Origin: Craspedostauros australis
Lineage: Eukaryota
Reading direction: 5' to 3'
Length of the DNA: 58,972 nucleotides
NCBI GenBank assembly: GCA_030167865.1
Contig: JALAGF010002723.1
Location: 1 to 58,972 of the forward strand
The position numbers were made by a program, and so were the translations under genes. Under the pieces are notes generated by a model. The model ran no database searches, was not told where the DNA came from, and saw only the letters and a list, made by a program, of their open reading frames with translations. Positions 1-58,972 of this stretch are shown one piece after another. Numbering within the stretch: position 1 is the stretch's first letter; every line of letters begins with the position of its first letter.

Positions 1-801
1 AGGACGATCGAGTAAAAAGGTGGGGTTCGTGCTGTCGTACTGTAGCCGTTCTTTGTTGCGCAGCAGCATGCCGTGGTGATCCTGTACACATACAGTCTTC
101 CAGTATCGTCACCCATGGAGCAGCAGCTGATCCATTCACATGGATATGCTTCAAGATAGATGCATGTTCAACATAGTGACGAGATGGACAGGTGGCAGGG
201 GTGCATGAGCTGGAGGGCGAGCAACGCATGGATTGCAGTTCAACTACACATCGTGTGTGTGGTAGCCTTTCATCACAGTATCGGTCTTGGGTACCGAATA
301 CTGCGTACGCGGAATGGACAGTCAGGTCCCGAGTCAGTCCCGGAGCTAGTCTGTCCCAACTCAGCCAATGAAACGAACAAAGAAAAAGAGAATGCGAACG
401 TTATGGTTTAACGTTGACTTCAAGAGAACGGACATGTCTGGATTCGTGGCGCCAAAAACACACGACTGGTAGTCCAAGGCCATTGTTGCGTCATGGAATG
501 TGACAATATTGTCTTTGAAATGATTTTTATGCATGGCTCCCAACTTCCGCAACAACGACGTCGCGATCTTTCGACACAACAGAGACAAGAGGAAGCAGAA
601 AGAAAGCCAGAATCTCAACAGAGCGGAGCATTCATTCATCACCACACAACACAATACTTGTACTTGTACTTGCACTTGCACACAGCTCGTAGCATATTCT
701 ACATAATACAACCTATTATATTCTATTACACCATACGAGTGCAACCCAACAGCATCAACACCATCGAGCAATCAAGCACCCATCAGCACAATACTCGTAA
801 C

Positions 802-1815
802 ATGTCTTCGCCTTCCACAGCCACGACGGCGGAAGCTTCCAGCGACTTGAAACAGTACTATCCGATCGGAAAGCCCGGAGTGGCATGGGGCGATGCGGAG
901 AAGGAGGCATGGAAGAAGCAGACGGTGGTGCAACGATCCTACCAAACCGATGTGCTGGATGTCCTGAGCACCGTCGAATCCGGCGATGGTCCATGGAAGG
1001 TGCTGCAGTACGGTGAACTGCCCATCGATCCCAAGCGCTATCCTCTCATGGCTTGCACCACGCGCGAACCGTCCAGCACGGGCAGCCAGAAACCGCTCGT
1101 GCTGGTCACTGGCGGCACGCACGGATACGAGATGAGCGGAGTCAAGGGTGCCATCAAGTTCATCACGCAAGAGGCCGCCAATCCGCACCACACGAAGCAC
1201 TTTGACATTGTGGTGTGTCCGTGCCTCTCACCATGGTCCTACGAACACAATCAACGCTGGCAACCGGACCTCCAGGATCCGAATCGCAGCTTCAAGGAGG
1301 GCAAGTGGCTGCCGGAAAGCGCGGCCCTGCGGGACTTTGTGCGCTCCATCGCAAGCACGGACGATGCGTCATGGATGTGCCATCTGGATCTGCATGAGAC
1401 GACCGACACGGATGCGACGGAGTTCATGCCAGCGCGAGCCGCGTACAATGGAGAGAAGACGCACAAGTTGGACATCATCCCGGATGGATTCTATCTCGTG
1501 GCGGACTTGGACAAGGTCGAGGTGGATTTCCAGAAGGCAGTGATCGAGAGCGTGAAGCAGGTCACGCACATCGCGCCACCCGATGCCGATGGCAAGATCA
1601 TTGACGAGCCCGTGCTTGCCGACATCGAAGGGGTCATCGCGGCTCCATCCGTCAAGCTCGGTCTTTGCATGAGCCTCACGGGGGCGACGTATGCCACAAC
1701 GACCGAGGTGTACCCGGATTCGCCCAAGGTCACGGATGGTGACTGCGACAATGCCCAGATCGCCGCCGTGCGCGGTGCGCTGGATCACATCATGAAGATC
1801 AAGGGCCTGTCGTGA
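802..1815 (+). CDS. M14-family zinc metallocarboxypeptidase (succinylglutamate desuccinylase/aspartoacylase-like), intronless
   Basis: ATG at 802 is in frame with ORF 493..1815. M14 motifs: GGTHGYE (HxxE Zn ligands), DPNRSF (NR), LDLHET (third Zn ligand) and C-terminal TTTEVYPDS (catalytic Glu). The upstream part of the ORF is low-complexity UTR-like sequence. Confidence 0.85.
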   Translation: MSSPSTATTAEASSDLKQYYPIGKPGVAWGDAEKEAWKKQTVVQRSYQTDVLDVLSTVESGDGPWKVLQYGELPIDPKRYPLMACTTREPSSTGSQKPLVLVTGGTHGYEMSGVKGAIKFITQEAANPHHTKHFDIVVCPCLSPWSYEHNQRWQPDLQDPNRSFKEGKWLPESAALRDFVRSIASTDDASWMCHLDLHETTDTDATEFMPARAAYNGEKTHKLDIIPDGFYLVADLDKVEVDFQKAVIESVKQVTHIAPPDADGKIIDEPVLADIEGVIAAPSVKLGLCMSLTGATYATTTEVYPDSPKVTDGDCDNAQIAAVRGALDHIMKIKGLS

Positions 1816-2365
1816 ACGTGGACGTGAGCGTGAGCGTCAACACGATCGTGAACAGAGAGGCGTGAGTCAGAACGGATGGATGAGGCAGAGCATCCAAATA
1901 ATGCGTGCTCTAATAGTCGACTCTGTTCGTATTGGACATTGGTGGACACAGGTTTAGGCTTTTTGTCGAGACCGCGATTTGGCATACCCTGATTCGTTCG
2001 TGATTGCGGGAGAGCTGATGACGTCACATTGGTGACTGACACATGTCGGCTTCTCGTTGCCGTGGTATCTTCCGATCAGGATGACATCATCGTGAAGGTA
2101 ACCAACGTTCGGTGTCACACGCCAACATCCAAAAGATTGGTTTTCTGCCGTGTTGGCAGGAAGAGAGAGATCTTCTTCTGAAACAGTTGACAACACTGGC
2201 CACTGCCGCCGTAACGGCAGCTTCATCCTTCTCTCTCTGTCTGTCTCTGTCTCTTTCCATCTCCGCGTCTGTCTCCGTCATCGGGAATCTCCAATAAAGC
2301 AAAGTCGACATTCCATCCCATCACGTCACAACTCAGCGCAACTCGTCACAACGCAGTTCACCTTG

Positions 2366-2395
2366 TCACATCACATCACATCACATCACATCACA
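2366..2395. repeat. (TCACA)6 microsatellite upstream of the antiporter start
   Basis: Six perfect tcaca units read directly. Confidence 0.9.
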
Positions 2396-2446
2396 ACTCC
2401 ACACAACTCATCACAAATCAATCTGAATCGGCAAGAAGAAAGAAAT

Positions 2447-4039
2447 ATGAAGGTCGGCCAGAGCTCATCGTGGAAGTCCATGGCCTTGATGGCCCTGCTG
2501 TCTGCTTCGGCGGTCACGCACATGTGCGAAGCCAAGAACCAGGCAGGCGCCAGTGCGAGCGTCAGAGCAAGCGTTCCAATCACGCAGTCCATCCACCGCC
2601 GAACATCCGCCAACAAGCCATCGGCATGGGTCCACGCCGTCCCACGCGGTGGCAACGCCGCTGCAGCGAAAGAGGCAGTCACTGCCGGAGCCAAGGCCGC
2701 GGCCGCCTCCACTACCAGCAACGTCGGCGTCGCCGGCATGGTCCAGGAATCCATCACCAGCCTGCAGTCCTTCCTCACGGGCACACGCGCCGACACCCTC
2801 ATCCTCCTCGTCACGACGGCGCTCAACACCCCCATCTGCACGCAGCTGCTCAAGATCTCGCCTATCCTGGGATTCCTTGCCCTGGGAGTGCTGCTGGGAC
2901 CCAACGGATTGTCCTGCATTCACGACATCCACACCACGGAGCTCTTTGCCGACCTGGGAATCGTCCTCTTCCTCTTCGAGATGGGCATCCACCTTGACGT
3001 CAACACCCTCATCAGCATGCGCAGGGATGTCTTCGGATTGGGGTTGTCGCAGTTCCTCATCACCGGTGCTGCCATCGCCGCCATCTGCTCCTTCGTCATC
3101 GGCATGTCCGGCGCGGCCTCCCTCGTCATCGGCGGTGCCTTGGCTCTCAGCAGCTCCGCCTTCGTCCTGCAGTTGCTCAAGGACAAGGACCAGCTGTCCA
3201 CGCGTTTCGGCCGTTCCTCGTTCGGTGTCCTCCTGCTCCAGGATCTCGCCGTCGTGCCAATCCTCGTCCTCACTCCATTGCTGGGCGGCAGCGGAGACGG
3301 TTCCATGGCACAGGCCCTGAGCCAGGCCGGCGTCCAGGCGGCCATCGCTCTGACCATCATCGCTGTCGCGGGCAAGCTCCTCGTCGGACCATTCTACAAG
3401 CTCGTAGACTCCGCCAAGAACCAGGACTGCCTCGTCGGCGCCGTCCTCGCCACCGTCCTCACCTGCTCCTTCCTCACCGAAGGTCTCGGACTGTCCAACA
3501 CCCTCGGCGCCTTCCTCGCCGGCGTCCTCATGAGCGAGACGCCCTACAAGCACGACGTCGAACGCGAGATCTCACCGTTCCGCGGCATCCTCGTCGGCCT
3601 CTTCTTCTTCACCGTCGGCTTCGAGATCGACTTGCCCCTCATCTTTGGCCAGCCCGCCAAGGTGGCCGGCATCGTCGCCGGCCTCATGACGCTCAAGGCC
3701 GTGCTGGCGGCCGGCATCGCCAAGGCCTTCGGTCTGCCCACCAACATCGCGCAGCACGTCGGCCTCATCCTGAGTCAGGGTGGAGAATTCGCCTTCGTCA
3801 CGTTCCGATTGGCGCGCAGCGTCGGGATCCTCACGGCCGAGCAGACCAAGCTGCTGCTGACCTGCGTCAGTCTCACCATGGGCCTCACGCCGTTCCTCGA
3901 GGAGTTGGGTGCCAGCATTTCGGACAAGATGGCGGCGCCCGTTGCGGTGGCAGCGCCAGTTGTTGCCGAAGTCCCGACCACCAGCAGCGACAGCAAGCGC
4001 GGTTTCAAGATTTTCGGGAAAGGCAAGAAGAGTGATTAA
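2447..4039 (+). CDS. CPA2-family K+/H+ antiporter (KEA/KefB-KefC-like) with N-terminal signal peptide and no C-terminal KTN/RCK domain
   Basis: Motifs SPILGFLALGVLLGP, LGIVLFLFEMG, ALSSSAFVLQLL, GVLLLQDLAVVP, LGAFLAGVLMSET, PFRGILVGLFFFTVG and LSQGGEFAFV. Hydrophobic N-terminus MALMALLSASAVTHMCEA. ATG at 2447 is in frame. Confidence 0.9.
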   Translation: MKVGQSSSWKSMALMALLSASAVTHMCEAKNQAGASASVRASVPITQSIHRRTSANKPSAWVHAVPRGGNAAAAKEAVTAGAKAAAASTTSNVGVAGMVQESITSLQSFLTGTRADTLILLVTTALNTPICTQLLKISPILGFLALGVLLGPNGLSCIHDIHTTELFADLGIVLFLFEMGIHLDVNTLISMRRDVFGLGLSQFLITGAAIAAICSFVIGMSGAASLVIGGALALSSSAFVLQLLKDKDQLSTRFGRSSFGVLLLQDLAVVPILVLTPLLGGSGDGSMAQALSQAGVQAAIALTIIAVAGKLLVGPFYKLVDSAKNQDCLVGAVLATVLTCSFLTEGLGLSNTLGAFLAGVLMSETPYKHDVEREISPFRGILVGLFFFTVGFEIDLPLIFGQPAKVAGIVAGLMTLKAVLAAGIAKAFGLPTNIAQHVGLILSQGGEFAFVTFRLARSVGILTAEQTKLLLTCVSLTMGLTPFLEELGASISDKMAAPVAVAAPVVAEVPTTSSDSKRGFKIFGKGKKSD

Positions 4040-5007
4040 TGTGGCGTGCATTGTCGTGGCATGGTGTGATGTGTGATGATGAACTTGATGCAGGCGAGAA
4101 GCCGCGTAAGGCAAGGTCAGTCTTGGATGCGGTGCGTTGCACTGCTCTGCTTCATGAACAAACACGGAACGCATCCACTCACATCGGACCGCTAGCTATG
4201 CTGGGTCGTGCAGAGTACGATCGTACGACTGTGCACAAGCACAAGTACGAGTGTGGCACTGCGCAGCTCAGCTTAAACGTAGACCAAGTGTTAGAACTGC
4301 TACGACTCTAGCTGGAACAATACGATCGTCGGTACGAGGAGTAGAACACTCTGCGATCTACAAGTACCTCCCTGGATGGCGGCAGCGATGTTATGCCCCA
4401 AAACGGAAAAGCAAAATTTGCGCAAGTTGTACAGACAGTTTTGCTGTTGGAATTGGATTATCGTTTTTTACATTGAGCTTGTTCTGACACACCACAAACC
4501 ACAACCACTCACACCAGAAAAAGAGAAAAAATAGATCCATCATCGAGACATCAGCCAACAAAGAACAAACGATGGCATGAGCAGAGAGGAGCCACCCATC
4601 AAGAGAGAGAGAGAGATCCACAGCAGGACATCAGACAATCCATTCCAAGTTTTGGCACTCGCAGAATAGAGAGAGAGAGGACTTGATTTGTCAGATCGTA
4701 TTGTATCATTTAATATTATAGAATATAATATAATAGAAATCACTGTGAGGAGTGCATTGACGTGAGAAGTTGGTGAGAAAGCCAAGCTCCTGAGCATCGA
4801 AGCAAGGCATCTAAACAAACAACATCAGTGTCAATGCGAGTACAGGCAGAGGAACACAAACAGAGGAGTTCAGAGAGAGGAGGATAGTGCTACCATACTA
4901 GCACGAGCGCACATGGCGAATAGTCAAGCAGAGTAGAATTGAGTGCAGCAGTGCAGGAGCGCAACAGTGCGGCAGACATCCTTGATCAGAAGTGTCAAAG
5001 ACGCATC

Positions 5008-7035
5008 ATGGCGACAGACGGCGTGGACAATCAACACGAACCGCACCTGACACACATCAGCAGCAGCAGCATCAGCAGTCATACTCTCACAAGCGATTGC
5101 GAGCATCCACATCCACAGCATAGACAACAGCAAAAGGCAACGCGACGCCGCAGAAGGCATCGTTCTGTCTCGGTGTCTCTTATGACCATTCTTTCCACGA
5201 TGATTCTGCGGACGACGTGCCGCAACCACGCAGCTGCCTTTCAGACTGGAGCACGAGCAGGGAAACGGTCAAGGAATTCCTTGCTTGTGGGGCACGGCAC
5301 CTCATCATCCATTTCCAATCAATTCCTTCGGCACCAATCGCGAGTCCCAGCTTCGTTCGCTTCATCCGCATTTGTGACGCAACCATTCCACCAGTTCGGC
5401 AATCATCAAACATACGCTACACGGTCGTGGTCAACATCATCATCATCATCGCTGACATCGCTGAATGCTTCAGGGAAGGACCATGATGATAGCACAGCAG
5501 TCACCACCAAAGATGGCAAAAGCATCAACATCAACCAAACACCAAAAGGTGGTAGTTGCCAAGGAAATGGCACCAGCAACAGCAAAAGCAACAGCAACAG
5601 CAAGAGCAAACTTGAGTATCTCATCAAGAACTGGAGAAAGCATCCTTCGCTCGATATCACCCTCACGTTCCCTACGTGGCTGGTGCCATCGGCGTCCGTA
5701 CAGACCATACTCAAGGATTCGGAGCTGCAGCAGTACTTGCCGTACACCGCACCCAATGTCGACGACGTGACGAATCCCATCTCGCAGGTGCTGCAAAGCG
5801 TGCACCCGCGCATCAAAATCGTGCAGGCCTCTGACCAGAAAACGCACAGGCGGTTGCTGCGATCACCCACGCTGTCAGTGGACGATCCTCTGCCTCAACC
5901 CGTGCTGGACACCTTGGCACGTCATGGCGTCACGGATGGTCCCGTCTACACTGCGCACATACCCTACTACCAGCTCACCTTCAGCTACATCCTCACCCAG
6001 CTGCTGCCCATACCACCACCCACATCCTACGAACAGATCGGCCACATTGCGCACTTCAATCTCATTCCATCGCTCTTGGTGTACGGCGAACTGATCGGTC
6101 AGGTCCTCGTCGACATCAACCCCACCATCCACACCGTCGTGACGAAGGTGGGCGAGGTGTCGGGACCCCACCGTACCTACCCCCTCAAGGTCCTGGCCGG
6201 ACCCACCGAGACGCGGGCGATACACATCGAGCACGGTCTGTCAGTGCGGTTGGATGTCGCCAGCTGCTACTGGTGCACGCGGCTGTCAGGAGAACGGCAG
6301 GTGCTGCTGCAAAGCTTCGAACCCTACGACGTCGTGGCGGACGTCTTTTGCGGTGTGGGGACCTTGCCGATGCTTGCGAATCGCGACAAGAACTGCACCG
6401 TGCTGGCGAATGATTGGAACCCGTCGGCCATTAAGTACTTCGAGACCAACTTGGAGCACAACGGGTTGCCGGCGGAAGATTTCTTCCTGAATTGCGGTGA
6501 CGGACATGAGTTCTTGTCGACGTTGGGAAATCCCGTGTTTGATGATGGCATTGGTGGTCGCGCTCGTGGTAGCTACGGGAAATTCACGACAACGAAGCTG
6601 GCGCGACGAGATGAAAACGATGACTGGCGACCGCTGCGTTTGCCGGATCACATCGTCATGAACTATCCATTGGAGGCACCCACGTTCTTGACGGCGCTGA
6701 GGAACTGGTCCAAGGAGGCATTCGATCGGCATGCGGAAGAGCATGAGAAGCTGCCACGATTCCATGTCTACACATTTGCCAGAACGAGCGCACGAGAAGC
6801 ACCATCGGAATCCCTGACGACGGCCGAAGAGGAAGTCGCCGTGAAGCTGATCGCCGAGCAACTCGTGCCGGGCGAGCATGACGATTATCGGCATGAGCTC
6901 GACTACAACTACGGGTGCAACGTCTCAACGAGAGCCGTGCGGGATGTTGCGCCTGGTAAGATGGTGGTGTGCGTCAGCTTTACGTTGACGTCACCGCTGC
7001 TGTATAACATTCAACATGGCGCTCATACGAGATGA
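5008..7035 (+). CDS. TRM5: tRNA (guanine37-N1)-methyltransferase, TRM5/Met-10+ family; start could be 5008 or 5182
   Basis: SYEQIGHIAHFNL, YWCTRLSGER, SAM-binding VADVFCGVGTL, LANDWNP, HIVMNYP (NLP-like motif), FHVYTF and VRDVAPGKMVVCVSF are all TRM5 hallmarks. Confidence 0.85.
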   Translation: MATDGVDNQHEPHLTHISSSSISSHTLTSDCEHPHPQHRQQQKATRRRRRHRSVSVSLMTILSTMILRTTCRNHAAAFQTGARAGKRSRNSLLVGHGTSSSISNQFLRHQSRVPASFASSAFVTQPFHQFGNHQTYATRSWSTSSSSSLTSLNASGKDHDDSTAVTTKDGKSININQTPKGGSCQGNGTSNSKSNSNSKSKLEYLIKNWRKHPSLDITLTFPTWLVPSASVQTILKDSELQQYLPYTAPNVDDVTNPISQVLQSVHPRIKIVQASDQKTHRRLLRSPTLSVDDPLPQPVLDTLARHGVTDGPVYTAHIPYYQLTFSYILTQLLPIPPPTSYEQIGHIAHFNLIPSLLVYGELIGQVLVDINPTIHTVVTKVGEVSGPHRTYPLKVLAGPTETRAIHIEHGLSVRLDVASCYWCTRLSGERQVLLQSFEPYDVVADVFCGVGTLPMLANRDKNCTVLANDWNPSAIKYFETNLEHNGLPAEDFFLNCGDGHEFLSTLGNPVFDDGIGGRARGSYGKFTTTKLARRDENDDWRPLRLPDHIVMNYPLEAPTFLTALRNWSKEAFDRHAEEHEKLPRFHVYTFARTSAREAPSESLTTAEEEVAVKLIAEQLVPGEHDDYRHELDYNYGCNVSTRAVRDVAPGKMVVCVSFTLTSPLLYNIQHGAHTR

Positions 7036-7187
7036 AAGGCGAGACGTATGGTAGCAAAGATGTCAGTAGAATAGTATCCCAGGAGAGTCCCGTGAAGTAC
7101 CATACTCGTACGATAGCGTGCTCTAATAGAATCTCATTTCTCAACAACTGTACTGTACCGTGACGTGCTGCATTGCATCGTGCTGCT

Positions 7188-7774
7188 CTATTGATCTTGG
7201 GTGTACTTGGTATCCCTGCCGAAGGCAATTTCATCCAGAGCCTGTCCGCTGCGCTGATACAGTCCACCCTTTTCGATGAAATTGGGACATGGGCGGTATG
7301 CCTTGATGGGCCACCATGGAAAGATCACTCCGATTCCACCCAGGATTCTGCACCAGTGTATGGTACGAGCATGATTGCGTGCAGAATAGAAGCGTGCGGG
7401 TACGCAATACAGCATCAGCACGCAAAGCGAAGAAGCAGAGTATTTGCAGAACACGAGAAGGGCAATTTGTGAGATGTGCGAGTACGTGATTGTGACAATA
7501 GACTAATGAAGTGGAAGAGACTCGACGCGCACATGGTTGAAGAATGCATTGCGTTGCATTGCGTTGTATCGTACCTTCCGCTGCCGTCGCACAGGTCACA
7601 GTCTGCGCACTTGACGGCCACCGGCGGTGGTACCTCGATTTCTGGCTCCGGTTCAGCATCTTCCGTGGACTTGAGGTGGAACGACCGCTGCGCTGGTCGT
7701 GTGGCGGCGGAAAAGCCGTGGACCGAAGTTGCCACGAACAGGACCAGGAGGAGGATGGATGCAAAGCTCTTCAT
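7188..7774 (-). CDS. Small plastid-targeted Cys-rich protein (DnaJ-type CxxCxGxG zinc-finger-like); exons 7774-7575 and 7347-7188, ~119 aa
   Basis: Signal peptide MKSFASILLLVLFVATSVHG followed by F (diatom ASAF-type cleavage). Donor AG|GTAC at 7574 and acceptor CAG| at 7348 join in frame to give CADCDLCDGSGR-ILGGIGVIFPWWPIKAYRPCPNF. Confidence 0.75.
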
Positions 7775-9357
7775 TTGTTGTTTCGATTCAAGTGCTGATA
7801 GATGTTATCGATGGAGTTGTTGGCGTTGTAGTATCAGACGCCTGTTTCTGAAACCGTTCTCGACGTTTGAACGGCCGTCCACCGTTTCATCATGGTCGTT
7901 ATCAACGTCATCGTCCCCGTCGTCCCTGTCGTTGTCGCCACCGATCCAACGTTCAAGTTGCTGGGAGATGACGGACTTAATTAGTCTCAATACTAATATT
8001 CTTGAACGTCCACAAATGGCGCGCAATCCGAGAAAACACGGAATGGATGGGAGCCTCCAATACCAAGCGCAGAACCTGCACCATTCTGAACCCTCCTCTA
8101 CTTTCATTGCAAGGAACGACTTGGCTGCCTGTCGGACAGTGAACGGAATGCAGCATGTAGATTGTTTGTTGCAATGCTCTGTGGAGAGATCGCTTCAGTT
8201 TGGAATCGGTCTTCAGCTGCGAAGATCTCCGCAATCATCATTGCGTCACATGTGCATACTGGAGTAGAGCGCTCTTATCTAATATTGTCATGCTGTATAA
8301 TGGATAGGGGTATCACACTGACAACCCACTCGTATAGCAACCAAGTGCATCAGACTTCATTCCTCCATCTCCACTGTCATCTCTCTCTCTCTCCCTCTCT
8401 ACATTGCATCTCCAAGACTGTGGTCCAAACAAGGATCATTGAATCACCCTCCGATTTCGCGCCACCACAGCGTGGGCGAAGGTTGGGTCGCGAAGTGGTT
8501 GACGTCATTTTGTCCGAAACTCTGACGTCGGTCACGGTGACACATAATTCGTGGTCGGAAACAGCTGCAATCCAGTTGGGCCAGATGACTGTGAAGATGT
8601 CGAAGTGTCAACAGCTGCAAAAAGAACAGGGTGTGATGACTCGAACGAATGCGTTTTTGGGCGATGAAATTTTGTGTCGGTTGTTTTGGGATGACGCGAA
8701 ACAACGTATTGGCGCGGAACGTATCAACGAACAGATGTTATGTCGACGTGGGCAGGAGAATCGGCGCAATCAGGCGATGCAAGAAGGCCTGTGGACGCGA
8801 CCCACCATCACTCTGTCATCCCCCTTGTCGCGTCGCTTCCTCTTCCTCGGAGGTCCGAGGATCCTTCATGGCTTCTCGCGACGCAAAGAGGCAGACACAA
8901 CACGGCGCAAGAGGCAAGGGGGAGGGCAGAGCAAGACAGAACAAAAGACCAAGATCGCCACGGATCACACCACACACCCTTGCTCCGATCAAACCGAAGA
9001 GGTGCAGGCATCACAAACCCCGCCACCACCCACAACATTCTCCTTGTGCGCATCAAAGCAGAGGGGACAAAGAGGCACAGCATCAACAGAAGCTCATCGT
9101 GCAGCTGTCTGTTCGCAGTTGTGCACTTCACACCATCTGCTGCAAGAGCCCTTCGACGAGTCTCTGCCATTCTGTGTCTGTCGACCTCGATCTGCTCTGC
9201 TCCATTGTGACTCCACAAGTAGCTCGTGCTGGCATTCCTCCACCTCCATCGCAGAACGTTGTCAACGGAGCAAGATCTGCAATAGCATCACCCACAAACA
9301 TCACACACAAACACCACACAAACACCACATAGTTCCATCGTCACGCATCTCCGCGGC

Positions 9358-12300
9358 ATGGCATTCTGCTCCCAGAACAGAGGGATGAAGGCCGTATCCA
9401 AGCTGACGCAGGCGGGATCTTTGAGTCCTCACAACCGTCAGTACCACGAAGGCATGGAGGACATGGAAGGCATGGAGGGCATGGAGGGCGAGGAGAGCAG
9501 CAGCGGCAGCGATGGCGACAGCTACACGGGGTCATCCGACACGGGAACGTCCGACAGCTCCAGCGGGTACTCCAACACCGTCAGCTCCCTTGAGGAGCAC
9601 ATGTCGCCGCAGAAGCGAAGGGACATGATGGAGCAGGCGCTCAACGCGTACGACAAGGCGAATACCAAAGCCAAGCGCGCCAAGAACGCGAGATCGGCAT
9701 CGACGATGACCTCCAGGATTCCGACCGGCGAAGCCAGTCATGGGACTTCGCATGCGCACACCTTCGCGCATGATCAACCGCAGTACAAGAGCAAGATTCC
9801 GCAACCTGCGCATGCAACATCCTCGAGAGCCATCAGCAGCAGCAGCCCTGTCAAGACCAAGCCACGCGCCATTCCGCAGCAGCAACACAGCGTCCCGTGG
9901 GATGTGCAAGGCAAGTCCCTTGCGGAGGTCGTCCTCGAACGCATGGAAGAGAGCACTCCGCAGCCTTCGGAAGACGAGGGCGAACTTCAATCGCAGCAGC
10001 AGCAACTTCAAGCCCAACCACCGAACCCAACACGAAGCGCGCCGCAGCAGAAGAGTCGCGGGGAACAAGGGAATGGCGGTGGCGTGAGACTGACATCATC
10101 TCGTGACGCCGAGCAGCTCTCCGCGGATGCCAGAAAACCACCGTCCAATCAACAACCGCAGTCATCCGCCAAGGCACCGCACAAGGGCATCCTCACATCC
10201 CGCACCGCAGACATGCCATCTGTCCGGTCATCTCCGGCGGAAACGGCGGCATCTTTGTCCATCTCGCAGAGATCATCAGGCGATCCTTCCTCTGCCGCCG
10301 CCGCCGCCGCCGCTGGTAGCAAGGGGATGACGACCAATCGCAGCAAGGTCAAGGCCATCAAGGCCGCAGAGAAGGATCTGGGGATGGACGTCCAGTACTT
10401 GGCAGACGCTCTGGGAGTGCCGGCCTCATTCTTCGGTGTCGGGGTTTCCAAGCACGGTCGCGGCGCCAACATCTCGTCCAGCGCACCTGCATCCGTGGCA
10501 GGTTCCGTCAGCGCATCACCACCGTCTCAGCGTCCTCCATCCTCGGCTGCGCCAAACGCAACGCCATCCACGCCTGCCGCAGCGGCTGCTCCACAGCCAT
10601 CATCACCGGCGCAAGCCGGGGCCCAACAGAACCACGAACCCGTCAAGACGCTCACGTTGGCCGAAGCGCTCGGCGTGCCGCTCGAGAAGCCCTCTGCAAG
10701 CGAAGGCAGGGCAACGGTCGCCACGCCCGGCCGGACGCCTCCGAAGCAGACGCTTGCCAGGCGAGGCTCCATGGCAGCGGCCCTCGGTGTCACGGACCAA
10801 ATCAACCGCATCCGTGCTCAGAACAAGAAGAAGCAGATGCCACCTCCCAGCGCCGTCGCCAGCAGCTCCAGCTCCAGCGGCACCGATTCCGACAGCGATT
10901 CGGAGAGCGAGTCCACCGAATATGCCGAACTCAACACCAATCTGCAAGCCCAGCAGTACCAGCGCCGCAACAGATCCCTCTCCACTTCATCGCACACAGA
11001 GAGATCGGCCGACGGCTCCTACCAGTCGCGTTCCAGCGCCGCAACAGCACGCAGGGCGCAACCCAGATCGGCAGAAAGGCCCGCCATATCTGCAAGCAAC
11101 AGCAGCAAGACCAACACCAAAGCCTCCCGGCCTCAAGGTGGTGGAGCTGCTGCTGCTGCTGCTGCCTCCCGCCCAAAGCAAGGCAAGGAGAACGACATGG
11201 ACATCGACTACCTCGCGGCTGCCCTTGGTGTCCCGACATCGTTCTTCGATCTCAGTGGCAAAGCAACCTCAAAGGGAGGCCGCGGCAGACCAGGCCAGCA
11301 GCAGCAGCAACAGCAACCACCAAGACAAGAGCCATCCAGAAGGCCAGCTCCTGCCGCACAAACTGCAGGACCTCGAGGACAAGGCGCAACGACTGCCAGC
11401 CCGGGTGCCATGCCCAACAACCAAGCCGCAAGACGACCAGTCCCGCCCACGGCTGGTCGTGGAATCGCCACAGCGTCCCAGGCGCCCGTCAAGACCCTCA
11501 GTCTCGCGGAGGCCTTGGGCATTCCACTCGAGAAACCCACAACGGAACAGCAGCAGCCCGTCAGCAGGAATCCACAACGAAGAGTCCCTGCTGCCAGACA
11601 GACTGCGCAACAGCAACAGCCGCAAACTGCTGCTCCCAAGAAATCGTTATTCCAGCAAGTCATCAAGCATGCTGCAGAGTCGGAGGATGATGAATCCGTC
11701 TCCGACTCCGAATCCAGTGCCGACATGGGTGACGCATCCTCCTCGATGCCAGCACCGATCTTGGCACAGAACGGATCCCTCGCAGCCGCACTCGGAATGG
11801 GCATCGATCCTTCCTCCAGAGCGGCTCCCATTCGGCAAACCGCTTCGCCAATCAGGCCCCGCAAGCCCGTGGTTGCTGCAGTCAAGCGCACAAGCCATCT
11901 TTCACCCAACAAAGCTGGAGGCAAAAGCTTGTTCAGCACCATCATGCAGCGTGCCGAAAACGATGGCACCCAGTCGTCGACAAACGCAAACGCAACATCA
12001 CAAGTTGCTGCACCTCAAGTGGGATCGCTGGCGGCTGCTCTTGGCATGAGCGTCGATCCATCCGCCAAGGCAGCACCAATCCGCCAGAACGGCGCAGCGT
12101 CCAACAACAACAACAACAAGTCGTTGATGGATGTTGTGATGGGCAACATCGCAGATTCTGCATCAGATTCTGATTCAGATTCCGAGTCAGACTTTGAATC
12201 GTACGTTGATTCGATGATGAACAAGGCCACTGGCACAACAGCAACCAGCGTCAAGCCACAACTCGGTTCGTTGGCCGCTGCTTTGGGCATGTCGGTTGAT

Positions 12301-15300
12301 CCATCACCCCGAGCAGAACCCATCAAGCAGAAGTCTGGCACTTCGAAGTCCAAGACCAAGAAGAGTCTGTTCGATGGTATGCTGGCCAAGATAGGAGACG
12401 ACGGACATGGCCAGAGTGGCAACAAGACGCAGGCGTCTGCTTCTCAACCACAGTATGGATCACTGGCGGCAGCCCTGGGAATGAAGGTTGACACCTCCCC
12501 CAAGGCTTCGCCCATCAAGCAGGCGAAGCCATCTGCACAGACTCGCAAGCCGGCATCTTCCTTTGATCGCCCACAGTCTGGATCATTGGCCGCAGCGCTT
12601 GGCATGCAAGTAGATACATCCTCTCGTGCTGCTCCAATCAAGCAAGCCAAGCAACCAACATCGACAGGTCCTGGCGCGAAGAAGTCGTTGATGGAGATGG
12701 TCATGCAACGGGTCGCCGATTCTGATGACTCTGAAAGCTCCTACAGTGACGACAGCGACGACTACACAAGCGGCACAACAAGCCGTAGTGTGGCTGGTGT
12801 CAGTGCTCAACACGGATCACTTGCTGCGGCGCTTGGCATGAGCATCGATCCCTCGTCTACTGCGGCGCCCATTCGCACGGCCGACAATAAGTCAGCCGGC
12901 CCCTCGTCCTCCACCAAGGCTCAATACGACACCAAGACGCTCGTCTCGAGCGTACTGCAGCGCATCTCCGAATCACATGAGGAAGACGAAGACACAGGAT
13001 CCGACTCCGAATCCAGTGCCGACATGGGTGACGCATCCTCCTCGATGCCAGCACCGATCTTGGCACAGAACGGATCCCTCGCCGCTGCACTCGGAATGGG
13101 CATCGATCCTTCCTCCAGAGCAGCTCCCATTCGGCAAACCGCTTCGCCAATCAGGCCCCGCAAGCCCGTGGTCGCTGCAGTCAAGCGCACAAGCCATCTT
13201 TCACCCAACAAAGCTGGAGGCAAAAGCTTGTTCAGCACCATCATGCAACGTGCCGAAAACGATGGCACCCAGTCGTCGACAAACGCAAACGCAACATCAC
13301 AAGTTGCTGCACCTCAAGTGGGATCGCTGGCGGCTGCTCTTGGCATGAGCGTCGATCCATCCGCCAAGGCAGCACCAATCCGCCAGAACGGTGCAGCGTC
13401 CAACAACAACAACAAGTCGTTGATGGATGTTGTGATGGGCAACATCGTAGATTCTGCATCAGATTCTGAGTCTGATTCGGATTCCGAGTCAGACTTTGAA
13501 TCGTACGTCGATTCGATGATGAACAAGGCCACTGGCACAACAGCAACCAGCGTGAAGCCACAACTTGGTTCGCTGGCCGCTGCTTTGGGCATGTCGGTTG
13601 ATCCGTCACCCAGAGCAGAACCCATCAAGCAGAAATCTGACACTTCGAAGCCCAAGACCAAGAAGAGTCTGTTCGATGGTATGCTGGCCAAGATGGGAGA
13701 CGATGATGACGCTCAGAGCGGCAACAAGACACAGGCGTCTGCTTCTCAACCACAGTATGGATCACTGGCGGCAGCCCTGGGAATGAAGGTTGACACCTCC
13801 CCCAAGGCCGCACCAATCAAGCAATCCAGCGCGGTCACCAAGACAGCTCCGATGTCACCGAAAAGGTCGCTCATGGCGACAGTCATGCAACGGGTTGCCG
13901 ATTCTGATGATTCCGACGGATCTGACAGCGACTTCAGTGAACGGAATGGCGATGTTGGCACGAGCGGCGTCAACGCTCAGCACGGATCGCTTGCGGCAGC
14001 ACTAGGTATGAAAGTGGATCCATCATCCACCGCTCCAGCCGTCCGTCAAGAACCCGCTGGTCCCGATGGATTCGATAGCAACGAAAGTGAAAGCGAACAA
14101 GAGGAGAAGATGGAAGACCAGAGCCTTCTGGAGTGCATGCTCCCTCTCGGCGATGTCATGAAGATGCGTGTCACATCAGCTGCGCAGCCATCGTCTGGTG
14201 GGGCACCACCAGGCATGCGAAAATCCTCGTCCACCGCCAAGCTTGGCTCATTGGTGTCTGCGCTCGGGGCCCCGGTTGGTAGGGAACGTGTCGACATGGA
14301 CGCAGGCTCCAGCCACGACCGGGCTGGCAATCGCCGATCGAGTCCCACTGCACCATCCTCCTCATCATCGTCAGCTCCCAAACGAGACGCTTCGTCACCG
14401 AAGACTCCCGAACTTAGCCAGCGAAAGCAACATCAGCAGCAGCAGGCGCCGCCCGAAGAGCAGCGCAGGGCACAACCGCGTGGAAAAGAGTCGGCACAGA
14501 CCACAAACCGGGGTGTGCCGGCAGCGCAAGACCCAGCAGATTTGGACATCGATTATCTTGCGCAGGCTTTGGGTGTTCCCGCATCTTTCTTCGCATCGGG
14601 AAAATCCGGATCAAGCCCCAAGCCAGCGAGAGCAAAGCAACAACCCTCGAGCCAGCAAGCCGGAGGCTCGTCTAAGCAATCAACGCGAGATCTCAAGGAG
14701 CCCACCCATGATGACGACAAGCTTGCGGGTCAAAACCCAATGGCCACCGTGGACAGGAATGGAACCTTTTCATCAAGCGCAACTGCCACCACACGAGACG
14801 GAACTCTTCCACCCGAGCTGTCCGTGGTCACAAGGGCTCAAGACGGCTCACCTTCAGGCACGGGCGGGTCGCCAACAAGAACCGTCGGTTCCTACCTGAC
14901 GAATGAGACGGAGAGCAAGGTTTCTGTCATGGACAGCTTCTACGAGCACGTCGCCGAAGTGCGCAGCGAGATGACCGATCTCATCAGCGAGATATCGCAA
15001 ACGAAGCTCGACATGAGCGGCGTGAGGAAGGAAATCAACGTGCTTGAAAACCGCATCAAGACTCTCGAGACGGTGTCGACCAAGTCCGACGAAGACAACG
15101 CAGAGGATGTTGCTGCGATGCGAGAGTCGGAACAGACGCTGAAGACTGCCTTGATGGAGTCGGAGGCCAAGACAGCTGGCGTGAACAAATACAGCCAAAC
15201 ACTGGAGGAACAACTCTTCGCCAATTCCAAGAACTACTCTGACAGGCTGACGTCGTTGCACCAACAGCTGGCGACGTTCGAGCACCAGATCTCAGAGAAG

Positions 15301-18300
15301 TCCAGCAAGATCAAGAGGTTGGAATCGGACATTGACTCAGAACAACGCGTCAAGAAGGCCATTTCGGAAAAATGGATCCAGACCGAAGCCAAGCTGGAGA
15401 ACGTCTGCTCCGAACTTCAGCAATCTCGTGAACTCCTTCAGAAGGAGTACGAGGATGTCAAGAAATTGAAGCAGGGTCTGTTAGAAGACCGCGAGACTCT
15501 GAACACTCGCATGCAATCCAACGTCAAACCAGTTCCCATGGAATCCCACACGTCCGATATCCTGCGCAACATGGAATCCAACCTTCGTCGCGAAGGAGAA
15601 CGGAGGAAGAGTATCGCGGCGCGTTTGAAGGGAAGGTCTGGCGCCGGAGGCAGTGCTGCTTCGTCTCCCAGCAGCCCCGTCGCGAGAGATCTCGTTCGCC
15701 CAGCCAATGGAGTTGTCGTCGCTCCCGTCATGGTCGACGCAATGCACCACCCTACATCACCCTCCGCAACTCAATTCCGCGGCGATGTTTACTTGCCAGC
15801 ACTTGAGCGATCACGTGGGGCGCCGGTGCCGCAGCAGAAACCCAGAGGGAAGGACAGCAGCAGCAGCAGCGTTCCAGGGAAATCGCTTGGCGGCGCAGTT
15901 TTCACGAAACTGGCGACAAGCGATGCCCAATTCGCTGCGTCTTCCGCTCCGCCTGTCCAGACGAGAACTCTGGCAGAGGCACTTGGATTGCCACTCGAGA
16001 AACCGACGGCGGGCGATAACAATGATACGCCAACAACCCCGGCAATGCCCACGAAAACGGCTAGTTCGACAAAGCCATCGGTCGGAGCGAAATCGCTGTC
16101 CAATGTCGTGGTGCAGCGTCTCGCCGCGGGGCAAAGCAACGCTACAAGAGCGCAGCCACAAACCAAGACACTGGCAGAAGCGCTTGGAATGTCCCTTGAA
16201 GAGCCTCCTATTGTCGCTGAAAAGAGCGAACAGCAGGTTGAGCCCAGCTCGAAGTCACTGTCAAACGCTGTCGTCCAGCGGCTCACAAACCCAGCAGCGA
16301 TGTCCGCGTCACCTGCACCCAAGACGACCGCTCAGACCCAAACGCTGGCCGAAGCACTTGGTCTGACAGTCCAGGAGCCTGCTACTGCAAGCAGAGATGT
16401 GCCCAACCAAACCGCGACTCCTGCCGAATCAGCGAGATCCCTATCCACAACCGTAGTCCAGCGATTGTCCCATGGACGCAACGAAATTCCACGAGCGGCG
16501 GCACAAACGAAGACGCTTGCGGAAGCTCTTGGATTGCCGCTGGAAAAGGCAGACGACGCACCAGAGGCTCCTGCAAGCCAAGGCGGATCCGCCTCTAGAT
16601 CTCTCTCGAATGCCGTCGTCCAGAATCTTGTCACAAGTGATGGCGGCGGCATGAAGGTGGCCGCCACGGCTGCAACCGGTGGGCAGACAACCAAGACTTT
16701 AGCGGAAGCCCTTGGGCTGCCGCTCGAGAAACCTGAAGTGCGCAGCACCAATGCCGGCAGCGAAGCAGCACCAGCAAGCGCAACAATGGCAGCACCAGCT
16801 GGAAGGCCCAAATCACTTTCCACAGCTGTTGTGCAACGAATGTCCACAGCGGAAGGCGATCAGACTGCGCTGTCTGTGCCCAAGACGAGAACACTGGCCG
16901 AGGCTCTTGGACTGCCACTTGAAAACCCAGATGCTCTCGAGCAAAACACAACGAAACAAATGGCAACAACCAACCCCAAGTCATTGTCAGATGCCGTCGT
17001 GAAAAGACTCAACAGTCGCACACCCACCGTATCGGCGGCCACCATGCCATCAAATTCAGGCGAACGAAACGCAACGCCCACCAAGACGCTAACACTGGCC
17101 GAAGCTCTTGGATTACCCCTCGAAAGGCCAGTCCAAGATCAAGACCGCGAAGTTATGCCCGCACCCAAACCCGACAAGTCACTGTCAAATGCTGTCACAC
17201 AGAGGCTCGCCAACGGCACCGCTGCAACCCCAGCGGCACCAGCGGGCAAGACATTGACCTTGGCTGAAGCGCTGGGTTTGCCGCTAGAAAAGCCACAAGT
17301 CAGCAGTGTCGGCAGTGGTAGTGGACCAACCACGATGCCCGCACAACGCACAGCCAACACTCCAACATCCATGCCGCTTTCGGCTATCGTGATCGACAAC
17401 ATGGCTAGCGGGCAGGGGCGCAGCATTCAGGCCGCACCGCAGACAAGGACCCTTGCGGAGGCTCTCGGCATGCCACTCGAGAAACCAAGCGGTGTTGCTG
17501 CTGCAACTGCGGCTGCAACCAGAGCAACCCCTCCTCGCAGTATCACTCGCAAGGGGCAGATGAGTCCCAAGTCATTGTCAACTGCGGTTGTGCAGAGACT
17601 GGCGGGCGGCGCAGCGGCGGCGGCACCAACTAACCAACCACGGACGTTGGCCGAAGCGCTTGGACTGCCGATGGCAAGTTCGCCTGCGGTCCATGGGAGC
17701 GAAAAAGACCAAGTCAATCTGGCCCCATCGTCTTCGAAATCGTTGTCGAATGCGGTGGTGCAGAAACTGGCCGAAGGGGAGAGTGCAGGCAGAGCCACTC
17801 CACAAACCAGGACACTTGCCGAGGCTCTGGGTTTGCCCCTCGAAAAGACCGGTCCTCCCCCGAAGACAACCGCACCCATGGACGGCAACTCCAGATCGTT
17901 GTCGAGTGCCGTTGCACAAAGATTGGCAGACGGCACACCGGCAGCTACAACTGCTGCAACCTCAGGACTGCCCTCCAACAAGACGCTGACGTTGGCCGAA
18001 GCACTCGGGTTGCCACTCGAGAAGCCTTTTGTCGCCGCGAACGATGGACGTGAAAGGTCTATGCCAGTTGCGAAACCTACAAGCCATGACACGGCTGGTC
18101 CAGCATCGTTGTCCAACGTCGTCATGCGGCGGTTGGCTGATGGGCAACTGAGTCCCAGAAAGACATCCACTCAGACAAGGACACTGGCAGAGGCTCTCGG
18201 CTTGCCACTGGAGAAACCAGATGGCACAACTGCAAGTGGCAAGACAGAGAAGCCAAGTGCAGCGAAGTCACTGTCGAATGCTGTTGTGCAAAGGCTGGCC

Positions 18301-20622
18301 GAAACTCCAACATCAACATCAATATTACCTCCAGCCACGGCTGCTGCGAGCCAAACAAAGACCTTGGCGGAAGCGCTGGGGTTGCCCTTGGTAAATCCAC
18401 TCGTCGTGGCACAAACAGATGTTCGTGTGACAGCACCTGCAATGCCAGCGCCTGCAACTAAATCACTTTCGACGGCCGTGGTCGAGAGACTGGCTAGAGG
18501 CAAGGGCGGTGCACACGATAGCATGGCACAGGCCACACCAAGAACGAAGAGCCTGGCGGAGGCGCTCGGCTTGCCCATCGATCAAGGTGATGTCGGCACA
18601 GTGAAGAAGACAGAGAAGGCCAATGCTACTGCGACTACTTCAAGATCTCTTTCAAGCGCAGTCGTGGACAGACTGGCCTCCAACACGGCTTCGACTGCAC
18701 AATCACCAGTCAGCGCGCCAGCCAACAGTCAGACGAAGACGCTTGCGGAGGCTCTTGGCCTGCCACTCGAGCAGCTTGTTGTGGAGAGTGATGAAGATAG
18801 CGAGAGTGACAGCGATAGCGAAAGCGACAGTGATGATAGCACCGACAGTGGTTATGAAGGTATCAACGACGCTTCTGACCAGGAAGAGGATGCTCCTGAT
18901 GTCACTGATATAGCCGACGCTACGACCGACGCCAACGTCAACGCTACTGACAAGGATGATAGCACTGGCATTGGCGCAGTCCGAGATCCCGAAGACGTGG
19001 CATCCAAACCAAGCGATGGTATCGTTTCAGATAGTGCCACAATCGAAGATGCCGTCGCGGCTTCGACGGTTGATCCTCCTGGGGCCGTCACGAGAAGATT
19101 CAGTTCGCCTGTCTTCACGAAGAAGAAGCTCAGGATCCCAGCGATCCGACGGGAGCCGTCCGAGATTCATGACTCTACTGATGTGCACGACAACGGGAAC
19201 GCCGAGGACCCTGTTGCTTTGCTGGCAGCAGAGCTTCTGAGTCCACCCGAAGACGACACTGCGGCACCGGCGGAAGCCACCGAACCGCGCCCAGAGCCGA
19301 AGTCTTTGGCTGAAGTCGTCCTTTCAAGTGTTGCTGCACAGAAGAAGCATCCAGAAGCTGCAGGCAGCAACCTAGGTGGCCACACTCTGGCCCGGGCTCT
19401 CGGCCTGCCAGATCCAACAAGGGATGCTTCAGACGCAGCAGATCTCAGTTCCAGTGTGATTGAAGACGCCAATATCAAGGCCCGAGGTGGTATTGGAAGC
19501 ATCGCCGACGATGCTGTCAGTGATACGAGCGGCGAGGACGACGAAGGCAGGAGCGAGAGCGATTCCTCGTCATACAGCGACGAGTCCGACATGCCCATCA
19601 TCTACGCCAGACCCAAGACCGCCGATGGCAAGCCCCAAACTCTTGCCGAAGCGCTTGGCGTGAAGACAGAAATGGCATCCGAAAAGCAGATGCTGCAGAT
19701 TGAGGTGGACTTGCTGAAGAAGGAAGTCAAGGATGTCATTGGCAATGTTTCCACCATGAAGGAAGAGCTGGTGGCGTCAGTCGAGAAGAAGGAAGAGGAG
19801 TTGATGACGTCAAAGGAATCGCACGCAACGGTCTCGCGAGAGCTTGGTGCGATGGAAGGCAACGCAACGAGCCTCAGGAAGCAGAGAAACACGTTCATCG
19901 CGCTCGCGATGATCATCCTCGCAGCCGCATCCGCAATCTACTTCGGCGGTTTCGGTGCCGGTTTCCTCGGCTCATTCAAGACCGACGAAGTCGTGTTGGC
20001 GCCCTCTGATGGAATGGCGGCGTATGATCCAGCCGTGGCCAGACAGGTCGCACTCCGTCAGCGAATGGCGGCGTCCGCACGGCGCAGGAATATGGTGAAG
20101 AAGATGTCGGTCGCCACGGAGGCGCAGGGGTGTACTCGTGTGGCCCCAAGCGAACCAGCCATCGCCGTGCACGAAATTGCCGACAAGGCGTCGCCAGTTC
20201 AGGATGATGGAGCCGACAACCCGATTGCTTCGTCGCAAGGCCCTGGATTGGAGAAGATTAGCCTTGTCCAAGACGACGAGGAGAAGTCAGACGCAGATGC
20301 TGTGCCCAAGGCTGTCGAAGGCTCTGCCGACGAAGATAACCAGGCAGAGGAAGAGAAGGAGGAGGAACCAGATGCAACCGCTGTCGATCGCGAGCTGCAG
20401 CCACAGCCACAACACGTGGTTAACTTCCAGGCCCTTAAAAACGGCCGACAGAGCTTCATGAAGAAAATCACAAGGAGCCTGCCCAGGAGTCTGTCCAAGA
20501 ACCTGCCCAAGAAGCTGGGAAGGCAAATCGTCGCTGAGGTGAGGAAAACGTTGGCCGACAAGCCAATGGAGAAGCTTCAGGCTCTGGTGGAGAAGGAGAT
20601 CGAGGAGGGACTTTGGATGTAG
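9358..20622 (+). CDS. Giant (~3750 aa) intronless low-complexity repeat protein with a central coiled coil and a single C-terminal-region TM helix; function unknown
   Basis: Uninterrupted 11.2-kb ORF. More than 30 LAxALG motifs whose codons vary synonymously, which indicates selection at the protein level. Heptad-rich segment at ~14930-15630. Hydrophobic FIALAMIILAAASAIYFGGFGAGFLG at ~19894-19970. Start could be 9358, 9385 or a later Met. Confidence 0.85.
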   Translation: MAFCSQNRGMKAVSKLTQAGSLSPHNRQYHEGMEDMEGMEGMEGEESSSGSDGDSYTGSSDTGTSDSSSGYSNTVSSLEEHMSPQKRRDMMEQALNAYDKANTKAKRAKNARSASTMTSRIPTGEASHGTSHAHTFAHDQPQYKSKIPQPAHATSSRAISSSSPVKTKPRAIPQQQHSVPWDVQGKSLAEVVLERMEESTPQPSEDEGELQSQQQQLQAQPPNPTRSAPQQKSRGEQGNGGGVRLTSSRDAEQLSADARKPPSNQQPQSSAKAPHKGILTSRTADMPSVRSSPAETAASLSISQRSSGDPSSAAAAAAAGSKGMTTNRSKVKAIKAAEKDLGMDVQYLADALGVPASFFGVGVSKHGRGANISSSAPASVAGSVSASPPSQRPPSSAAPNATPSTPAAAAAPQPSSPAQAGAQQNHEPVKTLTLAEALGVPLEKPSASEGRATVATPGRTPPKQTLARRGSMAAALGVTDQINRIRAQNKKKQMPPPSAVASSSSSSGTDSDSDSESESTEYAELNTNLQAQQYQRRNRSLSTSSHTERSADGSYQSRSSAATARRAQPRSAERPAISASNSSKTNTKASRPQGGGAAAAAAASRPKQGKENDMDIDYLAAALGVPTSFFDLSGKATSKGGRGRPGQQQQQQQPPRQEPSRRPAPAAQTAGPRGQGATTASPGAMPNNQAARRPVPPTAGRGIATASQAPVKTLSLAEALGIPLEKPTTEQQQPVSRNPQRRVPAARQTAQQQQPQTAAPKKSLFQQVIKHAAESEDDESVSDSESSADMGDASSSMPAPILAQNGSLAAALGMGIDPSSRAAPIRQTASPIRPRKPVVAAVKRTSHLSPNKAGGKSLFSTIMQRAENDGTQSSTNANATSQVAAPQVGSLAAALGMSVDPSAKAAPIRQNGAASNNNNNKSLMDVVMGNIADSASDSDSDSESDFESYVDSMMNKATGTTATSVKPQLGSLAAALGMSVDPSPRAEPIKQKSGTSKSKTKKSLFDGMLAKIGDDGHGQSGNKTQASASQPQYGSLAAALGMKVDTSPKASPIKQAKPSAQTRKPASSFDRPQSGSLAAALGMQVDTSSRAAPIKQAKQPTSTGPGAKKSLMEMVMQRVADSDDSESSYSDDSDDYTSGTTSRSVAGVSAQHGSLAAALGMSIDPSSTAAPIRTADNKSAGPSSSTKAQYDTKTLVSSVLQRISESHEEDEDTGSDSESSADMGDASSSMPAPILAQNGSLAAALGMGIDPSSRAAPIRQTASPIRPRKPVVAAVKRTSHLSPNKAGGKSLFSTIMQRAENDGTQSSTNANATSQVAAPQVGSLAAALGMSVDPSAKAAPIRQNGAASNNNNKSLMDVVMGNIVDSASDSESDSDSESDFESYVDSMMNKATGTTATSVKPQLGSLAAALGMSVDPSPRAEPIKQKSDTSKPKTKKSLFDGMLAKMGDDDDAQSGNKTQASASQPQYGSLAAALGMKVDTSPKAAPIKQSSAVTKTAPMSPKRSLMATVMQRVADSDDSDGSDSDFSERNGDVGTSGVNAQHGSLAAALGMKVDPSSTAPAVRQEPAGPDGFDSNESESEQEEKMEDQSLLECMLPLGDVMKMRVTSAAQPSSGGAPPGMRKSSSTAKLGSLVSALGAPVGRERVDMDAGSSHDRAGNRRSSPTAPSSSSSSAPKRDASSPKTPELSQRKQHQQQQAPPEEQRRAQPRGKESAQTTNRGVPAAQDPADLDIDYLAQALGVPASFFASGKSGSSPKPARAKQQPSSQQAGGSSKQSTRDLKEPTHDDDKLAGQNPMATVDRNGTFSSSATATTRDGTLPPELSVVTRAQDGSPSGTGGSPTRTVGSYLTNETESKVSVMDSFYEHVAEVRSEMTDLISEISQTKLDMSGVRKEINVLENRIKTLETVSTKSDEDNAEDVAAMRESEQTLKTALMESEAKTAGVNKYSQTLEEQLFANSKNYSDRLTSLHQQLATFEHQISEKSSKIKRLESDIDSEQRVKKAISEKWIQTEAKLENVCSELQQSRELLQKEYEDVKKLKQGLLEDRETLNTRMQSNVKPVPMESHTSDILRNMESNLRREGERRKSIAARLKGRSGAGGSAASSPSSPVARDLVRPANGVVVAPVMVDAMHHPTSPSATQFRGDVYLPALERSRGAPVPQQKPRGKDSSSSSVPGKSLGGAVFTKLATSDAQFAASSAPPVQTRTLAEALGLPLEKPTAGDNNDTPTTPAMPTKTASSTKPSVGAKSLSNVVVQRLAAGQSNATRAQPQTKTLAEALGMSLEEPPIVAEKSEQQVEPSSKSLSNAVVQRLTNPAAMSASPAPKTTAQTQTLAEALGLTVQEPATASRDVPNQTATPAESARSLSTTVVQRLSHGRNEIPRAAAQTKTLAEALGLPLEKADDAPEAPASQGGSASRSLSNAVVQNLVTSDGGGMKVAATAATGGQTTKTLAEALGLPLEKPEVRSTNAGSEAAPASATMAAPAGRPKSLSTAVVQRMSTAEGDQTALSVPKTRTLAEALGLPLENPDALEQNTTKQMATTNPKSLSDAVVKRLNSRTPTVSAATMPSNSGERNATPTKTLTLAEALGLPLERPVQDQDREVMPAPKPDKSLSNAVTQRLANGTAATPAAPAGKTLTLAEALGLPLEKPQVSSVGSGSGPTTMPAQRTANTPTSMPLSAIVIDNMASGQGRSIQAAPQTRTLAEALGMPLEKPSGVAAATAAATRATPPRSITRKGQMSPKSLSTAVVQRLAGGAAAAAPTNQPRTLAEALGLPMASSPAVHGSEKDQVNLAPSSSKSLSNAVVQKLAEGESAGRATPQTRTLAEALGLPLEKTGPPPKTTAPMDGNSRSLSSAVAQRLADGTPAATTAATSGLPSNKTLTLAEALGLPLEKPFVAANDGRERSMPVAKPTSHDTAGPASLSNVVMRRLADGQLSPRKTSTQTRTLAEALGLPLEKPDGTTASGKTEKPSAAKSLSNAVVQRLAETPTSTSILPPATAAASQTKTLAEALGLPLVNPLVVAQTDVRVTAPAMPAPATKSLSTAVVERLARGKGGAHDSMAQATPRTKSLAEALGLPIDQGDVGTVKKTEKANATATTSRSLSSAVVDRLASNTASTAQSPVSAPANSQTKTLAEALGLPLEQLVVESDEDSESDSDSESDSDDSTDSGYEGINDASDQEEDAPDVTDIADATTDANVNATDKDDSTGIGAVRDPEDVASKPSDGIVSDSATIEDAVAASTVDPPGAVTRRFSSPVFTKKKLRIPAIRREPSEIHDSTDVHDNGNAEDPVALLAAELLSPPEDDTAAPAEATEPRPEPKSLAEVVLSSVAAQKKHPEAAGSNLGGHTLARALGLPDPTRDASDAADLSSSVIEDANIKARGGIGSIADDAVSDTSGEDDEGRSESDSSSYSDESDMPIIYARPKTADGKPQTLAEALGVKTEMASEKQMLQIEVDLLKKEVKDVIGNVSTMKEELVASVEKKEEELMTSKESHATVSRELGAMEGNATSLRKQRNTFIALAMIILAAASAIYFGGFGAGFLGSFKTDEVVLAPSDGMAAYDPAVARQVALRQRMAASARRRNMVKKMSVATEAQGCTRVAPSEPAIAVHEIADKASPVQDDGADNPIASSQGPGLEKISLVQDDEEKSDADAVPKAVEGSADEDNQAEEEKEEEPDATAVDRELQPQPQHVVNFQALKNGRQSFMKKITRSLPRSLSKNLPKKLGRQIVAEVRKTLADKPMEKLQALVEKEIEEGLWM
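11701..13808 (+). repeat. Intragenic direct repeat of ~806 bp: copy 1 at 11701-12506, copy 2 at 13000-13808
   Basis: Both copies begin tccgactccgaatccagtgccgacatgggtgacgcatcc and end atgaaggttgacacctcccccaaggc. They differ by scattered substitutions and in-frame indels (one fewer aac, one extra SE dipeptide). Confidence 0.95.
15880..18780 (+). repeat. Array of 16 degenerate ~60-aa protein repeats, each KSLSxAVVQRLA-linker-TxTLAEALGLPLEKP
   Basis: 16 LAEALG motifs counted from ~15961 to ~18733, each preceded by one SLSxxVVxRL-type motif. Confidence 0.9.
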
Positions 20623-21267
20623 ATCGTGACGCGGTACACATTACATAGTGCGTGAATGGGGGGCTTTGGGTACTGTCCGAGAACTACTGGCAGCACAACA
20701 GCAGCGACTGTGGCGACGTTCGGACAAGTACCATGCAAAAGCAGTAGGCATGAATGGAAGTGACATCATGAAAGGGGATTCAATGTAAAGTAGACAATGC
20801 ATACTTAGCACACAAGCACATACACAGTGGTGCCTGCGAGCATATCGGCACTAAAGTAGAGTACTCGTACGGTCGGGCAATCACAAGATGGTACTACTAT
20901 GGTAGGTATTGCCCAAGCGGCAGTGGCGTAATTGCATGGTATGTCCCGTGTGTTGGGAGAAAAGGACGAGCCCTCCTGTTCGCGTGTTGCATCTTCGCCT
21001 GGTAAAGGCTCATAAACGACGCAAACAGCCATAAGGCGCAGCGCGCATAAAGGACAGGGTCGCGATCTACAAACGCCGAGACAGAAACGGAATAGAGTAA
21101 AGCATTCGACTAATCTCGCATGCTCATAATTCGTGATATCTCCATTCGTTCATTCTGTTCATGGCACCGCTGTATGACCAGGGCTGGCTACCTCACATCC
21201 GTCTTTGCAAAGGGGTTGAGTTGGAAGGCATGCTGCGCACACCATGATGATGGCGCGGTGTTGGTGC

Positions 21268-24027
21268 TTAGTATCGCAGCCAGTGTGTGTGGCGGCGGAA
21301 CCAGGTGTAGTCTGGCAGCTCGTGGATTCCTCCCACGGCAGCGATGGCGAGGTCCTGGTCGTTGAAGAATTTGGATGCCGTTGCACGGACGTCGGCGGTG
21401 CTGACCGCGTCGATGCGGGAGAAGATCTCGGCTGGTGTCATGCGGCGTCCGTAGTTGAGGAGCGATCGGCCGATGTCCTCGGCGACGTTGTTGTTTCCGT
21501 CAAGGCTCATGAGCATGGTGGCCTTGAGGCTGACCTTGGCGCGGTCGACCTCGGCATCGGAGACCTCGTGGACCATGCGGACGAGGTTGTTCATGACGTA
21601 CCACATGGTGTCATCGACCTTGTTGTCCGGGGTGACGGCGTAGACTCCGAAGAGACCGGTGTCCTTGTAGCAGGTGTTGAATGTGTTGACGGAGAGGGCG
21701 AGCTCGTTCTCAGCGATGTCCTGGCAGAGCTGCGAGGCGTGGTTCTTGCCCAATCCGTGGGCGCGGTCGTAAGATCCCAAGATGTTCTGCATGAGCATGA
21801 GCGGGAAGGCGAATTCAGACGTCCAGGAAGCGGTTGGGAAGGCAACTGCCATGTGGGCGGTGTCGTCAGAGTTGAACTTCACGCTGGAGTTTTGAAGACG
21901 AAGATGACGAGCGGAGGATGTGCGGTGAGAGTGAGCAGATAGAACGGACGAGAGGGAGACCAAACAGGGATTGAGAAGCGGAAGAGGCGAAGCGATGCTT
22001 GAGTGAGCGGGTGGTGGGGTTGATGCGTCAAGGATTCCTGTTGCTGCGCAATTGCAAACCAAGAACATGTGTGAGCGTGCACTTACCGGTAGTCACCTCC
22101 GGTGAAGACGGCTGGCTCCATGGCGACTTCAACGCCGTCCTTGGGGGCGGATGGGAGGCCACCGAAGTGCTGATCGGCCAAGGTGCAGAGCTCCTCGTGG
22201 TTGACGGCTCCGGCTCCAGCGACGACCATTCGTGGAGCGGTGTACTGCGTGTTGACGTAGTTGACGAGGTCATCGCGGCTGAGACTGAGGATGTTCTCCT
22301 CCGAACCCAGGATGGTGCGTCCGAGGGAGGTTCCCTGGAAGGCGGTGCTGTGGAGGTGATCGAGCACGAGCTCCTCCTGATTCTTGTTGACCTCGGACAT
22401 TTCTCGCAGGATGACATCGCGCTCACGCTCAATGGCTTGCTCGTCGAGGGTGGAGTTGAGGAGGATGTCGGAGATGATCTCGACGGCCTTTCCGACGTCC
22501 TGCTTGAAGACCTTGGCGAAGTAGGCGGTCTGCTCGCGGGATGTGTAGGCGTTCAAGTGGCCACCCATGTTCTCGATCTCAAGCTCGAGCTGCTGCTGGG
22601 TGCGCTTGGAGGTTCCCTTGAAGGCCATGTGCTCCAGGAAGTGGGAGGTTCCGTTGTTGGCGGCGCTCTCGTAACGGGATCCAGCGGAGATCCAGACGCC
22701 GATGGTGGCGGTCTCGGCCCCGGCGACGGTCTCACTTCCGACGCGCAGGCCATTGCCGAGGGTTGTGACGTCCGTGGTTGGTGCACGGAGGACGTAGTCT
22801 GGGAAGGCCTCCGAAGTGGTGGCGGCGACAGCCGAAAGTGCACGGCTTGGCTGACTCTTGGCAGAGTGTGCCAAGAACTGTTGGCATTGTTTGTGTATGC
22901 GTGCGAAAGTTGAGATTGAGATTGCAGAGGGTGAGATGTGACAGGTCTTGAACACTTAACATTTTGCGATCGACGCTTGACGTTTGACTCTGCGGCAGGG
23001 CTGTTTCATCCGTTTCCAACAGGTAGAGTCTGGGCAGGCGGTTTATCCGCCTGTAGATTTGGATTCGATTCAGCTGAAGATGTGGTGGCGAGGGTGGGAG
23101 TGGATTGGATCTTTGCAGTTTGATCAGACCAAATGGAAGCTTGTTGTTGATCTACATCATAGGCATTGGCCTCTGGCTGCCAAGGCCTTGTCCAGGGTAT
23201 GGTTGCTTGGTTCAGCATCGTGGACAACTGAGAAGGTACGTATTGCCATCTATGTGTCCACACAGTTGCAGGTTGCGCCAGGTGGCACAATTTAGCATGG
23301 CATACTCGTAGTCTGATGCGTGTGATCCAACTCAACCCTCCTCTTTGTCCGCAGAGGCAGATGGAGAGGCCACCCCACTTCTGCTCAAGGGAAGAATCCA
23401 CCAACGACCATTGGCGTTTTGGAAGACATGTCCATCAATCACTGTGGACTTCGTTATGTGCGAGCTTTTGTGCTGTCGCCTCGCCTATCTCCAACTTGAT
23501 GGCAGCTTGGCGGAGCATTTAGTCTCGGAAATCCTCATGCTTTGTTATCTGCCATCGGTTCCATCGACATCGCATGTGATGGCACAGCACTGCTCTGATG
23601 GATGGAGGCTAGCAGATGGCTTGTAACCATGAATTGAACATATGACCATCATCCCGACCCAGAAAGCGTTCCTCGTGTGCTTTTTGGCTGTGCATTGGTC
23701 GGTTGGTTGGTTGTGACTGTTGACCTCCTGAGATCCACCACTTGCCACCGCCTCCATGGTCTGATCATGTCCCTGGCTCGCTGATGAATGATCATCTCGC
23801 GTGATTCATGCGTTCCTGCGCCGCTCTGGGCTGCATTGCATTGCATCCAACCACGTAACCAAACCACCCAGATCACCGAATCCGAATCCAACACTACCGC
23901 AAGCCAAAGCAGGCGATCAATCGACAGCTGCTCCATTTCCACGCTCACATGAAGGTGAACGGCCGCATCAAAACCTTGCTGCCTTCGCTCCTTCTCTTAC
24001 CTTGGAGATCGCGCTGCGAGAGGCCAT
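21268..24027 (-). CDS. PMPCB: Mitochondrial processing peptidase beta subunit (M16B); exons 24027-24001, 22877-22087, 21883-21268, ~477 aa
   Basis: HFLEH zinc motif, [46 protein letters not shown]. Exon 1 [15 protein letters not shown] splices in phase 0 to [18 protein letters not shown], giving a mitochondrial presequence. The second intron CG|GTAAGT...CAG|C restores the frame. Confidence 0.92.
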
Positions 24028-24631
24028 GGTTCCGTCTCAAGTTACTCTTCAGTTGTTTCGCTGTTGGTGGAGGCACTGTTGTTCACACAGAGGCCGAACT
24101 GGAGAGATGTTGCTCTGGGTGAGGCTGTCCGCAGCGATGGTGGCTCCTGCGGTTGCGTTTGGGTGCGCTCGTTGCCGATACCCTCCACGGCGACTCGCGT
24201 TGCTGTTGCTGTCCATCGCGAAACGGCGCGTCGCCTTCGTGTTTGCGCTGAAGGATCGCGGCACAACGTGCGATAAAACTAACCAAATGACCGGACGCAT
24301 AGCAGACGCTTCAATCGATACCCGATTTGACGTCATTGTCCATTGTCGCACAGATGAGTCACGATCATGATTCGGATTTGTTCACGTTTGATGGCGACAA
24401 ACAAGACTCATCAAAGCACCAAACCCAAAAACCAAACGAAGACCGGAACAACACAAACACACCGGTATCATCACCTGTCGCGATGGGCTGCGTCCGCATG
24501 TTCCTGTCTTCACACCAACACCCCAGTGCCAATACTCATAGATCGTACCGAAGCCAGACCCGCAGTGCTTATCAAAGGACTCCGCTGCCACTGCACTGTG
24601 AAGGAACAAGCAAGCGCTTGAGGTTGCGAGA

Positions 24632-26164
24632 ATGTCGGGAAGTTCGGAGACGCTGAGGCGATGGGCATCGAAGGGGGCTTTGGCCCAGGTGGTGCTCAGC
24701 GCGGATGGGATGCAGCTGTCCTGGAATGGGGAGACCATCTCCGGGACGAACGCGGACAAGGTGCAGATCCATCTCAATGGCAAGTCCTGCGAGTACACGC
24801 TGGCCAGCATCTTCCTGCAGATCATCAACCCCAACCAGAGTCTCGTGACGTACAGAAAGGCCTGCAAGCAGCATCAGGTCAAGGATCCAGTCAAGCCGTT
24901 GGAGAAGCCCACGATCATTGGTTACTTTCTGGGATCCTCCGCTTCGGCGCCATCGCAACCACCCGCCGCAGAACCGAACCAGGAGGCCCGGCCGCCCAAA
25001 CCCTCCTCAAAGCCATCATCATCTTCGGATCCAGCCAGACGATCGGACTCCAAATCGCGTTCCTCGAGTGACAAGCACCACCACCGCGGACGTGATCAGG
25101 ATCGTGACCGCGAGAGGAGCCGATCGCATCACAAGCACGACAAACGCCATCACAAGAAGGACAAGCACCGTGATGGAAAGCGCCGCCATACCTCGTCGTC
25201 GGGGCGCGGTGACGATGCCCCTTCCTCGGGCAAGAAGAAGCACAAGACCATCGACAATGCCAAGCTCATGACCAACCTCAGCACCGTCGTGGACAAGCGC
25301 GCACAGGCATCCACGAAGGACGGCGTCTCCGAGGCGCAGAGGAAGGATCGCGAGAAGCTGCATGCCAGTCTGTCCTGCGAAGGTTTCGGTGTCACGCCTG
25401 ATATGCTGCAGCAACATCGAGAGAAGACGACGCAGATGATGGCCTGGGAGATTCCCGTGGGGAACTCCGCCTCGATCCTTCAGGCAGCGCCAGGCAAGGA
25501 TCTCACGCGCATCCTGCAAATGTACCTGGAGACCATCAACCCGCCACCCAAGCGCAAGGGCGGATCGTCGCGATCATCGCACGGTCGCGGTGGCGACGAC
25601 TCGGGCCGATCCGGGTTCCGCCAGCACCTCGTGGGCAAAAAGCCCATCATCGTCCTGCCCAAGGGTATGACCGCACCGCTCACCATCATCAACGCCCACG
25701 AATTCTTCGGCAAACGCCGATTCGTCCCGCGCGACGTCATGCTGAAGCAGGGTGGCCGCAACAAGGGCAACCTCGTCACCAGCTTCCAACGCAAGGTCAA
25801 CGCGCGGTTGGGTGGCGGCACGCTGGAGTACGAGCTCATCGACAATCCCAAGCAGCGTCTCAAATCCTCCAAGGACTGGGACCGCGTCGTCGCCGTCGTG
25901 GCTTTGGGCGCCTCGTGGCAGTTCAAGGACTGGCCCGGCATCTACTCCAACCCCGTCCATCTCTTCGGCCGCGCTTTCGGTTTTTACGTCGGCATGGAGG
26001 GTACCAAGATTCCCAAGGATCTGGCGGCGTGGGCTGTCACGCGGTGCGTCCTGAGTCGTGACAAGCGTGGGTTGGATTCCGTTTCGTACGCATCCTTCTG
26101 GAATGGGGTCGATGAATTCATGTCGATCCATAAACCGGAGATGCTGCCGCAAGATGGTCCATAA
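24632..26164 (+). CDS. CDC73: PAF1 complex subunit CDC73/parafibromin
   Basis: N-terminal YTLASIFL...YRKACKQHQV. C-terminal Ras-like domain motifs KPIIVLP...LTIINAHEFF and DWDRVVAVVALGASWQFKDWP. Confidence 0.88.
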   Translation: MSGSSETLRRWASKGALAQVVLSADGMQLSWNGETISGTNADKVQIHLNGKSCEYTLASIFLQIINPNQSLVTYRKACKQHQVKDPVKPLEKPTIIGYFLGSSASAPSQPPAAEPNQEARPPKPSSKPSSSSDPARRSDSKSRSSSDKHHHRGRDQDRDRERSRSHHKHDKRHHKKDKHRDGKRRHTSSSGRGDDAPSSGKKKHKTIDNAKLMTNLSTVVDKRAQASTKDGVSEAQRKDREKLHASLSCEGFGVTPDMLQQHREKTTQMMAWEIPVGNSASILQAAPGKDLTRILQMYLETINPPPKRKGGSSRSSHGRGGDDSGRSGFRQHLVGKKPIIVLPKGMTAPLTIINAHEFFGKRRFVPRDVMLKQGGRNKGNLVTSFQRKVNARLGGGTLEYELIDNPKQRLKSSKDWDRVVAVVALGASWQFKDWPGIYSNPVHLFGRAFGFYVGMEGTKIPKDLAAWAVTRCVLSRDKRGLDSVSYASFWNGVDEFMSIHKPEMLPQDGP

Positions 26165-26727
26165 ACTGCGCTATCTGTTAGAGTGATTGGGTAATGCGTG
26201 TTCATACAAGTATCATTTGTTGCCTGTGACGATTATCGGCACGTCATGGTTTCATGAGAATGCTTTGGAGTAATAGAGTGTATGCTACGGATGCACGCAG
26301 TGGTGCAGGGGGCGTATTGTAGTCGTGTGGCATGGAAATGTTCCGTGGTGGCACCAAGTGGGAGGTACGAACTGGCCCTGGAGGAATCCTCGTTTGGAAA
26401 GGACGTGGTATCTTGCTGAATGCAAACTGCAAACTAGGGAAGGACCAGAGTAATCGATGGAGGGACAGTGTGTGCACCACACAACTTCACTCAATGCTGT
26501 GCAACAAACACAAATGAACAGAGGAGTCTGTACGATGCATTGCGCAAATAATTGAAATCCATTCAACTGGACCGATCTACGTTGCTGGTTGGCGCTGAGC
26601 ATGTGTTGGTCGTAAAAATACTCTGCTCTACTAGAAGAAAAGTCGAGCAAAGCTTACCTGCCACCTTGTGGCATGGATGGAAGAGAAGGAGATGGCTCTA
26701 TGATACTCTGCCATGAATACTCGTCGT

Positions 26728-27694
26728 CTAAGCGGCCTTCTCGGCACGGCACTTCTTCCAGCATTCACCATCGAAGAGATCGCACTGGTCGCACTCCCAT
26801 GGGAACTCCTTGTTTCGGATGCCCATGTACTCTGGAAGGGCGCCGTGGGGACGATGCTCGTGCTCCATGGTGAGCATGTCCTTGGTCATGGCGAATGTGC
26901 AGATTGGGCCACAGACCAAGATGCTGATCTTGATCCATGTCCAGAGCTCCTTCCATTCCTCCGCAATGGACTTGTGCGGGTTGGCGGCTGCCAGCTCCTT
27001 CTGGTATGCGACGCGAGCACGGATCTGGGCGGCGGCCTCGGCCCGCATCTCCTCTGGAGTTCCCAGGCGTGGGACGGTGCGGACGTTGCGCCGGGTTGTG
27101 GTGACGGCCATGCGGCGCGCCAAGAGGCTGGTGGATCTGGCGACGAAAGACTGCGCACGCCAGTACGAATAGAGTAGAGCACAGCAGCGGAATGGTTCCA
27201 TTGATTTGCGTTTGGAATGTGGCATAATATGGGTTGGTGGATTAATCAAATCGTTGGGCAAGGTCATGGCAATAAATAAAATAGACGTAGACAGCAGATT
27301 AGTCCAGTTCAGAACAGCGGAAAAAGTTAGGAGAAAAGAATCGAACACGGCAAAACTGAGAGATCGTCATTTGAATTCGAAACCACATCAAAGCGGCATG
27401 CTGCTGCAGTTGATTCCACATAGTATGGCATTGCCGTGGGTGGGATGAATCGGACGATGATATGTGCCAAAGGAACGCTGCTGCTTGGTCCAGTCCAGTG
27501 ACACGGAGTTTGAACGCGCTGATGCCGTTCGGGCGGTCCTTGATGCTCATTGGAAACGGAGCTTGAAGTGGTATCATTTGCTCTGCCATCGTGATCGAGC
27601 GATCAGGGGACTACGATGCCAACAACTTCGATCGTTGCCGATGTTACGCATGAGCGTCTCTTCCCTCCCTGGCCTCGCTGGTGCTACTCACCAT
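26728..27694 (-). CDS. COX6A: Cytochrome c oxidase subunit VIa (COX6A/COX13-like); coding exon 1 is the ATG alone (27694-27692), exon 2 is 27150-26728, ~141 aa
   Basis: ccaccATG|GTGAGT at 27694 and GCGCAG|TCT at 27150 give MSFVARSTSLLARR (mitochondrial presequence). One TM (WTWIKISILVCGPICTFA), then HEH and YMGIRNKEFPW, the COX6A signature. Confidence 0.8.
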
Positions 27695-28920
27695 GGTGGA
27701 CACTTCTGTTTGTGTTCGATGTCAGCCGGCGCTGTTGTTGATGATGCCAGGAAGGGTTGCTGGTGGTGTGATTCCTGTTGCTGTTGATGTCGGCAACTCC
27801 GTCGTCATGGTCAATCTCGCACGAAGTCGCTGCCTCGCTTTTTGTTCGTTCAGTCTTCTTGTTGTCGAAGTGTTCGGTTTTCACTGGAATGCGGAATGCG
27901 GAATCTCAGATGTGGCTCTGAATCACGATACATCCCAAATGTCTGATACGACTATCTCTGAGACATAACCATGTCGCACACGAAAGAACCGTTTGGCGTT
28001 GGGAGGCGAATTTTTTGGCAACACCAACAACACGCAGATTTCCACGACACGCGTGGATGCATTACGAACATTGTCGCGAAGCAACCACATGGCGCCAACA
28101 CGTGAGAGCGTGACGAAACACGAGTGAGAACGGTTGCGTTGCGTGGGCACGACCGAGAATCACGGTGACGGTGGCAGGAACAGCGAAAAAGCGCCGAAAC
28201 AAGGCAAGAGGCAAAGTGGAAACAACACCCAACAACAACGACGACAGCGACGACGACAACAGCAACGGCAACCTCGGCATCAGTATCAGCACCAATACAA
28301 GCAGACCGACTGTATTCATCAAACAACCAGCACTGTAAGGAGCAACATGAACATGTCCATGGATGTGGACAAGGAGACGGCAATGACGACGGCAATGATG
28401 GCGATGACGATGACGAGGATGAAGCAAAGATAGAGATCGTGGGCACAGCACACCAATGTTCGTTTGCGTTCGACCAATGACTCGAGCCAGCTGCTTCGCC
28501 TTTTCGCAAAACTAACGCGGATTTTGGTTTTTCGATCGCCCTTTGTTGGCCTTTGTTGGATCTTCTATGCGTATGTGTCATATGCATCTGTCCTGGCTCT
28601 CACACCGATATCATCCTTCTGCATTCTCTGCATCTCCACTGTTGGACTTCTTCCAACACGTTGTCGAACATGCGCATCAATTTCGAAACGATCGGCTTGC
28701 CACCGAATCCTGTCGAATGGATGGATCCACGCAATACAACGTGATCGGCTGCGCCTCGTTTTCCTCCACTTCGACACGCGCATCTGCTCCTGGACAAACA
28801 CCCCGCACGAATGAACCAATCTCGACATCACCAACCACTACCATTCACAGTGCTCTGCACAACTAGCCACACAACACATAAACAAACAAACAAACAAACA
28901 AACACATACACACATTCAAC

Positions 28921-29682
28921 ATGGGAGACGAGAACAACTTTTTCGGAATGCCACCAGCCGAGGAACCAGCTGCCGCCCCACCAGCCGCCGAAGAGGCCGG
29001 ATTCACCATGATCGGAGACGCGGCACCACCGACCGAGGCACCGCCGCAGTTTGCCGGAGATCTCAACGAGACCATGGACAACACATTCGCGCAGCCTGCT
29101 CCGATGATGGATGAAACTCCCGACTTTGCCTCTCCGGTTGCTGACTTCGCCTCGCCACCAGTCACCGATTTTGCTTCCCCACCTGCCACCGACTTCGCTT
29201 CTCCACCGGAGGTCGAGGAGTCGGCAGCCCCAATCCTCCTGGGCGCACCACCAGCCATGGTCGAGGACATGCCGGCCCCAGTTGCCGTGGAGGACGTCTC
29301 AGAGGAGCCAGTCTCGACGGAGCCATCTCCAATGCAGAAATGGAACGAGGAGTGGACAAAGACCCTTCAGGCCCGCAAGGAGGAAGAGAATGCCGCCAAG
29401 GCCGCCATGGTCGAGAAGGCTCGTGAGGAGCTGGAGGCATTCCAGAAGAAGCGCGAGATGGCGCGCGAAAAGAGAATGGCCAAGAACCGCGAGGACGAAC
29501 AGGCAAAGCTTGAGGCGATCGAGGCTGATCTGGAGAACGACAACTCGTGGCAGCGAGTCTGCAAGATGGTCGAGCTTTCGCACGACTCTGCCGGAAACGC
29601 CGAGGACACGAAGCGCATGCGTGACATCCTGATCTTGCTGAAGAACGAGCCAGCAAGAGCACAAGCTGTCGGGGCCGAGTAA
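28921..29682 (+). CDS. CLC: Clathrin light chain
   Basis: Acidic Pro-rich N-terminus, KWNEEW-initiated long charged helix (AREELEAF...NREDE), then NSWQRVCKMVEL and DTKRMRDILILLK at the C-terminus. Confidence 0.85.
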   Translation: MGDENNFFGMPPAEEPAAAPPAAEEAGFTMIGDAAPPTEAPPQFAGDLNETMDNTFAQPAPMMDETPDFASPVADFASPPVTDFASPPATDFASPPEVEESAAPILLGAPPAMVEDMPAPVAVEDVSEEPVSTEPSPMQKWNEEWTKTLQARKEEENAAKAAMVEKAREELEAFQKKREMAREKRMAKNREDEQAKLEAIEADLENDNSWQRVCKMVELSHDSAGNAEDTKRMRDILILLKNEPARAQAVGAE

Positions 29683-31349
29683 GTTTGGTACTCTCTGCAG
29701 CAGAACAGAACAGAACACATTACCAGTACATGGCAATTGAAATGGCAGAGGCATGAACAACGAAAGATCTCCGTAATGGATGAGTGGATGGCTCTTGGAT
29801 GTCTGATGAAGGGCACCTGTGGGTGCAACTGCTGACAGCCGCATGGCGTCCACCACATTCTATGATATTATATGATGGATTGGATGAACTACGGGACGCA
29901 AGAGAGGAGGGGATTGAGGAAGAGTTGAAAGCAAGCATCTGAACAGCACATCACAGCGTAAGACTACATCGTATAACGTAGTCTTCTATGAACCACGACC
30001 ATCACAACCGAAAGGATAGGAAACGCTGCATCATGTGATACATCACTGGAGAGCCGCAGTCGGTGCCTCCCATCCTATTTTTGCAAATCTCTCCACGAAA
30101 AGTGGAAGTCTATGATGTCAATATAGATGTATCGGCCGAGTCGTCGGCTATCAATTGGAATGAATCACGACCTCGTTGAATCGTGTCACCAAAGGCACAA
30201 TCGTGGGAAGAACAAGAACGAGAAATTTGAGGTGTCATCGTCCATCGACGAAATGATGCCGAGGGGCGAATCGCGGTGAATCGGAAAGAACGGCAACAAC
30301 ACGACGAAATACTTCACTCTCCACCACGAGCACCACGACAACGAAGAAGAGGACAGAGAGGAGAAAAAACAGAACTCCTGCTGTCAAGGAAAGAGAGAAG
30401 GACCGCACAGACGTAATCAACCAACCAACCAACGAACGAACAGGAAGGCAACCATTCGTTCGTTTTCGTTGTGGCTGTCACCGCCGCACACACGTTTCGC
30501 CATCTCCGGAAGCAAGGAGAGGGAGGATCTCATACCATTCCCTTACCTGCGTACTGATACATGGTGACACGCATCATCACAGTCCACCTTTCCATCAACA
30601 ACACCATCGGACCAAAGGAGCAACAACAACAGAACAACAACTAGCGTAGCGTGCGAATACAGGTCACGTTGCCATCACCCATCCTTACTCTCCACGAGTG
30701 TTGCTGTACCACAGTCTCTCTCTCGCACAAAACCTCAGTGCAAAAATCGCTTCAATCGCAGTCTTGTTCACATCCAAGAGAAGCAGAACGAGCAGGGGCA
30801 GCAGCAACAACAGCAACAACGACCTCTCTCGTCATCTCCATCACCTTCTTTGCTATTCCATCCTCATCTGAGTCGGTGATTGATACCTGGTTCAACAGTG
30901 AACGCTTCATTCAACATCCACGTTTGATATCGCCACTGTCTGCGACGGAATCAGGGTACACTCGTATTATTGCTCGCATGGGAGGCATAGCATTACTCAA
31001 CCACACAATCACAACAAGCAAACGAAATAGAGAGCACTTGACTGCGATCACAACAGCAACAGCAGCAGCAACATCGTCATCTCACAGAACAAACATCCGA
31101 GGCCAGAGCCAGTTGGAGCCCAAAAAGTGCGCCACGTCTGATCTCAGAGCTGAGCGCTTCATTCCACTTCACACATTACAGCAGACTGTGCCATACTATC
31201 GTAGCGTAGAGCACTCTCCACGCAGAGTACTCTGTACGTGCTTGCATTGTCATACTCAAAGACCAGCATCACACTGCAGTGCTACTGCTGCACGCACGTA
31301 TTGAGGATTCTATCCCATCACACCACAACACATTTCCAAAACGATCACA

Positions 31350-34300
31350 ATGAATCTCACGTCTCCCGACGAGGACCCGTTGCTTCCAACGTCCCAAACT
31401 GCTCCCAGCTCCAACTCGCACATGCCCCAGCTTCCTCTGCATACTTACCAGAACGTGGCCCCGGCAAACAACGACGCAAGGGGGAGCGATGGCAACGAAA
31501 TCTGGGACCAGCTTGATGACCATGAAGCGATGGAAGTTCGGCAGCACCAATCCAGGTTTTCACAGCCGCAGGCATTCGAATCGCGATCCAATCCGCTGGT
31601 TGTCTTAGGTAGCATGGTGGGCACCTCCTTGCAGCACGCAGCCGACCAAACCTACCAGAATGCCGCGCTGCTTCGGCAGCATCTCAATGATGCAAACCGA
31701 CCTGCGATCTATCAACCGCCCATGTGGTCTCCCGATGGTGCTCAGGACATTGAGCGCGGACAGCAACAGCCACAGCAGCAGCAACAGGTCGCAGTGCCAC
31801 ATGGGTATGGATACAATCAGGCTCATGCGCACACTTCTGGTCAAGGGCATGCTACGAGTAGTACCTACACCCACAGTCGAAACGGCGCCCGCAGTTACTT
31901 CAACACCGCCACCAACAACAACGGGGGCAAGGTCCAGCGATATGCTCCCCTGCCAGTCATGGATGAGAATGATGTCAACTTGGGAACGAGTCATGGTTCC
32001 ATCCCTTTGGATGCCACGCTGCTTCAAAGCACGACAGCAAGCCCCCATCATTCACATCATCCACAGTTCCCCCAGCATTCGCAGAACTCACACCATGCGC
32101 AATACCAGCAACAGAAACGACAAGAGAATGGAAGACCCCACGGTCAACAAGGGAACTCGGAAGGTTTCGAATCAATTTACGGTGTGCAGTCGATTGCAAA
32201 ATCGGTCTTCCTCAAAGTTGCATCGTTCCCCAATCGGGCCCAGCACGACGGATGGGGCGCGGTGCCCAATGTGGATCTCTTCCTCTCGCACTTGTACACC
32301 TACTACTACAACCGCGGCCTGGTTCCGATCCTGTGCAAGGGCATGGTGGAGATCATCACAATGTGCATCACTTTGGGTCTTTCCGCCGTCTTGTTGGGGC
32401 ATGTTGATTGGCAACAGGTGTGGCAGTGTCAGGATGAGGAAACGTGTCACGCACATGTGCAGGACTACCTCGTGTGGTCTTCATCGGACACAGCGACATC
32501 TACTGCGACACATTCCTTCATGTACAAGGTGTGGAAGAACTTCGTCATCCCGACCTACATCGTTGTCTTTGGTACATACACGATCTTCACCGCATGGCAG
32601 TTTTGGCAGCAGGTTCAGCACGCGATCATGGCAAAGAACGTGCTGGAGGATAAGCTGGGTTTCGCATCAAGGAAGCTGCTCGGTGGCTCCATCGCCTGGG
32701 AGGACATTGTCAAGCAGCTTGTCCACGTCCAAGAGGCTGGAACATTCCGCTTCATGATCAACTACGGCAATGGCAATGGTGGCAGCAACGCCAGCAGCAA
32801 CGCTTCTTCTCTGTCGCAATCACCATCCTCATCCCTCACAAAGCCGGCCAGATTTGAAAGAACTCCCCAGCGTGCCTCACAGCACCCGCAACATCAGTCC
32901 TCAAACCCCGTTCACGGTACTGCACAATCACACATGGGCCAAACGACAGGCACTTCCAGTCCAAGCGCATCCCAGAGTCCAGGCAACAGTTTCGGCACCG
33001 AATGCAGCACCGACAGCAACTCCAGCAACGAGCAGCTCAATATTAGATCGACCGTCTCCGTGATGCAGGGTAACCATGCGACACTTCCGATGACACCAGA
33101 ACAACGACAGTCTCCGAGCGATGAACTTGGAAACACTGCTGGCGACAATGGCCAAACTTCGCCACCGTCTGCGATGGCCACATCCGTACTAGATGCACAC
33201 GAGCAGAAGCAGGATAGTACAGCCCGCAGCTCGTCTCCTCACTTGCCAACGCAGATACCAACGCAGATGCAGGTGGAGGCAGGAGAACAGCTGCAGCAGG
33301 TCTCGCAATCCACGTCAGGCCTGAGCATCTTGGAAGTAGCGCAGCGCATCATGAGGAAGGACAACTTCTTGGTGGCCTTGTGGAATCAGGGCGACCGCTT
33401 GTTGGATTGCACAGTCGGCGGACGCATGTACTTTGGTGCCACGCTGGAATGGTCGCTGCATTTCTGCATCACCAACTTCATGTTCAACCACAAGTACCAA
33501 GTGCGCCCAGCCTTCGTACAGGATCCAGTTGCGTTGGAGCAGCGGTTCCGCCTCGTGGGGTATCTGCACATCATCTTCATGCCCTTCGTTCTTGTGTTTC
33601 AGATCATGCATTTCGCGTTGCAGAATGTGTATGAATTCCAACGCAGCAACACTTACTTCGGTGGAAAGGACTGGTCCAGGGCGGCCAAGTGGACGTTCCG
33701 CGAGTTCAACGAGCTACCGCACGTCTTCGATGCCAGGATGGAGCCCAGCTACAAGGCCGCGGACGAGTACTTTGGCCTGTTCGGCTCCAGCGAGGTGCTT
33801 CTGGCGCTTGGTCATCTTCTGGTGTTCGTTGGCGGTGCCACCGGTGGCGTCCTCCTCATCCTGGCCGCCATGAACGATGCCTTGCTCCTGCATGTCCAGT
33901 ACGGCGGGAGGAATTTGGTGTGGTACGCCGGTATCGCAGGCATCGTGTACTCCGTGGGCAAGTCGCTGTCCCCAACCAACAAGCCACGGATGGTGTCGCA
34001 CAACCTGTACAAGGACATGGACACAGCCCTGCTGGGCGTGGCCGAGCACACGCACTTTTACCCCGACATCTGGAAGAACAGGGGCTGGGAATCCTCCGTC
34101 CACGGCGCGCTGTCCAAGCTGATGGATTCCAAGGTGAAGCTCCTGCTCTACGAACTCGCCAGCGTCGTCCTTGCTCCCTACATCCTGATCTGCAAGTGGG
34201 CGCCGGCCGCGGATAAGATTTGCAACTTTTGCCAGTCCACCCGGCACCGGCTGCGTGGCCCAGGAGCAGGTGACGTCTGCGGATACTCCACGTTCGACTT

Positions 34301-34730
34301 CAACCTATACGGCGACGAAGCGTGGGACGGCTGCACCATGTGCGACCGCGCCACCCCGCAGAAAGGGAACGCACGACGCAATGCCACCCGATCGAAACCG
34401 ACCGACCTGGAGAAGTCCACCCTGGGCGACACCATCCTGAACGAGCCCAACCACAGATCCTCGTGGACGAACCGCAACCTCGCACCTCCAAGCGGAACGC
34501 CGAAGGCCCGGCACGGCAAGATGGAGAAGTCGCTGCTGAACTTCCGCGCGGCCAACCCGGGTTGGGAGTGCCGCAATCCCGGCGGGCAATCGATGTTGCT
34601 GCGTTTGGAACAGCAGCAGCACGCTGCCGCGCTGGCGGAGGAACGGCAGATGCACATTGACGCCGCCAAGCGCCAGCTGCGGACCTTGGATATGTTGGAA
34701 CAGCAGCAGCAGCAACAATTCAGCGCGTAG
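31350..34730 (+). CDS. ATG9: Autophagy-related protein 9 (lipid scramblase)
   Basis: WGAVPNVDLFLSHLYTYYYNRG, VAQRIMRKDNFLVAL, LEWSLHFC, WSRAAKWTFREFNELPHVF, GDVCGYSTFDF and GKMEKSLLNFRAANPGW. Confidence 0.93.
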   Translation: MNLTSPDEDPLLPTSQTAPSSNSHMPQLPLHTYQNVAPANNDARGSDGNEIWDQLDDHEAMEVRQHQSRFSQPQAFESRSNPLVVLGSMVGTSLQHAADQTYQNAALLRQHLNDANRPAIYQPPMWSPDGAQDIERGQQQPQQQQQVAVPHGYGYNQAHAHTSGQGHATSSTYTHSRNGARSYFNTATNNNGGKVQRYAPLPVMDENDVNLGTSHGSIPLDATLLQSTTASPHHSHHPQFPQHSQNSHHAQYQQQKRQENGRPHGQQGNSEGFESIYGVQSIAKSVFLKVASFPNRAQHDGWGAVPNVDLFLSHLYTYYYNRGLVPILCKGMVEIITMCITLGLSAVLLGHVDWQQVWQCQDEETCHAHVQDYLVWSSSDTATSTATHSFMYKVWKNFVIPTYIVVFGTYTIFTAWQFWQQVQHAIMAKNVLEDKLGFASRKLLGGSIAWEDIVKQLVHVQEAGTFRFMINYGNGNGGSNASSNASSLSQSPSSSLTKPARFERTPQRASQHPQHQSSNPVHGTAQSHMGQTTGTSSPSASQSPGNSFGTECSTDSNSSNEQLNIRSTVSVMQGNHATLPMTPEQRQSPSDELGNTAGDNGQTSPPSAMATSVLDAHEQKQDSTARSSSPHLPTQIPTQMQVEAGEQLQQVSQSTSGLSILEVAQRIMRKDNFLVALWNQGDRLLDCTVGGRMYFGATLEWSLHFCITNFMFNHKYQVRPAFVQDPVALEQRFRLVGYLHIIFMPFVLVFQIMHFALQNVYEFQRSNTYFGGKDWSRAAKWTFREFNELPHVFDARMEPSYKAADEYFGLFGSSEVLLALGHLLVFVGGATGGVLLILAAMNDALLLHVQYGGRNLVWYAGIAGIVYSVGKSLSPTNKPRMVSHNLYKDMDTALLGVAEHTHFYPDIWKNRGWESSVHGALSKLMDSKVKLLLYELASVVLAPYILICKWAPAADKICNFCQSTRHRLRGPGAGDVCGYSTFDFNLYGDEAWDGCTMCDRATPQKGNARRNATRSKPTDLEKSTLGDTILNEPNHRSSWTNRNLAPPSGTPKARHGKMEKSLLNFRAANPGWECRNPGGQSMLLRLEQQQHAAALAEERQMHIDAAKRQLRTLDMLEQQQQQQFSA

Positions 34731-35877
34731 CTACTGTGAAGTGACGCGCACGTGTCATCATCACAGGAGAGTAATAATCGTATGATAGAGCCGTAACATG
34801 TCGAACATCTGGTTTGGAGAGTATGCACGTTTGCACTGGCGCTTGTGTGTGTAGTCGTGTCGTGCGATGTTGGGCCACGAACGCTCTCTGGGACAGAAGT
34901 CGGTGCCGAACCAAGCGACGCCGTTTCCTGGTTACCGTTCGCGTGGGTTGGTCATGGCATAGCAACCTATGGAGATAAATCTAGAGAAGGAGAAATACTC
35001 GGCCCTTCGCGAAATTTCTGGTCTTGGGCGAACATCAAAGAAGGCTGCACAGAAACCTTGTGACACCACTCAGAGCCAACACGACGCAACACGACGCAAC
35101 ACGATGGAACATGACAAATTTCTGGACGTGGCTTCTCGCGCGAAAAGCAAAGAGGCAGAGAGAAGCTCCAAGCACTGCCGCCACGACCACGACCACCACC
35201 ACCACACACGCCAAGAAAAGACCATCGAAGAGACATCAGCCAACACCTCTCCTTGCGGGCACGCAGTTGGCACAAGACGAAGAGCTCCATCGTTGGTCGC
35301 AATCATTGTGCGTGGAGTTGATCGATTTCATCGTCGAACGACCAGCAAAGAAGCAGACACTGCTGTCGTGCCAAGGGCATTCCGTGTGATCCCTGTGCAG
35401 TGTTCTTGCGATCCACCCTGCCGCGACTGCGGACCTTCGCACGAGTGCATGCGAGCAGAGCTATCACATGCACCGCAGGCACGTCCGCATCCATCATATC
35501 CATCCATTTCGTCAACCAGCGCCGAACGCGCTCAGTGGAACATATTGTACTGTGGACGATCCTGCCATCACCATCAAGATTGCAAGTCGAGTGGTGCGCG
35601 AATAGTGCACCGTAGTTGCAGCGGCAGCAGTGGCAGCAGAAGTGCAAGCGCATAGACCAAATAAACCTCACCGTACTCTCTCTCTCCTTCCCTCGACAGA
35701 GACCTCTTCTGCACTCTCGGAGCAAGGACAGTATCAGCATCAGTATCAACATCAGCACCAACGAGCACATCGACAAACACAACAGCACAAGACGAGTCAT
35801 TCCATCAATCTGCTCGACGGACATCTCCTCGTATTCTCACAGCACTCTGCCACAGCACTCTGCCACTTCCGGACATC

Positions 35878-38800
35878 ATGACAACCACCAAGTCACCACC
35901 ATCAGACGCCTCCGGCTTCTTGGAGGCTCCGCCGTCGTTGCCGCGTGGGCGCTTGGCCTACGGATTCTGCGTGCGGGCATTGCGAAGACGGCTTTGGAAG
36001 GCCGTCCAGCATGAGAATGCGGACCTCATGCTGCGGCTCTACCAAGCGGACGAGCAGGACTTCACCGTCATCCTGCAGGAGGAGATCCAGGCGGAGTGGG
36101 ATCGATACAACGGCAATCTGCAAAACTCCATAGCGAAGCAGCAGGACCAGTCACGGTCGATGGCGATGAACGGCCATCGGAAGGGCAGCAAGGTGAGTGT
36201 ACCAATACCAATGTCGGCACGTTGGGGTGGTCTGCCTCCCATCTTACCACTATTTCCACTGTTCCACTGTTTCCACTCGCACTTTGTTGGTGTCGCCCAA
36301 TGTCCATCCATTCGCCCATCCGTGCGCCTATCCATTCGTCCATCCATTGCAACCACTTCGCCCACTCACTGGTGTACCTCTTCATTTGCAACTGCTTCTG
36401 CGTACTTGCACATACCAATGCCCTACCCAATCACAGCGTGGCCTTGGACTGTCATCCCAGCGCTCGAAGAGACGCAGCAAGGATGGCGATGGCATCAACG
36501 CACATGGAACACCATTCGTCAGCCGAGTCATTGCATGCATTCCAAACGAGAACGGACTCGATGCTGCAGATTCGAGCGCTGCCGCAGGTGCTCCAGGAAT
36601 CGGAGGCAAGCGGAGAATACAGGCATCCTCGGCACCGTCATCATCAACAACAACAGCGCAACCAGCTGGTTCATCGCACTTCAAACCTGCGGAACAATCA
36701 ACCGCGGTCGATGACTGGCCCCAATTTCGCAAAGGCCAGTCCATCCTCGAATTCGCATTGAGCCCATCCGATCCATTCACTCCTGATGACTTCCTGTCTC
36801 CGTACGACCCGTACACCGACGGGAGGGCAGGGACGGAGGACAGCGATGACGAGGCGGACTCCAACGATCGTGATTTCCGAAGCGGCTCACTCGCGGAACG
36901 ACGACGAAAGCGACAGATCGAGCGTCGGCAGCGGGCAGATGGGTCATCATCTTCGAACGGACCCCGCATGGCCTTCCGCCACTGGTGGGGTGGGGGCAAC
37001 AAAGGAAGCGACTTCGCCAGTAGTATCAACTCCGCGTCACGCCAAGCGTTCACCACGGGCCCGTCGCTCAATGGACCAGGACAATTCGACTCTGTTCAAC
37101 TCAGCATGAATGGTAGCAACCTCTCCGGGGACCACAATGGCGGACACGATGTGTACTGGACGACCCCTTTGCACGAAGCCGCGCGGTTGGGGTCCGGAAA
37201 GCTCATGCGATGGATGCTCGAACGAACAGTCGACGAGGCGGACCCAAACATCAAGAACGGACGAGGCCGAACCGCTCTGCACATGGTATGCGGAGGCATG
37301 ACGACGTACGAGAGGGTCTTTCAGAAATCGACCGCCAAGGGCAGATCAGGCTCCGTCAAAAAGATGGCGACGCACGCTGAGAATGGAGACCAATCTGAGG
37401 CAACACAAAATGGTGGTGACAGGCACACGGCGATGCAAACGCCAGTTGTTGGCATCGGTATTGGCATTCCCAGCATCCCACCTCATCACAACAACATCAA
37501 TGATATGGATTCGAAAGCCAAAAAGTCCAGATCAGTGGGCGGCAAAGCGAAGAAGGCCATGAGCCGCATGTTCAAATCCATGCGCTCATCCACGAAATCG
37601 AGGCAGGCGCAGAAGGGGGACGGCACCGAAAGTGATGATCTGATCGACGACCCGTTGGATGCAATCTATGGACCAACTCCGGCACGCATTATCAGAGATG
37701 CTCGCACCAGCAAACGCAAGCAAAAGCGCAAGGAGAAACTGCGACGAATCGAAGCCGACCGCATGGATGCCGTCCTTACGGTCCTTTCGTGGACTCAGCA
37801 GGCAGCGCAAGCGTCGAACGGTGCGGCCGCGCTTCCCGCATCAGCGGGAGGCCTGATGGATTCGGATCCCTTCCATCAGGGCAACGACTTTGGCGCAAGC
37901 AACGGTCCGCCTTCCGTCAACGCTGTGGACAAACTGGGCAGAACGGCGTTGCATTACGCCGCAGAGACTGGACGTGGTGATATCTGCCGATCCATCCTCT
38001 CCTCAACCTTCGGTGTCCTCCTGACCATTGTCGATGACGTCGGCGCACGCACCCCTTGCGAGTTGGCCGCGATGCATGGGCATCAAGAACTCACAGCGCA
38101 TCTCGAGGCAAGGGCCTTGCTGTACACCGACCCGTACGGAATGGAAGATGAGTACTCCGGATGGAACGTCGAAGAGGAGTACGGCTACGACGACGCGGGC
38201 AACTACCTCGTGTATGATCCGTACGAAGGACAGATAAGACAAACGCTCGACGAGGTGCTGGCGCGAAAGCGGAAGAAGCTCGCAGCTCCGTTTGGTTGGT
38301 TCGTCACCTTGGACATGGACCAGGTGAATGCGGAACGTCAAAGGCGGTTGGATAAGATTCGTCGGTACATTTTCTCGTACGTTCACAAATGGCATGCCCA
38401 GCAGATGTCAAAGATCGAGGCCAAAGCGGCCGCGAAACTTGCTCAGGACAGGTCCGAAGACATGGAAATCATGGCAGCGATCGCGGCGTTGACCAATGAA
38501 GAAAAGAAGCCACCGCCATCTGCTATCGCATCGTCGGCACCACTGACAGCAGCAGCGCATAAGAAGCCAAGTGCGAAACTAACGAAGGGCGTTGCAGTCG
38601 GCGTTGGCGTGAAGAAGTTGCAACCAGGGATGCACGTGGCAATTGGTGTCGCTGCTGGCGAAGATAATAGCGATGGTGGTAGTGACGATGACGACGATGA
38701 TGATGTGAAACCTCGTGCCGCGAAGAAGAAGGCGGCGCGTGCAAAATTCAATGCCAAAGGCACCGGCGAGGAACAAACAACCACCGGTGGTGACAGTGAT

Positions 38801-41800
38801 GACGAGTCTGATCTTGATCGCAAACCGGCTGCGAAGCCTCGAGCAAACGTTTCGCCCCGCACAACTACGAAACTGAAGGACCCTCCAAGAAGCGACACTG
38901 TTGCGGCCACAACCACAGCAGCACAGGTTCCAGCACAAGATGATGACATTGAAGGTCGTACCTCGAGAAGTGCCAGCTCGACCGATGATGCCCACGCCAA
39001 TGTAGAAGCACCACAGGAAGGCGAGACAGCTGTAGATGCGGGACAGACATCTGAGCAACAAGCTGAAAATGATGCTGAGAATGCATCCAGCGATCAGGTC
39101 GACTCCGCAGTCAAATCCTCGACATCTGACGACGAGGATGTTTCGCCCGAAAACGCCGATGTGGACGTGGTTGTCGAAGACACCACAAATGATGACACGA
39201 AAGAGCCTGCGACCAAACCTGCGGACGACGACGACCAGAAACTCATTCCAGGCGAAGACAAGGGACAAGAGCAGCAGGGGGAGGAGGAGGCAAAAGCTGA
39301 GCAGAAAGAAGCAAGTGCAACCTCCGCCGACGTCAGCGGCAACGAAAATGCGAGCGAATGCCCTAACTTGAGCAAAGGCTCCGCAAATGATAGCGAGATT
39401 GCAAACAGCGACGACGCTGCTACCTCCGACATGAAGCCGCCAAAAACATTGAAACCTGGCTGTGCTGGATCCAAAGCGGTTGACGCCAAGTCAGGCGCTG
39501 GGAATACGAGCAAAGATGACACGCAGCCTCAACCCGACGATATTGAAGATACAGATGCCAAGATGCCGCCCGTTGTTACGCAATCGATCAGTGATTGTTC
39601 CGATGACAAAGCTCAGCCCGATAGTAAGTCTCGCGACACTGATGATGCGACGCATGAGAAAAGTGACACGATCGAGCAGAGCATCGTTGCTGGCGCAGAT
39701 GGTAGGACTGCCAACAGCAATGATGTGGCACCACCGCCACCAGCAGCAACCACGGCAACGGCAGTATCGACAGCAACGACGCCAACCAATCGAACTGATG
39801 CCTCCGCTGCGCCCGCATGTACTTCGCAAGAAGAAATCATCTCGGCGCCGATCAAAATGATGGACAAGCTGCAAAATGCTCACGTCGAGCAGTTCTTGTC
39901 GCATCACAAGTGGAAGTACGAAGATGCACGAGAGGCGTTCAAGAGAGAAATGTTCAAGTCGTTCGAAACAGCTGGAGTGGATATATCATCGGCGTCTCCC
40001 CAGGCAGCCGCCACATCCACTGCACATGATGATACGGGTACTGTCTGTATGATCTGTTACGACGATGAAATAGCTGAAGGCGAGTGGCAGCAGCTGCAAG
40101 GCTGTGTGCACGGTTTCTGCAAACCTTGTCTGAGGGACTATCTTGGCGATTGTGCCTCCGCGAAGGCAACGGGATTGTGCGTCGCCTGTCCGCATCACGA
40201 ATGCAAGAGCTTCTTGACCACGGAGGAGATCTCCTCCCTCCTCGAGAATCAGCCCGAAACGCAGTCGAGGATATTCGAAGCGGCCAACGAACAGTTCGTA
40301 TCGACGTGCGTCGACACGCGCTTTTGCCCTCACCCCGGATGCAACGGTATCGTTCGCAGGCTTCACCAGAGCGCGTTCAACTCGCTTGGAGCCGACATGG
40401 ACCTGCTCAACTTCCTGGGTGCAGTCTGCACGGCACCCTCCGCCCCAGTCAAAGGCATCACAACTCTCACGTACGAGGGCGTCGTTGATCCCGAATACAA
40501 GAATTGTCGCAGCCTGGAGCGACCGCGTGTAGCACACCGATTCTGCTTCGAATGTGGCGAGAACGTCCATTGGCCTGTGTCCTGCGCACGGTTGGAGGAA
40601 TGGAACAGCAAGATCAAGGAGGAGCTTGGCGACGTGGACGGCGCAAAGGCCAACAGCGACGATGTGTCAGATGTCGCACAGAAGTTGTGGATCAAGGCCA
40701 ACACGCGTCCGTGTCCCAAATGCAACGTCCCCATCGAGAAGAATGACGGGTGCAACCATATGACGTGCAGCAATCCCAGCTGCAACCACGAATTCTGCTG
40801 GATCTGTCGCAAGGACTGGAAGCTCCATGGAACCTCCACCGGAGGGTTCTTCCGTTGCAACATCTGGACCGACGACGGCGACGACGCGACGTTGCAGGGC
40901 GACACGCATGATGACACGCTTCCCACTACCGCCGCGAGAGCAAACGACCAAGGCTTCATCAATGGCGACAACAACGACCAGGGTTACGGCACCGCCATCC
41001 ATGCCGCGAGATCCGCGTACAAGCAAAAGCGGGAGATGGATCGCTTCCTCCACCACTTCACCAGGTGCAACGCTCACGCGGAAAGTGCGGAGCTGGAACG
41101 GAAGATGGCGGACACGGTCTCCATCAGATTGGCGCCGGTGGTGGAGGCAGCTGTTGAATTCGATGGGAATTCCCACTTCAACTTCGGTGGGAAGGGTCTT
41201 TCATTCGTGCATTCTGCATTTGCCGAATTGTTGGAATGCCGCTCCGTCCTTCAGCACAGCTATCCCTTCTCGTACTTTCGGTACCCCTCCTTCATCATGA
41301 TCCGCAGGTATGGGCAGCTTACCCAGATCCGACGTGAGAAGGCTTCTTTCGAGAAACTGCAGTCCGAACTGGAAACGATGACGGAGCAGATGAGCGACAT
41401 CGTGGCGCGGTCGCACCTCCGGGCCAGCCAGTTCCAAATCGCCTTCCTCACCAAGGGCGCTGCAGAAAAACGACAAGAATTTTCCAATTTCTTGCTCTCC
41501 ATCCTCCTTGAGGAAAGGAAGGAGCAGAGAGCCGATGCTACCCCCATCAGCACAGCCGACCTCGTTCGCGCAGCGGTCAGGGCCCGAGAGCGAATGATAG
41601 ACTCATCGCCGTTCCCACCGAGCGTTGTGAATCGTATGATGGACGATGTCTGGCCGAGGAACGATGGCAATGGAGGCCTCATGTACCCGAGCAACCAGAT
41701 TAGGGACGCGCTTCGTTCAAGTCTGGACCAGTACGTGCTGAATCCCAGCCAGCCGAGGGAAGCCACCCTGGACCCTATGGCCACGAATGCGCTCGACACC

Positions 41801-41896
41801 AACGCATCTGCCATGTGGGCCTGCGATGCCTGCACCTACATGAACTCCGATGGTGGCCGTCGTTGTGCGATGTGTGGCACAGGGCGCTCACGCTGA
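35878..41896 (+). CDS. Ankyrin-repeat Ariadne-type RBR E3 ubiquitin ligase (ANKIB1-like) with C-terminal RanBP2/NZF finger; exons 35878-36192 and 36437-41896 (alternative in-frame acceptor at 36461), ~1920 aa
   Basis: Ankyrin motifs TPLHEAA, GRTALHMVC and GRTALHYAA. RING1 CMIC...CVHGFCKPC...CPHHEC, IBR FCPHPGC...HRFCFEC...HWPVSC, RING2 PCPKC...KNDGCNHMTC...HEFCWIC. Ariadne helices RFLHHFTR...ELLECRSVLQHSY. WACDACTYMN...CAMC at the C-terminus. Donor AAG|GTGAGT at 36193 is phase 0. Confidence 0.88.
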
Positions 41897-42412
41897 ATTC
41901 ATGGACAGGCACTGTAACACACCAACGCAAAAAGGAAACGTCGACGTGGGAGCGCAGCTACGAGTAATTATAACGACCCGTGGAAACAAGCAAACAAAAC
42001 ACGCTCTGCGTGTCCCTTCTGTGTTTCTCTCTCTCTCTCTCCCGAGTAGAGCATATAAAAGTATTTTCTGCTTGTGATTCATAGGAGAGTAGTATATTAG
42101 TACTCGTGCGAGTACATGGCCCAATGCACTTCGTCGGCCAGGAAGATGCCATTGCTCACCTCCACAAAGGGGTGGTCAGACCCGTGATGACAGGCACCAT
42201 CCAAGATGCTGGCGGGCTGTTTCTGTTTGTTGCAGATTCCTCACTCGCGAGTAGCTTATTGTGCTGGCAGCCATGCGTACTGGTGGGCATGCCACGAGTA
42301 GTATTTACGCACACTCAGGGGCGCGGGTTCGTGTGTTGGGAAACAATGCAGTGGCTGCTGGGACACAGTTGACGGCTCCGCACCGAGGCATCCGAACCTT
42401 ATTGTCCTTTGT

Positions 42413-43707
<1,295 letters not shown>

Positions 43708-44424
43708 CTTGATGGATTTCTGTCGTTCGTGGTAGGTGAGCGAGATCGAGACTATGGAAGTTGGGGGAAGCTGTCGATGTGGATGTGGATGATGGTGTGC
43801 CTGCGCAAGTATGATGGATGGTGCGATGGCGCGATGGTGTGCAGAGAAGACGGCTGTTGGGAGGACTGCTCACAGTACCACGCAACCCACACCAAATGAC
43901 ACCACACCAATCAACGAAAAGGATACACATCAAATCAATCACGGGACACGTATGTGTCCCGTTTCATGCACACATTCACGAATGGTTTTCACCAACACTA
44001 TCTGAAATAATCATGTCAAATCAAGTTTAGGGTGTCCGACATACACATCAACGTATGGATAGTCTCACACAGTATTGATGTGAAAGGCCTGTCTGTCAGT
44101 TTATTGGCTGTTGCTCAACTTGCAGCTGTCAGTCCGTTGCACTGATATTGTCTGTTTGCATGTACTTTTTGTCGCAACATCGACGTTGCCGACGAAAAGC
44201 GGACGAGAGGGTCGTTCAGAATGCCAGAGCTGAAGCTGATTGTAAATGGAATGGCTACAGTCGTGCTCTGGAAAGCTCGAAACTTGAGAGGAAACCAGAT
44301 GCGATCATTGGCAGGACCTGTAGAATGACGATCCAGGCTGTGTGTTCGAAGCAATCCATACGAGTGCATGGATTTCATGTTTGCGCTGGCGCTCATTCCA
44401 ACTGAAGCCGTCGTGGTTGAGAAG

Positions 44425-45045
44425 TTAGCATCCGCCAACTCCCTTGATGGAGAACAAGTGGAGTTCGAAATATCCCTCCACGCCCTGGGCCCAGATCTCC
44501 ATGAATTGGATGTTGCTCAACGCGGCTGGAGTTGGGCAAACGCTGGGGTCAGCGGAGCACGGGGTAGTGATCTTGCCGGTACCGAGATTCCAGTCGTTGC
44601 TGAATTTGTTGAGCTCGATGGTGACGGAGACTTTATTAGTCGGGAGGGAAAAGAAGGTAGCGCGCCACTCGGAAGGAATGGGATACTTGTCGTTCGGAGG
44701 CACAGTTCCAAAGGCAACGTAGTATGAGTAGTAGTTGCTGAAATTTTCAAGTGTGATCTCGATGGCTTCACAGTTGGAGATGTCCGGAAACGAGTCAGTG
44801 GCAGTGATCTTGGCAAAGCCTGGACCGCCGATGAATGGTTGGTATTTCACAGTGCCATAGAAATCGGTTTCGTATCCCGTGTTCACATACTTGACCACAG
44901 AAGATCCACCTGGGATGACATCATCTGTCGCGGGTACCCAGTTGTGCTTGAGGCTAGCGAAATCCTCCATGACGATATCAGCGTTGGAAGTAGATGGCAC
45001 CCCGAAGAGGATGGCAACGACGATGGAAGAGACGGAGAACTTCAT
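44425..45045 (-). CDS. Secreted ~206-aa protein with a CIA30/NDUFAF1-like (galactose-binding-like) domain
   Basis: Signal peptide MKFSVSSIVVAILFGVPSTSNA. The W...DDVIPGGSS, F.GTV...PGF, D.S.CEAIEI, WRATF, V.I...FS and EG.F.L.L.SI pattern follows the CIA30 domain layout. Confidence 0.65.
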   Translation of the reverse strand: MKFSVSSIVVAILFGVPSTSNADIVMEDFASLKHNWVPATDDVIPGGSSVVKYVNTGYETDFYGTVKYQPFIGGPGFAKITATDSFPDISNCEAIEITLENFSNYYSYYVAFGTVPPNDKYPIPSEWRATFFSLPTNKVSVTIELNKFSNDWNLGTGKITTPCSADPSVCPTPAALSNIQFMEIWAQGVEGYFELHLFSIKGVGGC

Positions 45046-45948
45046 GATGTGGGTGGAGATGTTTGGCGTGTTGGTATGTTGGTTTTGTTTGGTTTGTTTG
45101 TGTGTTGATGAACGTGCTGGATGAGCTGATTGAGACTTTTGAGTTTATGAGAGGAAAGATGATTAGTTTGGGCAAAGCGATCACGGCAATGCATAGGACA
45201 TCATGCTTGTGCAGACAACTTGAAATTTGGCTTCACACCTTTGCTACGATCTTCCGTGCTGGAAAACCAACCAGGGAGATGTAGGCCCAGTTGACTCCAG
45301 TACGACTTGCAGGATCGTACGTACGTGTATAGTATGCAGGCACACTGCATTTCATGGTCACCTTGCCGGGCGGGAAATCGAAACAAGACCGACGTCGGTG
45401 CCATAAATTCGTTGATCTGATCATAAATCTGAATGTGTGATCACCTTCACACGAACCAGCAAAACGGTGACATGTTTGGGAAGGCAAGACCTCTTTCTTT
45501 CCTTTTCCTTTCTTGGCGCATTGTCGAGTGATAGAGCATAATGATATATCGTCCTTCGAAGGCGACGCAAGCGGACATCACCATGAAGTCCGAACACATT
45601 ATGGAGATAGACCATTCCACAAACCAGCGAGCTGAGCTGGGTTTGGGGTCTCCGGAGGAACTGAGATATCTCATTGCAAGACCTCCTGGTTGTGTCTTAG
45701 CTTCAAACCCAAACCTTCCCCTGGCCTCCAGCATGTGCAAGTTGACGCGTACATTCGTCGTTGTACGGTAAGTGCATGCACTCATGTGTCAAAAATGTTC
45801 GTGTATCTATTGATGGTTTAGGTATGTGGATGAAAAATCACATGGTGTTGGGAACGGAGCAAGGCGTCCCCCCACCGCCGGCTTTGGCACGCAAAAGGAT
45901 GCATAACGGATGGGCGAAAGCCGTGGCATCCAACATCGAGTAGCTCGA

Positions 45949-48900
45949 TCAGCCACGCAAGATCATGTTGGAGTGCCCCATCTGGGGTTGAGCGGGTAGA
46001 GGCTTGGTCGGCCCCATGCTCGCGACTGTAGAGGGCCGTCGACCACTGCCGTTGCTGCGCGTGCGCTTGGATAGCAGCGGTGAGGGTCCTTCGGGCGTCA
46101 CTCCTGCGGAGGACAACGGAGATGGCATCAATGGCATTGGCGATGCCGAGCTCATCTGTTGGTGCTGCTGCGATGTCTGGTGATGGATTTGGTGCTGCGA
46201 ATGATTTGACCCCAAGCTATCGGATGATGCAGCGTGCTGTACTGGGGGCAGAAAGCACAGCGAGCTCATCCCTGCATCTGATGGCTGCTGCAACTGCATA
46301 TCCGACTTCATCATGTTCGAAAGAGTGGGGAAGACCGGCGGCGTACGATTCATGGTGTGCGCAGGCGCCAAGGTGGCGCCCATCACGTGGCTTTTGTACA
46401 CATCCTTCAGCGCTGTTGGGGTGTTGGTGGATGACGACACGCTGCGGACTGGCGAAACCTTCGGCTGTGTCGATGGCGGCATTGACATTGACAGTGGCAT
46501 TGCCAGTGACGATGATGGCGGAAGACTCGAGATGCTGCTGTTTGCTTGAGACTGATGGACGTCAACACCTGTATTGGCTGCGCTGTCGCCAGCTTCGAAC
46601 GCCGATTTGAGACAAACCCAATCGCGAACCAGCAGATTGGCGAGCTCGGGGCCGCTGCGACGGTTGTTCTTCGAGTACGAGCGATAGCTCTTCTTTAGGA
46701 TGTTCAAGGCGTCTGTCTCGGATGTCGATCGTCTTGACGGAGGCCGCAGGAGCAGCAACCGAATCTGGATGAAATGAGGAAGGAGTGAGGTGGAGACGGT
46801 CTCCGCCCCGCTGCTCCCAGCACTGGCATCGTCACCAGCCGACAACGGCAACGCGGATGAAGGCATGCAGTCCCCCAGAAGCGACACAAGACACTGCTCT
46901 TCCTCGTTGTCAATCGCATCCGCGACGGCAACCGAACGCTTGTTGGTCCTTGAATCCTGCACAACTCGTGGGTTTTGTGCGGAATTAACGCGTGCTGACG
47001 CTTGCTTGAACATGTTCTGTTGTGGTGGTGGATTGACCAACTGCTGCTGCCCAGCGGAGAATGGATCATTTGGCGCGGTGAAGCTATTCCTCTGATTGGA
47101 TGTTGCCACCGTCTCCGCCGCCATGGTCTGCTTCTGTGGTGTCGGCGGGTGGGTGGTGCCACCACTACTGCTGTCGGCCTTGGCTTCGGCGTCGGCGTTG
47201 GAGTCTGCATCTGAAGGGGACTGTTCGTCATTCGTCTCAATGACCAAGCGCCACTTTGGTTCGGGAGAGTAAGCCGTAAGCTCCTCCGATATCATTTCCA
47301 TCATGGCGTTGTCAGCATCGAGCTCGGCCGAGCTGTAGAGGACGATGCAGATTCTTCCCACCATGGGAGTGCTGAGCGGTATCCCGACTGCTGTCTTCAC
47401 GCCGTACACCTTGGCGCCACCAGCACGTTCGAAGTACTGTGGATCCATGTCATGAACGCACTTCTCCCAGCTCGGTGCTCCAGACGCGTACACACGGCCT
47501 ACGAGGCCGTGGCCAGACTGAAAGGAGAACTTCTCGGAGTACACCCCGAACTCATTCCACTGGAGGGCGCCCAAGGGGTCGACATCGGGACGGGTCACGA
47601 AACCGGCCTGGAAGAGGCGGAGCTCTTGCTTTGCTGGCGCCGATGGGTCATCGTCAGAGCTTGGAGGGACAGGGATGAAGGATGGGACGAAGATGTCGAC
47701 ATGCTGGAACGGGAGATTCTTGGATGTGATGTACGAGACGACCGTATCCAGGAATGGACCGCGGTTTTGTTTGGCTGGATGGTTGGAGACGATCTGGGCC
47801 CCTCCGTCCGCTTCAGGTTCGAACGGGGGCAGGTTGTCGGATGGCGGGTCTGTTGAATCCATCAGATCTGATAGAACAGCGTTGAAGTCCTCGCTGAACG
47901 TTCGAGGACGGCCGCGGCGTGCGCCCTCATCGTTCTGCAACCTGTCGCAGCCATCCTGCATCATGCTGTCATCCGCCATGGAGTCCATCATGGAGTTGAA
48001 GAAGTCCTTCTCGCTGGAGTGGTTGGAACTGGGACCGGACGCCGATACTTTCCGCGTGCTCGTTTCCAGATTGAGGCTCATGTTGAGATCAGATTCGTGG
48101 ATGAAGTGATTTGTTTGCAACGGCACGTTGGCAGATGCAGCTCCTGCTGGGGCGGATGTCACCAGCAGTGGGCGTTGCGCCAACGTGTCCGGACCTGCGG
48201 TTGTGTGCACCTGAACGCGCTTGCTCATGTGCATGTTCGTGCCATCTCGGAAGCCGCCGTTGGAGCTGAAGATGTCGCTCGCAGCATCGGCCTTGACTCC
48301 GTCAATGAAGACGCCGCGACTTGTTGAGGCCCCCGTGTCTGTGCGGAGCGCCAGTCCCATGCGCCTGCGGCGGGTCCGACGGATATCCTCCTCTGCCTGC
48401 GAGGCACGGCGTTCGATCTCTTCGAGGCTGCTGATCCACGCATTGCCATCCAGCAACGTGTAGCCGACCTGAACGCACATGTTGGAGAAGTGGGTGCGCC
48501 ACTGCTTGGTGAGGTTGAATCGGAGCTGCAGCTGCATGGTCTTGGAGGAGATGGACGCAAGGAACTTCTCCTGAAGGTTGGACAATTCCTTGCAGTTCTT
48601 CAAGATGTCGACCTTGTCGAGACCCAGCTCGAAGGATCTCGTGCTGAGCTTCGCATTCTTCATCTTCTTCGTCAGCCGGCTGCTCTTGCACAGCAGTATC
48701 TCGCCGAGGAATTCGTTCAGCTTGATCCCATGAGGGAGGGGCAGCCCGCCATGATCGAACGCTTTGACGAGGAAATCTACGAATCTGATCTCATCCTCCG
48801 TCCACCGACCGGTGCGCTGGAGATCCATGGCGGAAAGTCCGCTGGCCGATGACGACGACAGCGAGCTGCACGAGTTGGACATGATGAGGTACAACGATTC

Positions 48901-50456
48901 CGCGTACGAGCTTCCGTTCGCGGCTTCGTCACGAGGATGCTTTTGTCCAGTTCGGTATGATGTGGAGGTGGAGGATGACAATGATGACGAGGACGGCAGC
49001 CGCGGTGATGGAGCCTGTCCGGGCATGGAGCCGGCGGAAGAGGCAGAGCCCTTGGATTGCAGGGACGTCCTCTGGATCTCAATCGCCTTCTCGAGATCCG
49101 AGAAGTCCAGCGGCATCATCTCGATCCCCGTGACGTTTGCCTGGCAGGCGGGACATCTTGAGGTCGGTCCCATCACAGGCACAGGCAAGGAACTGTAGGT
49201 TTCCGACTTTCGTGGCTCAAGGACTAACGAGAGTGGTACGCATCTCTGTACTCGTCGGTGCATTGTGCAGATCGGAAGTTGGCGCGTGATCGTATTGCAT
49301 TGTGCCGTATTGCATCGTCGATGATACGAAGTGGCGTGCATCACAGTATCCGCACATACATTGGAGTTCGTTGGTTAGTGATTCAACATGAGTTCAATGC
49401 GATCCATCCCAACATCGCGATGTATCAATCAAGAAGCACCCGAACACATGCATGGGCGCGTGGGTACGCACGTACATGAGTTCGCACGTTCATCATCGAA
49501 CATGCAGAGAGGAAGGACGGCAGGAAGGAAACAATGAGAACGCAACAACAACAGCAACAACAATAGCAACAGGCACAGAACATGAGGGACGCAAGAAGGC
49601 AAAGATGCAAGAGAATTCATGTGAGTGCGAGCGGGATGATCATTCTCATCGTAGTGCAGTGACAAGACCGAAGACCCCACCGACGGCAGGCATGTACACC
49701 ACGCTGCGTATCGATGAACACGATACCGCACCGCGTTGCAACGAGGCGACGTGAGGTCAACGCCATGGTCACCATGGTCGTCAAAGGAGAGCAAGAGAAC
49801 CAACGAACGAACGATTGATCGGTCGTTGTCGTCCTTGCCGCCCCTGCAATCATGACGGCGGCCATGGCGTTGAACACAAACGAGCGTCCGTGGCTGCGGA
49901 TGCCACATGCGCATCGTGGGCGATCGCTGTCTTTTTTACTGCGTCACATTTTGGTGCAGATAGGTTTTGGGAACATGTCTGTCAAAAGCGGAAAACAATC
50001 TGCTTTTTGGAGCCTGACGGATATTCTGATTACCCATGACTGCGACGACACTTAACGTTCTTGTTGTTCCGCCATGTCGCATCGACTTCATGCAACCTCG
50101 AAATGCCGATGGTTGTGACGAAGTTGGTACAGACACAGAAGAAATGAAGAACTCTTGTGGCGTAAAACTTCGAGTGATATCGATCGTTCTTGTGTTCTAC
50201 CGCCACCGCCAACACAGACCGACACAAGCACCAGGCCATGTGGCCTGGCTGTGCGTGTGTATTGGTACACACGAAACAAGTTCGACTGTGGATGTGTTCA
50301 TCGTCGTCGTTGCCTCTCTCCCTCTCTCTTGCGTGAACGAGGACTCACCGCATGTAACGTGCAACCGCACGCCCTGAGACGGATGTCGCTGCCATTGTGG
50401 TGGCATGCCGCACAGATCATCATCGACGACTTTGCATGCGAATGTTGCTGCGCCAT
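45949..50456 (-). CDS. RING / Myb-like / GAF / Gln-rich regulator (diatom RGQ-like); exons 50456-50349 and 49245-45949, ~1134 aa
   Basis: Exon 1 MAQQ...CAAC...ACGCTLHA|GTGAGT joins in phase 0 to CAG|RC...CPAC, completing a RING-like finger. RTGRWTEDE...FL..LLCKSSRLTKKMK helix domain. NLP-type GAF segment YSEKFSF...GLVGRVY..G.PSW...FERAGGA..YGVKTAVGIP. Q/S/P-rich tail. Confidence 0.8.
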
Positions 50457-51305
50457 TGCCACGATCTCTCTCTCTCCCTCTTTCCTGGAACCTTCGATTT
50501 TGTGGTTCTTGTGTGATGCTTGTGATGTGTGTTCGTTTTGCTTTTGTGTTGGGCTGTGTGTCTCTTGTGTGAGACAAGTTTGTGAGTTGTTTGCGTTTTG
50601 TGTGTGATCGTGGTGGCGATGATGATCGCGATGATGACGATGATGTTTCAGAGATCGTTTTGGGAAAAAGAAAAACGGCACAACAACAAAGGGGGCCTGT
50701 ATCGTGGGCAGATGGGCAGGCCACTTGCGCTTCGTCATCCCAACTCCACGAGTTAGTTCCTTTTCTTCCTCCTCCTTCGTGGTTGTTTGTCTACGTTGTT
50801 CTCGACCCAACCGCCCCACGCGACTCAAGTGTGAACCGTGGTGGCAAAAAGGTGTCCTTTTTGCCGTTGCGTCTGTGCGAACCGATCAAAAGTGATGTGT
50901 CAAATGGCGCATTTAGGGCGATTTTGTCCGGGTACAGTCTCTCTGATTGGCCCAGAGAGAAATGGCGAATGTTGCGGCGTGGAAAGTCACCATAGAACTG
51001 GGGATATGTTCATCCTTGTAGCATTCTGTTGGCTTGTCTGTGTTCTGGATGTTCCTGCACGATCCTCTCAACCGACAGGCACGCATTGTCTGTGCGAATC
51101 TTGCACCTTTCACCACGAACGGCAACGGCAACGGGACAGACAGCCAGACAGACAGACGCACGCAGCTCAACACTGTTCTGGTCAACTGCTCTGCAACACC
51201 GTTGCCTTCGTGCGTCTCACAAATCTCACGAATCAAAATGACACCATCCTCCGCATCAAACAAGGTGCTGGCATCTGCGAACATGTCTGGCATGGTGCCA
51301 TAGAT

Positions 51306-51335
51306 CATACCATACCATACCATACCATACCATAC
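51306..51335. repeat. (CATAC)6 microsatellite
   Basis: Six perfect catac units read directly. Confidence 0.9.
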
Positions 51336-52336
51336 CAATAGGAGTATGTACAGACAACAGGAACGAAGACGGTGTCATTGGGCAGTGTCGGGAGTGTGAC
51401 TGCGCCGCGGATCATGCTGCTTGCTCGTTCTGTGTGCTGGATTCTCTGTGAAGAAGCAAGCTTGCATGTGCGCTTGTTGCTTCTGTGCCAATTCTCTCAG
51501 GCACCTCTGCACCACCCAGTACGCGTATGCTCGACCCATGCTCCGGTTTCGCAAAGGCGTCCGTTTTTTATTGTCTCTATTGTTTTAGGGGTTGATCATG
51601 GCTTCTCTGTTCATTGCATGTTCTCGTGATGATCTCTTGAGAGTGCCCGTGGCACATGCTGGTGCGCAATGAGGACGGTACTCAGGATCAAGTTGGCGCT
51701 GCCAAACACAGAAATGGACTACTGCTGATGGAGGGGAGGAAAGAAGCATGCATGAATGATGAAGCTGATGATGAAAGGAAGGAAGGGATCGCACCGAGCG
51801 CTGCCGGGCAATTTGATGCTTGGTCGGCGTTCCGCGCGTTCGTTTCACTTCTGTGGGTACAACCTTGATGGGGTTGGACCGCTGGGTGTTTTGAATTATT
51901 CGATGGAGTGTTTTTTGTGATGCACGTGTGCGGGGTGCTGCATTCCACCACGCCATGTCATCATCTCGCAATAATGCACACTCATCGGAGCTGGCGACGA
52001 TATTCAAGGGGGGCAAGCGTGTGCTAGTATGGGCTGAAATAGGCAAGTGAGCTGAACTGGGTTTTCTCGCTTGTCTGTTTCAGGCCACAGTGGCACACCA
52101 TGCTTTCAATTTGTGCGTGCACCTGCGCATGAGCGGGACTCCTCCTGGATTATCCATTTGGGTTGCCTTTGATTGCCCGGTGATCTCATGTTCGACGTGA
52201 TGGACGACGTCTCGGTCCGTTCTACGAGTGGGCACGCTGGAAGAATGGTCATGTATTGGCACGCACGTCTCACATGTACCACTGAATTCCTGCAAGAGCG
52301 CCCGAGGTTGGATGGAGCTGGCCTATCGATGTTGCC

Positions 52337-54677
52337 TTACGATGAGAAGTCGAAGCCTCCGGATGGCGGCGCACTGCCGTCCATGCCGAATCCGAACTGC
52401 CCATCCTCAGCCGTTGGTGCAAGGTCGGCCATTTCCCCCTCTTCCTCAACTCCGAAGTAGGTTTCGAGGATCTTGATGCACTTCTCGTAGATGTCGTTGT
52501 TGGAGTGCTGCTGCAGTTCCTCGATCTTGTTGAGGCCTTCGGCTTCCGAAACGAAGACCGCCATCTCATTGGGTTGACTGGTGACCTTGCTGTCCTCCTC
52601 CCCGACCTTGAGGATGTTCTCAAGGCCTTCGAGGGCGATGATGACGATCTTGGGGTCATTCACTGACAGCAAGTCGCAAAGAGGACGGATGCATCCCTGC
52701 TGGACGAGGAACTTGATCTGCTGGGGGTTGCCTCCGCTGGTGGCGTTGGAGATGGCCCAAGCAGCCTCTTTTCTGATGTCGAACTCGGCGTTGGTGAGGA
52801 GCTGGATGAGAGGGGGGATGATGTTGCTCTCGATGACGGCCTGGATCTGTTCCTTGTTTCCTGCCGTGATGTTGGAGATGGTCCAGCATGCTTCTTTTCT
52901 GATGCCCTTCTTCGGTGATGACAGGAGGGAAAGCAGACAGGGCAGCGCACTGTTGTTGATGATGAACTGCGTTTGCAGGTCGTTTCCAGTCACGATGTTT
53001 CCGACGGTTCGGAGCGCTGGTGTTTGCACGGCTGGGGAAGGATTCAGCAGCAGCTCCACCAAACGTCTGCAAACTCCGGCCTCGATCACTGCCTGGATCT
53101 TCTCGTTTGGACCGTCGCTGAGGTATGACAGCGCCCAGCAAGCGTCCGTGAGGACCTCCTCGTCCGGCGAGAAGATGAGCTGGGACAGCGTTGGCAGCGC
53201 AGGGCGGACCATGTCGAAGGCTGGCTGCGGCTTTCCGCGGCAAAAGTTGGACAAAGTCCAGGTCGCATTGCGCAGCATGCTGAGTTTGGAATTCTGGTGC
53301 AGCTGCTGCAGCAAGGGTTGCATGGCGCCCGCCTGCAGGACCAAGTCACGGCATGGCGGAGAGTCTCCGGCAATGTTACCCAGAGCCCACACAGCTTGCT
53401 CGCGCACGTCGTCATTGGGGCTGGAAAGGATGCGAACAAAGATTGGAACGGCTCCCACCTCCATGACAACTTTGGTGTGCTCCGACGTGCCGGAGGCAAT
53501 GTTCGTGAGCGCCCACGCAGCTTCGAATTGCAACGCTGGGTTGTCGTCGCGCTGGAGGAATTCAACGAAGCGTGGCACAACGTTGGCATCGATGACCTGC
53601 TGTATCGGCGGGTTCTTCTCAATGCTGAGCAAGCGGCGGAACTGAGTTGTGCATTCGGTCTGGATGGCAGGATCGTTTCCCATCACCCCCTGAACCATGG
53701 CGGGCAAGGCCTCCAACTTGGATGCGGTTGCTGCTGCCTGCATGTTGGCCTGCTGTTGCGATGATGACACCATCATGCTGGCGTAGGTCGAATCTCCCGA
53801 GTTCATCAGCATGCTCGCTGCGGCCATTCCTGCTGGAGTAGGCGCTGGTGCGGTGCCAGCGGGCATCTGCCGGCGCTTCGCCATGCGAGCATCCTTCTTG
53901 TTCTTTCTCAGCTGGAGAGTTGTCTCTTCACGTCGTCGGCGCCCCTCCTCTGTGTCCAGAGTCTTCTTGAACGCATTCTTGCGCTGTTCGGCCAGGATGG
54001 TAGACCACGATGGTAGACCACGATGGTAGACCATTGATGATGGACGATGGTACGAGAACGAGCACGTTGGCGGACAACATTGTCCAAGACCGAGAGATAT
54101 CGAGATTGGCATGAATGACGATTTATTGCAGTTTGCAAGTGTGAGCAAAGCAGAGTTGACGACAGGCAGCAAGAAGGCATGCACGCAGCACTCGAACCAG
54201 CAGCATGCGATCATTCCATTCGAGATACGGGCTTGGAAGAGCTAATGCGACTGAACCATTGGTAAAGTTGGTGGGCAGTGGGCTGAAACACGACGGCTGG
54301 TGGAGACCACCAAGGCTCCCCCATGCGAACCGTCCAGACATCCGTATTCGTAGCAGCAGAGCATCAGGCCCGTGACAGAAGAAGACAGGATCGCAGCAGC
54401 AGTAACAGCAGCACCATGGAGCAACACCGTTTCGCCGTTTTGTCTGTTGCCTTGTCGACTGCGCTGTTTTCGGCGTCGCTTTCCGTTTTGAATTTTGAAT
54501 CCGCCGAGTCAACGTCTCTGCTGCCGTCGTTCAATCAGTACCACGTCCTACGGATGCCATCTTGGTCACTCGTGGCAGACAGCATTCGCTCCTTTCGTGC
54601 CACCGTGTGGAGTGCGCCCGACGCTGTCGATCCCATGGTGGTTCACATACCTCTTCGACTTTGCCCGTGGTGTTCAT
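52337..54677 (-). CDS. Importin subunit alpha (karyopherin alpha); exons 54677-54651 and 53983-52337, ~557 aa
   Basis: Exon 1 [15 protein letters not shown] joins CAG|RKNAFKK, giving the IBB domain (EGRRRREE...LRKNKK...KRR). ARM repeats with [36 protein letters not shown] and [12 protein letters not shown]. Confidence 0.95.
53996..54034. repeat. Three tandem 13-bp units GATGGTAGACCA(C/T) in the importin-alpha intron
   Basis: gatggtagaccac-gatggtagaccac-gatggtagaccat read directly. Confidence 0.9.
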
Positions 54678-55465
54678 GTTGGCAGCGCTTGTTTCTTGAT
54701 TGCTTCCTTGGTGGTTTGCGATTTGTGATTTACCCTTTGGGGTTTGATGTTTGTGATCGTTGGTGCTGAACGGCTCCGCAGTCCAGCCTCGATTTGTGTG
54801 TGTGATTGCGCTCTTCGCGATGCTCGCTGTGTGTTGCTGTGCAGCGTTCCCTTTTCGGCTGCGTCTCTTGCGCTGTTGTTTTGGCCGTTGTGGGTCTTGG
54901 GAGCTCCGAGTGGTTTGTTGTCTCGTTGCTTTTCTCTTGGTGTGTTGTTTTGTCGTTTGAAATCGAAACCCACAGATCGGAGTGGACGGCTGATAACTGG
55001 AGCTCGCGGAAGACCTCGTCAATCATGTCTAAAAATATCTTCTGGGAATGGTTCAAAACGTGACATTTCTGGGGGTGGAGCGTTAAATTTCTCAAAATAA
55101 AAAGGGGGAGTACTGTAAATCCTCCCCATCAGTCTCCAAATTTAATTGACGCTGTTTTTCTCCGAAAACCCAATCGAGTCCCGAGTCCGAAGAGCAATGA
55201 CACCGACCTTTGGTGATCGTCATTTTCCGTTATTTGGGAAGTGTTGGACATGATACCACTCGTCGTCTCCCAATCGGCGATGCATCGAAGGTCGTTTCCA
55301 TAGATGCGGAGATCATTCCCTCACCAGCAACAACATCATTATCAGCAGCAGCATCAGCAGCAGCAGCAGTGAACGTGGAACCGAGACGTTCATGAGGTGC
55401 GAGCAGATTGAGAGAGACATCAACCAGCAAAGCAAAGCAACGATCGAAGAAAGAAAGCAGCAACC

Positions 55466-57044
55466 ATGGGGCTTCCAGAGACGATCGCCATCGGCATTGA
55501 CACCTTACAGGATCTCTTTGGCGCATTCAGCGATCAGGTGATGGGCAGAGGCATCGATAACTACGACGTCTCCAAGCTGCGGAACATCGACTGCTGGATG
55601 TTTCCGGAGGATCGCAAGTCCAGGTTCTTTCTGAATCCGTACGAAGATCATGTGTGCGCTGGCTCAGATTGGGTCGGTGAGTCCAACCATTTACGAGCCA
55701 CTGTTGGTAGTGACTGTGGTGATGGCGGCCATGATGACAGCGACAATCACTCTGACCATCGCTCCAACCAATACCTTCTTCATACTGTGTCCTCCCAGAT
55801 ATTTCCAGATATTATATGTACGAGGATGCAGCACTCCAACCATGATAACATCCTAAATCGAACCGATTCAATTCTCATCAATGCGTCCAACCTTCTCCCC
55901 ACGTTTCGTATTCCTCCTTCAATGCACGACGACAAACGGGATCGGCCGCCATTCGAAACGAACGAATCAACAAACAGTTTGGGTGATTCTGGCATGTATC
56001 ATCCATGTCCTTAGCTGGTCGGGAAGATGGTTCATCTACGAACCGCTCGCTGATGCGAGAATGAAGGGCAAATCTCCAACATGGGACCACAAGGCATGCC
56101 AAAAGTTCAGCGAGACCATGACGTGCAACGTCTTCTTCATCATCAGCGCCAGCCTCGGATGCAGAGTCATCTGGCCGAAGCATTGGTCGACCTCTTCGGT
56201 CGCATGGACAGACAATATCGATGATTGGAGTCTGCCAGGCGATTACAAATTCTTCTACATCCTGTACGGAGCAAGATTCACGTCCGATTTGATCTCCATA
56301 TTCTTCGAAAACAGACCAAGGGTAAGTTCTCGAAGCAGCAGCGCCATTGGTCGCATTGGCAAAGTGTGTTGAAGTGAGGCCACGAATGATGGCACAGCAC
56401 AGCGCGATGCCATGCAGCGGCAAAGACCAATCAACAGCAGCCTGCGCAAGAAAAGGACACTCTTCTATCATGATGCTCATTCTGGATCGACCACCACAAA
56501 ATCGAAACTCACAGGTCTGTCTTCTCACACTCATTTTGATCAAATCGGCCTTGAACTTCGATAATGCCATTGGAAATGCGCTCACGATTTCATCCGCGAT
56601 GAGCAGGGTACCTTCCTGTTGTCGTTCGCCCACCACGTGGTGACGATATCCCTCGTTCTGTTGACGGCAACTGCCAACTTCACCGAGTTCGCAGGCGTGG
56701 TCATGTTCTACTTCGATTGGGCCGATCCGCTCCTGCTGAGCGCCAAGGCATGTCGGTACATGTCGTTGGAATCTGATGGCCTTCTCAATACGATATCAGA
56801 TCGACTATTCGAGCTTTTTGCGGTCGTTTTCATCTTCACCCGCGGCGTGATCTACAACTTCATCGTTTATGTCGCCTGCAGGGATGGTCCACAGACACCT
56901 CTTGGAATTGGCGGCAAGGCCTTGCTCATCATCTTGGCGTTCATGCAAACTTACTGGATCGGACTGATCATCAAGGCGGCCTTGATTAAGAAGACGACAG
57001 GCAAGCTGGAAGACATTCAGAACAAGGAGAAGAAAGAGACGTAG
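55466..57044 (+). CDS. TLC-domain (LAG1/ceramide synthase-like) membrane protein; exons 55466-55676, [55809-55817], 55978-56321, 56607-57044, ~333 aa
   Basis: QKFSETMT, KFFYILYGARF, RPR|GTFLLSFAHHVVT (Lag1p HH), FDWADPLLLSAK (DxxD), FAVVFIFTR, QTYWIGLII and LEDIQ, plus a KKET di-lysine-like ER tail. All junctions are GT-AG and frame-consistent. Confidence 0.82.
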
Positions 57045-58034
57045 AGCAGTACCTCAAAATCTTGCAGTCAGGAGCAGACTGGTCGCTGCGAGTGCGTTTG
57101 GTATAGTGGCAATATGGAAGTGGCAGCAACAACAAAGACGTCAAGGCATCATTGCAGACCTCGCCGATTCATCATCCGCGCCAGCTATCCGCTCGTTGCC
57201 TTCGATTCCATCCATCATCGCAAGGGCGCATCTCCTCTTGTCATCGGATGTGCCAATACCTCAGGGACAATATTCCATAACACAAAAGATTATGTACGAG
57301 CTATACTGTATGATATTGGCTTGTCTACACAGCACCATTGCGCTCCAGAGTGCTTGTGCTCCACTGCAACAATGCACAAAGACGAGGCAAGCCTGCACCG
57401 TTGCAGACATTCTACTTCTTCTCAGCCTCCGCCTTGCGTCGCTATCGCTGTTGCCGCGGCAGAACATGCTGGTCGAAGTTCTTCCTGCCTCGGTGGGCCT
57501 GCGACTGGATGGGCGTGTGCGGCACTGGAATCACCATCCCCGATGGCATTGTCGATTCTTTCCCTGACGACACAAGATTTCCATCCAATTGTTGATTGGG
57601 AAGTTGAAGATACCGTCTCATACGCGGAGCGGTGCAATCAGATGAAAGAGGGACCATTCGCAGCGTGCAGCAGAGGATGATCGGGTACTCATAGTACCAT
57701 CCTTGCTCTTCGCGAAAGAACGATGGATGAATCTGAAGCACATTGGTGTTGCGACCCTGGATGGAACTTGGCGATGACCTCAGAAAATGTGAGCGCCAAA
57801 GATACCTGCAGGATCGAAATCAATTGTGTGGTGGGATTCAATCACCCAGCCGCCACCATGTGCTGTGATTGCTGTCGTTCTTGTAGATTTCAATGCAAAT
57901 GCATGGCACCACAGCACTCTATGTGATTCTGCTTGGAGCCCAATGCCATGCCATGCTATGTCCAGCAACACGATGCCATGTGCCAATTGGTCCCATCACA
58001 TGTCATTGCTCACTCGTATCGTGCTCGCCACTGC

Positions 58035-58972
58035 CTACCGATGTCTGGACTCCGAAATGTAGAGCTGGACGCTGCCGAAGTTCAGTTGACGAACCTCCTC
58101 CACCGCAAAGAAACCAGTACCAGTGCGAGAATTGTCATCCTCGTTTGACTTCCCACCACCAACGTTGTTTCCCTCCGCATCACACTCCAAGGTTTGCAAC
58201 AGCTCGGCGAAGTCCTTGGGATTGGGAAAGTCCTTGATGGAGTTTTGCAGATGCAGGTATTCACGCGGCTTCCCACTCAGCACTCCGCCGACGACGGGTA
58301 CGACGTGGCGGATGAAGAAGCGAGCGAAGTACCCCAGAATGCCCGACGTCTCTGGATCTGGTTCCGAAAACTCCAGCACGCAGAACACCGCATTCGGTCG
58401 CAACAACGTATGGATTTGGCAAAGGGCATCCTCGCGTTCTGGAACGTTGCGAATGCCAAATGACATGGTGGCGCCGTCAAACAGTTCGGCATCCTCGCCT
58501 TGCTGCTCACGATACGTCGCCACCAACTTGCGCGCATCCGCCACGCGTAACGAGATGCGATCGGCCATGCCGCGATGTGACACCTTGTCGCGTCCTACAT
58601 CCAGCATGTTCGACGACGGATCCACGCCCACGATCGTCGCATCGGGCATGGCCTTGCCCAGCAGCAGCGCCACGTCGGCCGTGCCCGTCGCCACATCCAG
58701 CAGCCGGCGTGCCGTCGTTGTCTTGCGCTGCACGACCTGCACCATCTCCTCACGCCAACCAATGTCCATGTTCATGGCCAGCACGCGGTTGATGGTATCG
58801 TAGCGCGTCGCGATCTGATCGAACATGCTGCCGGTGCCAAAGTCGGTCGGCGGCGTTGCGACGGACAGCTTGCGGACCTGGTACGTGAAGATGCCCAGCA
58901 GGGGCATGATCACGATGGCGGCCTTGACGGTCCAGTTCAATTGCAGCGGCTTGGGCTGGCGCACTGGGATCG
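58035..58972 (-). CDS. UbiE/COQ5/MenG-family C-methyltransferase; 5' end lies beyond the window
   Basis: MFDQIATRYDTINRVLA, LLDVATGTADVA, GVDPSSNML, SFGIRNV, VLEFSEP and YLHLQNSIKDF. Confidence 0.9.
   Translation of the reverse strand, partial: IPVRQPKPLQLNWTVKAAIVIMPLLGIFTYQVRKLSVATPPTDFGTGSMFDQIATRYDTINRVLAMNMDIGWREEMVQVVQRKTTTARRLLDVATGTADVALLLGKAMPDATIVGVDPSSNMLDVGRDKVSHRGMADRISLRVADARKLVATYREQQGEDAELFDGATMSFGIRNVPEREDALCQIHTLLRPNAVFCVLEFSEPDPETSGILGYFARFFIRHVVPVVGGVLSGKPREYLHLQNSIKDFPNPKDFAELLQTLECDAEGNNVGGGKSNEDDNSRTGTGFFAVEEVRQLNFGSVQLYISESRHR

Follow-up and report, generated by a model that had tools for sequence, protein, structure and literature searches.

The described systems closest to the protein considered here each resemble it in part. 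The giant KASH-domain proteins (nesprins, ANC-1 and the plant WIP/SINE proteins) have a huge cytosolic part, built with spectrin or ARM repeats, and a transmembrane (TM) helix shortly before the C-end, beyond which the very last residues are conserved. By the criteria of Zhou et al. (2014, PMC4050730), a KASH protein has a C-terminal tail of 9-40 aa after the TM helix, ends in PPPX (animals) or xxPT (plants) and binds a SUN domain in the perinuclear space. The pyrenoid linkers EPYC1 (Chlamydomonas) and PYCO1 (Phaeodactylum) are small soluble Rubisco binders of the plastid stroma, made of tandem units of ~60 aa with short conserved stickers on disordered spacers; PYCO1 has two different sticker motifs (PMC10288592). 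There are further likenesses. FG-nucleoporins with a membrane anchor (e.g., POM121) carry tens of hydrophobic motifs on polar disordered spacers and bind folded carriers. Golgins such as giantin exceed 3000 aa, are cytosolic with a C-terminal anchor, and consist almost wholly of coiled coil, leaving only a very short stub in the lumen. Sfi1 offers many regular (~30 aa) short helical sites for a small reader on one giant polypeptide, with its repeats forming one continuous helix.

Diatoms carry out a large share of marine carbon fixation, and their cell biology relies much on lineage-specific proteins of undescribed function. The window (the whole stretch of eukaryotic genome DNA that was analysed, 58,972 bases) holds an open frame of 11.3 kb. 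It is translated from an ATG into 3754 aa, with the last codon as the first in-frame stop, in agreement with the single ORF of ~3750 aa that the earlier note had claimed. The parts of the gene are:

9358..20622, forward strand: whole gene, one ORF of 3754 codons plus stop, intron not required
9559..9945, forward strand: N-terminal Ser/acidic region; its conserved blocks are islands at aa 68-80, SSGYSNTVSSLEE, and, at aa 178-196, the A motif that comes first, PWDVQGKSLAEVVLERM
10345..10446, forward strand: K-module KVKAIKAAEKDLGMD followed by FF-module VQYLADALGVPASFFGV, aa 330-363
11194-11259 and 14536-14604, forward strand: two more FF-modules
11632..14037, forward strand: N-block array, aa 759-1560, with 10 A and 11 B
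11682..13764, forward strand: tandem segmental duplication of ~1.3 kb inside the N block, 11682-12462 versus 12981-13764, 93-96% nucleotide identity
14134..14298, forward strand: conserved non-repeat islands CMLPLGDVMKMR and KLGSLVSALGAPVGRE, aa 1593-1647, also in the relative P0007
14875..15642, forward strand: aa 1840-2095, coiled-coil region of the center, with the highest conservation in the protein
15871..18789, forward strand: C-block array, aa 2172-3144, in which A and B alternate strictly over 16 units
18778..19620, forward strand: disordered acidic stretch rich in Ser/Asp/Glu, aa 3141-3421, with net charges of -25 and -23 in the two 250-aa bins
19372-19416, forward strand: isolated B motif within the acidic stretch, aa 3339-3353
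19621..19887, forward strand: last B motif PQTLAEALGVKTE running into a short second coil EKQMLQIEVDLLKKEVKDV before the membrane, aa 3422-3510
19888..19977, forward strand: single TM helix, aa 3511-3540, the sole Kyte-Doolittle-19 (KD19) peak above 1.5, maximum 2.16
19978..20619, forward strand: tail of 214 aa after the TM helix, with the end ...EEGLWM-COOH
20029-20109, forward strand: basic helix of the tail, aa 3558-3584, predicted by AF2
20425-20604, forward strand: C-terminal helices of the tail, aa 3690-3749, predicted by AF2

The ORF encodes a genuine, selectively maintained single-pass membrane protein. Where nesprins, ANC-1, WIP and SINE have spectrin or ARM repeats, it has disordered motif arrays. 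Its layout is analogous to that of EPYC1, as had been proposed; the likeness does not extend to family membership, and no sequence similarity to anything in Pfam or the PDB appears. Its size, TM helix, conserved coil and tail set the protein apart from the small stromal linkers. Import into the diatom plastid uses a signal peptide plus a transit peptide; here the N-terminus lacks a hydrophobic segment (KD19 peaks at -0.16 over the first 80 aa), and the TM helix is at odds with a soluble stromal protein. Phe makes up 0.9% of the residues and the motifs are LAxALG and KSLxxxVxxR, not FG, and the TM helix at the C-end and the long coil differ from POM121; the protein has no known link to pores. 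In a golgin the TM helix lies within a few tens of residues of the C-terminus and the body is mostly coiled coil. With 214 residues beyond the TM helix, the protein here is not tail-anchored, and its coil candidates (218 + 122 aa, or ~340 of 3754 residues free of proline) are far from a chain that is nearly all coil. Its sites are split by linkers of 11% Pro, in contrast to the continuous helix of Sfi1, and no Sfi1 consensus is seen.

Motif B is found 35 times with a loose pattern ([LM][AVS]xAL[GL]) and 31 times with a strict one ([ST]LAxALG[LMVI]), the latter always within the ORF frame; the strict pattern has no other occurrence in the six frames of the window, and none in any of 1000 shuffles of the protein. 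Motif A (KSLxxxVxxR-hydrophobic) gives 28 regex matches. Two of these, at aa 3706 and 3710 in the tail, are unlike the motif and were dropped, which leaves 26; a stricter A pattern gives 24 copies (1000 shuffles: mean 0.034, maximum 2). More than 30 copies of B and about 28 of A had been counted before, and the first figure stands while the second shrinks to 26 genuine-looking copies. A unit of the N block consists of A (KSL[FM]xxxMxR), an acidic Ser cluster, which presumably resembles cytosolic kinase targets, and then B 'PQxGSLAAALGMxVDPSxxAAPI[RK]Q'. The C-block consensus is 'KSLSxAVVQRL' for A, with one degenerate copy, and 'QT[KR]TLAEALGLPLEKP' for B. B comes in three flavours about an invariant core, L-A-x-A-L-G, in which Ala and Gly are one helical turn apart, and the flavours of A and B switch together between the N block and the C block. 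Across the family the consensus of B reads P-Q-x-G-S-L-A-x-A-L-G-M-x-V-D-P-S-S-x-A-P-P-I-R. The alternation of A and B described earlier is strict over aa 2172-3144, where B-to-B spacing is 55-67 aa; it is not universal, and the B arrays nearly without A in four relatives make B the core element.

S, T, A and P abound in the linkers between the motifs (11.1% Pro, 11.9% hydrophobic residues), whereas the motifs have 0% Pro and 37.4% hydrophobic residues; the whole protein has 7.5% Pro and 4 Cys per 3754 residues. Among the 16 copies of the C block, B has 87% identity in protein and 39% at third codon positions, and the adjoining linker has 9%. At positions aligned to the Stauroneis constricta ortholog, identity falls from 88% in B through 56% in A to 34% in the linkers. 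Counting as conserved any block in which 9 or more of 12 residues agree with S. constricta gives 39 blocks, and single motif copies match position by position. By these comparisons of sequence, it is the motifs, rather than the repeat as DNA, that are under purifying selection. The earlier note had described short conserved motifs on S/T/A/P/Q-rich spacers and had staked its proposal on their conservation in related species; composition, copies and orthologs agree with the description, the spacers being proline-rich and non-conserved, and the motifs are conserved.

The relatives come from an exhaustive search with a repeat-unit profile, which finds 27 of them among 1.84 billion proteins (E up to 0.001). 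Four clusters bear organism names, all of raphid pennates (Stauroneis, two Nitzschia and a Bacillariaceae MAG), as befits the diatom protein that had been supposed. Two orthologs, from S. constricta and Nitzschia sp. RCC80, are derived from MMETSP transcriptomes, a collection in which the earlier note had proposed to look. Two of the conditions under which that note would have fallen, motifs absent from related species and no transcript evidence, were thereby examined, and neither refutes it. The S. constricta ortholog (P0002/P0030) is collinear with the protein here, and the start is conserved (MAFCSQNRG here, MAFCAQDRG in the transcript P0030); start, order of parts and end are alike among the orthologs. 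Relatives range from 2959 to 4957 aa with ~20 to 40 units, and five orthologs keep the ABAB order with similar spacing. The Bacillariales orthologs begin with MGNEQSG, which may resemble a myristoylation signal. The four relatives poor in A are a giant one with ~19 B and ~3 A (P0004) and three short, TM-less ones that share the coil (P0006, P0009 and P0052); in P0017, B stands within another repeat context.

Operationally, we define the family by B arrays, a K/FF module and the central coil (W-x-E-T-E...SR-x-L-L and T-S-x-x-L...R-L-K-x-R), to which long forms add the pre-TM coil, the TM helix and a W-[MIV] tail; the Craspedostauros protein has these features. An FF-type module is present in 10/10 members examined and a K-module in 8/10. 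The central coil, with the signatures 'SxKWIxTExKLExxCxELQxSRxLLxKEYEDV' and 'TSDILRNMESNLRREGERRKxIxARLKxR', has 64% identity to S. constricta and blastp matches in 11/11 family proteins tested. Proline is absent for longest over aa 1840-2057 (218 aa) and aa 3427-3548 (122 aa); the pre-TM coil is part of the second stretch and is conserved in P0002/P0030, P0005 and P0018. A single central coil, as first described, is right for the center and overlooks the short coil directly before the membrane.

Word-index searches, which are insensitive, give P0002 alone over the whole length among candidates of near length and the protein's own fragment alone among shorter ones, and the unit profile has 10 matches among longer candidates with no additional named taxa. 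Metagenome scans with two single proteins give no relative. The N. inconspicua fragment P0012 is labelled TPX2, and no TPX2 is among its Pfam matches (E up to 0.001), nor is there any in its 4957-aa cluster mate P0036 (E up to 0.01) or in the Craspedostauros protein (E up to 1); the name seems to have been assigned automatically. In the literature outside subscription journals and bioRxiv supplements, the four public accessions of relatives are named in 0 papers, motif strings give accidental matches only, and searches for a diatom repeat, TM and coiled-coil protein bring up nothing relevant by title or abstract. This is a small undescribed family, seen so far in raphid pennate diatoms alone. 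The 'undescribed system' that had been announced holds as an undescribed family, and its partner or pathway is putative.

The next question is whether the chain contains a recognisable fold. In Pfam-A no family reaches its cut-off; all 5 listed matches are below it, the best being DUF1664 (18 bits versus 34.6, E 0.003, aa 1949-2036), a match of coil type. The PDB sequence search gives nothing for the whole protein at E up to 0.1. For the profiles, the best PDB matches are a fatty-acid-synthase dehydratase stretch KTLARALGLGVEQ for B (E 0.07, chance level), E 1.4 for A, and keratin-type coil noise alone for the coil (E 0.023). The ESM Atlas has no usable match to aa 1830-3754 or aa 3420-3754. 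The Pfam and PDB sequence searches agree with the earlier note that no recognisable globular domain is present. Resemblances of the motifs to WH2, SAP/HeH, LD motifs, the clathrin box, SxIP, LC8 'TQT', FFAT, LIR, MIM1, 14-3-3 and PxLPxI/L ankyrin ligands were rejected on inspection for misfits in spacing or key residues.

An AF2 model of two units (aa 2791-2894; a shallow alignment of 13 rows, all from the Craspedostauros protein) has helices solely at the motifs, ~10-11 residues for A and one turn for B, with no packing between them (pTM 0.19, mean pLDDT 58; pLDDT ~65 at A and lower at B). Helicity was also judged with a propensity scale. Amphipathicity is modest for A, with a hydrophobic moment above the 95th percentile for the protein in 27% of copies, and absent for B (0% of copies). 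The motifs may be helical: the predicted helices give the earlier description weak support, and the single turn and lack of amphipathicity in B detract from it.

A signal peptide or N-terminal hydrophobic segment is absent from 7/7 family proteins with a TM helix, and here the TM helix is flanked by 3 K+R on its N side and 1 on its C side. The N flank exceeds the C flank in 6/7 orthologs, which suggests a cytosolic N-terminus; this, the missing signal peptide and the one TM near the C-terminus are all as the earlier note had them, with the 214-aa tail beyond as an addition. We place ~3,510 residues in the cytosol, followed by the TM helix and a tail of ~214 residues that would be lumenal or extracellular. 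P0004 is the exception to the flank-charge rule, and the last 60 tail residues are net basic (+3 to +7 in 6/7 orthologs). The tail measures 177-334 aa across the 7 proteins and is otherwise mostly acidic and disordered, with 0-1 Cys and few N-glycosylation sequons; here ~100 aa of acidic disorder lie between its helices. The AF2 model of the tail (alignment A7) has helices at residues 6-32 and 138-197 of P0003 (pTM 0.20), of which the C-terminal ones are modeled with the greatest confidence (pLDDT 70-89 at the C-end, <50 for residues 30-132), and its comparison with the PDB by Foldseek has 0 matches at E up to 10. Five of seven aligned tails end in W-[MIV] (GLWM, GLWM, DMWM, NFWI and DQWV).

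We read the protein, with middling confidence, as a multivalent scaffold on which putative readers dock, tethered to a membrane, facing the cytosol and paired through its coil. The data show the existence of the protein, its conservation, selection on its motifs and the lack of a compact fold; topology, dimerisation and external readers, like the location, the partner and the analogy to EPYC1, are inferred, and the docking function comes from architecture alone. The earlier placement at the silica deposition vesicle or the cell cortex stays speculative. The disordered cytosolic chain would display ~60 short conserved binding elements: 26 A, each a helix of ~11 residues (K-S-L-x-x-x-V-h-x-R-h), 35 B (P-Q-x-G-[ST]-L-A-x-A-L-G-h plus a short tail) and a few K/FF modules. 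It is probably paired via the central coil of 220-250 aa and the second coil adjoining the membrane. Each motif may be a weak site for one or more folded cytosolic reader proteins, and one molecule or dimer could concentrate tens of reader copies on the membrane surface by avidity, with a surface condensate as a possible outcome. The tail would present its conserved helical pair and W-hydrophobic-COOH end beyond the membrane, in the lumen or outside the cell. B arrays almost without A, and B in other contexts, argue for an external reader over obligate A:B pairing.

Strong conservation in this giant protein is confined to ~60 short peptides, the coil, the membrane anchor and the C-terminal end. 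The B motif looks like a new class of linear motif, as far as sequence can suggest, and its putative reader, once found, would open a new diatom interaction module. An array of tens of sites tethered to a membrane could reveal use as a surface condensate, motor platform or organelle tether. Should the family prove restricted to raphid pennates, it would be a candidate for functions special to them, in gliding and raphe/valve morphogenesis.

Alternatively, the motifs could bind one another, A to B or B to B, in cis or in trans, and form an elastic gel or condensate on the membrane that needs no external reader. The strict alternation in five orthologs, the co-varying flavours of A and B in the two blocks and the invariant L-A-x-A-L-G all suit such a network, and PYCO1 shows that oligomerising stickers are possible in diatom repeat proteins (PMC10288592). 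We consider it unlikely. P0004 and the three short relatives have B-only arrays, so A:B pairing cannot be general, and the AF2 model of an A-B-A-B segment has no inter-helix contact (pTM 0.19), though its alignment is shallow. A complex prediction of an A-peptide with a B-peptide scored 0.00 (alignments unused, partner fold uncertain) and counts neither for nor against binding. The small-residue pattern of B (A..x..G one turn apart) also suits helix-helix self-packing, and the ABAB order with similar spacing in five orthologs could mean that A and B act as one unit.

A passive tether, spacer or entropic spring, in which length and flexibility matter and the motifs are merely local structure, would account for the extreme disordered length and its variation between species, and the Bacillariales orthologs, with the possible myristoylation signal at their N-terminus, may be anchored at both ends. 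It requires neither the gap between B and linker identity nor copy-by-copy conservation across genera, nor invariant residues over scrambled codons; we find it improbable, and the entropic spring suggested earlier fits poorly with the conservation of single motif copies.

As a special case of the docking scaffold, the protein could be the long-postulated transmembrane coupler of the raphid diatom adhesion-motility complex, for which we see only a slight chance. Below the raphe, the dozens of A/B sites in the cytosol would collect myosin- or actin-linked adaptors on the coil-paired chain, and the outer tail, basic and conserved, would hold on to secreted anionic adhesive strands, so that a single molecule could transmit the force of many motors, tuned by the short TM-less relatives that share the coil. 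Current gliding models link myosin to the adhesive strands by 'transmembrane components' or a 'transmembrane complex' that are nameless and still hypothetical, and the raphid names and the basic last 60 residues fit this placement. With organism names on only 4 clusters, raphid restriction may not hold, however; none of the named matches is from the other sequenced raphid genomes, the short outer tail is unlike typical adhesion receptors in its acidity, disorder, few Cys and few sequons, and no link to actin, myosin or the raphe was found.

A KASH-like protein of the outer nuclear envelope (or chloroplast ER), its C-terminus held in the lumen by a SUN-type partner to link nucleus and cytosol, has a slim chance at best. 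The giant cytosolic part, the coil, the TM helix near the C-end, the C-terminus after it with conserved W-[MIV] and the confidently modeled C-terminal helices all recall such proteins; the tail is far longer than the 9-40 aa required, and its end is GLWM, not PPPX or xxPT (Zhou et al. 2014, PMC4050730).

An extracellular or wall-associated mucin-like protein, with Ser/Thr/Pro-rich arrays outside the cell as adhesive or matrix, is hardly credible: the linkers resemble secreted diatom adhesives in composition, but 7/7 proteins start without a signal peptide, some 3,500 residues would, implausibly, have to cross the membrane from a C-terminal anchor, Cys is scarce, and the acidic Ser clusters presumably resemble targets of cytosolic kinases.

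A collection of 15 billion proteins lacks the exact full-length sequence and contains its last 202 residues alone; this absence calls for caution in annotation, as do relatives misnamed 'TPX2' or given false Pfam matches summed over repeats. Together with the internal 1.3-kb duplication it could suggest a spurious ORF or a repeat assembly artefact, a negligible prospect against a stop-free run of 3754 codons, collinear orthologs, two of them from transcripts, and invariant residues over scrambled codons. The duplicate copies are 4-7% different and hence not a collapsed or expanded assembly repeat; across their 310 aligned codons, 256 are identical, 29 have synonymous differences only and 25 change the residue.

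We begin by considering the open reading frame at window 9358-20622 (+), which runs in one frame from an ATG start through 3754 codons. With loose patterns, its product has 35 copies of motif B (L-A-x-A-L-G core) and 28 matches to motif A (KSLxxxVxxR-hydrophobic), 26 of them genuine-looking; the other two lie in the tail (aa 3706 and 3710), are unlike the genuine motif and are discounted. With strict patterns, B occurs 31 times, and a six-frame scan of the window shows no copy outside this open reading frame, nor do 1000 shuffles contain one; A occurs 24 times, whereas the shuffles average 0.034 copies and never exceed 2. The long single frame with two repeated motifs claimed in the earlier note is confirmed by these counts, as is its figure of more than 30 for B, while its figure of about 28 for A comes down to 26, in an array still far above the shuffles.

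Parts of the window protein, in residues
N-terminus: Ser/acidic
K-module KVKAIKAAEKDLGMD, preceding the first of three D-x-D-Y-L-A-x-A-L-G-V-P-x-S-F-F modules
759-1560: N-block array; unit of A (KSL[FM]xxxMxR), acidic Ser cluster and long B (PQxGSLAAALGMxVDPSxxAAPI[RK]Q)
Between N-block array and central coil region: conserved islands CMLPLGDVMKMR and KLGSLVSALGAPVGRE
1840-2057: central proline-free stretch of 218 aa, in a protein with 7.5% Pro overall
2172-3144: C-block array, 16 units in strict A-B alternation; A is KSLSxAVVQRL, B is QT[KR]TLAEALGLPLEKP
After C-block array, before last B motif: acidic stretch
Ahead of the transmembrane (TM) segment: last B motif, passing into a second short coil
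3511-3540: sole hydrophobic segment
After 3511-3540: tail, 214 aa

The proline-free stretch, detected across relatives, and the sole hydrophobic segment bear out the one central coiled coil and the single TM helix near the C-terminus proposed earlier. Proline is absent from the array motifs and makes up 11% of the linkers, hydrophobic residues make up 37% and 12%, respectively, and the B-to-B spacing in the C-block array is 55-67 aa. The N-block contains a tandem duplication of ~1.3 kb (window 11682-12462 versus 12981-13764) with 93-96% nucleotide identity, in which 256 of 310 aligned codons are identical, 29 have synonymous-only differences and 25 change the residue. This duplication is recent and added four units to the frame; copy number clearly changes fast in the family, as in the ~40 units of Nitzschia inconspicua.

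Each invariant residue of B in the 16 C-block copies is encoded by two to four different codons. Among these copies, protein identity versus third-position identity is 87% versus 39% for B and 70% versus 38% for A, and the linker directly after B is 9% identical. Between the window protein and its Stauroneis constricta ortholog, identity at aligned positions is 88% in B, 56% in A, 34% in linkers, 67% in the central coil, 54% in the pre-TM coil, 23% in the TM helix and 38% in the tail. Compared position by position, 39 blocks agree at 9 or more of 12 residues, mostly single motif copies. Because identity is kept at the level of the copy, we infer that the copies are old and individually maintained; binding sites would be expected to show such a pattern, a mere spacer would not.

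Word-index searches are insensitive and recover one long relative, P0002 from S. constricta (2959 aa, 38% identity to the window protein; P0030 is the same gene). A profile of 26 A-linker-B units (alignment A1), scored against all 1.84 billion representative proteins, gives 27 matches at E <= 0.001, 13 at E <= 1e-10 and 9 at E <= 1e-30, including giants of 3825, 3335 and 2569 aa, and a cluster look-up adds a 4957-aa N. inconspicua protein (P0036) with ~40-45 near-identical units of 61 aa. Among the 30 sequences looked up, which include the window protein itself, only four clusters bear organism names, each pointing to a raphid pennate diatom: S. constricta (MMETSP1352), Nitzschia sp. RCC80 (MMETSP0014), N. 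inconspicua and a Bacillariaceae MAG. These four clusters suggest that the conserved family is restricted to one lineage, the raphid diatoms. The MMETSP sequences were assembled from transcriptomes, so orthologs are transcribed into mRNAs of great length. Both kinds of evidence called for in the earlier note are thus at hand: motif conservation in related species (the 27 profile matches, and motifs kept in the S. constricta ortholog) and transcripts of orthologs (S. constricta and Nitzschia sp. RCC80). The full 3754-aa sequence is absent from a 15-billion-protein collection, in which only its last 202 residues are present (P0003, from a 1246-base contig); automatic annotation seems to have missed or broken the gene.

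The order of parts is common to the window protein and its long relatives, and the protein start is kept (MAFCSQNRG here, MAFCAQDRG in S. constricta). All 11 family proteins tested give a blastp match to the central coil, at 64% identity to the window protein in S. constricta and 25-33% in the rest; the FF module occurs in 10 of 10 members and the K module in eight of 10. The TM helix, present in seven family proteins, is followed there by a tail of 177-334 aa. In five of the seven aligned tails, the last stretch is amphipathic and closes with W-[MIV]-COOH; of the remaining two, one is labelled partial and one has a doubtful gene-model extension. One relative (P0004) has ~19 B motifs and only ~3 A motifs, and three short ones (P0006, P0009 and P0052, 1313-1616 aa) share the central coil and the K/FF modules, have arrays of B alone, lack the TM helix, and end naturally directly after ...RRKSIKARL...; these three could pair with the membrane-bound giants via the coil. 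Because P0004 is A-poor and the short relatives are B-only, B is the core element and A/B alternation a trait of one branch, so the two alternating motifs described earlier hold strictly in the C block but not family-wide.

In a 615-aa fragment (P0017), the B flavour KKPQTLAEALGVKTE, which the window protein also has as its final B (aa 3429), stands in another repeat alongside FGNNPIRxGHSAAKYL, with four copies by pattern scan and several more degenerate ones by eye. Because it recurs in this different repeat, B is used outside the giant family. The Bacillariales orthologs have ankyrin repeats near the N-terminus and the sequence MGNEQSG, unlike the MAFCSQ start of the window protein. MGNEQSG is the start of P0010 (aa 1-7) and is internal in P0036 (aa 26-32), an over-extended gene model with an N-terminal extension ahead of it and ~50 residues beyond the family's conserved ...ENW end; both model ends are probably mis-predicted. 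The N-myristoylation pattern is M-G-x-x-x-S, which MGNEQSG fits, and if this modification is real, the Bacillariales orthologs would be anchored at both ends.

No Pfam family reaches its cut-off on the window protein, a whole-protein search of PDB gives no chain at E <= 0.1, and the A, B and coil profiles give chance-level or generic coil matches only. The earlier statement that no globular domain is recognisable holds in these searches, and neither Pfam nor PDB yields the strong full-length match to a characterised family that had been named as counter-evidence. A two-unit segment (aa 2791-2894) was modeled with AlphaFold2, using 13 non-overlapping two-unit segments of the window protein itself as the alignment (mean pLDDT 58, pTM 0.19). 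The only helices in the model are one at each A motif (10-11 residues, block pLDDT ~65-68) and a single turn per B core, with no motif-motif packing predicted; by hydrophobic moment, A is modestly amphipathic and B not at all. The model thus gives weak support to the earlier description of A and B as helical, which seems fair. The tail, modeled with six orthologs as the alignment, is predicted to have a basic helix near the membrane, ~100 residues with pLDDT <50 and a C-terminal helical pair (pLDDT 70-89), and Foldseek finds nothing similar to it in PDB.

On P0036 (aa 3255-3330), Pfam ToxA_N (dermonecrotic toxin N-terminal domain) reaches 206.5 bits, and on an N. inconspicua fragment (P0012, aa 268-344) 39.6 bits, in tandem A/B units with no individually significant stretch. 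In the giant this looks like weak similarity added up over ~40 repeats, and ToxA_N has no match on the window protein at E <= 1. The source name of the fragment, TPX2, is without domain support. The K-module of P0004 (aa 294-331) has a sub-threshold Pfam Xre-like-HTH match (E 0.0009, 19.9 bits versus cut-off 25.8), and the helix-L-G-hydrophobic pattern of K and B is similar to helix 1 and the following turn in bacterial HTH domains, probably by convergence.

An N-terminal hydrophobic segment is absent in seven of seven family proteins, which agrees with the claimed lack of a signal peptide. The tails have few N-glycosylation sequons and 0-1 Cys, the doubtful P0036 model being an exception with 5. 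Because 3,500 residues precede the anchor, a cytosolic N-terminus is the only plausible orientation in the inferred topology. The ~3500 aa previously placed in the cytosol also fit the TM flanks, where K+R is higher on the N side in six of the seven proteins, with P0004 contrary.

The reading that we prefer, and to which we give an even chance, is that of a multivalent docking scaffold, tethered to a membrane and probably paired through its coil. Each of the tens of individually conserved short sites on the flexible chain would bind a folded reader weakly, and the weak sites, acting jointly, would concentrate the reader on one membrane. Alternatively, the stickers may associate with each other in a network, which we consider unlikely: B arrays stand by themselves, with neither A nor a TM helix in some relatives and in a different repeat context in P0017, and such autonomy favours readers outside the protein over an obligatory pairing of A with B. 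A passive tether or spring, the latter suggested earlier as an entropic spring, is improbable, since old and individually maintained motif copies are unlike a mere spacer. A coupler of the gliding complex would be a special case of the docking scaffold, and a slim prospect. We put little faith in a KASH-like envelope protein, from which the window protein departs in the length and end pattern that define such proteins (PMC4050730). An extracellular protein is hardly to be expected, and an artefact deserves almost no credence.

In working principle, the window protein may be closest to the sticker-and-spacer linkers EPYC1 and PYCO1, the latter described as having two sticker motifs (PMC10288592), and it also resembles membrane-anchored FG-repeat proteins. 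However, it has neither a plastid signal nor FG richness (Phe is 0.9% of residues), and with no sequence or fold match it belongs to neither group; of the EPYC1-like multivalent architecture put forward earlier, the sticker-and-spacer layout is what stands. The motif strings and the relatives' accessions have no relevant match in the openly searchable literature, a scope without subscription journals and preprint supplements, and within it the family is undescribed. Its layout is a new form of a kind already known, that of multivalent linear-motif scaffolds. What the earlier note observed is confirmed, and its interpretation is supported in part.

The genes around the frame include those for a Na+/H+ exchanger, TYW2, an M16 peptidase, Cdc73, clathrin light chain, ATG9, an ankyrin-RBR/Ariadne ligase, importin-alpha and COQ5. 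The flanking genes are eukaryotic, most with long unbroken frames, as expected in a diatom-like genome.

Other long frames in the window
36197-41896 (+): long neighbouring frame, ankyrin + IBR/Ariadne (RBR) ubiquitin ligase, 1899 aa
45949-49344 (-): 1131-aa frame; only match bHLH-MYC_N, sub-threshold (27.5 bits versus cut-off 30.2)

A CA-rich microsatellite (unit CATCACACACAAA, 3.5 copies) at window 9286-9329 lies just upstream of the start codon, and an intergenic pentanucleotide repeat, ACATC, runs for ~32 copies at window 43196-43358.

What the first reader, a model, noticed from the sequence alone, without database searches (positions are those of the whole stretch)
15880..18780. Sixteen strictly alternating A-B motif pairs with freely diverged linkers
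Seen: the order is A,B,A,B without exception for 16 units (KSLGGAVFTKLA/TRTLAEALGLPLEKP through RSLSSAVVDRLA/TKTLAEALGLPLEQL), with a 17th degenerate pair at ~19300-19415 (KSLAEVVLSSVA/HTLARALGLP). Linkers vary in length and sequence, and motif codons vary synonymously. Inference: an old array under purifying selection on the motifs only. The obligate 1:1 alternation suggests A and B fold together as a helical hairpin or bind two sites of one polymeric partner such as a filament.
Basis: partly seen in the sequence, partly recalled or inferred. Interest (0 to 1): 0.7.

Follow-up and report, generated by a model that had tools for sequence, protein, structure and literature searches.

The report
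Diatom giant membrane protein's motif arrays
The alternating repeats are real and belong to a huge, mostly unstructured, membrane-anchored diatom protein of a family with no known match, in which dozens of tiny conserved helices probably act together as a multivalent grip on a partner that is still unknown.

Summary
In detail: 16 of 16 A-B pairs alternate at 15880-18777, with a 17th at 19300-19410. Synonymous sites are saturated while the motifs stay conserved, and the linkers are no more alike than shuffles. The array is one part of a single open reading frame (9358-20622, 3754 aa) from a diatom, probably a raphid pennate. The protein has no signal peptide. It also carries a second array of 10 variant pairs, a coiled coil, one transmembrane helix and a 223-aa tail. 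A profile search gave 21 relatives; the 4 with taxon names are raphid diatoms. Alternation recurs in Stauroneis (11 pairs) and Nitzschia (40 pairs). It is not obligate: three relatives have long B-only runs, and three have A-A steps. A and B share their first seven positions, and AlphaFold gives isolated helices with no hairpin. Best reading: a multivalent array of short capped helical docking motifs on the disordered, probably cytosolic arm of a giant type-II membrane tether. The partner is unknown. I found no Pfam, PDB or literature match. Boldest reading left open: the unidentified membrane link to raphe actin in diatom gliding (about 10%).

The parts
9358..20622 (+). Single open reading frame, 3754 aa, of a giant mostly disordered single-pass membrane protein; one copy found in the genome
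   Evidence: The start matches the N-terminus of the S. constricta orthologue P0004. Own-genome searches found no second copy.
9913..9945 (+). Lone N-terminal A motif
   Evidence: also present in P0004
10342..10434 (+). Basic helix (degenerate form of the family's RLERIKAKA..ELG motif, judged by eye) followed by a C motif, LAxALGVPxSFF; further C motifs at 11212-11247 and 14557-14592
   Evidence: C motifs were found in 8 of 12 proteins scanned. The strict basic-helix pattern did not match the window protein.
10654..10692 (+). Lone B motif (TLAEALG..PLEKP type); a second at 11500-11538
11641..14031 (+). Array 1: 10 A' (KSL[FM]xxV[MI]xR) / B' (GSLAAALGMxVDPS) pairs plus one extra B', with acidic Ser/Asp linkers. 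Holds a recent duplication, 11701-12521 vs 13000-13823, 95% identical DNA.
   Evidence: This is the array type shared with Nitzschia and the unnamed relatives.
14953..15642 (+). Coiled coil; most conserved region (67% identical to S. constricta), ending in a family motif E..R.K....RLK
   Evidence: Weak coiled-coil Pfam hits, all below cut-off
15880..18777 (+). Array 2 (the finding): 16 alternating A (KSLSxAVVQRL) / B (TxTLAEALGLPLE) motifs on Ala/Thr/Pro/Ser linkers
18784..19299 (+). Acidic disordered spacer
   Evidence: Net charge -45 over aa 3143-3420
19300..19410 (+). 17th, degenerate A-B pair
   Evidence: counterpart in P0004
19639..19870 (+). Last lone B motif, then a short predicted coiled coil (Q[IM]E[VM]xL type) before the membrane anchor
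   Evidence: 59% identical to S. constricta over aa 3421-3505
19894..19950 (+). Single predicted transmembrane helix, preceded by basic residues
   Evidence: Hydropathy 2.16, next best 1.24. Equivalent helix in 6 relatives, scores 1.57-2.66. The N-side is the more positive side in 5 of 7 proteins and equal in 2.
19978..20619 (+). C-terminal tail (223 aa counted from the end of the helix; probably luminal or extracellular) with a basic helix and a conserved terminal helix ending in an acidic-Trp motif
   Evidence: Alignment: the Trp aligns in 6 of 7 proteins; P0006 is partial and ends earlier

Best explanation
The array is a multivalent string of short linear docking motifs (stickers on spacers) in the N-terminal arm of a giant type-II membrane protein of raphid diatoms. 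A and B are two flavours of one short helix, [KRG]-[ST]-L-x-x-A-[VL]. A runs on for another turn, ending in Arg/Lys plus a hydrophobic residue. B stops at Gly and continues as an extended tail. Each motif would bind weakly and fold on binding. 16-40 copies give avidity for a repetitive or polymeric cytoplasmic partner. The coiled coil would oligomerise the protein, and the transmembrane helix with its conserved tail would fix it in one membrane, making a long tether or scaffold. Alternation reflects duplication of an A-B cassette with selection on both motifs; each motif can also stand alone. Shown: motifs, selection pattern, family, architecture, non-obligate order. Inferred: helicity, topology, binding, avidity, tether role. 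The partner is not identified.
For: Motifs conserved with saturated synonymous sites and random-level linkers. The same motifs recur in 21 proteins among 1.84 billion representatives, with free copy number: 11, 14, 16 and 40 pairs. B-only and A-A runs occur. A and B score on each other's profile over the first 6-8 columns within the top 2% of positions. A second giant ORF of the same genome, G000:C3106, has no transmembrane helix and no coiled-coil homology found. It shares the exact 13-mer B consensus and alternates it with a TLFDALG hybrid of A and B: the motif moves as a unit. AlphaFold2 gives isolated helices on coil. No signal peptide in 6 of 6 N-termini checked; one hydrophobic helix near the C-terminus. 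Precedent for disordered repeat linkers with helical stickers 20-120 residues apart: PMC11570498 passages; for two motifs per repeat: PYCO1, PMC10288592 passages. The S/T-x-x-E capping box and Gly C-cap reading of B is recalled knowledge, not a call.
Against: No partner, localisation or phenotype is known. The hydrophobic moment of A is no higher than shuffled (0.325 vs 0.326, p about 0.5) and that of B is marginal (p 0.05), so 'amphipathic' is not shown. B' often has Ala at the capping position (59 Ala vs 79 Glu/Asp of 159 matches). Strict alternation persists in four lineages, so a functional preference for pairs is not excluded. Topology rests on hydropathy and charge only. P0007 and P0010 (and two members of P0010's cluster) end 7 residues after the coiled-coil motif with no membrane helix, so the anchor is not universal in the family.
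Confidence: 0.55

Rival explanations
1. Homotypic stickers: the motifs bind each other (A with B, or B with B) in trans and build a condensate or meshwork on a membrane, possibly together with the C3106 protein. No separate ligand is needed.
For: In array 2, A is net positive in 15 of 16 units and the B core is -1 in 16 of 16. A second, anchor-less giant protein carries the same B motif. PYCO1 has a repeating motif for homotypic condensation.
Against: Array 2 is almost free of aromatic residues (0.3%), whereas PYCO1's stickers are aromatic. AlphaFold2 shows no packing among three units. An invariant small-residue core LAEALG looks more like a fit to a fixed pocket (inference).
Confidence: 0.18
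2. A specific form of the best explanation: the partner is a cytoskeletal filament. The protein would couple raphe-associated actin (or its myosins) through the plasma membrane to secreted adhesive, or couple the cytoskeleton to the silica deposition vesicle.
For: 4 of 4 named relatives are raphid pennates. [quoted passage not shown] The L-x3-V-x2-R spacing of A recalls the first RPEL helix, and A' recalls the WH2 helix (both recalled, untested). Two Bacillariaceae members carry N-terminal ankyrin repeats, a domain type of the dAnk silica-patterning proteins (search listing only).
Against: No Pfam WH2, RPEL or other actin-binding family at E<=1. 17 of 21 relatives have no taxon name, so raphid-specificity is not established. 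No named Phaeodactylum, Seminavis or Fragilariopsis protein appeared either, so the range is poorly sampled. There is no localisation data.
Confidence: 0.14
3. The motifs bind lipid bilayers directly as many short helices, so the protein tethers or shapes a second membrane across a gap.
For: A is cationic with small polar residues; the protein is membrane-anchored and long.
Against: No excess hydrophobic moment. B is only about two turns long. Strict sequence invariance is more than lipid binding usually needs (inference).
Confidence: 0.08
4. One reading: each A and B fold together into an obligate two-helix unit.
For: Strict alternation in the window (16 pairs), S. constricta (11), N. inconspicua (40) and P0006 (14). 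The A->B linker is never under 12 aa and is somewhat shorter than B->A.
Against: B-only and A-A runs in six relatives. Long, freely diverged A->B linkers. No packing predicted. B can be paired with a B-like motif instead of A (C3106).
Confidence: 0.05

Closest known systems
Pyrenoid Rubisco linkers EPYC1, CsLinker, PYCO1 (passages of PMC11570498, PMC10288592)
   Same: Disordered chain with short repeated, partly helical motifs 20-120 residues apart; PYCO1 also has two motifs per repeat
   Different: No plastid-targeting signal. 3754 aa, with a coiled coil and a transmembrane helix. No aromatic stickers, and the KWSP/GTGYNP motifs quoted for PYCO1 do not resemble A or B.
Giant KASH proteins (nesprin-1/2, ANC-1, MSP-300); features recalled
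   Same: Giant N-terminal arm with repeats, no signal peptide, one helix near the C-terminus, conserved extreme C-terminus
   Different: Tail of 181-335 aa instead of up to about 30; no PPPX-type end; no Pfam KASH, spectrin or calponin-homology hit; the arm is disordered
WH2 and RPEL actin-binding motif arrays; features recalled
   Same: Tandem short helices in disordered chains; similar spacing of hydrophobic residues and Arg in motif A
   Different: No LKKT-like or RPxxxEL-like second half; no Pfam hit
Diatom SAP1-3 silicalemma proteins (passages of PMC5647440) and dAnk proteins (listing only)
   Same: Diatom single-pass proteins proposed to link a membrane to the cytoplasm; ankyrin repeats in two Bacillariaceae members of this family
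   Different: SAPs have a signal peptide, a luminal N-terminus and a short cytosolic tail, the reverse of the topology predicted here
Diatom adhesive trail proteins (passages of 10.1101/2023.03.06.531300)
   Same: Very large, repetitive, partly disordered proteins, some confined to raphid diatoms
   Different: All eight trail proteins have signal peptides and are secreted; this one has none and has a membrane helix

Membership tests
Pyrenoid Rubisco linker (EPYC1/CsLinker/PYCO1 type) | Largely disordered, with repeated helical elements 20-120 aa apart | tested here: met
   Disorder-promoting residues 0.77 of array 2; spacing 26-40 aa; helices in the models
Pyrenoid Rubisco linker (EPYC1/CsLinker/PYCO1 type) | Plastid-targeting presequence | tested here: not met
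   No hydrophobic N-terminal segment in 6 of 6 proteins checked (max 9-residue hydropathy 0.26-0.69); hydropathy test only, no SignalP
Pyrenoid Rubisco linker (EPYC1/CsLinker/PYCO1 type) | Binds and condenses Rubisco | not testable with these tools
   Needs biochemistry
KASH proteins | Single C-terminal transmembrane helix, no signal peptide | tested here: met
KASH proteins | Luminal tail of at most about 30 aa with a KASH-type end (recalled) | tested here: not met
   Tail 223 aa here, 181-335 aa in relatives; no Pfam KASH hit
WH2 / RPEL actin-binding arrays | Match to the family profile | tested here: not met
   No such Pfam family at E<=1 for the whole protein or for either array
WH2 / RPEL actin-binding arrays | Binds actin | not testable with these tools
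   Needs co-sedimentation or calorimetry
Silicalemma-associated proteins (SAP) | Signal peptide, luminal N-terminus, short conserved cytosolic tail | tested here: not met
   Definition; no signal peptide here
Folded helical tandem-repeat (solenoid or hairpin) proteins | Obligate helix pairs with constrained loops that pack | tested here: not met
   the PDB profile search gave 8 weak hits, best E 0.12

The most novel reading that the evidence does not exclude
This family is the long-sought transmembrane coupler of diatom gliding: a raphid-specific type-II plasma-membrane protein whose motif arrays grip raphe actin bundles or their myosins, while its conserved outer tail holds the secreted adhesive. 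It would use a helical binding motif with no family profile, shared with a second giant cytosolic protein.
Probability: 0.1. Interest if true: 0.9.

Novelty: new variant of a known kind. Interest (0 to 1): 0.55.

Why it matters
It defines a diatom protein family and a short motif for which I found no profile, structure or paper. The motif is reused in two giant proteins of one genome and has expanded independently to 11-40 pairs in different species. Raphid diatoms have open questions that need a long membrane-to-cytoplasm linker (gliding force transmission, SDV positioning). This gives a concrete candidate and a one-motif mutational handle. Even if the partner is mundane, the family is a natural series for studying how valency and motif order evolve in disordered scaffolds.

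Tried and rejected
Complex prediction of one unit with the genome's own actin (residues from the second exon on; one codon holds an N): no answer, score 0.00 in two runs, alignment not used, controls not folded. It is no evidence either way.

Sequencing runs: no RNA holder listed. One run guessed to be RNA has two contigs without mismatch at 19623-19886 and 20106-20815 and none over the array; not used as evidence of expression.

Pfam hits on array 2 (YycC, GGDEF_2, E3_binding) and on P0027 (ToxA_N, SIKE, DUF6825) have 0 passing stretches and are summed-repeat artefacts. The source name 'TPX2' on P0013 has no Pfam support in its cluster mate P0027.

ESM Atlas: no usable hit for the array, and one 0.76 hit without a family for the C-terminal part. 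PDB sequence search: chance-level only. Word-indexed searches each gave 1 protein; the third was limited to 337-2000 aa and crowded, so it says little on range.

Metagenome pattern scan: 6 loci, 3 family fragments and 3 chance matches in 31-aa frames (2 of these on contigs with bacterial-type genes). The single TLAEALG match on C3359 lies in none of the 8 listed ORF translations of 150 aa or more. A soluble-subfamily paralogue was not found in the own genome with P0010 as query (not proof of absence). A first strict regular-expression count missed degenerate A motifs and was replaced by profile scoring. No fold search was run, because both models are low-confidence.

A neutral repeat expansion is rejected.

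Full report
Observation. The stretch 15880-18777 lies in one open frame, 9286-20622 (+), whose first ATG at 9358 gives 3754 aa. Sixteen A motifs (consensus KSLSxAVVQRL) and sixteen B motifs (TxTLAEALGLPLE) alternate without exception, and a degenerate pair follows at 19300-19410. Linkers are 12-25 aa (A to B) and 16-30 aa (B to A). Over all unit pairs, synonymous sites are saturated (pS 0.75). Non-synonymous difference is 0.11 in B and 0.25 in A, against 0.57-0.65 in flanking linker codons and 0.68 for shuffled linker codons. Linkers align no better than their shuffles (34.4 vs 35.2). The motif-linker contrast is partly circular because the motifs were delimited by conservation; the relatives below remove that objection.

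Setting. The window is a whole contig (G000:C2723) of a 66-Mb genome. Its neighbours are ordinary eukaryotic genes: a cation/proton antiporter, TRM5, an M16 peptidase, CDC73, clathrin light chain, ATG9, an ankyrin-IBR ligase, importin alpha and a UbiE methyltransferase. The closest relative clusters with a Stauroneis constricta MMETSP protein. That protein starts with a matching N-terminus and is collinear (36-67% identity over most regions, 26% in the membrane helix). The organism is therefore a diatom, probably a raphid pennate; I did not determine the species. The orthologue comes from a transcriptome project, so the gene is expressed in that relative. Expression in this organism is not shown.

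The whole protein. The finding is only part of the repeat system. From N to C the protein has: a lone A; C motifs (LAxALGVPxSFF) and lone B motifs; array 1 (11641-14031) with 10 A'/B' pairs and one extra B', including a 95%-identical duplication of about 820 bases; a coiled coil (14953-15642); array 2 (the finding); an acidic spacer; pair 17; a last B; a short coiled coil; one hydrophobic helix (19894-19950); and a 223-aa tail. There is no hydrophobic N-terminal segment in this protein or in five relatives. I infer type-II topology, with both arrays in the cytosol.

The family. A profile of 32 units (17 from array 2 and pair 17, 7 of the 10 array-1 pairs, 8 from C3106) matched 21 of 1.84 billion representatives at E<=0.001. 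All 21 were looked up; 4 have taxon names, all raphid pennates (Stauroneis constricta, a Bacillariaceae MAG, Nitzschia sp. RCC80, N. inconspicua), and 17 have none. Long members share array 1, the coiled-coil end motif (11 of 11 tested), a membrane helix and a terminal acidic-Trp helix. An A-B array behind the coiled coil was seen only here and in S. constricta (11 strict pairs). Two Bacillariaceae members add ankyrin repeats. P0007 and P0010 stop just after the coiled coil. Pfam, PDB and the ESM Atlas gave nothing meaningful. Paper searches listed no title or abstract start on such a protein, and a search for five motif strings returned two unrelated papers. Supplementary tables were not searched and may list these genes by identifier.

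Is alternation obligate? No. Profiles for A and B were trained on P0001, P0004, P0006 and P0009, with at most 0.2 false hits per shuffled protein. They show strict alternation in N. inconspicua (40 pairs, not in training) and P0006 (14). They show B-only runs in P0005, P0007 and P0010 (A-like segment in 0 of 18, 1 of 26 and 0 of 15 intervals) and A-A steps in P0009, P0012 and P0008. A and B share columns 1-7 and score on each other's profile within the top 2% of positions. A second giant frame in the same genome (C3106, 4964 aa from its first Met, no membrane helix, no Pfam hit in the three parts scanned) holds 14 of the 32 genomic TLAEALG matches. It shares the exact 13-residue B consensus and alternates it with TLFDALG, which joins the start of A' to the end of B. 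The simplest reading is one ancestral short helix in several flavours, each usable alone, with arrays grown by duplicating whichever cassette was at hand. That strict alternation survives in four lineages still allows a preference for pairs.

Structure. AlphaFold2 gives an A helix and a four-residue B helix without a confident fold for one unit (pTM 0.28), and six separate helices for three units (pTM 0.14). The alignments were shallow, so this is weak evidence. Against my first guess, A is not more amphipathic than its shuffles and B only marginally so. That B reads as a capping box plus Gly C-cap is recalled knowledge.

Mechanism. Most likely (0.55) the arrays are multivalent docking sites on a disordered arm: weak, fold-on-binding motifs whose number gives avidity for a repetitive cytoplasmic partner, in a protein oligomerised by its coiled coil and fixed in a membrane. 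The motifs, the selection pattern, the family and the non-obligate order are shown. Helicity, topology, binding and the tether role are inferred. Rivals: self-association into a meshwork (0.18); a cytoskeletal filament as the partner, as in the gliding or SDV models (0.14, a special case of the best reading, scored apart); direct lipid binding (0.08); an obligate hairpin (0.05).

Comparison. It works, in outline, like the pyrenoid linkers (passages seen) and is built like a giant KASH protein (recalled), but it fails a defining test for each: no plastid presequence, and a tail far too long. It has the reverse topology of SAPs (passages) and lacks the signal peptide of the adhesive trail proteins (passages). 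Passages of PMC10547550 and PMC11420354 state that the membrane link between raphe actin and the secreted adhesive is unidentified or unproven. This protein fits the outline, but nothing here places it at the raphe. dAnk papers were seen as search listings only. Two earlier scan notes on plastid-targeted giant repeat proteins of other diatoms concern different motifs and were not checked.

Verdict. Real, old and selected; a family and motif for which I found no prior description; a known kind of architecture; function open. Interest 0.55.

Noticed in passing
G000:C3106:3358-18253 (L011, L009, L010): Second giant open frame (4964 aa from the first Met, no membrane helix) with about 40 TLFDALG/TLAEALG motifs, part of them in a recent 80-aa tandem array. 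It also has an earlier array of roughly 72-aa repeats with TLVEAAKRAKAK-type helices, and a C-terminal region.
   Followed up: partly
G000:C3106 giant ORF and its neighbour L010:3144-5618: Both carry several copies of an unnamed domain of about 45 aa (P.DY..AC..LI ... ELY.YL.Q.Y, seen by eye); no Pfam hit in the parts scanned.
   Followed up: no
P0007, P0010, P0025, P0026: Apparent soluble subfamily: B-only array and coiled coil, ending 7 residues after the coiled-coil motif, with no membrane helix.
   Followed up: partly
P0006, P0027: Bacillariaceae members have an N-terminal ankyrin-repeat domain that the window protein lacks; the N. inconspicua array of 40 pairs is nearly homogenised, unlike the old array here.
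   Followed up: partly
P0024: 615-aa protein with QTLAEALGVKTE repeats like the window's last B motif (19639), but otherwise different; perhaps a third family using the motif.
   Followed up: no
window 11701-12521 vs 13000-13823: Recent in-frame duplication within array 1, 95% identical DNA.
   Followed up: yes
window 45949-49374 (-): 1141-aa frame with a below-cut-off bHLH-MYC_N match and an N-terminal stretch that looks Myb-like by eye; probably a transcription regulator.
   Followed up: no
window 36197-41896 (+): Ankyrin plus IBR/Ariadne ubiquitin-ligase gene; clathrin light chain (28882) and ATG9 (31305) lie nearby.
   Followed up: no
window 21268-22955 (-): M16 peptidase (probably the mitochondrial processing peptidase beta subunit) in two frames, likely split by an intron; convergent with the giant gene.
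   Followed up: no
window 43196-43358: Imperfect pentanucleotide tandem array, 32 copies.
   Followed up: no
G000:C1467, C1727, C168, C2163: Several actin-family matches, three of them on contig C1467, some cut by contig ends.
   Followed up: no
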